A stretch of 64,000 bases of DNA from an uncultured Planctomycetaceae bacterium (GTDB lineage: Bacteria; Planctomycetota; Planctomycetia; Planctomycetales; Planctomycetaceae): positions 1,056,001 to 1,120,000 of the forward strand of contig CAWFGE010000012.1 of the NCBI GenBank assembly GCA_963815195.1. The letters run 5' to 3'. Shown in pieces: positions 1-64,000 of this stretch (position 1 is the first letter of the stretch; each line of letters begins with the position of its first letter). The notes under the pieces are model-generated. The model did no database searches. It was not told where the DNA came from and worked only from the letters and a program-made list of their open reading frames with translations. The translations under genes and the position numbers were made by a program.

Positions 1-79
1 GGATGATGCCGACACCGGTGCAATTCCGCTTTGATTGGCACGCCGCCGAGGTTCTTAGCGAACGGCAAGGAATGTAAGA

Positions 80-427
80 ATGATTACCATCAAGCGAGCC
101 TACACGACTCCCTCGCCCGACGATGGATTGCGGGTTTTGGTGGAACGCCTGTGGCCGCGCGGCCTCAGCAAGGAGCGGGCGGCGGTGGATCTCTGGCTCA
201 AGGAGATCGCTCCCAGCACGGAGTTGCGTAAGTGGTTCGGTCATGACCCGGAACGTTGGGAGGAGTTTCAGGATCGATACCGGCAGGAATTGGAGGAGAA
301 AGAGGAGCCGATTCAACTGCTGAAGAAAAAAGAGAAAAAGGGCGCAGTCACGTTGATTTATGCTGCGCGGGACGAAGAGCACAATAGTGCGTTGGTCCTT
401 AAAGAAGTGCTGGAAAATCACAAGTGA
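80..427 (+). CDS. DUF488 (YeaO-like) family protein
   Basis: Motifs [49 protein letters not shown]. Confidence 0.9.
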
Positions 428-451
428 AATGATCGTATTTAAGAACCAAGG

Positions 452-2087
452 ATGCGAACAGGTTTGCGAATCCACCTCAAAACGTTTTTGTTGCTCGCTT
501 CACCGTTGGTGCTCGCCGTGGCCGCTGCCTATATTGAATGGGCGGCAGCCGGACTGCCGGCGTTGCGTTCAATCTCCCCGGCGATTGCCGAAACGGCGCG
601 GGAGCCCGTTGGCTTTCCGGTCTGGCTGCGCCACTCATTATGTCAATTTCTTGTTCCTGATTCTGCTGATTCGAAGCGGCCTGCAGATCCTGGCGGATCA
701 TCCTCGGCTGTACTGGAACGTGCATTGCATTCCCGGCACGGAGTGGCTAAGGCTTACGCCGATCGAGGTGCCGAAGGACCGAGTCTGGACGGCCAAAGAA
801 GACTCGCGTTACCTTTCCCCCTGGATCGGATTGCCAGGTTACCGGCACACCATCGGCATGGCGCGGCACTGGCATTTTCTCAGCGTCCTGTTCTGGGTGG
901 GCAACGGCCTGGTCTTCGTGGTTTTGCTGTTCGCCACCGAGCAGTGGAAACGCCTGGTGCCGGATTCCTGGCAGATCGTCCCCGACGCCTGGGCCGTCTT
1001 CGTCCACTACGCCACATTCCACATCCCGCCGGACCCGAACGGGTTTTACCACTACAACGCGCTTCAGCAATTGGCGTACTTCGGCGTGGTCTTCGTTCTG
1101 GCTCCGCTGGCGATCTTCAGCGGCCCCTCGATGTCGCCGGCGCTGACGAACCGGTTCAAATGGTATCCCAGGCTGCCCGGCAATCGGCAAATCGGGCGAT
1201 CGCTGCACTTCATTGTTATGTGTGCGTTCCTTCTGTTCACTGTCATTCATGTGGCGTTGGTGGCGCTGACCGGATTTGTCCGAAACATGAATCACATCGT
1301 GGTAGGCACGGACGACATCGGCCTGACAGGCATTTCTCTGGGCCTCGCGGGACTGGGTGTGATCGTGGGAGTGAACGTCATGGCGAACTGGTTGGCATGG
1401 CGACGGCCGCGGTTGGTGCAGCACATCGCCAAGGCGATTGTCACGCCCGTGATGAGTTACTTTTTGGATCGCCCGGCACCGGTGGCCGAGTTCCGTCGCG
1501 AAGATATTTCGCCATTCTTCTGGGTCAATGGAAAGATGCCGACTTGCGAGGAATGGGAGCGGTTGGCAGCCGGAGAGTTCAAGGACTACCGTTTGAAGGT
1601 GTTTGGCATGGTGGAAAACCCGGTCGAGTTGTCACTGGAGGATATGCGAGCCTTGGGAATGAAGTCACAAATCACCTTGAATCATTGTATCCAGGGCTGG
1701 TCGGGCATCGCCGAATGGGGCGGCTTGCCGCTGGAAGAGCTAATCAAATTGGTGCAGCCGCAGTCGAGTGCAGGGCGAGTTGTCTTCCGCTCATTCGGCG
1801 ACGGCGTGGAGTTTACCACCGGTGAATCGCACGGCCACTACTACGACAGCTTATCGATGGCGAATGCCTTACACCCACACAGCTTGTTGGCCTATGAGAT
1901 GAACGGCGAACCACTGCCCCATTTGCATGGCGCTCCGCTGCGGCTACGCATCGAGAACCAGCTTGCCTTCAAGATGGTCAAGTGGATCAATTCGATTGAA
2001 TTTGTCGAAAATCTCCAGAGAGTCGGCGAGGGAGAAGGCGGTTATGCCGAGGACCACGAATACTTCGGCGAACTGGCGGATATTTGA
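452..2087 (+). CDS. Sulfite-oxidase-family molybdopterin oxidoreductase with N-terminal cytochrome b-like membrane domain (frameshift near 635)
   Basis: ATG 452 hydrophobic N-terminus joins frame 360..2087; TM His motifs RHWHF and RSLHF; Moco motifs HCIQGWS and HGAPLRLR. Confidence 0.8.
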
Positions 2088-2159
2088 GACGGCGCCAAAC
2101 CCCGCAGGGGAATAGGGCCTGTTGTGCAGGCCTCAAATACAAATCTAGTAAACTAATTC

Positions 2160-2255
2160 TACTGTTCAAAGCTCCAAAATGTTGTGGTCGTCGAGACTTC
2201 GTAACTACAACAGATGGTATCATAGACCTCAAAATCACCCCCAGTTTGAACAGTA
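2160..2255. repeat. AT-rich nested inverted repeat
   Basis: TACTGTTCAAA (2160-2170) and TTTGAACAGTA (2245-2255) enclose TGTTGTGGT/ACTACAACA (2180-2212). Confidence 0.6.
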
Positions 2256-2303
2256 AAACGAAACATCAACACTAAAATAGGCCAATCTTCGGGACCGATT
2301 ATT

Positions 2304-3785
2304 ATGAATAGCAAACGCAACAATCATTCAACGCACAACTTCTGCCGCCGCACTCGCCGCGAGTTTCTCTGGGAAGCCGGCGGTGGGTTTACGGGGGTGG
2401 CTCTCGCGGGGCTTTTGGGGCGGGAGGGGTTCTTTAATGCCCAGACTGCGAACGCGGATGGCGTTACGAAATATGAGAATCCGCTGGCGCCTAAGCAGCC
2501 GCATTTTCAGCCGCGGGCGAAGAGTGTCATCTTTTTGTTTATGTACGGCGGGCCTTCGCATGTGGATACGTTCGACTATAAGCCCGAGATGGTCGGCATG
2601 GACGGGAAGACCGTGGAGGTCAAAACCTTCGGCCGCGGCGGGCATCGGAACCAGGGGCGGATTGTGGAACCCAAGTGGAAGTTCCAGCAATACGGCGAAA
2701 GCGGGAAATGGGTCAGCGATTTGTTCCCGCATCTGGCGAAGCGGGTCGATGACATCGCGTTTCTGCATTCCATGACCGCCGACTCTCCGATCCACGGATC
2801 GGCGATGCTGATGATGAACTCCGGCAAAATCCTCTCGGGGAGCCCCGCTTTGGGGTCGTGGATCAACTACGGCCTGGGGTCCGAGAACGAAAACCTGCCG
2901 GGCTTTGTGGTGATGCTCGATCCCACCGGCGGCCCCATCAGCGGCGCGAAAAACTGGTCCTCGGGCTATATGCCCGCGACCTACCAGGGGACCGTGGTCC
3001 GCTCGCAAGGTCCGCCGATTTTGAACCTCAATCGGCCAGAGGGTATGACCCGCGAAATGCAGCGGGATCTGTTGGATTCCTTAAACGAAGCCAACGCCTC
3101 GCATTTGGCGAAGCGAAGTGACAACAGCGACCTCGCCGCGCGGATTTCCAGTTACGAGCTGGCTTTCAAGATGCAACAGCACGCCCCGGAAGCGGTGGAT
3201 CTTTCGCAGGAAACAGATGTGACGCAAAAGCTCTACGGCCTCGATAACCCCAACACGCAGGACTTCGGCAAGCGGTGCCTGATGGCCCGCCGGCTTGTGG
3301 AGCGCGGCGTGCGGTTTGTGCAGCTGTATTCCGGCGGCAACCACAACGATGCCAACTGGGACGCCCACGGCGATTTGGAGAAGAACCACAACTACCACGC
3401 CGGCCGCACCGACCAGCCGATCGCGGCGCTCATTCAAGATCTCAAAGAGCGGGGGTTGTTGGATTCCACATTGATCGTGTGGGGCGGCGAGTTCGGCCGG
3501 CAACCGACCGCGGAATATGCTCAAGGGACAGGGCGGGATCACAACTCCTACGGCTTCACGATGTGGATGGCCGGCGGCGGCATTAAAGGCGGCTCTTCCT
3601 TCGGCCGCACCGATGAACTCGGCTCGCGGGCCGTGGAAAACCCGCTGCACGTCAAGCGCCTGCACGCGACGATCCTCCACCAAATGGGCCTCGATCCCAA
3701 CCATCTGTCCTACTTCTACGGCGGCTTGAATCAGAAGCTCGTCGGCGTCGAAGAAGTGGAACCCATTCGCGAGATCATGGCGTGA
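2304..3785 (+). CDS. DUF1501 family protein (Tat-exported, sulfatase-like)
   Basis: TRREFL Tat motif; AKSVIFLFMYGGPSHVDTFDYKP; WGGEFGR; GRDHN. Confidence 0.92.
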   Translation: MNSKRNNHSTHNFCRRTRREFLWEAGGGFTGVALAGLLGREGFFNAQTANADGVTKYENPLAPKQPHFQPRAKSVIFLFMYGGPSHVDTFDYKPEMVGMDGKTVEVKTFGRGGHRNQGRIVEPKWKFQQYGESGKWVSDLFPHLAKRVDDIAFLHSMTADSPIHGSAMLMMNSGKILSGSPALGSWINYGLGSENENLPGFVVMLDPTGGPISGAKNWSSGYMPATYQGTVVRSQGPPILNLNRPEGMTREMQRDLLDSLNEANASHLAKRSDNSDLAARISSYELAFKMQQHAPEAVDLSQETDVTQKLYGLDNPNTQDFGKRCLMARRLVERGVRFVQLYSGGNHNDANWDAHGDLEKNHNYHAGRTDQPIAALIQDLKERGLLDSTLIVWGGEFGRQPTAEYAQGTGRDHNSYGFTMWMAGGGIKGGSSFGRTDELGSRAVENPLHVKRLHATILHQMGLDPNHLSYFYGGLNQKLVGVEEVEPIREIMA

Positions 3786-3852
3786 GCGGCGACGGTGATG
3801 AGGATGGAGGATGGAAAAACCTCGGGCCTTGCCTTCTATGAAACACGCATGT

Positions 3853-6072
<2,220 letters not shown>

Positions 6073-6093
6073 CGTTTGTCGATTCGTGATTGA

Positions 6094-6179
6094 AAATCAG
6101 CCGCAGGGCGGCTAGCCCCGATTTCTGTGAACTCTCCAAACCTTGTTGAAACCGGACGCTAACGCGTGCCGGCTGATTT
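6094..6179. repeat. REP-like inverted pair (degenerate GCTAGC family)
   Basis: AAATCAGCCG...CGGCTGATTT with internal GGCTAGCCCC. Confidence 0.5.
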
Positions 6180-6183
6180 GCCC

Positions 6184-7914
6184 TCAAGGATTCAATCGCC
6201 CCGGCATGCGCGGCGCGGCACAGGTCGAGAAGAACTGGTAACGCTCCAGAAGTTCCCCGACAAATGCGGCCGAAAGCATCATCAACACCATCACGACAAT
6301 CGCCGGGCCGATGGTTTCCTCGGTCCCCAGCCGGTTCCATAACAACATCGGGATGATCGCCGTTCCGAGAATCCCCAATCCAAATCGAAAATAAGTCGAC
6401 CGCCCGAGCGGGCCAATCATCAGCCGGGCGGAGCGTTTCAAGGGCGACTGCCGGCGGGATAGAAGATGCCGAAACAGCGAGCCTTCCAGAACGAGCTTCG
6501 CGGCACCGGTTGTCATCAGGGCTTGGAGCAACACCCGGATTGCCGCGGCTGACCACAGGGGTGATTCCGCTGTGTCGTGAAAAGCGGAATACACGACGAT
6601 GGAGGACAGTGCCGCCGCGAGCCCTAATACGGTTGCGGTCAATGCGAACTTGGAAACCGTCCGCCCGAAGCTCCAGAACTCGCGGCCGGTGAAAACATAG
6701 ATCATCACGGAACAGAACAGGCCGACCGCGCCGGTCACGGCCACGATGCCTCCCCATATCGGAAGCCACGACGACTTGGGTAGGGTCCAACACACGCCGG
6801 CATAGAGACACGCAGCCCCGGCGAAGGCTCCGAACGCCAGAATCTCCCGGCTGAGCCAGGAGTGCTTGAGTCCGATCACCGCCCGAAACGCATACAACGG
6901 CCGACCCAAGTGCATCGTACTCGCCCCCAAGGCCAAAAGCCCGACCGCCAGCGCATTGGTGGCGTGCAGTTGACGAAACGCAGGGAGAGTTTCTTCGTTG
7001 AGAAACGCTTCGAGAAGCATTCCCACAATAAAGGCCCCGACGGAAAGCTGCGTGAGCACCAGCATCACGATCAACGGCCAATGCGGATGCTGCGGGTTGA
7101 CGGAATAATAATCCGCCGGCAGCGTGTTTCGCGGGAAGACTCTCGCGGTCTTGTAATGCGTCGTGGGGAGCGTTCGCTGCGGATCGGGAGCGGCCGGCAG
7201 GAACGGATCGATCTCTGCATCCTCGATGACTTGCCGCGTCTCGACGAGCCGGATTGCGATGGCTTCGTGCGGGCAAGCCGCAGCGCACGCGGGGGCTTCG
7301 CCGTCCGCCAGGCGGTCGCTGCACATGTCGCACTTCCGCACGATGCCTTTGCCCGCGTGATATTTGGGAACATCATAAGGGCAAGCCAGCGTGCAATACT
7401 GGCAGCCGAAACATTGGTCGTCCAAATGCTTCACGATCCCGGTGACGGGATTTTTTTCGTAGGCATCGACCGGGCAGGCGATCATGCAGGCCGGCTCCAA
7501 GCAATGATGGCACGCCGTCGTCACGTGCTGCATCACCGGATGGGCCGCGGAACCGCCGATCAAGAGGCCCACGTCCCGCCAGGTTTCGCCTTCGTCCAGA
7601 CCGTTCAGGGAATGGCAAGCCGTCACGCAGGCTTTGCAGCCGGAGCAGCGATCCAGGTCCACCTCAAACGCATATTGCTGCCCCGGTTCCGGTGAAGAGG
7701 CAGGCAGCAATTTGGAATAATACCCGGCCTGATCGGGCAAATGGGAATCGTGAACCCGGCTGAATTCCTCGACCGCCGAAAGCGATTGCTGATCGGCCAG
7801 AAGTTGCAATAACAATCCCGGTTCCTCGCGGCGGACATCCGGCAAATCGATGATGGGCAGCAGATGCCTATCGTTCGGAGTGATCTGGCAGAGCAGGTTC
7901 ATTGGCTTCCTCAA
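6184..7914 (-). CDS. Fused 4Fe-4S dicluster (DmsB-like) and DmsC/NrfD-like membrane anchor
   Basis: CSGCKACVTAC, CHHCLEPAC, CFGCQYCTLAC, KCDMC; then HWPLIVM, STMHLGRP, SWLSREI, ELLERYQFF. Confidence 0.88.
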   Translation of the reverse strand: MRKPMNLLCQITPNDRHLLPIIDLPDVRREEPGLLLQLLADQQSLSAVEEFSRVHDSHLPDQAGYYSKLLPASSPEPGQQYAFEVDLDRCSGCKACVTACHSLNGLDEGETWRDVGLLIGGSAAHPVMQHVTTACHHCLEPACMIACPVDAYEKNPVTGIVKHLDDQCFGCQYCTLACPYDVPKYHAGKGIVRKCDMCSDRLADGEAPACAAACPHEAIAIRLVETRQVIEDAEIDPFLPAAPDPQRTLPTTHYKTARVFPRNTLPADYYSVNPQHPHWPLIVMLVLTQLSVGAFIVGMLLEAFLNEETLPAFRQLHATNALAVGLLALGASTMHLGRPLYAFRAVIGLKHSWLSREILAFGAFAGAACLYAGVCWTLPKSSWLPIWGGIVAVTGAVGLFCSVMIYVFTGREFWSFGRTVSKFALTATVLGLAAALSSIVVYSAFHDTAESPLWSAAAIRVLLQALMTTGAAKLVLEGSLFRHLLSRRQSPLKRSARLMIGPLGRSTYFRFGLGILGTAIIPMLLWNRLGTEETIGPAIVVMVLMMLSAAFVGELLERYQFFSTCAAPRMPGRLNP

Positions 7915-9665
7915 ACGGTCTCTGCCGCATGGCGTCGGGCGGGGGCTTTGGCTTTCGGCGTCTCTTCGGCGGTGGTATCGGAAGCTTCATCAAGCCTCGC
8001 GAAATTGCGGCGCAGGCCCGCGCAGGAGGGGCAGAACACCGGCGGGTCTTCGCCTTCGTGCCGGTGCTCGCAGGCTTCGCAGATCCACAACGGGACTTTG
8101 TAATCCTCGTCGTCGACTTTCTCGGCCTCGGCGGCTTTGAGCTTTTCCCGCCAGTACGCGCTAAACGTCTGCCCGGAGCGATGCTTGAGATAGTAGTCCT
8201 TCACCACGTCTTCGATGAGTTGCGGCAATTGATCGACATCGACGCCGATCTTGTAAGGCAGCGCCATGTGGACCTGACCCGCAAGGCCGCCGCCCAAGAA
8301 CACGTCAAATCCTTCCCGCGTGCCCAGCAGCCTGCGGACGCGGACGCCTTTGAGGCCGATGTCCGCCGTGAAGTGCTGGGCGCAACTCGACGGGCAGCCG
8401 CTCATGTGGATGCGAATTCCGTGCAGCTTGAGCATTCGCTTTCTCAGCTTTTCGATCAACTGAAACATGTGGCCTTTGGTTTCGGTGACGGCGATGTTAC
8501 AGAACTGGCTGCCGGTGCAGGCCATCGTGTTTTGCTCGAACTCGTCGGCATGCACGCTCAAGCCCAGGCTCGCGGCTTCGGTCGCGGCGGCATCTTTGAA
8601 GCCGGCGGGAATATCGATCACCGCGATTCCCTGCTCGTGCGTCGTGCGCAGCTGTCCGCTGCCCCAGCGTTTGCTCAACAGGGCCAGCCCTTCGAGTTGC
8701 CGCCAGGTCATCCGCCCCAGCGGAACCGACAGGCCCATCGTCCACAGTTTGGGATCGCGCTGGCGAAACCAGCCGACCAGTTCATCCCGGCTCGAAGCGG
8801 GGATCGGCTCGGCGACGCAGGGCATGAGGCGGAAGGGAAGATCCTCTTCCAGCCATTCCAACACGCCGCCGATGCCGATGTCTTCCACGAGAAACCGGAG
8901 CCGGGCCCGGTTGCGTTTCTCCCGCGAGCCCTTCGCCCGAAACAGATCGAGAATCGAGCGGGTGACTTCCACGACTTGATCGGGCCGGACCAGCACCGGC
9001 AGATGCCAGGCCAAATGCGGCGTCTGCCCTTGCGTTCCGGCCAAGAGCACTTGAAACAGAACTTCGCCAAGGGCTTCGCGTCGCCAGAAAGCTGATGTCT
9101 TGCGTCCAAAAGTGCACGGAATGATTTTCGGTGCCGTTTAAGCAGAGATTCATCTTGCGGGGCAGGTCGGAATAGTCCCGGCTGCCCACGAAGAGTTCCG
9201 TCACCTGATGGCATAGCTTGCGGGTATCGATCAGTTCATCCGGCAAGAGGCCGCTGAAGGGGTGGGCGAACACGTTGCGAATGTTGTCGTGCCCGGTCTG
9301 CTTGGAATTGAGGCCGACGTTCGCCAGGCGTTTCTCCACTTTGGGCAGATGCTCGATGTCCAACCCCTGCACTTGGACATTGGCCCGCGTGGTCACGTCG
9401 ACGATGCCGTGCCCATATTCGTAAGCGATGAAGGCGATTTCGCGGGCCTGGTCGGCGGACAATTCGCCGGCCGTCAACCGGATGCGGTTCATATATCGTC
9501 CGGCGCATCCCGCTTGCGATAAAAGAATCCATGCCATTTCATGCGCTCCAGATCGGGGGTGTCGATGTCCTGCATCGGCGTTTTTTCCGAAGCGTAGCGT
9601 TCCACATCCGGCCAAACGTCGAAGGGATGTTTTTCCGCCTTCCAAGTTTCCACAGGATTCGCCAT
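7911..9665 (-). CDS. nirA: Ferredoxin-type nitrite reductase with C-terminal rubredoxin-like domain (at least two frameshifts)
   Basis: Merged ORFs 9489..9758, 8782..9720 and 7911..9050; DVTTRANVQ, DNIRN, LPRKMN, CTGSQFC, GCPSSC; tail CEAC..PPVFCPSC. Confidence 0.85.
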
Positions 9666-9712
9666 GAGCCTGTCCATCCGATTGATTGAAAATGAAATAC
9701 AAAGTCCGGCGC

Positions 9713-9908
9713 GGTGGCATCCCCTGAGCGGTAGGCGATAGCCTCCGGCGGGTGGCATCCCCTGAGCGGTAGGGCTAGCCTCCGGCGGGTCGCATCCCCT
9801 GAGCGGTAGGCGCTAGCCTCCGGCGGGTCGCACGCCCTGGGGAACGAAGGGCGTAGTCTTTGTTATCGCCACCGGAATAAAAGCCGGCGGCTAGCGCCTT
9901 GCCGCTCA
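9713..9908. repeat. Three tandem ~38-bp REP-like units plus one inverted copy
   Basis: GGT(G/C)GCATCCCCTGAGCGGTAGGCGCTAGCCTCCGGCG units start at 9713, 9751 and 9788; inverted GCCGGCGGCTAGCGCCTTGCCGCTCA at 9883-9908. Confidence 0.9.
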
Positions 9909-11283
9909 CGCCGATGCCCCGGCGACGCCGAGTTCTTGCCGGCGTTTTGCATTCGCGGCTTCGGTTGCGGCTTTGGCTTCGGTCTCGGCGGCTTCGTTAA
10001 AATTCACCGCGAACGTCAAAAACGAGCAGCCCGTCACCAGACCGCCCAGGATCAACAGAGCCGTCGGCCAGGCGATCGCGCTCGACTTAAACAGAAACCC
10101 CGCCGCCACCGCCCCGGCATTGCCGCCCGCTCCGACGATCCCCGCCACCGAACCCAATGCCTTCTTATTGATGAACGGCACCACCGAGAACGTCGCGCCT
10201 TCGCTCATCTGCACGAACAGGCTAAACAGAATCAGCGTCGGAATGGCGAGCGCCAACACGTCCATTTGCGAGAACAGCATCAAGGCCAGACCCTCGCAGA
10301 ACAGCACCATAAACAGCCACCGCACCCGGCCGGAGAGGCCCCAGCGCTCTCCGAACCTGTCGCCGAACACGCCGCCCAACGTGCGGGCGAAGATGTTCAT
10401 CAGGCCGAACAGGCTCGCGATCAGCCCGGCGAGACTCATGGCTTTGACGCTGTCCATCTGCCGAAATTCCTCGAAATAATCGACGAAATAAAGCGCGGCG
10501 ACGTTGTTGATCGTCAGCTCAATCCCAAAGCAGCCGCCATAGATCACAAACAGCGCCCACACCCGGCGGTCTTTGCAGGCTTCGAAAAACGTGCCGTTCG
10601 TGGCGTTCTTTGCCGGCATCAATCCTTGTTCGCGAAGTGCGCGGAAGTTGCCGCCTGGGGCATCCTGCGTCAAAACGTAATACGCAATCCCGGTGAGTGC
10701 ACACAAAAGGCCGGCGACGAACATCGAGGCCCGCCAGCTCGCGGCACTCGAAAGGCCGACGGTCCCGAGGAAAAACGCGAAGACCAAAGGCATCACCAGT
10801 TGCGTCACCCCGCCGCCCAGGTTCCCCCAACCCGCGGTGGTCGCATTGGCGGTGCCCACGCAGTTGGGGGCGAACATGATGGAGGTGTGGTATTGCGTGA
10901 TGACGAACGAAGCGCCGATCACGCCGATCCCGATGCGGAACAAGAGAAACGAGGTGTAACTTTCCGCGAAGCCGATCGCCATCACGGGAATGGAGCCAAC
11001 CAAAAGCAAACCCGTATAGGCGAGTCGCGGTCCGATCTTGTCGCACAGCCAGCCGATCAGCAATCGGGCGACGACGGTGATCGACACCGAGCCGATGATG
11101 CACCAGCCGATTTGCTCTTTGGTCAGATGCAGCTCTTCGCGAACGATTCTCATCAACGGAGCGATGCCGAACCAGGCGAAGAAGCATAGAAAGAACGCGA
11201 ACCACGACATGTGGAACGCCCGCATCTGGACGGAGGAAAAATCGAACAGCCGGATTCGCGTGGCTTTGCTTTGAAATTCCATG
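9906..11283 (-). CDS. narK: NarK/NRT2 family nitrate/nitrite MFS transporter
   Basis: MRAFHMSWFAFF; nitrate signatures AGWGNLGGG and GAGGNAG; ATG 11283 preferred over the upstream extension. Confidence 0.92.
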
Positions 11284-11617
11284 AACGGAGTCCCTCGGTG
11301 AAAAATGCGGAATGAATTTTCCCATCCCGGCAGCGCGGCGAGATTGACCGGCAAGCAAAGCAGGCTTTGTACCCGTTCCAATCCATCTCTCGGAAAACTC
11401 GCCGGCGCTTCGGAGATCCGAAAGAATCGTCCTGGAATCGGCTCACCAGCGCGGGGCAGACGTGAAACCTCAGCCGACATGCCGCGCATCGTTGCACAGC
11501 CCCTAAGCACTCCCAAGTTAAGAATCCTGCAGGTGTTTGATTCTAAAACTCAAAAAAGCCTTGAAATCAAGGGGTTTGAGCAGAGGCCGAGGTTCGGCAT
11601 GAAATTTTCATCACGCA

Positions 11618-13129
11618 ATGGAACTTGCGGTGACATTACGTCCCGAAACAGGTGCCCGATTGATGACTTCGCCGACTTCCGACAACTCCCTCATCAAAAA
11701 CGATCCCCTGCGGCTGTTGCAGCGGCGGTTCGTCGGCGGCATGGTTGCAGTCGCGGCGTTGGCCTTGCTCAATCAACTCGTGCTGCAACCTTGGCTGATT
11801 CAGTTGACATCGGATGCGCCCACGATCAACGTCGCGGGCCGGCAGCGGATGTTGAGCCAAAAACTGTCAAAGGCCGCGCTGGAACTCACCGATCAAACCC
11901 GGCATCGGGCACGGGACGCCCGCGAGGAACTCCGCCAGGCCTTGGCGGATTGGGCGGTCGCTCACCGGGGTCTGCAATATGGCGACCCGGCTTTGGGACT
12001 TCCCGCAAATGAAAACTCGCAGATCCGAAACGCCTTTCAAGATCTGGAACCGCACTTTCAAAAGATGCACGACGCCGCCCGCCGGCTGATCGCGGCCGAC
12101 GTGGACGAACCGGCTCCGCAACAACTCGCCGAAATCATTCTGGAGGAAGAGGGAAAATACCTGCCGCGAATGCACCGCATCGTCGGCTTGTTTGAAGCCG
12201 AGTCGCGGAAGCGGGTGTCGCATCTGCGCATCGCGGGTTGGGTGATTGTGGGGCTGATCCTGGCGTTGTTGTTTTCCTTGGTCTGGTTTGCAATTCGGCC
12301 GGTGATGCGGTTGATCGAACAGCGCGTCGTGGAGCGGACCGAACAACTGCGGACGATGAACCGCCAACTCGAACGGGAAATCGCCGACCGCCGGCGGGCC
12401 GAGCACCGCACGCGGGAACTCCTGGATCAGTTGGCCCACGCCGCCCGGCTCAATTCGCTGGGGCAGATGGCGGCGGGTCTCGCGCACGAGTTGAACCAGC
12501 CGCTGGGGGCGATCGTCAACTACGCCGAAGCCGCCGGCTGTCATTTGGAGCAGGACTTTGAAAAGCACGAGGAAGCCCGAAAAATCCTCACGCGGATCTC
12601 CGCCGCGGGTTTGCGGGCCGGGGCGATTGTGCACCGCTTGCGAAACTTCATTCGCAAGGAGAAAAATGCCCGGCAAGCCGTTTTGTTGCCCGCCTTGATT
12701 GCGGAGGTCATCGAACTCTGCGAGCCCGAAGCCCGCAAACGCGGCGTGAAAATCGAGTTCGCATCGAAGGTCCGATCCGAAAACTTTCCCGCCCCGACGG
12801 TGGATGGGATTCAGATTCAGCAAGTGCTGGTCAACCTGATCCAGAATGCGATCGAGGCCCTGCGAGACAAACCCGCCGCCGAGCGGTTGGTGTGGATTGT
12901 GCTGGGATTCGAGGCGGACGATGAATTGCGAATCGACGTGATCGACCGCGGCTGCGGGTTCGACGAAGAACAAGCGGAGACGTTGTTCGCACCGTTTTTC
13001 ACGACCCGCACCGAAGGCCTGGGCATGGGCCTGGCGATTTGCCGGTCGATCATCCAGGAACACGGCGGCCGCTTCTGGGCGACATCCCAGCGCGCGGCGG
13101 GGCGGTCTTCTCCTTCACGCTTCCTTTAG
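11618..13129 (+). CDS. Sensor histidine kinase with NarX/PilJ-type nitrate-sensing domain and HisKA-HATPase core
   Basis: P-box INVAGRQRMLSQK between two TM helices; LAHELNQPL; NLIQNA; GLGMGLAICRS; start may be 11663 and the C-terminus is probably frameshifted. Confidence 0.85.
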   Translation: MELAVTLRPETGARLMTSPTSDNSLIKNDPLRLLQRRFVGGMVAVAALALLNQLVLQPWLIQLTSDAPTINVAGRQRMLSQKLSKAALELTDQTRHRARDAREELRQALADWAVAHRGLQYGDPALGLPANENSQIRNAFQDLEPHFQKMHDAARRLIAADVDEPAPQQLAEIILEEEGKYLPRMHRIVGLFEAESRKRVSHLRIAGWVIVGLILALLFSLVWFAIRPVMRLIEQRVVERTEQLRTMNRQLEREIADRRRAEHRTRELLDQLAHAARLNSLGQMAAGLAHELNQPLGAIVNYAEAAGCHLEQDFEKHEEARKILTRISAAGLRAGAIVHRLRNFIRKEKNARQAVLLPALIAEVIELCEPEARKRGVKIEFASKVRSENFPAPTVDGIQIQQVLVNLIQNAIEALRDKPAAERLVWIVLGFEADDELRIDVIDRGCGFDEEQAETLFAPFFTTRTEGLGMGLAICRSIIQEHGGRFWATSQRAAGRSSPSRFL

Positions 13130-13138
13130 CCGCCCGCC

Positions 13139-13765
13139 ATGAGCCAGCCGACTGTTTACATTGTGGATGATGACGACGACCTGCGGGAGTCGCTCGAATG
13201 CCTGCTCAAAGCGTCGGGCTACAAAGTCCGCGCGTGCTCATCCGCGGCGGCTTTTTTGAAGGCGTGGACGCCCGGCATGATCGGCTGTGTCATTGTGGAT
13301 CATCAAATGCCCGGCCTGACGGGACTGGACTTGCTCGAACGTCTGCGCGCCGCGGATGAGGACGCTCTGCCGGCGATCATTATGACCGCCTATGCCGACG
13401 TTCCCACCGCCGTCGCCGCGATGAAAACCGGGGCCATCGACTTTTTGGAGAAACCTTTTGATCGGAAAGATCTCTTCGCCAAAGTCGAGACGGCGCTCCA
13501 GCGAGACCTCGAACGACAGCGACACAAAGAGCAGCGGGAGCAACTTCTGCGAAAGTTCGAGCGGCTCTCGGCCCGCGAACGGGAGACGTTGGATCTTTTA
13601 AGAGAAGGATTGCCCAATAAAGCGATCGCTTCTCAACTACACATCACCGAACGCGCCGTGGAGATGCGGCGGGCGAAGATCATGGAAAAGCTGGAAGCCC
13701 GCTCGATCGCCAGGCTCTACGAAGACTTCGCCCGCTATCGTCTTTTGACGACCGGCCAGGATTGA
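13139..13765 (+). CDS. FixJ/LuxR-family response regulator
   Basis: VYIVDDD, DHQMPG, DFLEKP; HTH LSARERETL..NKAIA. Confidence 0.9.
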   Translation: MSQPTVYIVDDDDDLRESLECLLKASGYKVRACSSAAAFLKAWTPGMIGCVIVDHQMPGLTGLDLLERLRAADEDALPAIIMTAYADVPTAVAAMKTGAIDFLEKPFDRKDLFAKVETALQRDLERQRHKEQREQLLRKFERLSARERETLDLLREGLPNKAIASQLHITERAVEMRRAKIMEKLEARSIARLYEDFARYRLLTTGQD

Positions 13766-13775
13766 ACGCGAAAAA

Positions 13776-13804
13776 CCTGAGCGGTAGGCGCTAGCCTCCG
13801 GCGG
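13776..13804. repeat. REP-like copy (GCTAGC family)
   Basis: CCTGAGCGGTAGGCGCTAGCCTCCGGCGG matches the third tandem unit near 9798. Confidence 0.8.
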
Positions 13805-13827
13805 CTGGCCCCTTTGATGCGACCTTC

Positions 13828-13866
13828 AAAAAAAGCCGGCGAGGTTTTTTATGATTCCTCGCCGGC
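13828..13866 (-). terminator. Intrinsic terminator of porin gene
   Basis: GCCGGCGAGG/CCTCGCCGGC stem followed by T7 on the minus strand. Confidence 0.65.
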
Positions 13867-13891
13867 CCCTTCGGTGAGTGATTCTTCTTCA

Positions 13892-15478
13892 TCAGAAATC
13901 GATTTGAGAACGCAGCGCGAAGATGTTCGCCGTGGAGCGTCCGAGGGTGGGATCGGTCAACCAGGGGCGGATGTAGTTGAACTGCATTTTCGTGTAGCCG
14001 TTGATGTACCAGCTGAGGCCGATCGTCAAATCGTTGAGCAGCCGGCCCGGTCCGGGTTGATTGACGCCGTTGAGGTCGATGTAGGAATAGCGGGCGGCGA
14101 GTTCCCAGGCCCCGATGCCGCCGGTCGCAAAGCTCACGTTCTGGTTGGGAACCACGCGGCCGAAGATGCCCCCTTTCTTGTTATAAGGCAGGCGTTCGCC
14201 GGTGAGAATCCAGCGGGCTTGGGCATAGGCTCCGGGATAAGTGTTGCTGCCGCCGTTGAGCAGATTCACGGTGGACCAGTAGGCTTCGGATTGAAAATAC
14301 AAAGGCCCATAGGCGGCAGCGCCTTCAAGACCCCACAGGCTTTGGTTTTTCGTGCGAACTGCGCCGGTGTCCACGAAGGGCGGAGTCGAAGGCGGCGTGC
14401 CGGGCAGGATGGGATTGCCCGCATTTTCACCCACGAAGATTTCCGGCTGGTTTTGGAATCGGAGGAGATCATTCGCGGGATCGTTGAAGCTGTAATCGAC
14501 GCCGACATGGATCAACTGCTCGCCGTCGTTGGCGTAATACGGAAGGGCGGTGACGCGGCCCGCCATGCCCCAACCGCCGTTGTCGCCGATGGTGTTGCCG
14601 AACCCAGTCGAGGGATAACGGTAAGCCGAAATCGCCCACGTCAGATTGTCGTCGAATGCGGTGTTGTACGCCCCGATCCCCGATTGCCGGAAGGGAACGA
14701 AGGCAAACGGCGTGGCCCGTTCCAGAAATGGAAGTTCGCGAACGCTGGTTAAAGCGGACATCCCGAACGGTTGACGCCAACGGCCGACGCGAATGTTGCC
14801 CAAGACCGGAACGCTGGCAAAGTTCATCCACACATCGACGAACCGCGCCTGGCTCGCGGCGAAATCGAACTCCATGATGTAGCTGGTGTTTTTGGTCACG
14901 TTGCCCTTCGCCGCCAGACGAGCCCGGCGAAAGTCGATGCCGTCCTGCACATCCCCGACCGTCGCCCGGTTATTGGGGCTTTGGTCGAACCAGACGGAGT
15001 CCATTTGGAAGAATCCCGTCAATAAGGGAATGGTCGGGTATTTCTTCTCATCCTTGGGGATCACGCAGTCAACGCTCGTCGGCTGGTAGGTGATCGGAGC
15101 CGGCGACGAAGGAGTAGGCGTGGCGGGATTGGGATCGAGGTTCGGTTTTTCGCCCGGCATCGGCGGGACCTGGACCGGCTTCACATCGGCCTGAGCCGTG
15201 CGCTGGACTTTCATCCGGTTCACTTCCGAAATCAGAGCCTGGTTCGTCGCTTCCAACTGATCCAACCGCAGCAACAGATCGCTCATCGACGGGGAGGTCG
15301 GTTGTGTGCTGATCGGAAGTGAATTGATCGGCTCCGAACGAATCGGCTCTGTCGAGCGGTTCTGCGATAGCGGCTGAGGAATCTGGGCACTCAGGTCCGC
15401 GCGGGTCCCCAGCCCCGAAATCCCCGCAATCAAAAAGGCGAACGTCCACCAAATCCATTTTCGTTTCTGTGGCACCAT
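13892..15478 (-). CDS. OprO/OprP family anion-selective porin
   Basis: Signal peptide; DGIDFRRARL, LPFLER, GAYAQ..LTGE, GAWELAARYS; C-terminal Phe. Confidence 0.88.
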   Translation of the reverse strand: MVPQKRKWIWWTFAFLIAGISGLGTRADLSAQIPQPLSQNRSTEPIRSEPINSLPISTQPTSPSMSDLLLRLDQLEATNQALISEVNRMKVQRTAQADVKPVQVPPMPGEKPNLDPNPATPTPSSPAPITYQPTSVDCVIPKDEKKYPTIPLLTGFFQMDSVWFDQSPNNRATVGDVQDGIDFRRARLAAKGNVTKNTSYIMEFDFAASQARFVDVWMNFASVPVLGNIRVGRWRQPFGMSALTSVRELPFLERATPFAFVPFRQSGIGAYNTAFDDNLTWAISAYRYPSTGFGNTIGDNGGWGMAGRVTALPYYANDGEQLIHVGVDYSFNDPANDLLRFQNQPEIFVGENAGNPILPGTPPSTPPFVDTGAVRTKNQSLWGLEGAAAYGPLYFQSEAYWSTVNLLNGGSNTYPGAYAQARWILTGERLPYNKKGGIFGRVVPNQNVSFATGGIGAWELAARYSYIDLNGVNQPGPGRLLNDLTIGLSWYINGYTKMQFNYIRPWLTDPTLGRSTANIFALRSQIDF

Positions 15479-15555
15479 GAACCCACCTCAATTGCCAAAC
15501 TGGAGGAAACGCATCGGGCCGATTTGTGCGGGTTCGTCACGATTCGTAAATCGAG

Positions 15556-15572
15556 CGCGAGGCACAAGCCAG
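15556..15572 (-). promoter_or_regulatory. Candidate sigma54 -24/-12 promoter for the porin
   Basis: Minus strand CTGGCTTGTGCCTCGCG has GG-N10-GC spacing. Confidence 0.4.
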
Positions 15573-15637
15573 CTTTTCCAATTCAATCGGCAATTCCGGA
15601 AGATCCGAATGAAGCGAGTTTAACGGTTTTAACGATT

Positions 15638-15653
15638 CGCAAGGATTTGCAGA
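15638..15653. promoter_or_regulatory. Candidate activator (bEBP) binding site
   Basis: CGCAAGGATTTGCAGA matches CGCAAGATATTGCAGA upstream of sbtA. Confidence 0.45.
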
Positions 15654-15758
15654 TTCTCCCTAAAAACCCGCCTGGGAGATTTGGCGAAACTATGAAAAAT
15701 GCAGCCTGCCACTGGTCCGGGTAAAACGCGGGCTTGAGAAAGGTTGCGTTGCCCTGGT

Positions 15759-17117
15759 TCAATACAACTCGTAGCGGTTCATTTTGTAGTGCAGCGTCCG
15801 CACGCTGATGTCGAGGAGTTTGGCGGTCCGCTCGCGGTGATGGTCGCACTCCATGAGCGCGGCTTGAATCGCCGCCATCTCCGCTTGTTCGACCGCGGCG
15901 GCCAGCGTCTTCGAAGACTTGCCGGACCTGCGGGCGTGGATTTCCAAAGGGACCATGTCCGCCGAGATCTCATCCCCCCGCGTGGTCACGCTGAGCCGTT
16001 CGATAAGATTCCGCAGTTGGCGGATGTTGCCCGGCCATTCGTAATTCTGCAGCACCTCGAGGGCTTCGGGGGAGAGCGTCGTGACGGGCCGGCGGTAGCG
16101 GTTTGCAAACATCTTCAGAAAATGATCGACGAGCAGCGGGATGTCGTCCCGTCGTTGGCGGAGTGGCGGAACATCTACGGGCACCACGTTGAGGCGGTAG
16201 TACAAGTCTTCGCGAAACTTGCCCTCGCGAACCAGGCCGTCCATTTCCCGATTGGTGGCGGCGACAATGCGGGCGTCGGTCGACATCGTCTTTTCGCCGC
16301 CGAGCCGCATGAACTCCCGCGTCTCCAAAACCCGCAAGAGATCCACCTGGCTTTTGGGGGACATCTCGGTGACTTCATCCAGAAACAACGTGCCGCCGTT
16401 CGCCAGTTCAAAGCAGCCGGGCTTCTGGCGGGCGGCCCCGCTGAAGGCGCCTTTTTCGTAGCCGAACAACTCGCTCTCCAAGAGCGTTTCGGGCAAGGCC
16501 CCCAGGTTGATGGGCACGAAGCGATTCTCCGAGCGGGGGCTGAGATCGTGGATGGCCCGCGCGATCAACTCTTTGCCCGTGCCGCTTTCGCCGCGGATGA
16601 AGACGGTCGCATCGGTGGCGGCGACCTGGCGAACCAGCCGGAACAGCGCCTGCATCTCCTGGCTGGAGGCCACCATCCCGGCGACTTCGCCGGCCTCGGC
16701 GAGACGTTCCTTCAGCGCGCGGTTTTCCACGAGCAGTTGATGCCGGTCTTTGGCCTTCTGGGCAAACAGGCGGATCACGTTCAAATCGACGGGTTTGGTG
16801 ATGAAGTCGAAGGCCCCCCGCCGCATGGCTTCCACGGCGGACTCGACCGACCCGTGGGCCGTGATGACGATCACCGTCGTCTGCGGATGCCGCTCTTTGG
16901 CCAAGGTCACCAAATCCAAGCCGGAAATCTCGCCGGGCAGCCGCAAGTCCGCGATCACCAACGGAAAGCTCTCGTTTTCCAGCTGCGCGACCGCCTGGCG
17001 GCCGTCAGCGGCCGTCACGATTTCCGTGCCCGCCCCCGCCAATCCGCGGGCCAGCCCCGAGCGGATGTTCGGCTCGTCGTCCACAATCAAAATGCGAAAC
17101 GGTTCAGATTCACCCAC
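15759..17117 (-). CDS. Sigma54-dependent response regulator (NtrC/AtoC family)
   Basis: REC domain; GESGTGKE; GAFSGA variant of GAFTGA; WPGNIRQLRN; Fis-type HTH. Confidence 0.93.
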   Translation of the reverse strand: MGESEPFRILIVDDEPNIRSGLARGLAGAGTEIVTAADGRQAVAQLENESFPLVIADLRLPGEISGLDLVTLAKERHPQTTVIVITAHGSVESAVEAMRRGAFDFITKPVDLNVIRLFAQKAKDRHQLLVENRALKERLAEAGEVAGMVASSQEMQALFRLVRQVAATDATVFIRGESGTGKELIARAIHDLSPRSENRFVPINLGALPETLLESELFGYEKGAFSGAARQKPGCFELANGGTLFLDEVTEMSPKSQVDLLRVLETREFMRLGGEKTMSTDARIVAATNREMDGLVREGKFREDLYYRLNVVPVDVPPLRQRRDDIPLLVDHFLKMFANRYRRPVTTLSPEALEVLQNYEWPGNIRQLRNLIERLSVTTRGDEISADMVPLEIHARRSGKSSKTLAAAVEQAEMAAIQAALMECDHHRERTAKLLDISVRTLHYKMNRYELY

Positions 17118-18528
17118 GATGATGGAACCTCTTTCTTGTCCGCAGTTTTTCGGTTAACGGGGAACGGGGAACGACCAGGCGAAAGGTCGTGCCCCGGCCC
17201 GAGGTTTCAAACGAAATCGTCCCCTCGTGCTGCCGCACGATCTTTTCACAAATCGCCAGCCCCAATCCCGATCCGTGATTCTTCGTTGTGAAGTACGGAT
17301 CAAACAATTTGTCGCGAATCGATTCCGGGATTCCGGTTCCCGTGTCGGAAACGGAAATCCGCATGTTGTCATCGTCGGCTTCGCACCTTAGCGTGAGCGC
17401 ATCCCCGCGGCTCATGGCTTCGAGGGCGTTGAGGATCAGGTTGATGAGCACTTGCTCGATTTTCACCGAGTCCACATGGACCAAAAGATCGGGCGGGGTC
17501 TCGATTTCCATGTTGAGGGGAATCCCCTTCGAGTGGATATGCGGCTTGAGCAGCCCCACGACTTTGTCCACCAGCCCGGCGAGCGAAATCGGTTGCCGAT
17601 CCAGTTTGTCGATCGCGGCGAACTCCCGAAACCCGTCGAGCACCTTCGTCATCCGGCGGACTTCCGACAGTAAAATCTTGATGGTTTCATCCGTTTCCGG
17701 GACGGGAACGTGTTCCAACTGCTCTTTAAGGAGCTGAACGTGCAGGACCAAGGCACTTAACGGATTTTTGATTTCATGGGCGAGGCCCGCGGCGACGGCT
17801 CCCAGGCCGGCAAACCGCTCCATCCGCCGCATGCGTTCTTCCAGCAAACTTTGTTCCGTGATGTCGGTGACGTGCAAAACCGTGCCGATCGTCGCCCCCC
17901 GCTCGTTCTTCAGCAAATGCCCGTGCGACAACAAGCGGAGCGTCTGCCCGTTGACGCTGAAGGGAAATGCCCGGTCGCGGATATTCTCCCCCAACCGCTG
18001 GATGGCTTCGTCCAATTCGACGAGCGGCTTCAAAGCGGTCGACAGCTGCGACAATCGGACCTGCAGCTCTTCATCGCGGATGCCCAGCATCTCCCGGCCC
18101 TTGGGATTGATCCCGTTGATGAACCCGTGCGTGTCCAGGGTGATCACCGCGTGGTCCATGCTGGCGAGAATGTTCCCGGCCAATTCTTTCACGCTGCGGA
18201 GAGTCCGCTGAGAGAGGAGATAGGCCCGGCTCAACGCGACCACCGCCAGGCCCGTGCCCACGATGTTCAGCAGCACCACCGCCGTCAGTCCGTATTGCCA
18301 GCGCAGTTCCGAGGTAATCTCCAATGTGGAACTGGCCAGGTCGTCGGACTCCCGGCGAAGCTCCGCCAGCAGGTCGGCGAACACGACCTGCTCTTTGCGG
18401 ACCTCAATCATAATCCAGACCGTGATGGCCGAGGCCAAGAGGTTCGCCACCAGCAATCCAAAGATGATCACCCGCACGAGGCGGGAATCGTCGCGCTGCT
18501 GAACTTGGAACATCATTCCGTCCCTCAA
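17110..18528 (-). CDS. Membrane PAS sensor histidine kinase
   Basis: Two TM helices, PAS-like region, LAHEIKNPL, NLILNA, GSGLGL. Confidence 0.9.
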   Translation of the reverse strand: MRDGMMFQVQQRDDSRLVRVIIFGLLVANLLASAITVWIMIEVRKEQVVFADLLAELRRESDDLASSTLEITSELRWQYGLTAVVLLNIVGTGLAVVALSRAYLLSQRTLRSVKELAGNILASMDHAVITLDTHGFINGINPKGREMLGIRDEELQVRLSQLSTALKPLVELDEAIQRLGENIRDRAFPFSVNGQTLRLLSHGHLLKNERGATIGTVLHVTDITEQSLLEERMRRMERFAGLGAVAAGLAHEIKNPLSALVLHVQLLKEQLEHVPVPETDETIKILLSEVRRMTKVLDGFREFAAIDKLDRQPISLAGLVDKVVGLLKPHIHSKGIPLNMEIETPPDLLVHVDSVKIEQVLINLILNALEAMSRGDALTLRCEADDDNMRISVSDTGTGIPESIRDKLFDPYFTTKNHGSGLGLAICEKIVRQHEGTISFETSGRGTTFRLVVPRSPLTEKLRTRKRFHHRG

Positions 18529-18683
18529 CGGTGGAAACTTTCAGATATTCCATTTTTAGGCATTTCCGGCGGCAAAACAAATGGAGACGCATGCATGCGA
18601 GGGCCAACAACACAAAAAGGAACGGCGTCTCGCGGGGGCGAGCCGACCGTCCCTTTCGTGGAGAATCTTTGCCGGGAGGTAAT

Positions 18684-19015
18684 TTAGCTTGACTTGGTGT
18701 CGGGCGCAGGAGGAATTTCTCCGGATCCGCGACTTCCACCGTTTCGATGTAAGCCGAGCGCGGATGGGAGGCGAATTCGGGGCCTTCCAAGAGCGTGACG
18801 ATTTGTTCGACGATTTTGCGGGAGGCGACGACTTCGACCTGGATCTGCGTGGCCCCCATGAAAGGCTCGTTTTGAATCGTCCGATGCCCTTCGCCAAAAC
18901 AAGCCAGGCAGGTGTAGCCCGTCGCCCCCAATTCGGTGATGGCCTTCAAAACCCGCTGCTCGATGGCGGTGTCAATGATGAGGACGGCTTTGAAAAGACG
19001 CGTGGTTTCTAACAT
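18684..19015 (-). CDS. sbtB: SbtB, P-II-like regulator
   Basis: LGATGYT..GEG, IQVEVVA, VEVADPEKF; follows sbtA; true stop probably 18684 via a frameshift (ORF track reads on to 18404). Confidence 0.75.
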
Positions 19016-19091
19016 GGAAGAGCTTCCTCTACGAAAGGTCTTTTGACGGAAAGGTTCGTTTTGACGAAATTACGGGGCCGAGGAACGGACT

Positions 19092-19120
19092 GAGCGTTCC
19101 CCCCCGTTGAAGGGAACGCT
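19092..19120. other. Hairpin between sbtA and sbtB
   Basis: GAGCGTTCCC...GGGAACGCTC. Confidence 0.5.
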
Positions 19121-19132
19121 CGCTCGTTTCCG

Positions 19133-20704
19133 TTACCCCACGGGAACCGCCTTCATTAAGCTTTCCGCGATCATGATATACACGGGAATGCCAATGGTGA
19201 CGTTATAGGAGAACGTCAACCCCAGGGACGCCGCGAGCGGCAAGGTCGGACTGGCCTCGGGAATCGCGAGCCGTTGGACGGCGGGCACGGCGATGTACGA
19301 CGCGGCCGCGCAGAGCACGGCGAACAGGGCGTACGTTCCGATGTCAAACGGATGCCCCAGCATCATGGAATACGCGTGCACAATGCAGATTCCGAACACC
19401 GCAAAGATGTTGGGAGCCACCAAACCGAACACGATGAACCGCCAGCCCGCCGTGCGGAGGTCTTTGAGCCGGAGACAGGCCGTGATGCCCATTTCCAAAA
19501 GGAACAAGCACAGCATGCCGTGGAAGATGGTCACGAAAAGTTTGTCGTCTTTGCTGGTGACTTTATTCTTCGACCAGATTGTGAAGAGGGTTCTGCGGTC
19601 TTCCCGGATACGGCCGGACTCGTCCACGCCCTTCTGCTCCCTGGCCCAGTCCTTCTTTTGGTCCGTATTCAAGACGGCCGTCACCTCCTCGGAAAGCTCT
19701 TTCTCCTCGGCCTCCGACTCGGGATTGGGATTCTCCGCCAAAATGCCGGAAATCTTCTCGCGTTGCTCCGAATTGAGCTTCAATTTGTCGGCCATTTCAG
19801 GGCGGGTGATCGCATCGAGCGGCAGCGCTTGCACGATCACTTCGCTTTCCTCCAGGGTCGGACGGGTCTCCCCTTGCAGCCCGCCGATGAAACCGATGAG
19901 GATCCCGCCGAACAGGAGATACAGGCCCGGGTTAAAGAAAATCTCGTGCAGCATCGCGGCGCTGAGAACGCTGCGGGAATCTTCCTGTGCATGATCGTGG
20001 CCCCCCGATTCCGACCGGTTATGATGGACCGTCGAGCCATGGTCGTGCATGGTGGAAGAATCTTGGGATTTGGTCTTCACCGCCGTGCCACCTTCCTGCT
20101 TGGAAGCGGCGTGGCCTTCTTTGCCATAGCCCGACTCTTCGTAACCCGAAGCGTCGCCCAATTCGGCCAAGCTTTCGTCGTAGCCTTCTTCGTAAGGCAT
20201 ATAGCCCGCCGAGTTCAAACCTTGCCGACGCAAACGCGAGACCAGATACAACGCCACCAAACAGCCGGGAATCTCCATCACGGCCAGTAACACCGGCATG
20301 TACGCGGCATACAACAACCCTTGGGCGATCAACACGCCCAGACAGGTCACGAAGGTCCCGGCGGAGTCGGAACCATAGAAGCCCGCAACGGTTGCGGCGT
20401 CGACTTGCTTCAGGGTCGTGCCCTTTCGCAGCATTTGGTAGGCCACGATCCCGATGAAGAAGTTGGTGAAAAAGCCAATCACCATGAATCCGCCCGCTTC
20501 GGCAAACTCTCGGGCGCTCAATCCCGCCAATTCTTCCCCCCCATGCCAGCCAATGGCGACCAGCAGATAAATGGTCAAGCCTTGGTAGAGCACCTTGGGA
20601 AACTCAAAAGGCACTTTGAAGAGAGGGATGAGAAACCCCATGTAAAAGAACAACAGCAAAGGCTGGAAGAGGTTGTGAATGACATTGTGAACAAATGATT
20701 CCAT
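19133..20704 (-). CDS. sbtA: SbtA sodium-dependent bicarbonate transporter with two large insertions
   Basis: YLLVAIGWHGG, YGSDSAGTF, MEIPG, FLLEMG, ASYIAVPA, SLGLTFSYN; ATG 20704. Confidence 0.88.
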   Translation of the reverse strand: MESFVHNVIHNLFQPLLLFFYMGFLIPLFKVPFEFPKVLYQGLTIYLLVAIGWHGGEELAGLSAREFAEAGGFMVIGFFTNFFIGIVAYQMLRKGTTLKQVDAATVAGFYGSDSAGTFVTCLGVLIAQGLLYAAYMPVLLAVMEIPGCLVALYLVSRLRRQGLNSAGYMPYEEGYDESLAELGDASGYEESGYGKEGHAASKQEGGTAVKTKSQDSSTMHDHGSTVHHNRSESGGHDHAQEDSRSVLSAAMLHEIFFNPGLYLLFGGILIGFIGGLQGETRPTLEESEVIVQALPLDAITRPEMADKLKLNSEQREKISGILAENPNPESEAEEKELSEEVTAVLNTDQKKDWAREQKGVDESGRIREDRRTLFTIWSKNKVTSKDDKLFVTIFHGMLCLFLLEMGITACLRLKDLRTAGWRFIVFGLVAPNIFAVFGICIVHAYSMMLGHPFDIGTYALFAVLCAAASYIAVPAVQRLAIPEASPTLPLAASLGLTFSYNVTIGIPVYIMIAESLMKAVPVG

Positions 20705-20814
20705 GTGTAATTCCCGTGGGATAAGAGGTCCGCCAGAGTTGAAGTCGGTCGAAAGATCTTTAGTCTTTCGGGAGCAGGAAAAGGGATGTGGAGAATTGAC
20801 GCAAGGTATAGAAA

Positions 20815-20831
20815 AGCAAAGGCGATACCAA
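20815..20831 (-). promoter_or_regulatory. Sigma54 -24/-12 promoter for sbtAB
   Basis: Minus strand TTGGTATCGCCTTTGCT is near consensus TGGYAY-N5-TTGC. Confidence 0.7.
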
Positions 20832-20948
20832 ATTCCGGACTCCCTTGGAATTTCTACCAAACGGCTCGTGTTATCCGTCGCAATCTGAAGTTTTACTGGG
20901 TAATCCACATTTCTTCCCTCAGATTATTTCCGAGGGTGCCCATGTTTT

Positions 20949-20987
20949 TCTGCAAAAACCTGCGCGCTTAGCGCAAGATATTGCAGA
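20949..20987. promoter_or_regulatory. Dyad enhancer-like (UAS) site upstream of the sbtA promoter
   Basis: TCTGCAAAAACCTGCGC-GCTTA-GCGCAAGATATTGCAGA inverted pair about 120 bp upstream of the sigma54 site. Confidence 0.55.
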
Positions 20988-21147
20988 CCATCGAGTCGCG
21001 AACGATATACACAAGTTTCATGCAGCCGTCGGTTCCCGTTGGATGAATCGGAAACATGTGCGGTATCGGCGGGGAATCGTGAAGTGGCGATCGCGCGGCC
21101 GATATTTCCTTGACGGTCTTTCACCAGGACCAAGCCAGCGGATGAGA

Positions 21148-23067
21148 TTACGGTGAATTTGTTTTCGGGGAGGATTGGGCAGCCGGTTCAGAGAGGAGCA
21201 GATCGTCGATCAGCAGCTCCGCCGCCCTTTGGCAGGTTGAAGTGAATCTCGTCGATGGATTTCAATTTGCCGGTGGCCGTCTCCATCGCCATTTGTGACC
21301 AGGCGTTTCGCGTCAGGTTTTTGAGATCGGCGGAAAGGCCTTGGCCGGTTTTCGTGTCGAACAGCTTCAACTTTAAGGCATCACCGCCGGTCAAACGGTA
21401 GCGGAAGGACAACTGCGTCCGCTCGCCCAGAGTTCGCGGGCCGCGCAAGTGCAGCCGAATCCAAGGGATGCCGGTTTTGGGATGGGGAACCGACTGGGCT
21501 GCCCGCCAGAAGTTGCCCGCGTCGGGAATAATCTTGAAATCGCCCGGCCACTGCTCGCCTTCTTTGCCGGTGTCGAAGTGGCCGGTGAACAGGATCCGCT
21601 TCGGAAACGGCCGGTGTTCGCTGTTCGCCCCGGCGTCGTAAAGCACGATGTCGTCGATCACGACCTCCGCATCGGGATCGACGTAAAACTGAATGTCGTC
21701 GATCCGCTCGTTCTCGCTGAGCGGACCGCCGGTCCCGTCCGGCCGGCGGGCTTCGGTCATGTCCACCGTTGCGGTCTGCCAGGTTTCTTGCGGAAGATCT
21801 TTCACCACCAACTGCCGATGATAGCCGTTGGACAGGCTGTAGATCTGCACGCGGAGCGTATCGGTCCCCTTGAGCCAATACCTGAACCGCAGCCGGGTGT
21901 TTTTTCCCATCGCCGGCCCCGGCACGGGATTGAAAATCACGGCCGAGTCCATCTGCCGCGAGGGCATCAACAGGCGCGTCGAAGTCGTGGGTCAACACGC
22001 CCCGGCACGCCCTCAGGCTCCCGGCCGGGCGGAGTTTGGTTTCCGGTTTGCCGCTCATCCACCAGAATCGCTCGATGTCGGTGTCGAAATCCTCGGCCAC
22101 GTGGACGCGGAGCGGCATCCGGTCGTCCTCGATCAGCAGGCTCGGCTTGTCCGCGGGGGCGACGAGCGACGACATCCGTTTGACGTACCACGTCACAAAT
22201 TCATCCGCCCTGACCGAAGTCACGAGTTTCGCCTGCGAAGCGGAGTCGGCCGCGACAAGATTGCCTTTCTCGTCCACGGCGAGCGAGCGTTTTTTACTTT
22301 TCACGAATCGCTCATCAAAACACATCGCGATCGCCAGGGCATCACAAAGCGGCGGCTGCTGCCGGTCCCACATTTGATACAGCGTTTGAATCTGCCGGCT
22401 CAATGGCGTTCCGGGCTTAAAGACTCGATTCACGTCCGTTTCATTGAGGACAAGATTCCGGCCGGCGTCCTTGGCGATGACAACGACAGGAACCTTCGCG
22501 GCAAACACGTTCCGCGCGGCTTCGATGTCGTACGCGATATTCGATTCCAACAGGACGATCGAACGCACCAGGTCCGCCGCGTCCTCGTGTGTTTCCAACA
22601 GCCGGGCGATGTTCGTCAGCGGTCCGAGGGCGACCAGCGAAACTTTTTCCGGCTGCTGTTTCAGACGGTCGTACAAAAACGAGGCGGCCGGCATTTTTTC
22701 GGGCTTGGTCGTCCGGTCGAAGAGCGGATCGGGATGGTAGTAATACTTCGATTGATCGGTGATCGGCCGCGGCGGTTGGGGCTTGGCTCCCTCGGCGACC
22801 CGCGTGTGCTTCCGCCCGGTCGCCGTGAGAAATCGGCACATCATCATGGCCCGGTTGTGGGTATTGTCGCCGACCGTCGTCACGCCGCGAACGTCCAGTT
22901 CCTCGCTGCCGAACGCCAGTCCCAGCGCGAAAGCATCCTCGATGCCGGTGCCGATGTCCGTATCGATCAGGATCGGCACACGCTCCGCCGGCTCCGCGAT
23001 TGCGGGGGCGAAAAGAAGTCCCAAAAGAAGCAGAGCGCAAAAAAACGCGAATCAGTTTGAGGGTCAT
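21148..23067 (-). CDS. Secreted nucleoside-hydrolase-like protein with C-terminal beta-rich domains (several frameshifts)
   Basis: ILIDTDIG..EDAFAL, LVALGPLTNIA; merged ORFs 21381..23024 and 21188..21970; signal peptide. Confidence 0.65.
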
Positions 23068-23331
23068 CGTGTCTCCCGCAGGCTCCTTTGATTTGGCTGG
23101 GCTCATATATCAACGTTATCTTATGCGATCGCCGGCTCAATTGCCACGCATGGGTTGTGGAATTCCTCGGCTCGATCGGGATCCGCCGGCTTCTGGCTGG
23201 GCGAATCCCGCCGAATTCTCAGAAGTTCGCGTTCCCCCGCTAAACCGACTTTCAAATCCTCCTTTGCCAATCCACAATAAAGAGACAATCCTATTCTCTC
23301 CCATTGATTTGCAGCTTTGACGAACGCCCTC

Positions 23332-25629
23332 ATGAGTTTTTCCTTGAGCCTTCCGCACCGAGCCGCGCTGATCGCGGCGTGTTTTTTCGTGTTTTCGTCT
23401 TCCGCCGGTTTACACGCGGAGGAGGCGGAGCCGGCCGATCCGTCGCGGCTTACGCTGGACCGAATCTATCACAGCGGGGAATTTCAGTCCCGGCAACCGC
23501 ATGTGCGCTGGCTGAAAGATGCCGCCGCGTACACCACGTTGGAGCCCTCGAAGCTGGAGCCCAAGGGCCGGGACATCGTCCGCTGGGACGCGAAGACCGG
23601 CGACTCGCGGGTGATGGTCTCGGCGGCGGACCTGGTGCCGACGCTCGAAGCGGAGCCCTTGGCGATCGACGATTACGCGTTCTCCGCCGATCGAGGCCTG
23701 GTGCTGATCTACACGCGGTCCCAGCGGGTTTGGCGGCGGAACACGCGCGGCGATTATTGGGTGCTCGACCGCACGCATCGGAAGCTGCACCAACTGGGAA
23801 CATTCGCGAAGCCGTCTTCGCTGATGTTCGCCAAGCTCTCGCCCGACGGCCAAGAGGCGGCCTATGTTTACGAGCGAAACATTTATCTCGAAAACCTGCG
23901 CGACGGGTCGGTCCGGCAACTGACCGAGACGCCTTCCGAAACCATCATCAACGGCACCTTCGATTGGGTTTACGAGGAGGAACTCGGACTCCGCGACGGG
24001 TTTCGCTTCAGCCCCGACGGCCGCGCGATCGCGTATCTGGCAGCTCGACACCACGGGCGTCAACAAGATGCCTTTGGTCAATAACACAGGCACGTTTTAT
24101 CCCGAAGTCACCTGGTTCCCCTACCCCAAAACCGGCCAGCAAAACTCCGCCTGCCGGGTGGGCGTGATCGATCGTGGAGACCGGCAAAACCCAGTGGATC
24201 GATCTGCCCGGCGGTCTGCGAGATCATTACATCGCCCGCATGGATTGGCTGGCGAACTCGCGGGAATTGCTGATGCAACAACTCAACCGCGAGCAAAACA
24301 CCAACCGCGTGATGCTCTACGACGAAAACGACCGGACTCTGAGAACGCTTCTCACCGAACGCGACGACGCCTGGGTCGATGTGCACGATGAGATTCATGG
24401 GATCGAGGGCGGAAAACGCTTCACTTGGATCAGCGAGCGAGACGGCTGGCGGCACGTGTATTTGGTTTCGCGGGACGGCCAGAAGGCCACGCTGGCGACG
24501 CCGGGGGATTTCGATGTGATCGAACTGTTGCACGTGGACGAGCGGGGCCGCTGGCTGTACTTCATCGCCTCGCCGGAGAATCCCGCCCAGAGGTATTTGT
24601 ACCGCGTTCGGTTCGATGGCACCGGCCTCGCGCGGCTTACGCCGGCTTCGCAAACCGGCTGGCACGATTACCAGATCTCAGCGCGATGGGAAATGGGCGG
24701 TTGCATCGTGCGATCGGATTTCGACACGCCGCCGCGAACCGATCTCGTCCGACTGCCCGCACACGAGCGGCACGAGGCAGCTGGAAGTAACAAGGCACTC
24801 CTGCGAAACAGTCCGCAAACTGGACCGCTTACCGGTGGAGTTTTTCTATGTGGACATCGGCCGGGACGTGAACCTGCACGGGTGGTGCATCAAGCCGCCG
24901 AACTTCGATCCCGAGAAAAAATATCCGCTGCTTGATCTATGTCTACGGAGAACCGGCCGGGCCAGACGGTGACCGACCACTGGGGCGGTTCGAGCGAGCT
25001 TTGGCATGCCATGCTTGCTCAACAGGGTTACGTCGTCGTCAGCATGGACAACCGCGGCACCCATGCTCCGCGCGGCAGAGCCTGGCGGAAGGCGGCCCAT
25101 CGCAAGATCGGCATTCTCTCGCCCAAGGAGCAAGCCGCCGGCCTCAAGGCGCTGCTCAAAGACCGGTCGTATCTCGATCCGAAACGCGTCGGCATTTGGG
25201 GATGGAGCGGCGGCGGGTCGTCGAGCCTGCAGGCGATCTTCAAGTATCCCAAGCGGTACCGGATGGCGATCGCCATCGCCCCCGTGCCGAACCAGCGGTA
25301 TTACGACACGATCTACCAGGAACGCTACATGGGGTTGCCGCGGAACAACGTCGAAGGTTTCCGGGAAGGCTCGGCGATCAACTTCGCCCATCAACTCGAA
25401 GGGGATCTGCTGCTTGATCCACGGCACGGGCGACGACAACTGCCACTATCAAACGACGGAATTGCTGATTGACGAACTGATCCGCCACAACAAGCAGTTC
25501 CGCATGTTCGCCTATCCGGGCCGCACCCACGCGATCCGCGAAGGCAAAAACACCACCCGCCACCTGCGGCAAATGATGACCGACTTCCTCTACGAGAAAC
25601 TCCCCCGATCAGAGGCGAACGCGGATTGA
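23332..25629 (+). CDS. Dipeptidyl peptidase IV, S9B family (several frameshifts)
   Basis: DWVYEEE, YPKTGQQNS, GWSGGG, HGTGDDNCH, YPGRTH spread over several frames. Confidence 0.88.
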
Positions 25630-25711
25630 CCCGCACGTTCATGAGCATCAACCGCTCCACAACGCAGGTTGCCGGGTGACATACACCGTTGTGCAGCGCA
25701 TCGAGCCTGAA

Positions 25712-26425
25712 TCAGATCACGTCCTCCAAGCGTTGGCGGAAATCCGCAAACCCCCCGGTGTCGACCGAGTTGATATTGACTGTTCCGTCAGCAACGAGTT
25801 CGCAGAGAATTATTCGGGAGGCGGGCTGGCCGAGGATTTCCTCAAGCTCTTTTTTCAATGCGTTGGATTTCTTCATTCCAGAGTATTCTTGAGAAGCCGA
25901 TTTCGCATGCGGATTCTTTCCCAGGGCACAAAGCAGCCACGCTTTCGAGGTTGGCTCTGGAATCATCGGAACACCCCTGGAGAATCCCTCTTGCGAAAAC
26001 CCATCCATCATGGACTTCCATTTCTCCGCACGTGTTCCACGCCCGGCCGAGGCGGTGCCGTCGGAGTCGCGAAACAGCACGGCAACAACTTCATCATTCA
26101 ATTCGTTTTGCCTGTCCGTCGCGATCTGGGCCAAGACGCGGGCATTGTTGAAAAAATAGCGAGTTTCCTTGTCTCGCTTTTTACCGGGAAGCCGCGGCGA
26201 TTTCTTGGCGGCTTTCAATTCGGAGGCCTGATCGATCAGCGTCCCTTTGGAAACGTAGCCGCATTGCCCGAATTCGAGCAGGGAATAACCGTGCTTTTCC
26301 TCGACGAGTTGATCGACGACCACGGTCATCGGTCCATATTCATAATCCTCGCCGTCGCAACTTGCCGTATTCCCGGCACAAAGGCCGAGGTCCGTCGGTC
26401 CCTCTCCGCTAAAAAGGAAAAACAT
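25712..26425 (-). CDS. TOPRIM-like (DUF4276-like) protein
   Basis: N-terminal FSGEGPTD and LFRDSD acidic motifs; abuts the ATPase stop codon. Confidence 0.6.
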   Translation of the reverse strand: MFFLFSGEGPTDLGLCAGNTASCDGEDYEYGPMTVVVDQLVEEKHGYSLLEFGQCGYVSKGTLIDQASELKAAKKSPRLPGKKRDKETRYFFNNARVLAQIATDRQNELNDEVVAVLFRDSDGTASAGRGTRAEKWKSMMDGFSQEGFSRGVPMIPEPTSKAWLLCALGKNPHAKSASQEYSGMKKSNALKKELEEILGQPASRIILCELVADGTVNINSVDTGGFADFRQRLEDVI

Positions 26426-27616
26426 TCACTGCCCCTGTATGACCGATTCGATTTCTTCATAGAGGGCTTTGAGATCGGTGTCAGCAAACGCCTCGCCGGG
26501 CCCCATTACGGTCAGTTTCTCGGACAAGGAGGGGATGGAGAAAAACGGAATCGCCTTCGTGTGGCCTTGGTGATTCCGGTAAAGATAGAGCACCCCCTCG
26601 CGGGCGACTTCGTCGTCCAGGTAATTGAGAATCATCGGGCTATGGGTCGTCACCATAATCTGCTGCGGCGAGGAAACCAGAGCGTCCAGAACAAACTCGA
26701 CCAGTTCCGGATTGATCCCATTCTCAATCTCGTCAAACAACAAGAATCGATGGGAGGATTGCAGTTCCGCTAAGATGGCAATCAACCGCAGCATGCCGTC
26801 GTTTACATGCCGGGCTTCCGTTGTCATGAGAGGGAAAAAGCCCGCTGGTTGTCCCTGGTATTTCTCCGTGATCTCAAGCTGCTTCCAGCCGGACTGCAAC
26901 GACTTTGTGTGCAGGTCTTCCAATTGCGGATAAACCTTCTGCAATTGCTTGACCAACTGCCGCTGTTTTCTTGTTCCAAGTTCATGCAGAAACGCTGAGA
27001 GTTTCTGGCCGCCGAGGCCGATAGAACCGTCGGCCTCGCGCGTTCGCCGTCTGAGGTACTCCGGCGACAGCAAATCCAGCGATGTGACATTCTGAAAGAA
27101 CTCCTTGAACGCGATGAGCGAAGGAGGAAGCGTGGATTCTTTCAGCTGTGAAAGGATGGACCCTTCGTATTTGAACGAGACTGGACCATTCTTCAGAGTA
27201 CATTCAGTATCCTCTGCTGGAGTTTCGTCACCTCGCATGGAGATGCTGAACCGGTTGCCGTGGACCCGTAAATGCGCCGTCGGTGTTTCGATGGACTCCG
27301 TCGTACAATGCAAAGACTGGGAGTTAAAACTTGCAGTCCAAGTCCACCCTTCTCCTTTGTCGGAATAAAGCTCGACGGAAAAATCGATAATGGATTTCTT
27401 TGTGAACTGCGATTTGATCTCTTTGGCGGTCCAATTTCGCTCCTTGAGCCACCCTTTGATGTCTCCCCGGACTTGCTGGCCCAAAAAATCGATGAATTGC
27501 AGGACCGTCGATTTTCCGGATCCGTTCAGTCCGGTCAAACAAATGAATTTCGGCAGTTGCATTTCAAAATCGATCAGCGACTTGAAATTGTTGGCAGTGA
27601 TCTTCTGGATTTGCAT
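26426..27616 (-). CDS. ABC/AAA_21-type ATPase
   Basis: NFKS, GLNGSGKS, NDGMLR, LLFDEIENG, TTHSP; no TM segment. Confidence 0.85.
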   Translation of the reverse strand: MQIQKITANNFKSLIDFEMQLPKFICLTGLNGSGKSTVLQFIDFLGQQVRGDIKGWLKERNWTAKEIKSQFTKKSIIDFSVELYSDKGEGWTWTASFNSQSLHCTTESIETPTAHLRVHGNRFSISMRGDETPAEDTECTLKNGPVSFKYEGSILSQLKESTLPPSLIAFKEFFQNVTSLDLLSPEYLRRRTREADGSIGLGGQKLSAFLHELGTRKQRQLVKQLQKVYPQLEDLHTKSLQSGWKQLEITEKYQGQPAGFFPLMTTEARHVNDGMLRLIAILAELQSSHRFLLFDEIENGINPELVEFVLDALVSSPQQIMVTTHSPMILNYLDDEVAREGVLYLYRNHQGHTKAIPFFSIPSLSEKLTVMGPGEAFADTDLKALYEEIESVIQGQ

Positions 27617-27729
27617 TTTTTGAATGGGAAAGGAAAAGCGCGATCTGTTGTCCACGACGCCAATGCCAGGCCGAAGCTTTTGTCACTTTGACACAGTTCC
27701 AATTATGTGTTGAACCCAGCCTCAATACA

Positions 27730-27765
27730 ACAACCGCACCAGCGATTGTTCGCCGGTGCGGTTGT
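27730..27765 (-). terminator. Hairpin downstream of rpoD-like gene
   Basis: ACAACCGCACC/GGTGCGGTTGT 11-bp stem. Confidence 0.55.
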
Positions 27766-27802
27766 GGATGGTTCTGGAGGAAGGGAATAGCCGGCCGGCA
27801 GG

Positions 27803-29526
27803 TTACGACGCGCCGACCATTTCTTCCACGGCTTCCAAGTCCTCGGCACCCGAGGCGAGGGCGGATTCGACGAAGCCTTTCAAGTGGTCGCTGCGGGTGT
27901 GGTGTTGCAGCTTTTTGAGGGCTTTGGATTCGATCTGGCGAATGCGTTCGCGGGTGACTTTGAAGATCCGGCCGGTCTCTTCCAGCGTGTAACTGTAGCC
28001 GTCGCCTAGGCCGTAGCGGAGCTTGATGATCTCCCGCTCGCGGTAGGTCAGGCTCTTGAGGACGTGGTCGATCTTGTCGCGAAGCATCTGGTGCATCGCG
28101 GAATCAGCGGGGGTCGCATTCGTTGCCGTCTTCGAGGAAGTCCCCGAAGCTCGAGTCTTCGCTTTCGCCGACCGGCGTATCGAGGCTGATCGGGATGCTT
28201 CCAGGTCTTCATGATCCGTTCGGTCTCTTCGACGGTCAGGCCGACCGCGTCGGCCAGTTCTTCCATGCTCGGATCGCGGCCGGTTTCCTGGCGGATTTGC
28301 TCGGCTCGGGCCTTCAGCGTGCGAGATGCTCTGGAACATGTGGACGGGAATGCGAATCGTCCGGGCATGGTCGGCCACCGCCCGCGTGATCGCCTGCCGA
28401 ATCCACCAGGTTGCATAGGTGGAGAATTTATAGCCCCGGCGGTATTCGTACTTCTCGACGCCCCGCATCAGGCCGGCGTTGCCTTCCTGAATGAGGTCGA
28501 AAAAGCACAGGCCGCGGTTGCGGTACTTCTTGGCGATGGACACGACGAGCCGCAGGTTCCCGCCCGAGAGCTTTTGCTTGGCGTTGGTCCAGGAGTCGAA
28601 GCGGCGCTGGATCTCGGCACAGCGGGCGCGGAACTCCTCCGGCGCTTTCGAGCGTCATCGCCCGGTACTCCGCCAACTCCCGCTGGCAGATGTCCACTTC
28701 CGATGAGGCCCCGCGGCGACCTTTGAGGCTCTGGATCTGCTCTTTCAGCTTCGGCGATCCGCTCGCCCATCTGCAGCATCCGCTTCATGATCGGCTGCAA
28801 CCGTTGGGTGCGCAGGCTGAGTTCTTCGCAGAGCGTGCACATTTTCCGCCGGCGGAGGAGCATTCGCTTGCGGATTTCCGCTTTTTCTTCCTTGCCGGTG
28901 CCCTCGGCGGTGAGCAATTCGTAATCCGCCCGGTTCTTTTCGAGGAGCACATTCAGCGTTTTGAGATTATGGGGCATCCGGCCGAGGATTTGCTCTTTCT
29001 GCACGTTCTCGGTTTCCGAGGTGCGAAGCGTTCGCTCGAACGGCAGTTCCTGGGCGTGGACTTTTTCGAGGATCGCCACCGCTTCGGACAGGGCGAAATC
29101 GGATTCCAACACCGTGCGGCGGAAGCGTTTGCGCGTGATTTCGATCTGCTTGGCCAGAAAGATTTCCCGGTCGCGAGAAAGCAGCGGGATGTTCCCCATC
29201 TGGCTGAGGTACATGCGGATGGGATCGCGCGAAGAAAGCGCGGAGGTTTCGGGAGTCATCAGCGACCGCGCCAAGGGCGAGATTTCGCTGTGGGGATCCG
29301 ACGGCGAACTGGCGGGAACGGTGCCGTTGACCGGCACCGCTTCGTCCTGGTCCGGCTCGTCCTTCAGTCCCAAGCTTTCTTCTTCCAACGCGAGCACCAA
29401 CTGGTCAACCAGCGTGGGGTCGCCGCCTTCGTCAGGCAAAAACGCATCAATTTCTTGGAATGTCAGATGGCCAACGTCCCGGGCGCCTTTTACCAGCGCT
29501 TGCAGACCTTCATCAATTCTTGGCAC
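27803..29526 (-). CDS. rpoD: Group 1/2 sigma70 factor (frameshifted)
   Basis: Region 1.1; [44 protein letters not shown]; may be a paralogue. Confidence 0.88.
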
Positions 29527-30703
29527 GGGTCAACTCCCTTGCTTTCTCAAAAATGGACCAAATCGCACGTCCCTGCACGCACGACCGGGAAATGGAACAC
29601 ACAGAAAAAAGGCCACTTCCCGGTCAGTTATTTCCTGAGGTCGGCCCGGCACAATCCTGAGATGGCGATTGAAGCTCGGGGCAACTGTCAAATCCGAGGA
29701 AAACTTCGCTTCCTCCCAAAATTCTTGTGTTTGGCGCGGTTCTTAACCGCTGGTCGGTTTCACTCCGGTTCCATTTTAGAGAACCGCAAGTGAAATCTCG
29801 TGGGGTGTCATTCACCGGGGCACCGCCCGATAATGAATCTACGTAAGCTGTTTGGAAATCCATCGCCGCTAATAAGATTCCCCGGCAACCTCGCCGCCCT
29901 CCGCCGCATCCTCTCCGATGGGACAAAAGGGGGGGACTCCAATGCAAAGCAGGCTCTCAATGTTCGAGCATCCTTTCTTCTCGAGAACCATGGACGTTTC
30001 TCCGCCCAAAGGTAGGAAACGTCGGCATTGTGATGGAGAAGTTGCTTATTGTTCTGGATCAGTCCCTGTCCAAATCCTTTCCGCGAAGAAAGGCGCTTGC
30101 AATAAGCGGCGTATCCTACCAAAACGCCCATCGCTTCGCACACAAAAAATATTCAGATTTCCAATTTTCTTCAAAATAGCCTCAAGTTTCAGGCTTTTAA
30201 CCAGAAAGAACGTCCGACCAATAGTGTTTTCCCCACCCCCCAATCCTCCCCTCGAAGAATCCAGGTGGGTTGGGAAGTTTTGCGAAAACACGCCCTCTCC
30301 GAGGAAATTATTCGGGAGGTCTTGGTTGTAAGTCAACCGCGGAAATCGGGTTAGATTCAGGAATCCTCCAGTTTGCCCCAATGCGTTCCCCAAAATTCCC
30401 AAATGGAACTCTGGGATTCTCAAATAATCAATCGTTGATTTATGCGCAAGGCCGACTGGTTGGAAGTCGGCGACGGCGATGATATAGTGGTATGTCGGTA
30501 TTCAACATATGTCCCGCAGGCGGAGTCTCCGCCCCTCGCTCTCCGCCGGCATTCTCCGCGCGGTAGCCCGGTCGACTCGACCGCTTTCTCCTCGCGTTCG
30601 TTATCGAGACGATTGCACCGCGTGGAGAGAACGGCGACTCCCGATTTTCATCCGACTTTTGATGCTCAAACCTCAATGATTTAGACACCCGGAGACCAGC
30701 AAC

Positions 30704-31843
30704 ATGACGACCGAAACGGAAAAACCCGCCGTGGCCCGCGGACTCAAAGGCGTGAATGTGGCCGACAGCTCCATCTGCCTCGTCAACGGGACCGAGGGCA
30801 AGTTGCTGTACCGGGGCTACGACATCGACGACCTCGCGAACCACGGCACCTTTGAAGAAGTCGCCTATCTCTTGTTCAAGGGCGAACTGCCGACGGAATC
30901 CGAACTCGCGGCTTTCAAAGACACGCTCGCCCGCCACGCCGCGCTCCCGGAACCGGTCAGCGAGTTCCTCATGGCGCTGCCCAAGACCGTGCTGCCGATG
31001 TCGGCTCTGCGGTCGGCCGTGTCGGTTGCGGGGATTTACGATCCGCACGCCGAAGATGACAGCCCCGAAGGCAACTTTCAAAAGTCGATCCGCCTCACCG
31101 CCCAAATCGCGACGATCGTCGCCGCCATTCGCCGGCTGCGGGACGGAAACGATCCCGTGCCCCCCAAACCGGAACTGGGCTTCGCCGCGAATTTGATGTA
31201 TATGCTGAATGGCAGCGAACCGTCGCCCGACGCGGCCAAGGCGATGGATTTGATTTTGATCCTCCACGCCGAGCATGGCCTCAATGCGAGCACCTTCGCC
31301 GCCCGCGTGATCTCCGCGACCTTGAGCGATTTGTATTCCGCCATCACCGGGGCCATCGGGGCCCTCAAGGGCAAGCTCCACGGCGGCGCCAACACCGAAG
31401 TCCTCAAGACCCTCCAGAACGTCGGCTCCGTCGAAAACATCGCCCCCTGGGTCCAGGACGTCCGCGCCAAGAAGGGCAAGTTCATGGGCTTCGGGCACGC
31501 GGTCTATCAAACCGAAGACCCCCGCGCGAAGCACCTCAAGGAATACTCCAAACGCCTCGGCGACGAGACCGGCGAAACCAAATGGTACGAAATGTCGGTC
31601 GAAATGGAGCGGCTCATCTACGAGGAAATCCACCGCCACTCGAACGTCGATTTCTACTCCGCGAGCGTCCAGCACTCGATGGGCATTCCGGGGGAACTAT
31701 TTACCTGCATCTTCGCCGCCAGCCGCATCGTCGGCTGGTGCGCCCATGTGCTCGAGCAACTCGCCGACAACAAAATCATCCGCCCCTCGGTCCACTACGT
31801 CGGCCCCCAAGATCGCCAGTACGTGCCGATTGGGGAGCGGTAA
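30704..31843 (+). CDS. gltA: Citrate (or 2-methylcitrate) synthase, short dimeric type
   Basis: HAEHGLNASTF, LHGGAN, MGFGHAVY..DPR, NVDFYS. Confidence 0.9.
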   Translation: MTTETEKPAVARGLKGVNVADSSICLVNGTEGKLLYRGYDIDDLANHGTFEEVAYLLFKGELPTESELAAFKDTLARHAALPEPVSEFLMALPKTVLPMSALRSAVSVAGIYDPHAEDDSPEGNFQKSIRLTAQIATIVAAIRRLRDGNDPVPPKPELGFAANLMYMLNGSEPSPDAAKAMDLILILHAEHGLNASTFAARVISATLSDLYSAITGAIGALKGKLHGGANTEVLKTLQNVGSVENIAPWVQDVRAKKGKFMGFGHAVYQTEDPRAKHLKEYSKRLGDETGETKWYEMSVEMERLIYEEIHRHSNVDFYSASVQHSMGIPGELFTCIFAASRIVGWCAHVLEQLADNKIIRPSVHYVGPQDRQYVPIGER

Positions 31844-31859
31844 TGGAGGAATGAGTCCG

Positions 31860-32090
31860 ATGCAAATCGAAATCAGCGACGATGTGGCTAAGTCCATAGA
31901 AGACAAGGCCCTCCAAGCCGGGTTTGACAGCGTGGAAGCCTACTTGCGGCATTTGCTCAGCGACATGGAACCCCGGCAAGGCGATCCCGCGGGCATGCCC
32001 TACGACGAGTGGCAGAACAAATATCGCGCTTTCGTCGCCCGACAAAAATCGCGCAAGCCGAATTTCGATGACAGCCGCGAAAGCATCTAA
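31860..32090 (+). CDS. Small antitoxin-like protein
   Basis: GGAGG RBS; MQIEISDD.. RHH-like N-terminus; DDSRESI tail. Confidence 0.55.
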   Translation: MQIEISDDVAKSIEDKALQAGFDSVEAYLRHLLSDMEPRQGDPAGMPYDEWQNKYRAFVARQKSRKPNFDDSRESI

Positions 32091-32123
32091 CTTAACAATC
32101 TCGCATCACGGAGCCCAGTAAGT

Positions 32124-32201
32124 GTAGGGCCGGCCGCGGCGGCGATCGATGTGGGGAGAATGACATTCTCCAGACCAAAAGGCCGGCACGGTCGGCCGTA
32201 C
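32124..32201. repeat. GTAG-type REP-like pair
   Basis: GTAGGGCCGGCCG ... CGGTCGGCCGTAC. Confidence 0.45.
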
Positions 32202-32239
32202 TTGGCTTGATGAATCCGGCAAAGCCGCGTGGACTTGCT

Positions 32240-32740
32240 ATGAATCACCAAGAGTGGCAAGAACCTTTGATGTCCTACCGCGATCGGCAGCGGTTGATCG
32301 TGGATCGCACGTTCGAACTCCATGAAGATCGGATGCGGATTCTCGCCACCGTGGGAGTTGGACGGGCGAAGGTCAACCTTATCGTACCGCTGGAAAACAT
32401 CGTCTTGCCGCCCAATCGATTGTGGGTGCGGAGCGGGAACTTCAAGTGGGGAGGGCGACTTGCCCTCGTGTCCGTGCTCGGGCTGATCGCAGCGTTCCTG
32501 TTACAGCCTGCGTCCTCCGAAATGTTGCTCGTCTCTTTCGTCGGACTCGCCGCGGCTTCCTTCTTTCTGGCATTCTATTGCCGGCGAATGGAGTTCAAGC
32601 AATACCGGAACACAAGCGGCGTCGTGGTCTTCGACATCGGCCGCATCGGCCCGGACGCCGCGACTTTTGACGCCTTCAATGCCAAGCTCGCCGAGACGAT
32701 CGAAGCGGCAAAGACCAAGGCTCGATTTGTCGAGTCATGA
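32240..32740 (+). CDS. Hypothetical membrane protein (2 TM)
   Basis: ORF with two hydrophobic helices. Confidence 0.6.
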   Translation: MNHQEWQEPLMSYRDRQRLIVDRTFELHEDRMRILATVGVGRAKVNLIVPLENIVLPPNRLWVRSGNFKWGGRLALVSVLGLIAAFLLQPASSEMLLVSFVGLAAASFFLAFYCRRMEFKQYRNTSGVVVFDIGRIGPDAATFDAFNAKLAETIEAAKTKARFVES

Positions 32741-32767
32741 TCAAATCAATTGACGGTGCTTCCCGCA

Positions 32768-33270
32768 ATGATCACCTTCCGCACGCAACTCGAAGCCGGG
32801 GATGTTGAGGCGGTGGCCCGGATGCATGGGGAGGTTTATCGCGGGAGTACCGGTTTGATTCGACGTTTGAAGACTATGTTTTCGGGCCGTTGTCGGAGTT
32901 TGCTGCGTCGGAGTCGCCGCGGGAGCGGATGTGGATCGCGGAGCAGGACGGGCGAATCGCGGGGTGCATTGCGATCGTGGAGCACGCGCCGACCGCGGCG
33001 CAGCTTCGCTGGTTTTTAATCGATCCAGCCGCCCGCGGTTTGGGGTTGGGGAAACGGCTGCTCGGCGAGGCGATTGCGTTCTCGAAATCGTCCGGGTACG
33101 AAACCGTGATCCTGTGGACGGTGAGCGAGTTGGCCGCCGCCGCTCATCTTTACCGGTCCGCGGGGTTCCGCAAAGTCGAGGAAGTTCCCGGGCAAAGGTG
33201 GGGCGTCTCGGTCGTCGAGGAGAAATACGAATTAGTCCTCTCGTATAGCCGTGGCGATATGTCCGGCTAA
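32768..33270 (+). CDS. GNAT N-acetyltransferase (frameshifted N-terminus)
   Basis: AQLRWFLIDPAARGLGLG, AAHLYRSAGF. Confidence 0.8.
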
Positions 33271-34106
33271 CGCGAGCCCGCGGACCCGGCGGACTGGCTG
33301 CGTTCGAGGAGCACCTGGTCGTTCTCCACGCCCACAGAATATTCCGCACCGTTCTCGGGCGTGAGTTCTTGGGACTTCGATTTTGCTTCCGAAGATTTTA
33401 AGCCCGGCTGCCAGCGGAGTTTCGACGGTTCGCAGATCGTGTGCGTGCGGGCGTAGTTCGGCGGCAACTCGTATTGCCGGTCGCCGAGGGCGTAATGGAA
33501 CGTCACGTCGCTTTTGTTGGTGATCCGAAATTCGATCTTCGCGGACTTGGGGCGACCGAAGATTTGGACCGCGTAGAACACGCCGGTCTTGTGGCTTTGG
33601 GCGACGGCCACGCCGGTTTCCGTCACGGACCGCTTGAGCATATTTCGGCGGTGCGGGGGCGAGTTCTTCCAGCCGGTGACGAAACCCTCGGCGAGTTTGT
33701 CGGTTTTAAAACCTTTGGTTTTGAACTCGTAGGCGATGTTCTCCGCGATCACGCAGTAATCGTAGCCCTGCTCCTCGGCCCGTTTTGCGGGGCCTTTGCC
33801 CTCGGCATAATGGCCGTAGCGGTCGGTGCGGGCCATGTAGTTCGCGAACTGGGTCGCGGTCTTATTGAGCGTCTCGTCGATGTCGACTTTCTGGCGGCCT
33901 TCGTCCTGGCGGAACGCGTTTGTTTTTTTGAAGATCTCTTGCTCGACCTCGCGGAGATGAGGCGACTTCACGGGCTCGAACGGGCCAACTTCCGAAGCTG
34001 TCAGATGCTCGACATGATGATGCTCGGCCTGCTGGGCCCGTGCCGACGAGGGAAGGCATACGGTAAACGCCAGCAGACAACCGGCCCAAGAGATTCCCCG
34101 ATGCAT
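33267..34106 (-). CDS. Secreted CAP/SCP domain protein
   Basis: Signal peptide; AENIA, WKNSPPHRRNML, TGVAV..YAVQIFG. Confidence 0.88.
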   Translation of the reverse strand: MHRGISWAGCLLAFTVCLPSSARAQQAEHHHVEHLTASEVGPFEPVKSPHLREVEQEIFKKTNAFRQDEGRQKVDIDETLNKTATQFANYMARTDRYGHYAEGKGPAKRAEEQGYDYCVIAENIAYEFKTKGFKTDKLAEGFVTGWKNSPPHRRNMLKRSVTETGVAVAQSHKTGVFYAVQIFGRPKSAKIEFRITNKSDVTFHYALGDRQYELPPNYARTHTICEPSKLRWQPGLKSSEAKSKSQELTPENGAEYSVGVENDQVLLERSQSAGSAGSR

Positions 34107-34177
34107 GACTCTGTTTCCTTTGTATAAAAAATGCTGGAGGGACGGACCGGCAACCCACGTCCGGTTCGCTCTGCAAA

Positions 34178-34256
34178 AACCGGGGCTAGCGCCCTGCGGC
34201 TAATTTGTTCAAGCCCATGTTGTTGAAGAACCGGCGGCTAGCGCTGTGCCGCTCAC
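34178..34256. repeat. Two REP-like copies (GCTAGC family)
   Basis: CCGGGGCTAGCGCCCTGCGGCT and CCGGCGGCTAGCGCTGTGCCGCTCAC. Confidence 0.7.
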
Positions 34257-34383
34257 GTTGTTGTCCGCGGAGGGAAATCAGCAATCCACATGCCGGGCTC
34301 TCGGGTGATTTTGAACGGCGGGTATTTCCAAGAGGTCCTGCATCGTTGGCGGGCACCTTGATCGCTCAAGCGTCATCGATTGG

Positions 34384-34974
34384 CTAGGGAGATTCGGAAC
34401 GGTTGGCTCCCGGGATCCAGAGCACGTCGGCGGTGCCGTTGGCGTTCGCGGCCCGGGCCATCACGAACAGCAAATCCGAAAGCCGATTGAGATACGCGGC
34501 GACTTGGGGATTGACGGGGTCGCGGTCCATCAGTTGCCAAACCGCGATTTCCACGCGCCGGCAAACGGCACGGGCCAGGTGCAGGCGGGCCGCCGCTTCG
34601 GTGCCGCCCGGCAGAATAAAACTGGTCAACGGAGAAAGCGATCGGTTGAGCTCATCGATCCACTGCTCCAACCGTTCGACCTGGCCGGCCTGAATTCGAA
34701 GCGGTGGCGCAGCGGCGGGTGGGTCTCGTTCGCCGGTTTCGGGAACGCACAGGTCGGCTCCCACGTCGAACAGGTCGTTTTGAATGCTCCGCAATTTCCG
34801 CGCGAGGGTGTCGGGAAGGTCGGCGGTCAGGCAGAGGCCCAACAGCGAATTGAGTTCGTCCACGGCTCCGTAGGCGATGATCCGCCGATCCGTTTTGGGC
34901 ACCCGCTCTCCGCTGCCCAAGGAGGTTTCGCCGGCATCGCCGGTTTTGGTGTAGATGCGGTTGAGATAGACCAT
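34384..34974 (-). CDS. pduO: Cob(I)alamin adenosyltransferase, PduO-type
   Basis: IYTKTGDAGET, YGAVDELNS, FILPGG, YLNRLSDLLF. Confidence 0.93.
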   Translation of the reverse strand: MVYLNRIYTKTGDAGETSLGSGERVPKTDRRIIAYGAVDELNSLLGLCLTADLPDTLARKLRSIQNDLFDVGADLCVPETGERDPPAAAPPLRIQAGQVERLEQWIDELNRSLSPLTSFILPGGTEAAARLHLARAVCRRVEIAVWQLMDRDPVNPQVAAYLNRLSDLLFVMARAANANGTADVLWIPGANRSESP

Positions 34975-35217
34975 GTTCCGATTCGCCCGAGGGAAAAACG
35001 CAGATTGGAGCGGGTCAGGGTTTTTCCGAGAACATCAACAAAATTTGATGTTTGACTGTAACCCTCGCGAGAGTTTGTCACAATATGATAAAACAAAGTG
35101 CCGCGAAGGCGAACGCCGCGACCGGTTTCGCCGGGCCCGAAGTTTGAGATTGCCGACCGATTTTTGAATCCGCCTGCCGACTTCCCCCACCTGCGACGCC
35201 CACCCACGGAAGCATCC

Positions 35218-35777
35218 ATGTTGGACAAGGATCTCATCGAACGAGCAGTCAAAGGCGACCGCGAGGCCTTTGAAGCCATCGTTGAGGCTCACCAGTCCGC
35301 CATCTTCGGGTACCTTCGCGCACGGCTGTTTCAGCCGAACGACGCGGAGGACATGACGCAGGAAGTCTTCTTGCGGTTTTATCTGACCCGCGCGGTTCGA
35401 CAGCGCGAATCTGGTTCGGCCCTGGTTGTTGGGGATCGCGCGGAATCTGTTGAAGGAACACGCCCGCAAACTCCGCCGGCGGAAGGAGGTGGCCTGGACC
35501 GAACTTTGTTTGGAACTGGACGATGCCCTCCGCCCCGGCGCGGCGGACGGGGACGACAGCATGTACGATGATGTGCTGACGCACTTACCCCACTGCATGG
35601 AATCGCTGGGGCCGAGCGCGGAACGCGATCGATCTGCGTTACCGGGCCAACCTCCGGCTCTCGGCCATTGGAAAGAAGTTGCACCGTAGCGAAGGCGCGG
35701 TGAAATTGTTGATGTTCCGCGCCCGCCAAGCGCTCAAACACTGCCTGGACACGAAGCTTCGCCAAACTCAACCGTGA
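35218..35777 (+). CDS. ECF sigma factor (frameshifted)
   Basis: GDREAF, DAEDMTQEVFL, GIARN; region 4 RSEGAVKLLMFRARQAL. Confidence 0.82.
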
Positions 35778-35820
35778 TGCAGACGTTATGGTTTATTTGC
35801 ATTTTCGATGCGATCGACGT

Positions 35821-35870
35821 GAGGATGGAGGATAGAAGATCGAGGATAGATTTTTTCCTCTATCCTCCAC
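35821..35870. repeat. Heptamer GAGGAT(G/A) tandem with inverted partner
   Basis: GAGGATG GAGGATA GAAGATC GAGGATA then CCTCTATCCTCC; related copies near 3800, 48648, 50240 and 55905. Confidence 0.55.
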
Positions 35871-35938
35871 CCGCACTGTGATCCATAAACGACGTCTTTT
35901 GTAGACAGACATTCGGAAGAAAAAGCTCGGAAGACACG

Positions 35939-38900
35939 ATGGACTCTCGCCTGACTAATGCCGAATTGATTCAACTCGTGCAGGAAAAACTGCCCGAGGA
36001 ATTATCGCATGGCGAGATCCGTCAACTTCATGCGCGGTTGAAGGAATCGAGCGAGCTCAAGTCGGTGCTGATCGGGCAGTTGCATTTGGAGACGTATCTG
36101 AACACCGCTCTTTCGGAGATCGATGTCTCGGTGGAAGAAATCATCCGCCGGGCGAGCACGATGGAGCAGACCAAAAATCCGTCGCGCTGGCCGCTGTGGA
36201 CCGGTTTGGCCGGCGTGCTGCTCTTGGCGGGCCGGGGATCTTTTTCGCGACCCGGCCGTCACCGAGCCAGAGCCGTTGGCAGGAGACTCCGGTCAACGGA
36301 AAAGCCGGCCGTCAATAAACCGGGCGATCCGAACGGGGACGAATCCGAAAACAAGAAGAATGCGGGAAACGTCAAACCGAACCCGGAAAATGCGAAACCG
36401 GTTTCACCGAAGAACGCAAATCCCCCGGATCAACCCCAAAACGTGGCGGAAACGGGTTCCAAAGAACCGGGGCGGGGCAAGCCGGGCGATCCTTGGTTCG
36501 AGTCGCTCGACCCCCAAAAACCGCCGCGGCCATGGACCGAGACGGCGTTCGAAATGCCCGCCTTCGAGCGCGGGGAGATGCTCGAGAAAGACGACGCGAA
36601 CCGCTGGCTGGCCGCGGCTGCGGGGCAGTCGTTTCGCATCGACAACCGCGAAGCCAACGAGAATCGCTGGGTGGAACTCGGCGGCGTCGGGAAACTCCGC
36701 GCCCCGTGGACCGACGACGCGGTGCTGCGGCTGTCGCTATTTGATATGGATCACTTTCGCTTGCATTTCTGGTGCGGCGACGTGGGCGTCAGCCTTTGGC
36801 ATTACCAGATTCGCCATCCGCACGAATGGGCCGCGTATAAAGCCGAGCGCAAGAATAATCAGCCGCGCCCGGATCGGCTCGCGGCGCTGCCTCACCACCG
36901 ACGACGGCCGGCAGGACCGGGTCCGCTCGGGCATCGTGGAGTTTCGTTATCAAAACGGGTCGCTCGTGATGTCTGAGGGCAGCGTCCGCCTGCTGACCGT
37001 GCCGATGCCCGGGCCGCCCAAAGAAGTCATCTTCGACGGCAAGTGCATGCTCAGCGAAATCACGATGTACCGGGGCGAACGGTTGCCTGCGTCTCCCAAA
37101 AATCCCCGCCCGCTCGTCTCGCCGTCCACCCGCCCCGGCGATCTCGCGTGGATGACCGGGATCCCCGGCCGGGATTTGCGCACCGGCGTCCACGAACTCG
37201 GTCAGGTCCGCGAATCGAGCGACTTTTGGGAGGAAACGCTCGCCGAGGGCGCGACGTTCTCCGTCAAAGACGGCCAGGTGCGGCTCGCCGCGGAAAAGAC
37301 CGAAGGGCCGATCTACGCCGGCACGATCTTTAGGCGGGCGGGGCTCTATGAGATCATTCTCCGCGTGGAAGACGCGTCGCCCGGGACGGGGATTTACTTC
37401 GGCGACCGCGAGGGCCGGGAAGCTGCACCGCATCAGCTTTCATCGCGAAAAGCGCACCGGGCAGGTGGTGTTCGACGTTTCGCAGAACCAGAAAAATCAA
37501 CTCGAACTCGACCAGGATCCGGACCGGCTTCCGGTGCCGTATTTGACCAACAATCACTGGCTGCGGGTGGTGTGGGGGTTTGGGAGTTTCAAAATCTGGA
37601 CCAGCGGCGACGGCGTCCACTGGGGCACCGCGGACTCCCCCGCGCGAAATCTGCCCGGCCCGTGCTTCAGCCTGGGATTGATGGTCCAGAAAACCGAGGA
37701 ACCCCGGCAGATCACTTTGAGCCATCTGGAAATCCGCGAACTCTCCGCCATCACCACGTTGGCTTCCGACAGAGCGCGGGACAAAGCCCCGGCTTTCGGC
37801 GACTTGGCGAACATGGATTTCGGGACCTGGAACGAGACCGTCCTCCGCAGTCGGCCGCTCGACGACGAGGCGAATCCTTCAATCGATATGGCCGATTGGC
37901 GGCGGGCGTGCGCGATTCGCTCTTTGGCGGAGTCCCCGTGGACGCCGTTGTCCGCGACGCTGCTCAGGGGTTTGATCGAAGACGGTTTGAAGTCGGGCCG
38001 TCCCTTGAACGATCGGCTCAGGCTGCTCGATGAGGTGTCGCTGCTGTTCAACTTCGCGGGCGGAGCGGAAGCGGCCGCGATGGTGCGGATGTACGAACGC
38101 CTGGGCACGATGGCCGCCGCCGAGGGCCTGCCCGATCCGTTCGGGTTCATCGTCACCGGCCTATTGACCGCGCCGATCTGGTGCGATGCGAACACGCAGG
38201 TGATCTCGCCCGACTTCACGCGGGACATACTCCTCGAGAGCGCCTATTCGCGGGATTGGAAGGAGTTGCGCTCCGTCGCGCACCGCACGGAGTTCTGGAT
38301 GCGATCTTCCCAGCCGCAGCACGTTTGGTGGTGGGAGAAAGATCAACGGGAACTCTTGGTGTGGGCGAGGGCGCTCGCCCAGCATCGCGTGCCGGTGCAA
38401 CAAGCGGACGAGGGGGAATGGGTCCGCCGGATTTCCCGCGGCCGGCAGTTTCAGCATCCGTTGGTCACGCAGGTCAGCAAGGAAGGCTACAACGTGATGG
38501 CCGAGTTCGAGGCGGCTCTCGCGGGAGACGCCTTCGCAGACGCCTGCCGGATCATCACCTCGGCCGGGCGGTCGGGGATGGCGGGCCTCCTCCCGGACTC
38601 GAAGGATCCCGATCTTTTGGTCTCGTTGCCGCGGGCGATTGCGCTCGCGATGCGGGAGCACCCGGAGCTTCAGCAAACGATGCGCGAGCAGTTCGGCGAC
38701 GTGGGGCAGATCCGCGTGCGGGAAGCGATGACCAAAGCCGACGTGGAAGCCGTCGAGGCGGCGACGGTCCGGTTCTTCGGCACCGAAGCCGCGGCCGAGG
38801 CCTTCGGCTGGCTGGGCGACCGCGCGCTCGCGAGCGGAAAATTCGCCCAGGCGGCCCAAGCCTATCAAGAGGCTTTGCCGCTCGCGGGGGGAACGCTCGC

Positions 38901-40818
38901 TCGCGATTTGCGAAATCGCCTGCGGTTGGCGGCGGGGATGCTCGGGCACGAAGTCCCGGCGGAAGAGGAAACCGGCCCCGTGCAAATCGCGTCCACTTCC
39001 TGGAACAGCGCGCAATTTGACAGCCTGATCGACCAACTGCGAAAAAGCCACGCCCGCACCGAATCCTCCGGACTGGCCGACTGGAATCCCGCCCTCGTCC
39101 GCAAAGCCCCGCCTTTGCCGCCGGCCCGGTATCAAGCCGTCACCCGCGGCAACTTCACGGGCGACTTGGGCCAAGGCGTGGGCCGCTACGAGGACCGGAA
39201 CACCGATTGGGCGGCCCGGCAACTCGCCGTCGCGATCGAAGACGATGTTGTGTACGTCTCCAACCGCTTCCAGGTCTCCTGCTATCAACTCACCGACGGA
39301 AAGACCAAATGGTCGAAAGGCCTGGGCGGCGAGCAAGGCAATGTGCACGAGTGGCCGTTCATCCCCATGCCGCCGCTCCTCGTCGGCGACCGGATTTTCG
39401 TCCGCCGGCTCACCAAGCGCGGCCCGGAGTTGGCTTCGCTCGCCAAAGCCAGCGGCGAAGTCCTCTGGCATGTCCGCCCGGAGCACCATGTCGCCTCCGA
39501 CCCGGTGTTTGTGCAGAACAATCTCCTGGCATTGGTGGCGACCGTGCCTCAAAGCGGCATGCTGCAACTGGAACTCGCCTCCTTTCACCCGGACACGGGC
39601 GATGTGCTCTCCCAGCGGCCGCTGTTGACGCTGCGGGATGAATGGTCCGGGCGGCCGCCTTGCCAAATCCTGGCGACGAACGGAAAAATCCTGCTGACCA
39701 TCGGCGGCACCACGCTCTGCTGCGATCCCGGCGGACAACCGCAATGGCTCGAGCAGCATCCCTGGCTGCCCGCCGACGTCGACCGCGACTCGAAAATGCA
39801 CCACCATCAACCGCCCCTTGTCGCCGACGGGCGCGTGTACGTTTCCCAGCACGGCGTCCAGGAAGTCTCCTGCTTCGATCTCGACACCGGCCGCAAATTC
39901 TGGTCCCAACCGGTGCCGGATTTGGTCCGCGTGATCGGACTCGCGGGAGGCGTACTCGTCGCTCAAACCGAACTGGGCCTCGTCGGATTCGACAAAGCCA
40001 CCGGCCAAAGCCGCTGGCGGCATCCGGTGGCCGATCTGCTCAATGGCATTCTCTGCGGCGGAGACCGGCTGGTGTATTCCTGCAAGCTAGACTACGGCGA
40101 CGACGGCACCGTCTGCCTGGTCTGGCTCGATCCCGAAACCGGAACCGAGCAATCCCTCGCGGTGTTGAAAAATCTCGAAGGCGACGCCGTGCGGTTCGGC
40201 CCGTTGGTCATGCACGATTCGCATTTCTGGGGCTTCTTCGGCCGGGGCTTCAAGGAAGCCCAGCGCGAGCTGGTCGAGTTGGTTCCCGATAAAGACCGCC
40301 CGCCGGCAGGTCCCTTACATCCCAGTCCCCTGGCGTTTTGGGTGGACGACGTTCTGCCTCGATCGTTCGCGAACGTGGCCGCGGCTCTTCCCGGATGGAC
40401 GGTGACGACCACGCAAAACCTCCCCGGCAAGGACAAAGGTGTGACCTGGCTGCCGGACTTCCGGGGAGAACGGGACGTTGTGCAAACTCGCCTGGCCAAT
40501 AAACGTCCGGTGCATTTCGTCCGCGAAATCAAACTTTCCGAAACAGGGCCTCAGAAGCTCAAACTCCGCGTAGGCCACGAACCCGGCCATTCGTGGAAGC
40601 TCACAGCCCGACTCGGCCCGGAAGTCCTTGTCGATCAAGTCATCGACGACAAGACCGCTCCCGGCGGCTGGTGGCAAGGCGAAGCGGACCTCACCCCGTG
40701 GGCCGGCAAAACCGTCTGGCTGTCCGTCACGCAATCCCCCCTGGATGACACAGACGACAAACACGCCGGTGCCGCGTTTTGGAAAACCCTCGAATTCACC
40801 CCGCCAACCACAAAATAG
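35939..40818 (+). CDS. Very large membrane-anchored protein with PQQ/BamB-like beta-propeller, probable anti-sigma factor (frameshifted)
   Basis: Merged ORFs 35939.., 36123.. and 37348..40818; short N-domain then TM; repeats GKTKW, GEVLW, DTGRKFW, ATGQSRW. Confidence 0.7.
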
Positions 40819-40849
40819 GAATCGTCGTCAACTCGATTGGAAGAAGGGG

Positions 40850-41001
40850 AACCACGAATTACACGAATGTTTCAGGAGCCGGCTGCGTTCTTGTCTATTC
40901 GAACCGTCTGGCTTGAAGAACGGCGTTATTGAAACGGGACAGGCCACTTTCATGATTCTTATTCGTGTTATTCGTGGTTCCCTTCCATTTAATTCGTGGT
41001 T
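40850..41001. repeat. ACGAAT/ATTCGT inverted repeat pair
   Basis: AACCACGAATTACACGAAT (40850) vs ATTCGTGTTATTCGTGGTT (40961). Confidence 0.6.
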
Positions 41002-42723
41002 TCAGCCGCCGGCCCATTGTTGAAGTCGGTTGAACCAGTCGCGGGCGGCGGCGACTTGGCTTTTGACGTCGGGCGATGTGTCTTTCTGCCGGGCGAATGT
41101 CCGCATCGCCAACAGATGCCGGCACGGTCCCATGCGGAGGCCGGCTTTCTGATGATGGCCGCATACGCAGCGGCCTTTTTTGATTCGGCCGTCCGGGTCC
41201 ATCCACAATTCCACCGGCTTGCCGCCGGCTTTGCCCGTCAAATGCTCGCTGCCCTCGGGCGTTTTTTCAGACGTGAGCATCTGCACGAGGCGATTGGCGA
41301 CGAGCCGGCGGGACTCCGCGAGTTCGGGGTTCTCCGGCCCCAGGTCCGCTTCGCCCAAGGCATTGGGCATGATCCGCCGCCAGCGATAGAGACCCGCGGT
41401 CAGATCATAAATCACTTCGCCCGTATGGGCCAATTTGTTGAGAGCCGCCGCGCACTCGGCGGGTTCAATCCGGTGCTGATCGCGGATCGTTTCGAATGCC
41501 GCCGATCCCCGCCGTTCCAGGTCGCTCGCAATCCGCGAAAGCGCGGCCGCACTGAGTCCCGCGGGCGGAGCCAGAGCATCGAGCGCGGAACCTCGCGTCC
41601 AATCGTTGGTTGTCCAACCGGACAGGCCCAGCGTCAATCGCATCTCGCCCATCCGGGCCACCCAAAACGTGGGCAGCCCCGTGCCCAAGAGATACACGTC
41701 GAAGCCTTCCGCCAAAGGCAGCACGCGGGCCAAGGTCAACAATCGCCGCCGGCCCCAGATGCGGATCGGCTCATCGTTGGGCCCGTGATAAACCGTCCCC
41801 CGCGAAACGATTCGCTTTTCCCACGGTTCCAAGACGAGTTCCGGGGCCTGCCCGGACTTTAATTCAAACCGCACGGCCCGCGGGCTGGTCTTGGCTTTGT
41901 TCCGCTTGAGCCACGCGAGCAGCGAATACACGGCCTCGCGCGAAAGCGAAATTTTCCGCAGGGGCATCGCCATCGCCGATTGCAGTTGCAGAAACCCGCG
42001 GAGCCAGCCGCCGGGCAGATCGATTTTTTCCTCGCGGAGGTTTTCCCGGTCCTGGGTGGCGACTTCGAACCCCGCCGGATCGACCGCGAACCGCGTTTCC
42101 CGGTAAGAGCGGAGCGATTGAAAATGATGGTAGAGGTTCCAGGAATAATCGACGTTGGTCGTCCCGGTTTGCATGGTGGCCGAGGAGCCGAAGGCGTCCT
42201 CGCGGTCCACCGTCAAACAGCCGTAGCTGGATTCATCCGCGGAGAAGCATTCGAAAAACACCACATCGTCGGCGACCGTGATGATCGGATCGCAGGGCAT
42301 GAGCTTCCGCCACAAGTTGGGGTCGCGCGAGAACAAATACCGCGAGTATTGGCTTCTGGTCTTCCAATAAAACTTGCGGGCCGACTGGTAGCGCTTTTCC
42401 AAATCCTCCGGGATCGGCCGGTCCTGGAGCGCCTCGACTTCCGCGCGGGCTTCCTCGATTAAATGCCTGCGAAGCCGCTGCATGCGTTCCCCTTCGTCGG
42501 CTTTCCATTTTTCGTAGGCCGACTTGTCGCGGGGCTTGAACCGGAGGTCGTTGATGACCACGTCGTGCAAAGCCGACATCGCTTCGCGGAACCGCAGCGG
42601 CTCTTGGAGCGCCCCGTCGAACGCCACGGGAGCCCGCGCCAGATTCGGAGCCAGCGACAACACCCGCGCCCCGCCGGCGGTCTTCAGATCGCTCTGCCCA
42701 AGATAAGAAAATGTCACGTCCAT
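41002..42723 (-). CDS. SWIM zinc-finger protein
   Basis: C-terminal CVC-x12-CRH; FFECFSADESSYG, GTTNVDYS, WLRGFLQ. Confidence 0.8.
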   Translation of the reverse strand: MDVTFSYLGQSDLKTAGGARVLSLAPNLARAPVAFDGALQEPLRFREAMSALHDVVINDLRFKPRDKSAYEKWKADEGERMQRLRRHLIEEARAEVEALQDRPIPEDLEKRYQSARKFYWKTRSQYSRYLFSRDPNLWRKLMPCDPIITVADDVVFFECFSADESSYGCLTVDREDAFGSSATMQTGTTNVDYSWNLYHHFQSLRSYRETRFAVDPAGFEVATQDRENLREEKIDLPGGWLRGFLQLQSAMAMPLRKISLSREAVYSLLAWLKRNKAKTSPRAVRFELKSGQAPELVLEPWEKRIVSRGTVYHGPNDEPIRIWGRRRLLTLARVLPLAEGFDVYLLGTGLPTFWVARMGEMRLTLGLSGWTTNDWTRGSALDALAPPAGLSAAALSRIASDLERRGSAAFETIRDQHRIEPAECAAALNKLAHTGEVIYDLTAGLYRWRRIMPNALGEADLGPENPELAESRRLVANRLVQMLTSEKTPEGSEHLTGKAGGKPVELWMDPDGRIKKGRCVCGHHQKAGLRMGPCRHLLAMRTFARQKDTSPDVKSQVAAARDWFNRLQQWAGG

Positions 42724-42764
42724 GAAGTTCGTTTCGGTTTGCAGATTTTCTCAAGGAAGGTCTT

Positions 42765-44451
42765 TTACCAAACCGTTTCGCCGACCGGCAGCACGTCGAC
42801 TTCCGGGAGGCGGGCCGCGATGACGGTTGCGAGTTCGGGATGCGATTCAGAGAGTTCCGTCACCGCGGACAACGCTTCCCGCATCTCTGGGCGCGGATGG
42901 AACGGAGGGCGACCGACAACACCGGCAGCAAGCTTTCCGCGCGGCCGGGCTCTTTTTCCAGGGTCCGCGTCATTTGGCGGATCGCTTTGAGCTTCTGCCG
43001 GCCGCCGCGATCGACGCCCGCAAGCACGCTGCACCAGACGGGCGTCAAGGCGTCGGCATCGGGACGGGGAAAACTCCGCGAAGCCCGGCGTTCCAAAATG
43101 TCGATCAGTTGCTGCCGAACGTCGTCGAACGGCGTTTCCAAAAGCCGGCACCAAAACACCGGATCGCCGAACGCCGCCGCGTTGGAGGATTCGTTTTCAT
43201 CAAGCAGCCACGCCCAAGCCGCGGTGCGAATCGGCGCGGCGAGCGAATCGAAAAACGGCAGCACCTGATCGCGGTCATAAACGTCGGTTCGTCCCAAAAT
43301 CGCAAGCGCCATGTAGCGACCTCCGCTGCGATCGCGCTCGATTGGGCTTCGCTCAATTCCACCAACGCCGCGCGGTCGCCGGCGGTCTGGATGCTGCGTT
43401 TTTTTAGAAACGTCAGACCCATCCGGGCCACGGGCGTCGGTTCCGAAGTGGTCAGCCGCACGCAATCGGCCAGCGTCAACCGCTCTCCCGAGACCTTCTC
43501 GGCCATTACCCGGCAGATGGTTTCGAGAGCCGTCAGGTTCTCTGTTTCCAGGAGCATCATCCAAGTCGACAGCGGCCAGGTTTCCAAACCCTGGGCCTGT
43601 TCCAAAAGCTCCGCGGCGAACTGCTGCACGTCCTCTTGCCGATGCGTCAACAGATCCAAAAGCTCGTCGGCCGGGAGTTTTTGAAGCCTTGATGCGTGAT
43701 GCTCGCGGAGCATTTCGATCGCCCACGTCCGCATGGCTTTGGAGCGGGCTTCGAGGACCATCAAAAGCAGTACATCCGCGGAGTCCGGCTGTTTCCAAAG
43801 CTCCGGAAAACTCGGCGCGGGTTTGAGTTCGCCCAGCGAATGACCGGGGCGGATTCTGATGAGCGAGGAACCGAACTCGAGCGCGGGGTGTTCTCGAAAG
43901 CAGGCCTGCATCAGGCTCCAGCTATCGAGCAGATTTTCGCCCTGGGCCAGATCGGCATCGCGGTACAGAATCAAAAAGCGGGCGACGGCCAGGGGGTAGT
44001 CTTTGGGCCGCCGATAGCCCATCCAGCGAAAGTACCGCCAGGCCCGCCGGCGGAGGTAATACCGCGTGTGATAGGAAAACAGACGCAGGTCTCGTGGCGA
44101 ACTGAGCACGGTCTCTTCGTAACCCGTGCTGGTTTTCCAGTCGTACTTCCAGCGGCGGCGGCGTTCCCGGCGGGCGAGCCGATCGCAGCCCGTGGCAAAC
44201 GCCGCCATCAGCTCGTCGTTCTGCTCTGCTTCCGCCCATTTGAAGAGCCGCTTGATGACGGGGTTATGCCCCCACGCATCCCAAGGCAGATCGAGATAGC
44301 GAAACATCTGCTCGTGCGCCCAAGCCCGGCCGTCGGCGATCCACCGCCCGGTGAACTCGGCCAACAGGGGCATGTCGCGCACCTTCCGCAGCGCCTCGAC
44401 AAACCCGGCATCCTGGGCCGAAAATAACGTCTCAAAATGCGCTTTCGCCAT
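42765..44451 (-). CDS. HEAT/ARM-repeat helical protein (frameshifted)
   Basis: Merged ORFs 43105..44451, 42860..43798 (C part) and 42765..43154; LFSYHTRYYLRRRAWRYFR, LLETPFDDVR. Confidence 0.7.
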
Positions 44452-44661
44452 CGCTCATTCCGCTGACGCTCGGAAAACTGAACCGCAAATAATGCTCGCA
44501 TTTTCTTCAAACTGGCGAACTCCCGCAACGGCCTTATCCATTTTTTAGTTTTCGCGGTTAAAGGGTTCTTGCAAAGGAAAGTCAGAAGTGGCTCCCGTTC
44601 AGCCAGAACGATTGAGAGCAGGCCGGGGGATGTCATGACTTTGTTCCAAAACTGTCGCCGG

Positions 44662-45876
44662 TCACTTCGTCGAGAGTTCCACGTCATCCACGCTGAGCGT
44701 GCCTGTCGCGCCGTTGAGGCCGATGCGGATGATCATTTCCCGCGCGTCGGCGGGGACGCGGATGCGGGTGGCGACGGTTTCCCAGTCTTGTTTGCCCGCC
44801 CAAGGGCCGATCGTGTTTTCGCCGATCGGCTTGCGGATCGAATCGTAAAAGTGCACCATCAAACCCGCCTCGTAATTCCGGCCATAGTTCCGCACTTTGT
44901 CGTACTTCACCTTGAGGCTCACCCGCAGGTTGCGGACTTTGCGGCCGTCGATCGCCATGCCTTGGAGGACCTGAGCCAGCCGGCCGGGCTCCTCGTTTTC
45001 AAACTGCAGATTCCGCTTGCCTTCGGGGGCACCCTCGGCGATGAGCTTCGTCTGCCTTTGATAATGCCAGTTGTCGGCGCGGCCGTCGTCGTTGGCGTCC
45101 GTTTCGAAGCCGCCGTTGACGATTTGGGGATGCAGCGGATCGGGCTTTACCTGGCGGTTGTCTTCCGAGATGCCCGTCATCGGCACGAACAAGGTCGGGA
45201 TCAGTTTTTTCTGAAACAGCTTCCCGTCTTTTTTCTCGAACAGGTAAAACACCTGCTGGTAGCGCTGGCCCAGCGGGATGATCATTCGGCCGCCTTCGCG
45301 GAGCTGCTCGACCAGCGGGGTGGGCACTTTTTCGGGCGAGCAGGTGACGATGATCTTGTCGAACGGGGCGTGCTCCGCCCAGCCTTTGTAGCCGTCGCCC
45401 ACCTTGGTGAAGACGTTGGTGTAGCCGAGCTTCTTCAAGCGGGTCGCGGCCGCCTCGCCCAGGGGTTCGACGATCTCGATCGAGTAGACTTCCTTCGCCA
45501 ATTCGCCGAGAACCGCCGCCTGGTAACCGCTGCCCGTGCCGATTTCCAGCACGCGCTCGGTCGGCTGCGGATCGATCGTCTCGGTCATGTAGGCCACGAT
45601 GTAAGGCGGCGAAATGGTTTGCTTATAGCCAATGGGCCACGCCCCGTCCCAATAGGCTTTGGGAACGAGCGTCGCCGGGACGAACTCGTGCCGGGGCACT
45701 TTTCGCATCGCGGCGATGACCCGGCGATTGGAGATGCCCTCCTTCACCAGAAACTCGTCGACCATCATGTTCCGCAGCGTCTCCATGCGGTCGATTTGGC
45801 CGAAGCCGGGCCGCAGGAAGGCCCCCAAGGTCAAAAGGCCGGCTGTGGCCACGATGAGTGCGGTCCGCTTCATCAC
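44662..45876 (-). CDS. pcm: Protein-L-isoaspartate O-methyltransferase with signal peptide and C-terminal CBM-like domain
   Basis: VPRHEFV, QTISPPY, VLEIGTGSGYQAA, GDGYKGW..APFD, FVPM; NGGFE..VDDV domain. Confidence 0.9.
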   Translation of the reverse strand: MMKRTALIVATAGLLTLGAFLRPGFGQIDRMETLRNMMVDEFLVKEGISNRRVIAAMRKVPRHEFVPATLVPKAYWDGAWPIGYKQTISPPYIVAYMTETIDPQPTERVLEIGTGSGYQAAVLGELAKEVYSIEIVEPLGEAAATRLKKLGYTNVFTKVGDGYKGWAEHAPFDKIIVTCSPEKVPTPLVEQLREGGRMIIPLGQRYQQVFYLFEKKDGKLFQKKLIPTLFVPMTGISEDNRQVKPDPLHPQIVNGGFETDANDDGRADNWHYQRQTKLIAEGAPEGKRNLQFENEEPGRLAQVLQGMAIDGRKVRNLRVSLKVKYDKVRNYGRNYEAGLMVHFYDSIRKPIGENTIGPWAGKQDWETVATRIRVPADAREMIIRIGLNGATGTLSVDDVELSTK

Positions 45877-46195
45877 GTTAAACTCCTGTCGAGAGGGTGT
45901 TCCTCTGATCGTCCGCGCGGCGCCCGAAGAGTTTCGTCAAAGGCCGTCCTTGCCCGACCTCCGGATTTCGCGCCCATTGACTTACTCTACAAAGATCTCC
46001 GATTCGTTTCGACCCGAAAATCAGGCCCGGCATGCCCATCCCTGGATTGAAGTTGGGGGGAATGCGTGAATTGAGCAACAAGCCGGCGTTCCTCTTGACC
46101 GGATTCGCGGATTCCTTAACCTTCCGATCCGCGCGACTCCGCGCTCGGGCTGGGATTATCGACGGAACGCAGGGAATTCTGCTGAAGGAAAAGCC

Positions 46196-48184
46196 GTGCT
46201 TCGAGTTGGCTGGATGCGCTGGACGCCGCTATTCACCCTGGGACTGCTCTGGGCGGTCCTGTTGGGGTGCGGGGGCCAGCGGTTCGTCAAACTTCGCGAG
46301 CAGCCCAAGAACCCGCTCGCCGAGCAACTCCGCCTCACCGCGCGGGGCGGCCCGGAACCCAGTCTCCGCACCGTGCAGCTTTTGAGGCGTTACGCCCTGC
46401 CCACGGGGCGGTTTACCGATCCCGAAAAACTCATCGCCCAGCTCGCGGTGCTGCACAACCAGGAACCGACGGCCGAGAGCTGCTATGCCCTCGCGGAACT
46501 CAGCTACATCGCCGCCGTGCGGATGCAGTTGACCCATCCGCACCGCGCCCAGGAGTGGTATCTCAACTGCGTGGCCCAGGCGTATGCGTATTTGTTCGAT
46601 GCCAAGTTCCGCCGGGAACGAAATCCCTATGATCCCCAATTCCGCGGGGCCTGCGACCTCTATAACGCCGCCCTCGAAGACTGCCTGCGCATCGCCAAGA
46701 AGGAAGGCACGTTCCGTCCCGGCAGCACGCTCAAGGTGGCGACCTGCGACAACACGCTGGAAGTCTCCATCACCGCGCGGGGCTTTCGCTGGAAGGCCGA
46801 GGACTTCGACAGCTTCGAGTTCGTCTCCGACTATGATCTGGAAGGCCTGAAAAACCGCTACCACAAATACGGCTTAGGCGTGCCTTTAATCGCCGTGCGG
46901 AAAAACGGCAGCGCCCCGGCGGAGGTCGAACGCTTTTACGCGCGGGGGTTGTGTTTCCCGGTCACCGCGTTTTTGCGGCTGCATCCTCAAGAGACCGGAG
47001 GCTCCGCCGATTCGTCCGAAGACCCCCGGCACCTCAAAGCCCAGTTGGAACTCTATGATCCCTTGGAACTCACCGACGTCGAAGTCGCCGGCCGCACCGT
47101 GCCTTTGGAAAGCGACCTCAGCACGCCGCTCGCCTATTTTCTGAACGATCCCAACATCCAAAAGCTCGACACCTTCGGGCTCTTACATCCCGATCAGGCC
47201 AAGAAGATCGCCGGGCTGTATATGATCCAGCCCTATCAGCCGGGAAAAATTCCGGTGCTGATGGTGCATGGGCTTTGGTCGAGCCCCATGACTTGGATGG
47301 AAGCCCTCAACGATTTGCGGAGCGACCCGCTCCTTCGCGAGAATTACCAGTTCTGGTTTTATCTCTATCCCACGGGCGAGCCGTTCTGGAAATCCGCGGC
47401 GGATTTGCGGGACGACTTGCGGATCGTCCACGACACGTTCGCCCCGCGCGATCCGGGGAATCGGCTGGACGACATGGTGCTCGTCGGCCACAGCATGGGC
47501 GGGCTGATCTCGCGGCTGATCACTTACGACAGCGGCGACCGTTATTGGAACAGCGTCAGCCGCACGCCCTTCGACAAGGTCGAAGCCCCGCCCGAATTGA
47601 AAGAGCAGATCCAGCGCGTCTACTTCTTCCAGCCGGAGCCCGCGGTCTCGCGGGTGATCACGATCGCCACGCCGCACCGGGGCAGCGACTATGCCAACAG
47701 TCTCACGCGCTGGATGGGCCGGCGTTTGATTTCCATTCCCAAGCTCACGATCAACACAACCAAACAGCTTTTGGAACTGAACCCGGGCGCGTTCCGCCTG
47801 GACGAATCGGACATGGTCACCACCAGCCTCGATTCGCTCTCGCCCAAGTCCCCGATTCTCAAAGCCATGCTGCAAACACCCCAATCGCCCGGCGTGAAAT
47901 ATCACAACATCGTGGGCATCACCAAACGGGACAAACCCTTGGAGGAAAACACCGACGGCGTCGTCGCCTACCCCAGCGCCCACCGGACGGATGTGGAATC
48001 GGAAATCGTCGTCGAAGCCGATCACAGCGAAGCCCACCGCCACCCCGCCGCCATCCGTGAAATCCGCCGGATCCTCTTAAAGCACCTGGAAGAGACCCAA
48101 AGGCAGCGGTTCCCGGTCGTCCCGCTCGACTACAAAACCTCCGCCACCGTCTCGGCCCCGGCGGTCGAAAAAACGGTCGAATAA
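46196..48184 (+). CDS. Alpha/beta-hydrolase lipoprotein
   Basis: Lipobox LLGC; VHGL, GHSMGG, ATPHRGS, DGVV. Confidence 0.85.
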   Translation: MLRVGWMRWTPLFTLGLLWAVLLGCGGQRFVKLREQPKNPLAEQLRLTARGGPEPSLRTVQLLRRYALPTGRFTDPEKLIAQLAVLHNQEPTAESCYALAELSYIAAVRMQLTHPHRAQEWYLNCVAQAYAYLFDAKFRRERNPYDPQFRGACDLYNAALEDCLRIAKKEGTFRPGSTLKVATCDNTLEVSITARGFRWKAEDFDSFEFVSDYDLEGLKNRYHKYGLGVPLIAVRKNGSAPAEVERFYARGLCFPVTAFLRLHPQETGGSADSSEDPRHLKAQLELYDPLELTDVEVAGRTVPLESDLSTPLAYFLNDPNIQKLDTFGLLHPDQAKKIAGLYMIQPYQPGKIPVLMVHGLWSSPMTWMEALNDLRSDPLLRENYQFWFYLYPTGEPFWKSAADLRDDLRIVHDTFAPRDPGNRLDDMVLVGHSMGGLISRLITYDSGDRYWNSVSRTPFDKVEAPPELKEQIQRVYFFQPEPAVSRVITIATPHRGSDYANSLTRWMGRRLISIPKLTINTTKQLLELNPGAFRLDESDMVTTSLDSLSPKSPILKAMLQTPQSPGVKYHNIVGITKRDKPLEENTDGVVAYPSAHRTDVESEIVVEADHSEAHRHPAAIREIRRILLKHLEETQRQRFPVVPLDYKTSATVSAPAVEKTVE

Positions 48185-48224
48185 CCGCCGGGCTCGGCGC
48201 CGTGAAGTCGTGTCCGCTAACGAG

Positions 48225-48587
48225 TCACTCCGGCGCGAGAATCTGAGAATTGCGCTCGTTCTCCAACCACCGCCGGATCCGGCCGCGGGTCGAGATCGCC
48301 CCGCCGTTGCCGATGGGCAGTACACAGGCGAGCCATTTCGCCAGCCGCCAGGGCACCGGCTGATAAAGCCCGTCCCCAAACCGCACCGCGACGCCGCGCC
48401 GTTCCAAGGGAGGTTGCCCCTGCGCCGCCGAGAGCCAGTTCCGCAGCAATCCACTGAGCCGGTTTCGCTCCCACCAAGGCAATGCCAGCAATGCCAGCAC
48501 CAGCCGCAGCTCGTCTTCGTTCGCCGGATGCGCGACCGCATCCGGATGCGGCGGCCGCTCGAATCGTAACCAGAGGATGTTTTGCAT
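48225..48587 (-). CDS. Hypothetical protein, last gene co-oriented with the packaging module
   Basis: 120-aa ORF with protein-like composition. Confidence 0.5.
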   Translation of the reverse strand: MQNILWLRFERPPHPDAVAHPANEDELRLVLALLALPWWERNRLSGLLRNWLSAAQGQPPLERRGVAVRFGDGLYQPVPWRLAKWLACVLPIGNGGAISTRGRIRRWLENERNSQILAPE

Positions 48588-48666
48588 TTTGTGCTCCCAC
48601 ACTTTATTGAACGCGTCTCACTCCGAAGTGAGGGAGGAGAGAGATTAGAGGATGGAGGTTAGAAAA

Positions 48667-50218
48667 GGTACAGGTTCAGGACATGGGTAACAGTTCTGGT
48701 TCAGGACATAGGTGACACTTTAAGGGAAAATCTGGTCGAAAGGAGACCAGATTATGCCCTGGAAAGAGGTCGATGTTTTGAATCTGCGGACAGAGTTTGT
48801 GCTGCGTGTGTTTGAGTCGAAGGTCCCATTTGCCGAGCTGTGCCAGGAGTATGGGATCAGCCGCAAGACGGGTTACAAATGGAAAGAACGTTTTTTGGAA
48901 CAAGGCTTGGAGGGGTTGGGCGATCAATCGCGTCGACCCGCTCAAAGTCCGAATCAGGTCGGCGAGGAAACCCTTTGCCGGATGGTCAAGTTGAAGCTGG
49001 CGCATCCGGCTTGGGGACCACGGAAGATCCGCGCCGTGTTTGGTCGGAATCATCCCGAGGTCGATCTGCCATCGGAAAGCACGTTCAAGCGGGTGCTCGA
49101 CAAAGCGGGCTTGGTCAAGCGCCGCCGGCGTCGCGCTTCGGTGGAGTCGGGCCGGATTCAAAACCGTCTCGAAGCCGAGCGGCCCAATCACGTCTGGACG
49201 GTCGATTTCAAAGGCTGGTGGCGCACCGGGGATCGGATGCGCTTCGAGCCCTTGACGGTGCGCGACGCTTACAGCCGCTTCATTCTTTGCGCGCAGGCTT
49301 TGGAGAACAGCCGCACTCAGACCGTTCAGAGCGCGTTCGAGCGATTGTTCCTCCAGCAGGGCTTGCCGGAAGTCATTCGCAGCGACAACGGCTCGCCGTT
49401 TGCTTGCACGCGGGCTCCATTGGGTCTGAGCCGTCTGTCGGCCTGGTGGCTGGCATTGGGCGTGGACCTGGATCGGATTCCGCCCGCGCGGCCGGATCAG
49501 AATCGCGCGCACGAGCGAATGCATCGGGACATTGCTTGGGAGTTGGAATGCGACGCCGAGGCCACGCTCCCCTCCCAACAGGCGGCCTTGGACGTATGGC
49601 GCGCCACCTACAACACCGAGCGTCCGCACGAGGCTCTGGGGATGCAGGTTCCCGCCGATTTGTACGTTCCCTCGCCGCGCCGCTTCGAGGCGGACGAGTT
49701 GGTGTTGGAGTACCCGGCGGAGTATTTGCGCCGCCATGTGGGCCCCAGCGGGGCGATCAAGGTTCACAACATCCGCATCCCCGTTTCGGAAGCCTTGGCC
49801 GGCTGGGACGTGGGCTTGAAGTACGAAGCGGCGAAGCGTTACGGCTTGTGGTTTTGCCGGCTGCGGTTGGGCGAAGTGGACCTGGAAACCCAGAAGTTTA
49901 CAGCCGTCAAGTCGTAAGACTGTTGGGGGCTTTGCCCCCAAACCCCCAGGATTTTTCGCCTGGGGTCCAAAGCAGGTTGGGGAAGACAAGAAGGGAAGCG
50001 AACCCTGTGGCGCGCTCCCCTCCTGCTTCGGACCCCACGCCGGCGCTCGGGTTGCTTCCCAGCAGAGCCCTATCCTCCTCGTGGGTAAGGCAGTCTTCGG
50101 CGCTTTAACCGGAAGGTCTTTAAGAGTTCTCATCATCGTGTTGAGTTCCAACCGAAACTGAAGTCCAGCGCCACCCATGTCCTGACCTAAAAGCGCCACC
50201 TATGTCCTGACTGTTCCA
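48667..50218 (+). mobile_element. IS481-family insertion sequence
   Basis: Two TCAGGACAT(A/G)GGT repeats at each end in inverted orientation (48673-48717; 50168-50211) around a DDE transposase; no clear target duplication. Confidence 0.85.
48754..49917 (+). CDS. IS481-family transposase
   Basis: MPWKE..GISRKTGYKW HTH; WTVDFKG, IRSDNGSPF, HERMHRD, YNTERPHEAL. Confidence 0.93.
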   Translation: MPWKEVDVLNLRTEFVLRVFESKVPFAELCQEYGISRKTGYKWKERFLEQGLEGLGDQSRRPAQSPNQVGEETLCRMVKLKLAHPAWGPRKIRAVFGRNHPEVDLPSESTFKRVLDKAGLVKRRRRRASVESGRIQNRLEAERPNHVWTVDFKGWWRTGDRMRFEPLTVRDAYSRFILCAQALENSRTQTVQSAFERLFLQQGLPEVIRSDNGSPFACTRAPLGLSRLSAWWLALGVDLDRIPPARPDQNRAHERMHRDIAWELECDAEATLPSQQAALDVWRATYNTERPHEALGMQVPADLYVPSPRRFEADELVLEYPAEYLRRHVGPSGAIKVHNIRIPVSEALAGWDVGLKYEAAKRYGLWFCRLRLGEVDLETQKFTAVKS

Positions 50219-50254
50219 AAAGACCCACCAACCTCGAATCTCCATCCTCTACCC

Positions 50255-51639
50255 TCACACCGTTTGCTCGTTCCGTTGCGAATGTTCCGAAGAGATCTCC
50301 GCGCATCACCCGCGGGTCCGCCTTATCCCGGCGGGCGATCTCGGCTTTGCTCAAGATGCCCGCTTCCACCAGCCGCACATCGGCCAGGCGTTCTTTCGGG
50401 CGGTCGCGAACGGCGAGATCGGGAAACGTCCATGCGGGTTTGATCCGCTCGAACGCGTTCGCCGGGAGTTGGCCCGCCGCGATGAATTGCGACAGCACCC
50501 ACCGCCAGAGCCGGTTCCATTCGCCTGCGAAAAACAGTTGCTCGCTGTGGAACAATTTGACCGCGGGGCCTTCGGCGACGAGCGTGGAGGCATAGTTGGC
50601 GTTGGAGGCATCGGACGTGAGCATGTATTCGGGCAATCCGCTTCCCGCCGCCGCGCAGAGCAACATCAATCGGCCCAAGGGAACGCCGTCGCGGAAGTTC
50701 GTCGTCGGGTTCAGGTATTGAAGGTCGGTGCCTTCCGAGGTGGTGAGGATCGTGCCGGCCCGATATTTCTCTCGCGGGATGACAGAGCCGGAATCATAAA
50801 TCGGCCCGCGTTCGCCCACGTCGGCGACGATGCTCGAATCCGTGCCGCCCGTGACCTTCCGCCAGAGCACGATCGAGGCTTGCAGCTTGCGGGCGATGAG
50901 CGTCGTCTCCAGCCAGCGCCTCAAACTGCCCTAAGGTTTCCAGCACCGGGGCGAACCAGGTCAGGCCCCGCTTCTGGTTCGAGTCGGCGTTGATCCGCGT
51001 ATGCAGCACTTCGCCGGCGGGAATCCGCTCCGCCAATTCGCCCGAAGCGGGATCGATCCGCAAATACGCGATGCGGGTTTCCACATCTTGAGCCGCGGTG
51101 AGAATGCCCTGCGTGCCGGGATGCTCGGTGGTCTCGCCGATGGTTTCCGGATCGAGAAACCGCACCGTCGGCCCCTCGTCCGACTCGGCGAACAGCCTCA
51201 AAAAACATTCGCCGTCCCGCCAGGTCCGCCGGGCGAACTCGCGGTAGGAAAAGTGCGCGCGGTTCGCCGAGAGAAACTCGGACCACAGATGATCGGCCAT
51301 CATCGTCAGCTTTTGATCGTGCTCATCCGCGCCGGGCCAATGCGGCACCGCGTGCACCGATAAGCCCGGCCCCGTGACGTAAATCTCCAACAGCCGGAGC
51401 ATGTTTGATGCATGCGGATTGCTCGCGACGAGCCGGCGCGCCTGCGTGCGGGCGTCGATGCGGTCCTGCTCATCGAACCGATTCCCCCCGCCGCCCAACA
51501 GCAGCCACTCGCCGGCGTCATCCGCCACCGGACAAGGCCCGCCGCTCTCGGCCAGTTCCAACAACCGCTCCTGCATCAAGCGCTCGTAGCGGGCCTTGAG
51601 CCGGGCCGTCTGATATTTCTCTCGCAGATAATTGAACAT
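50255..51639 (-). CDS. Phage portal-like protein (frameshift near 50920; C-terminus uncertain)
   Basis: RRTWRDGECFLR, VLHTRIN..QKRG, GLPEYMLTSDASNANYAS; follows TerL; merged ORFs 50794..51705 and 50187..50924. Confidence 0.78.
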
Positions 51640-51667
51640 GGCGTTGTCCTTTGAAATTGAAATGAAA

Positions 51668-51866
51668 AGGCGAGCGGGGGGCGTCAGCCCCCTGGTTATT
51701 CTCAAAAATCAGAAATTCAGTACTTCCAAAAATGCCTGAGCCGCGCACGAAGTAAGCGGTCTTGCGCCGCCTGAGTCCCTGAAAACCGCTTACTTCGTGC
51801 GCGGCTCTTGGTGTTTTGTGCATAACCAGGGGGCTTACGCCCGGGCATCAGCCCCCCCGCTCGCCT
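51668..51866. repeat. Nested REPIN-like structure
   Basis: Outer pair AGGCGAGCGGGGGGCGTCAGCCCCCTGGTTA (51668) and inverted copy (51823-51866); inner perfect 23-bp pair GAGCCGCGCACGAAGTAAGCGGT (51738-51760, 51785-51807). Confidence 0.85.
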
Positions 51867-51868
51867 GC

Positions 51869-53278
51869 TCACCAGGCAAACCCGCCGTCCGCGGCGGGCG
51901 GGGTGATCGCGAGCCACTCCGCGCTCACGGGCTGCTTGAGCGCATGCCAACACGCGGCCCCCAATGCAAATGCGCGGTCATCGTGAAAATCCCCGTCCCG
52001 CCGGTGATCGATTCGGCAGCGGCCGGAAGGCGATTGCCGAAAGAGCAGCGATGCCAGTTCCGTTTCCAAATCATCCCGCAGCGGCGTACCCGACCGCTTT
52101 CCGCAATCGGGATACCAGGCGACTTGCTTTTGCCGAATCAACCGATAGAGCGTCAAAGCCAATTCGTGATTGCCCTTGCCGCCGGCGAACTCGAACCGCC
52201 GAGTTTTCACCTTCCGCTCCCAGGCTTGAATCACTCCCAAAAGCTGCCATTCATCGAGGATGAACTCGACCCGCTGAAATTTCCCCGAGATGCGTTCGAT
52301 CCAATCGCTGACCCAGGCCACCTGCGTCGGCGAATCGGGCCGCGGCACGACCACATCCATCCGATCCACGACGAGCCGATAGGAATCGTCGCCCACCGCT
52401 TCCTTGTGCAGCACCACGCCCACGGTCAGGTCGCGCTTCTCGGCATAATCGATCGCCGCGTAGTATTGCCGGCCCGGCTGGCCTTGGGTTTGCTCTTTCA
52501 AAGAGTCGTCCCGGCAAGCCTCGGCCTCGGCGAGCGTGACAAACTCCCCGTCCGAATGCTGCCAGCGGTTGAGCCACAACCGCTCGAACACCGGCGCGGG
52601 CAAGAGGGCCTGCTGCTCGGCCAAATGTTGTTCCGTGATCCACGGCGCCTGCGGGCCGTCCAAGGTGGAGAACGCCCACATCGGGTTTTCGGTTTGGGCA
52701 TTCTTGCGGGCGGACTCGCGGACCTGCCACTGCCAACCCTGGCCGATGCCCGCGTTCGTCAGCACCGCCAAAACACAATGCGGACGTTTCGCCGCCGTGG
52801 ACAACAGCGAATACCACAAATCCGGCTTGGGCCAATGGCAGAGCTCATCACAGATCACAAAGTCCACCAGCAAGCCCCACGAGCTTTGCACGTCGGAGGA
52901 AATCACCGTCAATCGGCTGCCGGTCTCGCGGTTCTCGATGCGATGTTTGAGCAGCGTCAACGGCTGGAAGATCCAGGCATTGAGATGCATCAGCCGCTCA
53001 AACGCATCGCGGATCAACGCGGCCTGGTCCTGATCCGCCGCCGCCACGATGCCGCTTAAAGGCCGGCCGGCAAACCGCAGAATCCAAGCAATCTGCATCG
53101 CCATGTCCGAGGTCTTCGCGTGCCCGCGCGGGCGTTCGATCCAGGCCCTGCAAACATTCGTCTCCACCGGCAAACCCGCCAGCTTCCGCCAGGCGGGATC
53201 GAGAAGGGCAAAGTCCCGCGACTGCCAGGGCTGGATGATTTCGCCGAACGGCCGATCGTCATCGCCCGTCAAACGCAT
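51869..53278 (-). CDS. terL: Terminase large subunit
   Basis: Walker A PRGHAKT, Walker B VICDE, coupling motif LTNAG, RNase H-like AIDYA and HDDRAFA. Confidence 0.85.
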   Translation of the reverse strand: MRLTGDDDRPFGEIIQPWQSRDFALLDPAWRKLAGLPVETNVCRAWIERPRGHAKTSDMAMQIAWILRFAGRPLSGIVAAADQDQAALIRDAFERLMHLNAWIFQPLTLLKHRIENRETGSRLTVISSDVQSSWGLLVDFVICDELCHWPKPDLWYSLLSTAAKRPHCVLAVLTNAGIGQGWQWQVRESARKNAQTENPMWAFSTLDGPQAPWITEQHLAEQQALLPAPVFERLWLNRWQHSDGEFVTLAEAEACRDDSLKEQTQGQPGRQYYAAIDYAEKRDLTVGVVLHKEAVGDDSYRLVVDRMDVVVPRPDSPTQVAWVSDWIERISGKFQRVEFILDEWQLLGVIQAWERKVKTRRFEFAGGKGNHELALTLYRLIRQKQVAWYPDCGKRSGTPLRDDLETELASLLFRQSPSGRCRIDHRRDGDFHDDRAFALGAACWHALKQPVSAEWLAITPPAADGGFAW

Positions 53279-53753
53279 ACCAGCCCGAAATCTGCTCGGC
53301 GATGTACGACAGGCTCTCAACGTCCAGGTTTGCTTCAACTTCGTGCGGCAGGTCAACGCCCACCGCGCGGGCCAGTTCAACAAGCTCGGCATCGGTCAAA
53401 TCTCCCAAAAGTTCATCGAAGGTCGCCGGTTCGGTCTCGGCAGGTTCCGCGAATGTGGGCGGCGGGAAGAGTTTGAGCCACGCCTGCTGCGCGGAGACGT
53501 TGCCTTCCATCGCCGTGCGGTAGAGGACCGCCATCACGTTGCCGCTCAAGACGCCCGTAATCTCCCGCACCCGCGTGCGGAAGCCGGCTTCTTCGTTCAC
53601 GGTGTGAAGGAACGCCTCGACCGAAACGCCCACCTGCGCGCACGCGGCCGCCGGGGATGCCCCGCGATAAAGCAGGTCGAGCACCGCCGATTGCTGGGTT
53701 TGGGAAAACGGCGAGAATTCCTCTGTGGGTTCGCACGCGGTTTCTTCATCCAC
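53259..53753 (-). CDS. Putative terminase small subunit (HTH)
   Basis: AACAQVGVS HTH, LYRTAMEGNVSAQQAWL; overlaps terL start; GTG start inferred. Confidence 0.65.
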   Translation of the reverse strand: MDEETACEPTEEFSPFSQTQQSAVLDLLYRGASPAAACAQVGVSVEAFLHTVNEEAGFRTRVREITGVLSGNVMAVLYRTAMEGNVSAQQAWLKLFPPPTFAEPAETEPATFDELLGDLTDAELVELARAVGVDLPHEVEANLDVESLSYIAEQISGWYAFDGR

Positions 53754-53785
53754 GTGACCAGCCGGCTTACACCGGCCGCTCGCCT
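53754..53785. repeat. REP-like copy (AGGCGAGCG family)
   Basis: GTGACCAGCCGGCTTACACCGGCCGCTCGCCT. Confidence 0.7.
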
Positions 53786-53793
53786 TTGGATTT

Positions 53794-55069
53794 TCACTTT
53801 GCTCCTTTGTGGCCTTTGCCCCTTTGCTCCTTCCGATTATCGAAGATGTAGTACACCGGCTCCGCGTAGCGGCTTTTTTCGTCGGTCTCTTTCGTGAGGA
53901 GCTTTTCTTTTTGGCCATGTCTGGGTCCTGATCCATAAAGGGCGGAATGCCCGCGGCGGGAACGCCGGGCGGGCCGGGTCAAGCCGACGCGACGAAAGCC
54001 GGCTTTCTCGAAAACGGGGTTGATGTGGCCCATCTGCGTGAGAGTTTCGATCCAAGGCCAAGGGGCGGCCCGGCAGCTTTCGCGAACGAACGCCGCCGCC
54101 AACCCCGCCCCGCGATACACCGGATGCAACACCAACCGCGACAATGTGACGAGCTGATCGTTCAAACTTTGAATCGAAACCCGAGACCAGCGGCCGGGCT
54201 TCCCGAAGAACTTGTTCCGCTGCCTGAGCGACACGGCGGGCGAAGTCATCACGCAGATCCCGATCGGCTCGTCGCCATGCCAGAGCAGCGTGACGAACTT
54301 CACGAACCCGAGGTGATGGCTGCGGTAATGCCAGCGAGCAAAATACGGCCAGTCGCGTGCCGATCCGGTCGTGATCTGGATGCCATTTTCGAAGCTGATC
54401 CGCCGTTTTTTTTTGCGCGGGCTCGGCGGGAGAATCTTCATCGGGCCGGACGCAATCGATCCCGCCGTCCAATCGGCAAACAACAGACAGCGACGGCGAA
54501 AGATCGCTCAAAATATCCTCGTGCGTCGTCGCGAGCAAAAACCCGATGCCGGTGCGGTCGGCCAGCCGGCGGAGATTGAAGGCGACCACCTTCGCGAGCG
54601 TGCGGTCGAGCGTCGCGGAAAATTCATCGGCCACGATCCAATTCGGCTTTTGAGACAAAGCGAGCGCCAATCGAAACCGATACCGCTGCCCATCGCTGAG
54701 TTCGGCGGGCGTCCGCAACAACAGCCGGGCTTCGCCGAGACCGCACGCGGCCAGAATCCCCATCGCCTCCGAAACAGGAATCTCCAAAGCCTCGATCAAA
54801 ATCCGCTCGCCGAGTTCCAATTCATTGAGATTCAATACCGCTTGACCTTCCGCCGCCAACCCATCCGCGGCCGCTCGCATCAAGCTCGATTTCCCCGACC
54901 CCGACGCCCCGGTAAAGCACACCACATCCCCCGGACGAATCGGCAACTCGAAGTCTTCCGCAATCACATAAGCCCCCGTTTCAAACCCGATCCCAAAATG
55001 ATCCATCACCACCGCCGCCCGGCAAGACGGCTGCTTCGCGCGGAAGTCATAGGCAACATTGAGTTTCAT
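53794..55069 (-). CDS. ABC-type ATPase fused to GNAT acetyltransferase (COG2401-like), frame change near an A9 run
   Basis: GASGSGKS, LSDGQ, IVADEF, TTHED in ORF 53837..55069; ARWHYRS, SRLVLHPVYRGAGLA, FEKAGF in ORF 53794..54483. Confidence 0.8.
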
Positions 55070-55183
55070 CGTTCATCCTTTGTCAGTAATAGTTTTCAGT
55101 TTTTTGCCGAGCCGAGCCCCGTGAGGGGCCGGTTATGCCAGTTTCATGTTTCATGTTCTTGGTCATAGGGGCTTGGTCATTCA

Positions 55184-55741
55184 TCATTCCGAAATGTGCA
55201 CTCGCAAAGCATGGTCGCGAATCAAATCATCCAGATCGGGCCGGACATCGTCCCATTGCTCCCGGGGCACTTCGAGGGTGACTTTGACCAAATCGCCATC
55301 CGGTTCTTCGTCGGGGACGAAGGCGGGATCGGGAGCCAGCACCAGGTCGCGGAGTTCCTCGGCGTCGAAGCCGGTGAGCGTGGCGTCGAAATCGGGAAGG
55401 GCATCGAGCTCGGCGATCAAGCCCACGAGTTTTTCCGCGTCCCAATCGCCGCCGACCTGGGAGTTGTTCAAGGTGATGTTGAGCGCCTTTTCGCGTTCGA
55501 GGCTCAACGACACCACGACGACTTCGATTTCCGAAACGCCCTGGTCCTTGAGAATCCCGAGCCGTTGATGCCCGGACACGACGTGCCCCGTTTGCTCGTT
55601 CCACACGATGGGCTGCACGAGGTCGAACTCTTTGAGGCTCCGGGCCAGCCGCTCGTAAGCCGGCATCCCCGGCCGCAGGGAAATTCGCGGGTTATAGGGC
55701 GCGGGCTTGAGCTTCGTCAGCGGGATTTTTTGGATGTTCAT
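55184..55741 (-). CDS. ParB/Srx N-terminal domain protein (phage type)
   Basis: LKPAPYNPR, SLKEFDLVQPIVWN, VSGHQRL, EKALNITLN, GDWD. Confidence 0.85.
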   Translation of the reverse strand: MNIQKIPLTKLKPAPYNPRISLRPGMPAYERLARSLKEFDLVQPIVWNEQTGHVVSGHQRLGILKDQGVSEIEVVVVSLSLEREKALNITLNNSQVGGDWDAEKLVGLIAELDALPDFDATLTGFDAEELRDLVLAPDPAFVPDEEPDGDLVKVTLEVPREQWDDVRPDLDDLIRDHALRVHISE

Positions 55742-55788
55742 TTTCGTTTTGCCTCGGAACCGATTGATGTAAGAACGTTTTTGAAAAT

Positions 55789-55870
55789 GTGAGCAGCACG
55801 GCGCTAGCTTCCGGTTTCGATGAAAGAAGTTCGTCAGATCACGACCGGCGGCTAGCGCCGTGCCGCTCAC
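55789..55870. repeat. REPIN-like inverted pair (GCTAGC family)
   Basis: GTGAGCAGCACGGCGCTAGC ... GCTAGCGCCGTGCCGCTCAC. Confidence 0.8.
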
Positions 55871-55897
55871 GTTTTCAGAAAACCGAATCGCCAACAC

Positions 55898-56191
55898 CTA
55901 TCCGCCATCCTCTATCCTCTCTTCCTCATCGGTTGGTGCATTGAAAAAATACTCGCGGACTTCCGCTTTGATGTTCTCGATGCACCGGCACACGTGGCCC
56001 GGTTGGTGCCGAAACGCTTTCGCGATCTGCTCCAGCGACCAGCCCGCGTTCTCCCGCAGAGCCAGCATCGCCAGGTACTTCCACCGGCGGGCATCGGCGT
56101 CCGCGAACCCATCCGAAATCGTTTGCCAAAACTCATCCGCCCCCGTGCGGGGCAAGAGCACCTTCACGTTTCTTTGATCGACGACAGACAT
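55898..56191 (-). CDS. Small HTH protein (sigma region 4-like), first gene of the module
   Basis: LRENAGWSLEQIAKAFRHQPGHVCRCI. Confidence 0.65.
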   Translation of the reverse strand: MSVVDQRNVKVLLPRTGADEFWQTISDGFADADARRWKYLAMLALRENAGWSLEQIAKAFRHQPGHVCRCIENIKAEVREYFFNAPTDEEERIEDGG

Positions 56192-56412
56192 CAGCAGTTG
56201 TTCCCCGTTGGAATTCTTGGGTTTCTACCCTATAGGAGCCACTTTGCGCCACAAGATAAATATACAAAAGAACACTTGTGCTAACTCTCCAGCATGACGG
56301 GAGTTGCGAGCTTTGCAAAGTGGGAAAAGTCGTGTTGGCGCAAAAAAATGCAAGATTCCCGCCGGATGTCGTTTGCGACCAAAATCGCCTAGAATGACGG
56401 AGAGAGCCAAAC

Positions 56413-56560
56413 AGGCGAGCGGGGGGCGTCAGCCCCCTGGTTACGTCGAATGCCGTTCCACGATGGAAAGCTCAATCGAATCTCATGGAATCAAATTCTG
56501 CAAAAATGCCGGTTTGTTTGAATTGCGAGTAACCAGGGGGCTGACGCCCCCCGCTCGCCT
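56413..56560. repeat. REPIN-like perfect 32-bp inverted repeat with 84-bp spacer
   Basis: AGGCGAGCGGGGGGCGTCAGCCCCCTGGTTAC at 56413-56444; exact reverse complement at 56529-56560. Confidence 0.9.
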
Positions 56561-56582
56561 TGTTGTTGTGGGACTTTAGGTC

Positions 56583-57611
56583 ATGGAGCGTTATCAGAAA
56601 CAGGTGTTGTTCGCGGGCTTGAAGGAAGAGGGGCAGCGGAAGTTGGTGGAGAGCCGGGTGCTGTTGTGCGGCTGCGGGGCCTTGGGGACGGTGCTCGCGG
56701 AGACGTTGGTGCGGGCGGGCGTGGGGTTTGTGCGGATTGTCGACCGCGATTTCGTGGAACTCTCCAACCTCCAGCGGCAGGTGCTGTTCGATGAAGAGGA
56801 TGTCCGCGAGCGCTGGCCCAAAGCCGTCGCCGCCGCGCGGAAGCTCGCCGCGATCAACAGCGAAGTCACAATCGACGCCGTCGTCGCGGACATCGATCAC
56901 ACGAACATCCTCACGCTCGCGAAGGATGTGGATCTGATTCTCGACGGCACGGACAACTTCGAGATTCGCTTCCTCATCAACGATGCCTCGCTCGAGACGG
57001 GCCTGCCGTGGATTTATGCCGGCGTCATCGGCAGCCACGGGCAGACGATGACGATTTTCCCCCACAAGACGGCGTGCCTGCGCTGCTTGATCGAAAGCAT
57101 CCCCGCGCCGGGCACGACGGAGACCTGCGACACGGCGGGCGTGTTGGGGCCGGCGGTCAATGTGGTCGCGTCTTTGGAAGCGACGAGCGCCCTCAAAATC
57201 CTCTCCGGCCAACCGGAACTGGTGGAGCCGAGCTTGATGATCCTCGACGTGTGGGATCTTTCCTTCCGCAAGATGAACGTCGCGAATCTCCGCGACCGGG
57301 CCGACTGCCCGGCGTGCCGGCATGGGGAGCGGGTGTGGCTTTCCGGCCAGAAAGGCGGCGAATCGACGGTGCTCTGCGGCCGAAACGCCGTCCAAGTCCG
57401 CCCGCCGGAGAAGACGCAGCTTTCTCTGGAAGACCTGGCCGAGAAACTCAAAACGTCGGGCGAAGTCCAGTCCAACAAGTTCCTCTTAAAACTCACGCTG
57501 AAAAACCCCGACTACGAGTTGACGGTTTTTCGCGACGGGCGGGCGATCATCAAAGGCACCGAAGACATCGGCATCGCCCGCGGCTTGTACTCGCGGTACA
57601 TCGGAACCTGA
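56583..57611 (+). CDS. moeB: ThiF/MoeB family adenylyltransferase
   Basis: GCGALG, DRDFVELSNLQRQ, DGTDN, CLRC, TCDTAG, CPAC. Confidence 0.88.
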   Translation: MERYQKQVLFAGLKEEGQRKLVESRVLLCGCGALGTVLAETLVRAGVGFVRIVDRDFVELSNLQRQVLFDEEDVRERWPKAVAAARKLAAINSEVTIDAVVADIDHTNILTLAKDVDLILDGTDNFEIRFLINDASLETGLPWIYAGVIGSHGQTMTIFPHKTACLRCLIESIPAPGTTETCDTAGVLGPAVNVVASLEATSALKILSGQPELVEPSLMILDVWDLSFRKMNVANLRDRADCPACRHGERVWLSGQKGGESTVLCGRNAVQVRPPEKTQLSLEDLAEKLKTSGEVQSNKFLLKLTLKNPDYELTVFRDGRAIIKGTEDIGIARGLYSRYIGT

Positions 57612-57614
57612 CCC

Positions 57615-57641
57615 GGCGAGCGTGGGGCGTAAGCCCCATGA
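57615..57641. repeat. REP-like copy (AGGCGAGCG family)
   Basis: GGCGAGCGTGGGGCGTAAGCCCCATGA. Confidence 0.55.
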
Positions 57642-58086
57642 TCTCGAGAATTGACCAGCGGGCGGGGCTGGAGGGGAATTTTTGCGATGCGGGAAGATTT
57701 CGCGATTCTTTTTCCCGGCCCGCTGGTTTGATTAGATGCAGGACTGCATTGGATGGGGCGGAAATAAGCAGTCGGCCCTTGGAAAAATCGGGTTGGTGAG
57801 TTTCAACCGGTCAAAGCGAACTCTCACCAACCCGGGCACCCAACCCCAGCGGTCGCGTTGCGCCGGGAAGGGTTGTTTCATTGTAACCTGGCCGTTTCGG
57901 TCCACAACCTTTGATTCCTCCTCTTTTTTTGGGGTTGGTGATTTTCAGTCGGGTCACAAGTTTGCGAGCATTCGCGAATGGGCCGGCGGTTTTGCCGGAG
58001 GAACACCCGAACCCGGCGAAACCCGTCCCCTTACTCAACTCAGGCACGCGGTTTGATGCGACTATTTTTTGTCAAGGAGCAAACGA

Positions 58087-59101
<1,015 letters not shown>

Positions 59102-59130
59102 TCTCTGTCTCGGATGAAATCAGGAATCCC

Positions 59131-59160
59131 AAAGCCGCGCAGCGGCGCTGCGCGGCTTTT
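59131..59160 (+). terminator. Strong hairpin after DUF1559 gene
   Basis: AAAGCCGCGCAGCG-G-CGCTGCGCGGCTTTT. Confidence 0.6.
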
Positions 59161-59194
59161 GAACTCTGTTTATTTTTTTGTTTGAGGAATGACG

Positions 59195-59335
59195 ATGTTT
59201 TTGCGAAAACTCCTTCTGGGCGGCTTGCTAGGCACGCTGTTGTTCGCGATGGGTTGCGGGGGCCATAAAGACCCGCCCAGCCCCGGCCAGGGAACCGATG
59301 CCCCGGATGCGCCCATCTCGACCGAGAAACCCTAA
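59195..59335 (+). CDS. 46-aa lipoprotein (below ORF-track cutoff)
   Basis: [54 protein letters not shown]. Confidence 0.65.
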
Positions 59336-59367
59336 AGGCGGAATTGACCGCTCCGTACCGGCGGCCC

Positions 59368-60072
59368 TCAAGCCCGTTTGCGGAACTGGTTGATGGCGGT
59401 GAGGAACATCCACAGGAAGATCAAAGACAGCACCCCGCAGAGAGCCCACCGGCCGCCGATCTTGTAAATCAGCCAAAGGAAGGCTTCCTTGAGGCCCCCA
59501 GGCCTGTCGATCCGCTCGGATCCGTCGCCCAATGCGTTGAACAACCCATAGCAGCAGGCGAATCCCAACACGGAACCGAACAGGTTGCCCCACGGGCCGT
59601 TGTCTTTGTCCTCGAAGAACGAGCTTTTCTTTTTGCCGGGCTTTCGCTTGCGAGCAGACCGCCCTGTTTCGGCCGGCCGGCTTTTGCGGGAAGGCCGGTC
59701 GGACGGGGCGCCGTAATCTTCGTAATCGTCCCCGGCGAAATCGGCCTCTTCGTAGTCCTCGTATTCGTCCTCCTCGAAATCGGCTGCGTCGTAATCTTCG
59801 TAGCCGTCTTCGGGGATCGCGTCTTCGATGATCTCCGCGACCGGCAAGGCTTCTTTGGGCGACGTGTTTTGCGATGGCTTTGCGCTGGGTTTCGAGGGCG
59901 GATCGGCAAACAGCCCCGCGACTTTTTCGGCGGGGACGAATCGCGTGCCGCCTTTCTTGGCGACCAGATCGTTCGCGCGGAGTTTGCCGGACGAGGCCAG
60001 CGTCTTGAGTTCCTCGGATGTGAACGGCCCGGATTCCCGCTCGCCGCGCTTCACGATCCAGGTTGAAGCCAT
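59368..60072 (-). CDS. GYF_2 (DUF4339) domain membrane protein
   Basis: W..RGERESGPFTSEELKTLASSGKL; acidic EDY repeats; two C-terminal TMs. Confidence 0.75.
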   Translation of the reverse strand: MASTWIVKRGERESGPFTSEELKTLASSGKLRANDLVAKKGGTRFVPAEKVAGLFADPPSKPSAKPSQNTSPKEALPVAEIIEDAIPEDGYEDYDAADFEEDEYEDYEEADFAGDDYEDYGAPSDRPSRKSRPAETGRSARKRKPGKKKSSFFEDKDNGPWGNLFGSVLGFACCYGLFNALGDGSERIDRPGGLKEAFLWLIYKIGGRWALCGVLSLIFLWMFLTAINQFRKRA

Positions 60073-60143
60073 GATCTCCCCCGCTGCTTTCCGTCATCTT
60101 TTTTCGGATACGATTATAACCCGATCGGTGTTCTTATCCCAAT

Positions 60144-60174
60144 AAAAAAGACGCCCGATCGTTGGATGGGCGTC
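60144..60174 (-). terminator. Intrinsic terminator
   Basis: GACGCCC..GGGCGTC stem followed by T6 on the minus strand. Confidence 0.6.
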
Positions 60175-60201
60175 GGTCGCGTTCTTGGTGGGAGAGAAAC
60201 G

Positions 60202-62905
60202 TTAGGCCGCTTTGGCTTGGACCACGGCGGAGGCGGGGGCGATGGACTTCTTGAGTTCCTCCACTTCCTTTTGGCCCGCTTCCACGGCTTTGCCGGCGGC
60301 GGCGGCTTGTTGCGTTGCCGCGGTGGCTTTTTCCTGGAGCGGTTTGACGGCCGCGGTCAGATCGGCCGCACGCTTCTGGGCGGCGGCGTAATCGGCGGCG
60401 GACTTCGCGGCCGCTTGTTCCGCGGCGGCGACAGCAGCTTGGGCGGTTTCCACGGTTTTGGCTTTTTCGGCGGCGGCCGTCTTGGCCGCTTCGAGGCCTT
60501 GGGCTTTCGCCGCGATCAGGTTCTTCCAAGCGGTCACGGCGGCCGTCACGTCTTTGTCGCCGGGCGATTTCGCGGCGGCTTCCTCGGCGGATTTGAGGGT
60601 CGTTTGAAGAGCCGGCACGAGAGCCGTCAGCGTGGTCACCGTTTTGCCGGCTTCGGTTTGAGCGGCGGCCGCGTCGGCAAATTGCTTCTTGGCCGCGGTG
60701 ACGTTGGCGTTGGCGGTTTCGACTTGTTTTTGAACCGCCAGCGCGGTCTGGTTGGCCGAGGCGAGTTCTCCCTCGGCTTTCTTGAGTTCCGCCGCCGCCT
60801 GGTTCGCCGCGGCCGCGAGTTCGTCGGCTTTAGACTTGAGGGCGGTGAGCGCTTTCTGCTTGGCGCTGATGTTTATTTCGGTTTCGAGACGGGCCACGTC
60901 TTTTTGAGCCGCCGCGAGTTGGGCCGCCATCGCGTCGGCGGCCTGTTTCGCCTGGGCCGCTTTGTCTTGCGCGGGTTTGAGCGTGGGCGTCAATGCGGCG
61001 ACCTGTTTCTTGGCGGCTTCCAGTCCGGCCAGAGCGTCGGCGAGTGATTTTTCCATCGCCGCTTGCTCCTTTTGCTTTTGCTGCATGGCCGCGGTCTTTT
61101 CGGTCTGGAGCTTCTTCGCCGCGGCGAGGGCGGCCGCTTTTTCATCAACCTGGGCTTTGAGCTTACCGACGGCTTCCGCGAGGGCTTTGTCGTCTTTGGC
61201 TTTCTCCACCGCTTGCTGGGCTTTGGTGAGCGCTTCTGCGAGCGGCGGGACCACGCCGGCCAACGTATTCGCGGTGTTGGTGGCGGCTTGGACTTCCTTG
61301 GTCAACGCGTCCACCGCGGCTTTGGATTTGGCGATTTCGCCGGGAAGCGCTTTGGACTGGGCCTCCAGGTCGGTCGCCTGTTTTTGGGCGGCCGCCAGGT
61401 CGGTTTGGATTTTTGTCGTCGCCGCAGTCATTGCAGTCTGAGGCATCGGCGAGTTTTTTGTGTTCCGCCTGTTTCGCGGCGAGAGCGGCTTTCGCTTTAG
61501 CGAGTTGATCTTCAAGCTTCAGCGGGTTCGCGGTGAGTTCGCCCACCGCTTTGCCGTCCGCGGCGGCGAAGACTTTGATCGCTCCCGTCCAATCGCCGGC
61601 GATGACCTGGTCGGTCTCGTCGCAGATCGTCACTTGGAGAGCAATATCGCCAAAGGCCGGAAACGCGCGGAGTTGTTTGCCGTTCTGGTCCCAGAGCTTG
61701 GCGGTCTTGTCCCGGCCGCAGGTGACGATCCGGCCGTCGCGGGCGAACTCGACCGAGGCCGCGCCGCCGCCGTGGGCATTCCAGGACTTGACGTTGCTGC
61801 CGTTGACGACTTCCCAGAGCTTGACGCTGCCGTCTTCGCTGGCCGAGGCGACGAGGTTGGAATCGCTCCGCCAGGCAATGTCGCAGATGGACCCTTTGTG
61901 GCCGTTCAAGCTCAGATATTCGCGGCCGGTTGCGGCTTCCCAGACCAACAGGCCGCCGTTGCGGTCGCCGGTGGCAAGCAGCACGCCGTCGGGGCTAAAG
62001 GCGATCGAATAGATCCAGTCGGTGTGCTTTTTGAGTTCGTATTTCAGTTCGCCGGTCTTGGTGGAATACACGCGCACGACTTTGCCCGGCCCGCCCAAAG
62101 CGACCAGCGTTTGATCGGAGCTGATGTCGGCGGCGAGGACGGTGTCGAGCTCGTCGCCGACTTCGATCACGCGTTCGCCCGTGCGGACGTTCCAGACCAC
62201 GACTTTGCCCTGGGCCGCATCGTGTCCGCCGCCCGCGAGCAAGAGGCTGCCGTTGTGGCTGAACTTGAGCGACTGCGGCACGCCTTCCGGGAAGGGCAAA
62301 ATGCCCGCGAGATCGAGCGTCTTGGTGTTATACAGAATCACCTGCTTCTGCCCGCCCACGGCCACGAGCGGCGACCAGGGGTTGCTGGCGAGCGCGGTGA
62401 CCGCCGTGGTGTGTTCGGTGTGCACGACGGGTTCGAGGCTCAACAGTTCCGGCATCGGCGGCGGACCTTCGGGCCGGCCCGTGGGACTCGCGGCGAGCGA
62501 CAGATCGAGCTTGGGCTTGTTCGCGATGGGCTTGCTGCCGGAGTTTTCGAGCGCTCCGCCGTCGATCCATTGGCGGATCAACGCCAACTTGTCCGCGGGG
62601 AGCTTGTCTTGTTTGGGCGGCATGTACGGTTCGGATTCATGGTTGACGAGCATGAACAGGTAGCTGTTCCCGGCGTCGCCCGGTTCGATCACCGCGCCCG
62701 ATCCGCCGCCCTGCATCATCGAGGTGTAGTTGAGCAGGTCGAGGTCCGCCACTTTTTTGTTCGTGTTGTGGCAGGTCGCGCAGTATTGGCGGAAGATCGG
62801 CTGCACGTGGTCCTGGTAGGTGATCTTCGCCGGCGCGTCCGCCGCCCGGACGGAAAGCGGAGCCAAAACAATCGTAACGAAGGCAACAAGTCGGGTCGTG
62901 TTCAT
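60202..62905 (-). CDS. Planctomycete cytochrome c, WD40 repeat and Ala/Lys coiled-coil protein (frameshift near 61430)
   Basis: Signal peptide; CATCH, MPP..WIDGGA; WD repeats; merged ORFs 61163..63112 and 60202..61515. Confidence 0.85.
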
Positions 62906-62945
62906 AAGAAGTGCTCCAAATCGGGATGCCGATTGAGAGTGAGTG

Positions 62946-63090
62946 AGGCGAGCGGGGGGTGTCAGCCCGGGTGTCAGCCCCCCGGTGACGTGGATTGTTT
63001 GAGATACAGTCAACTTGAAATCGTCTTCTGGAAATCGAGAGTCTCTTCTTCTTTGCGAATAACCAGTGGGCTTACGCCCGCCGCTCGCCT
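62946..63090. repeat. REPIN-like inverted pair (AGGCGAGCG family)
   Basis: AGGCGAGCGGGGGGTGTCAGCCC.. (62946) and TAACCAGTGGGCTTACGCCCGCCGCTCGCCT (63060-63090). Confidence 0.8.
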
Positions 63091-64000
63091 TAATGGTTGA
63101 ACAAGAACTCACGGGAGTTCAAGAGGGCCCAGAACACGTCTTCCAACACGGGTTTGGGGTCTTTCTCCTGGGCGAGGACCGCGACGAGCGAGGTCCGTTC
63201 TTTTTCGTCGGGTTTGCGGGTCAGGCAGCGGATGTAAAGCTCTTCGAGGATTGCCTCGGGCTTCTTGCCTTCGGAAAGCTGGCGTTCGATCAGCTTGCCC
63301 TGCTGGATTTTGCTGTTGGCCGTGTCGCCGTTGAGCATGTGCAAAGCCTGCGACAAGTTCGGCTCGACTTTGACTTCGCAGGAGCAGACCGTCTCGCGGC
63401 TCGCGCGGCCGAAGGTCGTCAGGAAGTAGGTCGAGGTGTTGCCGTTGGCGATCTGCACCGCGCGGGCCCCCAACGGCAGGCCTTGGAATTTGTTCTTCGT
63501 ATCGGTGACCTGCGTGATCGAATCGAGCATCATTTCCGCCCGCACCCGGCGGAGATTCGCGTGCGAAAAGTTGCGGTCGTCCGAGGCGTTCGTTTCGTTG
63601 GTGGCGGTCGAAAGCTGATACGTCCGCGACAGGCAAATGTCCCGCACGAGCTTTTTGAAGTCGTAGTTGTAATCGGTGAACCGCTTGCCGAGTTCGTCCA
63701 GAAGCTCCGGGTTGACGGCGGGATTGGAGACCCGCACGTCGTCCACTTCGTGAATAATGCCCCGGCCGAGGAAGTGGGCCCAGACGATGTTCGCGAGGTT
63801 GGTGGCGAAGTAGGGGTTCTCGGGCGACGCGAGCCATTTGGCCATCACTTCGCGGCGGTCTTTGCCTTTGACATCGGGGACGGCACCGCCCAGGAACTTG
63901 GGTTCCATCACGCGGTTGTCCACGGGATGCTTGACATCGCCGCTGCCCCGGTTGTAGATGATGAGTTCCCGCGGGTCTTCGCCGCGCTTGCGGCCGATTT
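63090..64000 (-). CDS. DUF1549/DUF1553 protein, C-terminal part (runs off window)
   Basis: NPYFA..WAHFLGRG, NPELLDEL, SRTYQLS, QALHMLNG, WALLNSREFLFNH. Confidence 0.9.
   Translation of the reverse strand, partial: IGRKRGEDPRELIIYNRGSGDVKHPVDNRVMEPKFLGGAVPDVKGKDRREVMAKWLASPENPYFATNLANIVWAHFLGRGIIHEVDDVRVSNPAVNPELLDELGKRFTDYNYDFKKLVRDICLSRTYQLSTATNETNASDDRNFSHANLRRVRAEMMLDSITQVTDTKNKFQGLPLGARAVQIANGNTSTYFLTTFGRASRETVCSCEVKVEPNLSQALHMLNGDTANSKIQQGKLIERQLSEGKKPEAILEELYIRCLTRKPDEKERTSLVAVLAQEKDPKPVLEDVFWALLNSREFLFNH

Follow-up and report, generated by a model that had tools for sequence, protein, structure and literature searches.

What can a phage-type terminase and portal do for a bacterium when no capsid gene lies beside them? 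The question is raised by a locus of an uncultured Planctomycetaceae bacterium (GCA_963815195.1, contig CAWFGE010000012.1), which was analyzed in a 64-kb stretch of DNA (positions 1,056,001-1,120,000), referred to here as the window. The genes of the phage-type module are all encoded on the minus strand at 48225..56191, and an IS481-type transposase lies on the opposite strand. The features are, in window coordinates:

56583..57611, plus strand: moeB-like host gene, the ancestral anchor, adjoining 25 of 53 orthologous TerL loci
56225..56253, minus strand: promoter-like bipartite motif GCGCAA...TAGGGT, common to the distant head block (family-matrix score 15.7)
55898..56191, minus strand: small HTH regulator, sigma-region-4/DnaA-C-like, with a weak HTH_23 match; candidate activator
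55778..55881, no strand: host palindromic repeat (316 matches in the genome)
55184..55741, minus strand: ParB-N-like protein, of a kind that accompanies DNA-modification enzymes of phages (phrog_620, E 7e-40; N-terminus of phrog_498)
54415..55069, minus strand: ABC-ATPase domain (PF00005, E 4e-10; phrog_293, E 5e-32)
54406..54414, minus strand: conserved A9 slippery run from ABC to GNAT, a predicted programmed frameshift
53794..54405, minus strand: GNAT domain, predicted DNA acyltransferase (phrog_886, E 2e-17; PMC7824862)
53259..53751, minus strand: small terminase-like (TerS-like) protein (phrog_4044, E 7e-4), with a putative start and an open frame to 53936
51869..53272, minus strand: large terminase TerL (PF03354 above cut-off; phrog_9, E 1e-25), ATPase and nuclease motifs intact
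51665..51870, no strand: host REP-like repeats in the TerL-portal spacer
50187..51639, minus strand: portal of the lambda-family Pfam PF05136 (E 3e-17), in two frames in the assembly
48667..50217, plus strand: recent IS481-type insertion sequence (transposase 48754-49917)
48225..48587, minus strand: conserved protein of 120-125 aa, no significant family

The run of HTH, ParB, ABC-GNAT, TerS-like, TerL, portal and ORF, with the insertion sequence, is present as the first-pass annotation had placed it, and family profiles matched all of these but the ORF. The ATPase and nuclease motifs of TerL that it had called intact, here PWQ, RPRGH.KT, DFV.CDE, TNAG, AIDYA, DE.Q and HDDR, are kept across 53 orthologues, and the composition is host-like as stated, with a module GC of 0.57-0.63 versus 0.60 for the contig. 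The first-pass annotation had also seen host repeats in most spacers. Genome-wide repeats lie in the moeB-HTH, HTH-ParB and TerL-portal spacers (191-384 BLAST matches each), and the GNAT-TerS spacer contains a degenerate copy of a host repeat, but BLAST against the genome found none in the ParB-ABC and portal-IS spacers and only one short repeat, with 5 genome matches, in the IS-ORF spacer. Elsewhere in the genome, the IS481-type element has two more complete copies and two partial ones, all nearly identical.

The 120-aa ORF yielded a confident structural model (pLDDT 87; best structural Z 5.9), but structure prediction did not assign it a fold, since no Foldseek match under E 0.001 was obtained and the Atlas gave only unnamed clusters. 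Its family is found downstream of the portal gene wherever it occurs, and upstream of the protease gene in unsplit clusters. Because of its constant position after the portal gene, it was counted in the system.

The module had been described as capsid-less, which applies to the window locus but not to the genome. A head block encoding protease, decoration, major capsid and adaptor proteins lies on this contig too, at a distance of about 450 kb (C12:651364-654579). The major capsid protein, represented by an intact orthologue, is matched by PF25209 (E 3e-18). A PDB sequence search with its profile matched none of the solved capsids, and PF05065, a Pfam assignment of RcGTA, was not found in the genome; both results make it less likely that TerL and capsid belong to the RcGTA clade. 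The genome search for HK97 capsid and tail genes located the capsid, but profiles for neck, terminator, tube, tape measure, F25, F34, F35, distal-tail-like protein and hub gave nothing significant in this genome (94.6% complete). Tube and hub are kept in 39 of 70 core genomes, and neither was found in 18, including all three genomes of the genus. Capsid-only satellite-like islands also occur in the same genome.

In unsplit relatives, a single cluster of about 19 kb beside moeB comprises regulator, ParB, ABC-GNAT, terminase, portal, head, short tail, hub and glycosyltransferase genes. Synteny indicates an ancestral site beside moeB. At least 6 of the 53 loci keep the order from HTH to tape measure unbroken, and the others are broken at recurring points; two loci exist here, and up to several in relatives. 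The tape measure has 223-263 aa (39 loci), and the hub, with a gp27-fold match (E 1e-14), has a Ser/Thr-rich end and adjoins glycosyltransferase genes in tailed relatives. As the first-pass annotation had noted for the module, integrase, replication and lysis families were not recognized among 74 scanned proteins (selected ORFs from 11 loci and the window), nor was an endolysin identified there.

ABC and GNAT are encoded in different frames and joined via the conserved A9 run at 54406-54414. The interpretation of the +1 frame in the window as a lesion was rejected, since the orthologues and the run X1 contig, with one extra base in the A9 run compared to the assembly, point to a -1 site and a homopolymer called short. 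The portal gene is in two frames, with a break near 50920, and the capsid gene is also frameshifted in this assembly, near C12:652450. Together with the IS481 insertion and the tail that was not found, these breaks might mean that the system functions in the family and is decaying in this strain. This is quite improbable, as the other two genomes of the genus have uninterrupted portal and capsid genes, the broken halves show dN/dS values of 0.06-0.14, and host genes are affected as well: two frameshifts interrupt the gene that follows rpoB, and splits were seen in 2 of 12 host ORFs tested. Small insertions also set run X1 apart from the assembly, at 50299 (a difference of 2 bases), 54405, 57859 and 58445; the portal and capsid breaks were not seen corrected in this comparison. 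The portal and capsid frameshifts are likely assembly errors.

Of 151 genomes of the family, 72 have both TerL and capsid, 6 only TerL, 5 only capsid and 68 neither; TerL, capsid and portal are all present in 70 of the 151 Planctomycetaceae genomes. Cultured carriers belong to Planctopirus, Thalassoglobus, Planctomicrobium and Maioricimonas. Purifying selection was evident from 13 pairs, with median dN/dS values of 0.05-0.13 (capsid 0.049, TerL 0.089, portal 0.125; RpoB 0.037) and particle-gene dS near that of RpoB. Within the genus, dN/dS was 0.06-0.09 for capsid and 0.09-0.10 for TerL; for the tube, two pairs gave 0.06-0.08. Judged by these ratios, the gene set is kept under selection in about half of the sampled Planctomycetaceae genomes. 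Low dS in GNAT was located at both ends of the domain.

Congruence with the host tree was better for the capsid than for TerL. The capsid tree had 19 of 40 splits in common with the RpoB tree (at most 3 in shuffles), many of them within-genus pairs, and contradicted 0 of 23 strong splits, with deep nodes poorly resolved. The TerL tree contradicted 6 of the 23 strong RpoB splits; in a control set with 8 such splits it contradicted 3, and host moeB 1. G012 was left out of the trees, and divergent second TerL copies (L081-L085, L087 and L088), around which no module genes were found, were excluded from trees, dN/dS and motif counts.

Among 50,697 phage records, the capsid matched none and TerL one, weakly. 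The same genes are found on four IMG/VR contigs, with a capsid identity of 69-99%, and five metagenomic capsids nest inside the chromosomal clade. The IMG/VR contigs could be taken to indicate an ordinary prophage or a recent prophage remnant. However, their gene set is that of the chromosomal cluster, and they are probably parts of chromosomes that were classed as proviruses. The fixed site, the spread over several loci in place of the one contiguous element of a temperate prophage, the nearly always single copy, the host-like dS and the lack of recognized integrase and replication genes among the scanned ORFs make this explanation extremely improbable. The first-pass annotation had set against its own reading a strain-specific, neutrally evolving remnant with closest matches in intact prophages; the set proved to be family-wide, under purifying selection and without close phage relatives.

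The motif GCGCAAC-N9-10-TAGGKTGA is common to the upstream regions of the split blocks. It was found upstream of 22 of 25 portal-first and 30 of 41 protease-first blocks (background 1.7%), and GCGCAAC was present in 25 of 43 distinct regions upstream of HTH (background 1.7%). With a matrix trained without this genome, its own protease site was among 5 genome-wide sites scoring above 19, while its HTH-site motif scored low (15.7, family matrix). When the motif was used to look for lysis or fibre genes in the regulon, the extra copies, five of them of the genus type, preceded no recognizable particle gene. The motif is a predicted, promoter-like element matching between both blocks. The HTH regulator is present in 68 of 151 genomes of the order, and entire genera are without it.

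Gene transfer agents (GTAs) are defined, in PMC9662315, by caudoviricete-derived particle proteins that are fully endogenized, often over several loci, and mostly vertically inherited, and further by encapsidation of random host DNA in a head too small for their own loci and delivery to other cells. Profile and fold matches here indicate caudoviricete-derived particle proteins, the two loci and the lack of a recognized integrase agree with endogenization, and mostly vertical inheritance is seen in the capsid tree and in dS tracking RpoB, more weakly in TerL. Loci 450 kb apart could hardly fit one ordinary head; unsplit clusters span only about 19 kb. RcGTA (Rhodogtaviriformidae) is alike in its head-tail cluster without replication or integration genes, its several loci and its vertical inheritance (PMC9662315), and its tape measure of about 216 aa (PMC7296036) compares with 223-263 aa in tailed relatives here. 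Three independently exapted groups are formally classified, and planctomycetes are unmentioned in the classification passages of PMC9662315. Unlike RcGTA, the present system belongs to the planctomycete phylum and has a lambda-family portal (PF05136) and a PF25209 capsid. It also comprises glycosyltransferases, a hub rich in Ser/Thr and a ParB/ABC-GNAT module that includes a slippery site, and in 18 of 70 carriers no tail was found. A literature search, with few subscription journals in its reach, found no published description.

Other phage-related systems fit less well. Capsid-forming PICIs (cf-PICIs) encode terminase, portal and capsid, have no tail and borrow phage tails; they are mobile islands of patchy occurrence among strains, carry their own integrase and replication genes and fill their capsids with their own DNA, whereas the present system is fixed, split and, in most carriers, tailed. 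Encapsulins are likewise domesticated HK97-fold shells (PMC8987985), but stand alone and hold protein cargo, whereas the capsid here accompanies terminase and portal (TerL in 72 of 77 capsid carriers).

A phage ABC-ATPase/GNAT DNA-acylation system was reportedly predicted by Iyer, Aravind and colleagues (2013). Phage GNAT coupled to an ABC ATPase is predicted to acylate a DNA base (PMC7824862). Membership of the present proteins in this family is predicted from PHROG matches; unlike the phage system, they are host-inherited, encoded next to a terminase and, in most cases, divided at the A9 site.

Retention of heads and motor after tail loss would also suit an interference device, in which terminase, portal and capsid would redirect or cleave the DNA of an infecting phage or compete for its tails, so that the population is protected. 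The capsid-only islands suggest helper-parasite conflicts in the same genome. Yet a delivery device, as encoded by tube and hub in 39 of 70 core genomes, is superfluous for defence, and a predicted DNA-protecting ABC-GNAT would better fit export; interference is rather unlikely. Intracellular or developmental use, with own DNA packed in shells for storage, dormancy or extracellular release without infecting cells, would agree with repeated tail loss, retained heads, the own regulon motif and the absence of a recognized lysis enzyme. It is unlikely, since tails with tape measure and hub are conserved in most carriers and the tube is constrained.

With somewhat better than even confidence, we propose that the window holds the regulator and packaging block, 450 kb from the head block, of an inherited phage-derived gene set that would build capsids with host DNA for GTA-like cell-to-cell transfer. 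The first-pass annotation had considered that the module might be a single locus of a domesticated, GTA-like system divided over the genome, and the head genes elsewhere, the conservation in the family, the purifying selection, the fixed moeB site and the lack of close phage relatives favour this. Against it stand the tails and endolysin that were not found, the TerL splits at odds with RpoB, the portal and capsid frameshifts of this assembly, the low-scoring HTH-site motif, the extra motif copies, the five nested metagenomic capsids and the genera without the regulator. The best reading of the sequences is an apparently independently domesticated, GTA-like system that is tail-less in this genus.

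In this GTA-like system, the HTH protein, or an alternative sigma factor, would activate both blocks via GCGCAAC-N9-10-TAGGKTGA, probably in few cells. Slippage at A9 would yield a minor ABC-GNAT fusion, which, guided by the ParB-like protein, may acylate DNA bases and shield packaged DNA from restriction in the recipient. TerS and TerL would drive pieces of the chromosome, by way of the portal, into heads that the protease has matured and that bear the decoration protein. Tailed relatives would deliver the DNA by a short tail (tape measure of about 235 aa, gp27-fold hub), while heads of the tail-less lineage would depend on a tail taken from a phage or on direct uptake. Delivery of the ordinary GTA kind does not account for the 18 of 70 core genomes in which neither tube nor hub was found. 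Only tentatively, we suggest an independently domesticated planctomycete GTA that chemically shields the packed DNA, with several tail-less lineages using hijacked phage tails or host uptake, and with one dispersed promoter regulon.

If separately domesticated, the system would add one more phylum to those with GTAs. The regulator and the motif make induction directly testable, and the full-tailed, tube-less and tail-less variants form a natural series in which to ask why selection maintains such particles. The system could also yield a native gene-delivery tool for planctomycetes, which are hard to manipulate.

Phage packaging genes occupy the minus strand at 48225-56191, the place given by the first-pass annotation, in the order HTH, ParB-like, ABC, GNAT, TerS-like, TerL, portal and a 120-aa ORF. 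Their host-like composition was confirmed, with a module GC matching the host and genome-wide repeats in several spacers, and the TerL ATPase and nuclease motifs described as intact proved to be conserved over 53 orthologues. The absence of a capsid held for this locus but not for the genome (G000; 8.9 Mb, 94.6% complete), where matching of the genes downstream of relatives' portal located a head block about 450 kb away on the same contig (C12), on which the window spans positions 1056001-1120000.

48667-50217: IS481-type element, separating portal from 120-aa ORF
C12:651364-654579: head block, protease/scaffold (His and Ser motifs conserved)
C12:651364-654579: head block, decoration protein
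C12:651364-654579: head block, major capsid protein (PF25209)
C12:651364-654579: head block, small adaptor-like gene

The IS481-type element has near-identical copies elsewhere in G000. No second terminase was found in this genome with PF03354 or PF03237. Two further PF25209 capsid-like genes lie at C8:~56000-67000 (locus L263), within a satellite-like island, and at C16:~9500-10400 (L264); since the window terminase is the sole terminase match in G000, capsid-bearing satellite-like islands might exploit the domesticated motor.

In G070, a genome of the same genus, pcm adjoins the head block, and the G000 orthologue of pcm lies 2.3 kb past the 120-aa ORF. Judging by this neighbourhood, the head block probably once stood at this site. 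Unsplit clusters of about 19 kb comprise divergent moeB, HTH, ParB, ABC, GNAT, TerS, TerL, portal and the 120-aa ORF; then protease, decoration, capsid and three small genes; then head-tail joining, neck, terminator, tube, tape measure, distal-tail-like gene (149 aa, named by position) and hub; and finally an MptE-like gene and two glycosyltransferases. Of 53 orthologous TerL loci, 25 have the host gene moeB adjacent to them. The hub model (pLDDT 90) matched phage hub/Tal proteins (E 1e-14), and its Ser/Thr-rich C-terminal end (median 186 aa, 38% S+T; 41 loci) might, at a guess, be glycosylated by products of the neighbouring glycosyltransferase genes. Within clusters, F34 proteins (L063:3006-3254 and homologues) are coiled-coil proteins of 75-80 aa with a hydrophobic helix at the C-terminus and, from their resemblance, candidate holins or XhlA-like lysis proteins; F34 was not found in G000. 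The tape measure (223-263 aa; 39 loci) is close in length to that of the gene transfer agent (GTA) RcGTA, clade Rhodogtaviriformidae (113+83+20 residues in the accessible part of PMC7296036).

The motif GCGCAAC occurred no more than 200 nt upstream of the gene that opens a block, namely HTH (25/43), portal (22/25) or protease (30/41), and before the protease within unsplit clusters (20/47), compared with a background of 1.7% of 30,006 windows and 0/97 before capsid genes; all counts refer to distinct sequences and include kin. Downstream of it comes a second box, taggTTGAA, mostly at 9-10 nt. Internal motif copies would account for the splitting of clusters ahead of portal and protease. In G000, near-identical motif versions precede the packaging and head blocks; on a matrix trained without G000, the protease site is one of five scoring >19, and the HTH site scores a low 15.7. 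Five dispersed genus-type copies possibly belong to a repeat element or act as promoters of small RNAs; no recognisable particle gene lies behind them, and some have common downstream sequence.

C13:1091034, C13:305286, C20:132552, C22:299034, C23:424213: dispersed genus-type motif copies

The HTH protein, only weakly similar to sigma region 4 or the C-terminus of DnaA, may bind the GCGCAAC motif. Between moeB and HTH, 18 of 43 regions carry a TACCAGAGTCA-like motif, which may belong to either gene.

Among 151 family genomes, matches were obtained for TerL in 85, capsid in 87 (E ≤ 0.001), portal in 75 (E ≤ 1e-60), tube in 47 and hub in 59. By our own cut-offs, 78 TerL and 77 capsid matches were strong; these co-occurred in 72 genomes, with TerL only in 6, capsid only in 5 and neither in 68, counts that include kin and are hence not independent. 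TerL, capsid and portal together were found in 70. HTH was present in 68 of 151 order genomes, in some far from TerL, and was not found in four genera (0/16, 0/19, 0/5 and 0/4 genomes). A set of 351 phylum genomes gave strong capsid matches in Planctomycetaceae only (14/19 matched), the best match outside having E 7e-38. Named relatives recovered with the capsid alignment were labelled Planctomycetaceae, Planctomycetales or Planctomycetota, and one merely "bacterium". In near-complete genomes G095 and G146 (loci L034, L036), HTH to TerL are kept under selection and a capsid match is absent; the portal matches partially in G146 and not in G095. Divergent second TerL genes (L081-L085, L087, L088; 30-47% identity) lack other module genes nearby, and three of these loci share an upstream gene.

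That the module is a prophage is highly improbable. GenBank phages yielded no capsid match and a single, weak TerL match. Five IMG/VR loci matched, four with the gene set of the chromosomal cluster; the closest metagenomic capsids reached ≤58% identity, and 5 of 56 nest inside the chromosomal clade. Integrase, phage replication and lysis families gave no match at E ≤ 1e-5 among 74 proteins (11 loci and the window), and a transposase was present on one flank.

The dN/dS and tree comparisons revealed purifying selection and a capsid tree consistent with RpoB, TerL being less so. Median dN/dS (13 close pairs; dS 0.05-2) was 0.049 for capsid, 0.089 for TerL, 0.125 for portal, 0.12 for ABC, 0.16 for GNAT, 0.15 for the 120-aa ORF and 0.037 for RpoB, and module-gene dS was similar to that of RpoB. 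Over 43 genomes, with FastTree's own supports, capsid had 19/40 splits in common with RpoB, against no more than 3 in shuffles, and contradicted 0/23 strong ones; TerL shared 13 and contradicted 6 strong ones. Over 17 genomes, moeB shared 6/14 splits (1 contradicted), capsid 5 (0) and TerL 3 (3). Tree congruence and dS thus point to mostly vertical descent; for TerL, exchange may have occurred or the signal may be poor.

Of the 70 genomes with TerL, capsid and portal, 39 had both tube and hub, 12 the hub alone and 1 the tube alone; neither was found in 18, including all three of the G000 genus and all three of another genus (g9), one of these being a single contig. Tail-less genomes stand at at least four places on the RpoB tree (unrooted, read by eye), beside tailed or hub-bearing relatives; part of the absences may be due to assembly gaps. 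Head and motor genes remain under selection in the G000 genus (dN/dS: capsid 0.06-0.09, TerL 0.09-0.10). Loci L033, L168, L184 and L188 lack tube and tape measure but retain the distal-tail-like gene and the hub, which lie shortly after the head genes, a layout that suggests a collapsed stub tail.

Decay of the module in this strain is distinctly improbable, and the portal and capsid frameshifts of G000 are likely assembly errors. Compared with G070, the window portal shows one single gap near 50920 and another near 50300; at the ABC-GNAT junction the difference is one base. A low-depth contig of sequencing run X1, possibly the source sample, carries insertions at 50299, at 54405 and, outside the module, at 57859 and 58445. 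Two frameshifts, at 98-100% identity, interrupt the gene that follows rpoB, and among 12 host ORFs tested 2 were split. Host genes at 42860-44451, 58069-59268 and 60202-63112 appear frameshift-split; the second contains the X1 insertion at 58445, consistent with assembly error.

Of 56 distinct ABC-GNAT junctions, 42 were in the -1 frame and 5 in the +1 frame, and the other 9 were fused. The A-run was A9 at 33 junctions, A8 at 6 and A10 at 2; at 3 it was shorter, and 12 had none; fused genes had no run (7) or A10 (2). Only 26 runs of ≥9 A or T exist in G000. A run fixed at nine is compatible with polymerase slippage, and A-AAA-AAG also with ribosomal -1 shifting. Phage GNAT coupled to ABC was predicted to acylate DNA (PMC7824862, in part).

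The distant head block, conservation across the family and purifying selection support the proposed split, domesticated GTA-like system. Of six GTA features in the available text of PMC9662315, three were found: caudoviricete-derived proteins, endogenization over loci and mostly vertical inheritance. The literature search, at the level of listings, found no published description of this planctomycete system; in the portions available, PMC13092639 interpreted phage tail genes of new planctomycetes as prophages, PMC7947584 referred only to an unrelated planctomycete prophage, and PMC8987985 did not mention planctomycetes. Domesticated particle genes could alternatively serve defence, which is unlikely, or an intracellular role, which is quite unlikely. 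The system, not classified as a GTA, resembles one in anatomy and evolution, appears to be a domestication separate from RcGTA, and rather probably makes DNA-transfer particles.
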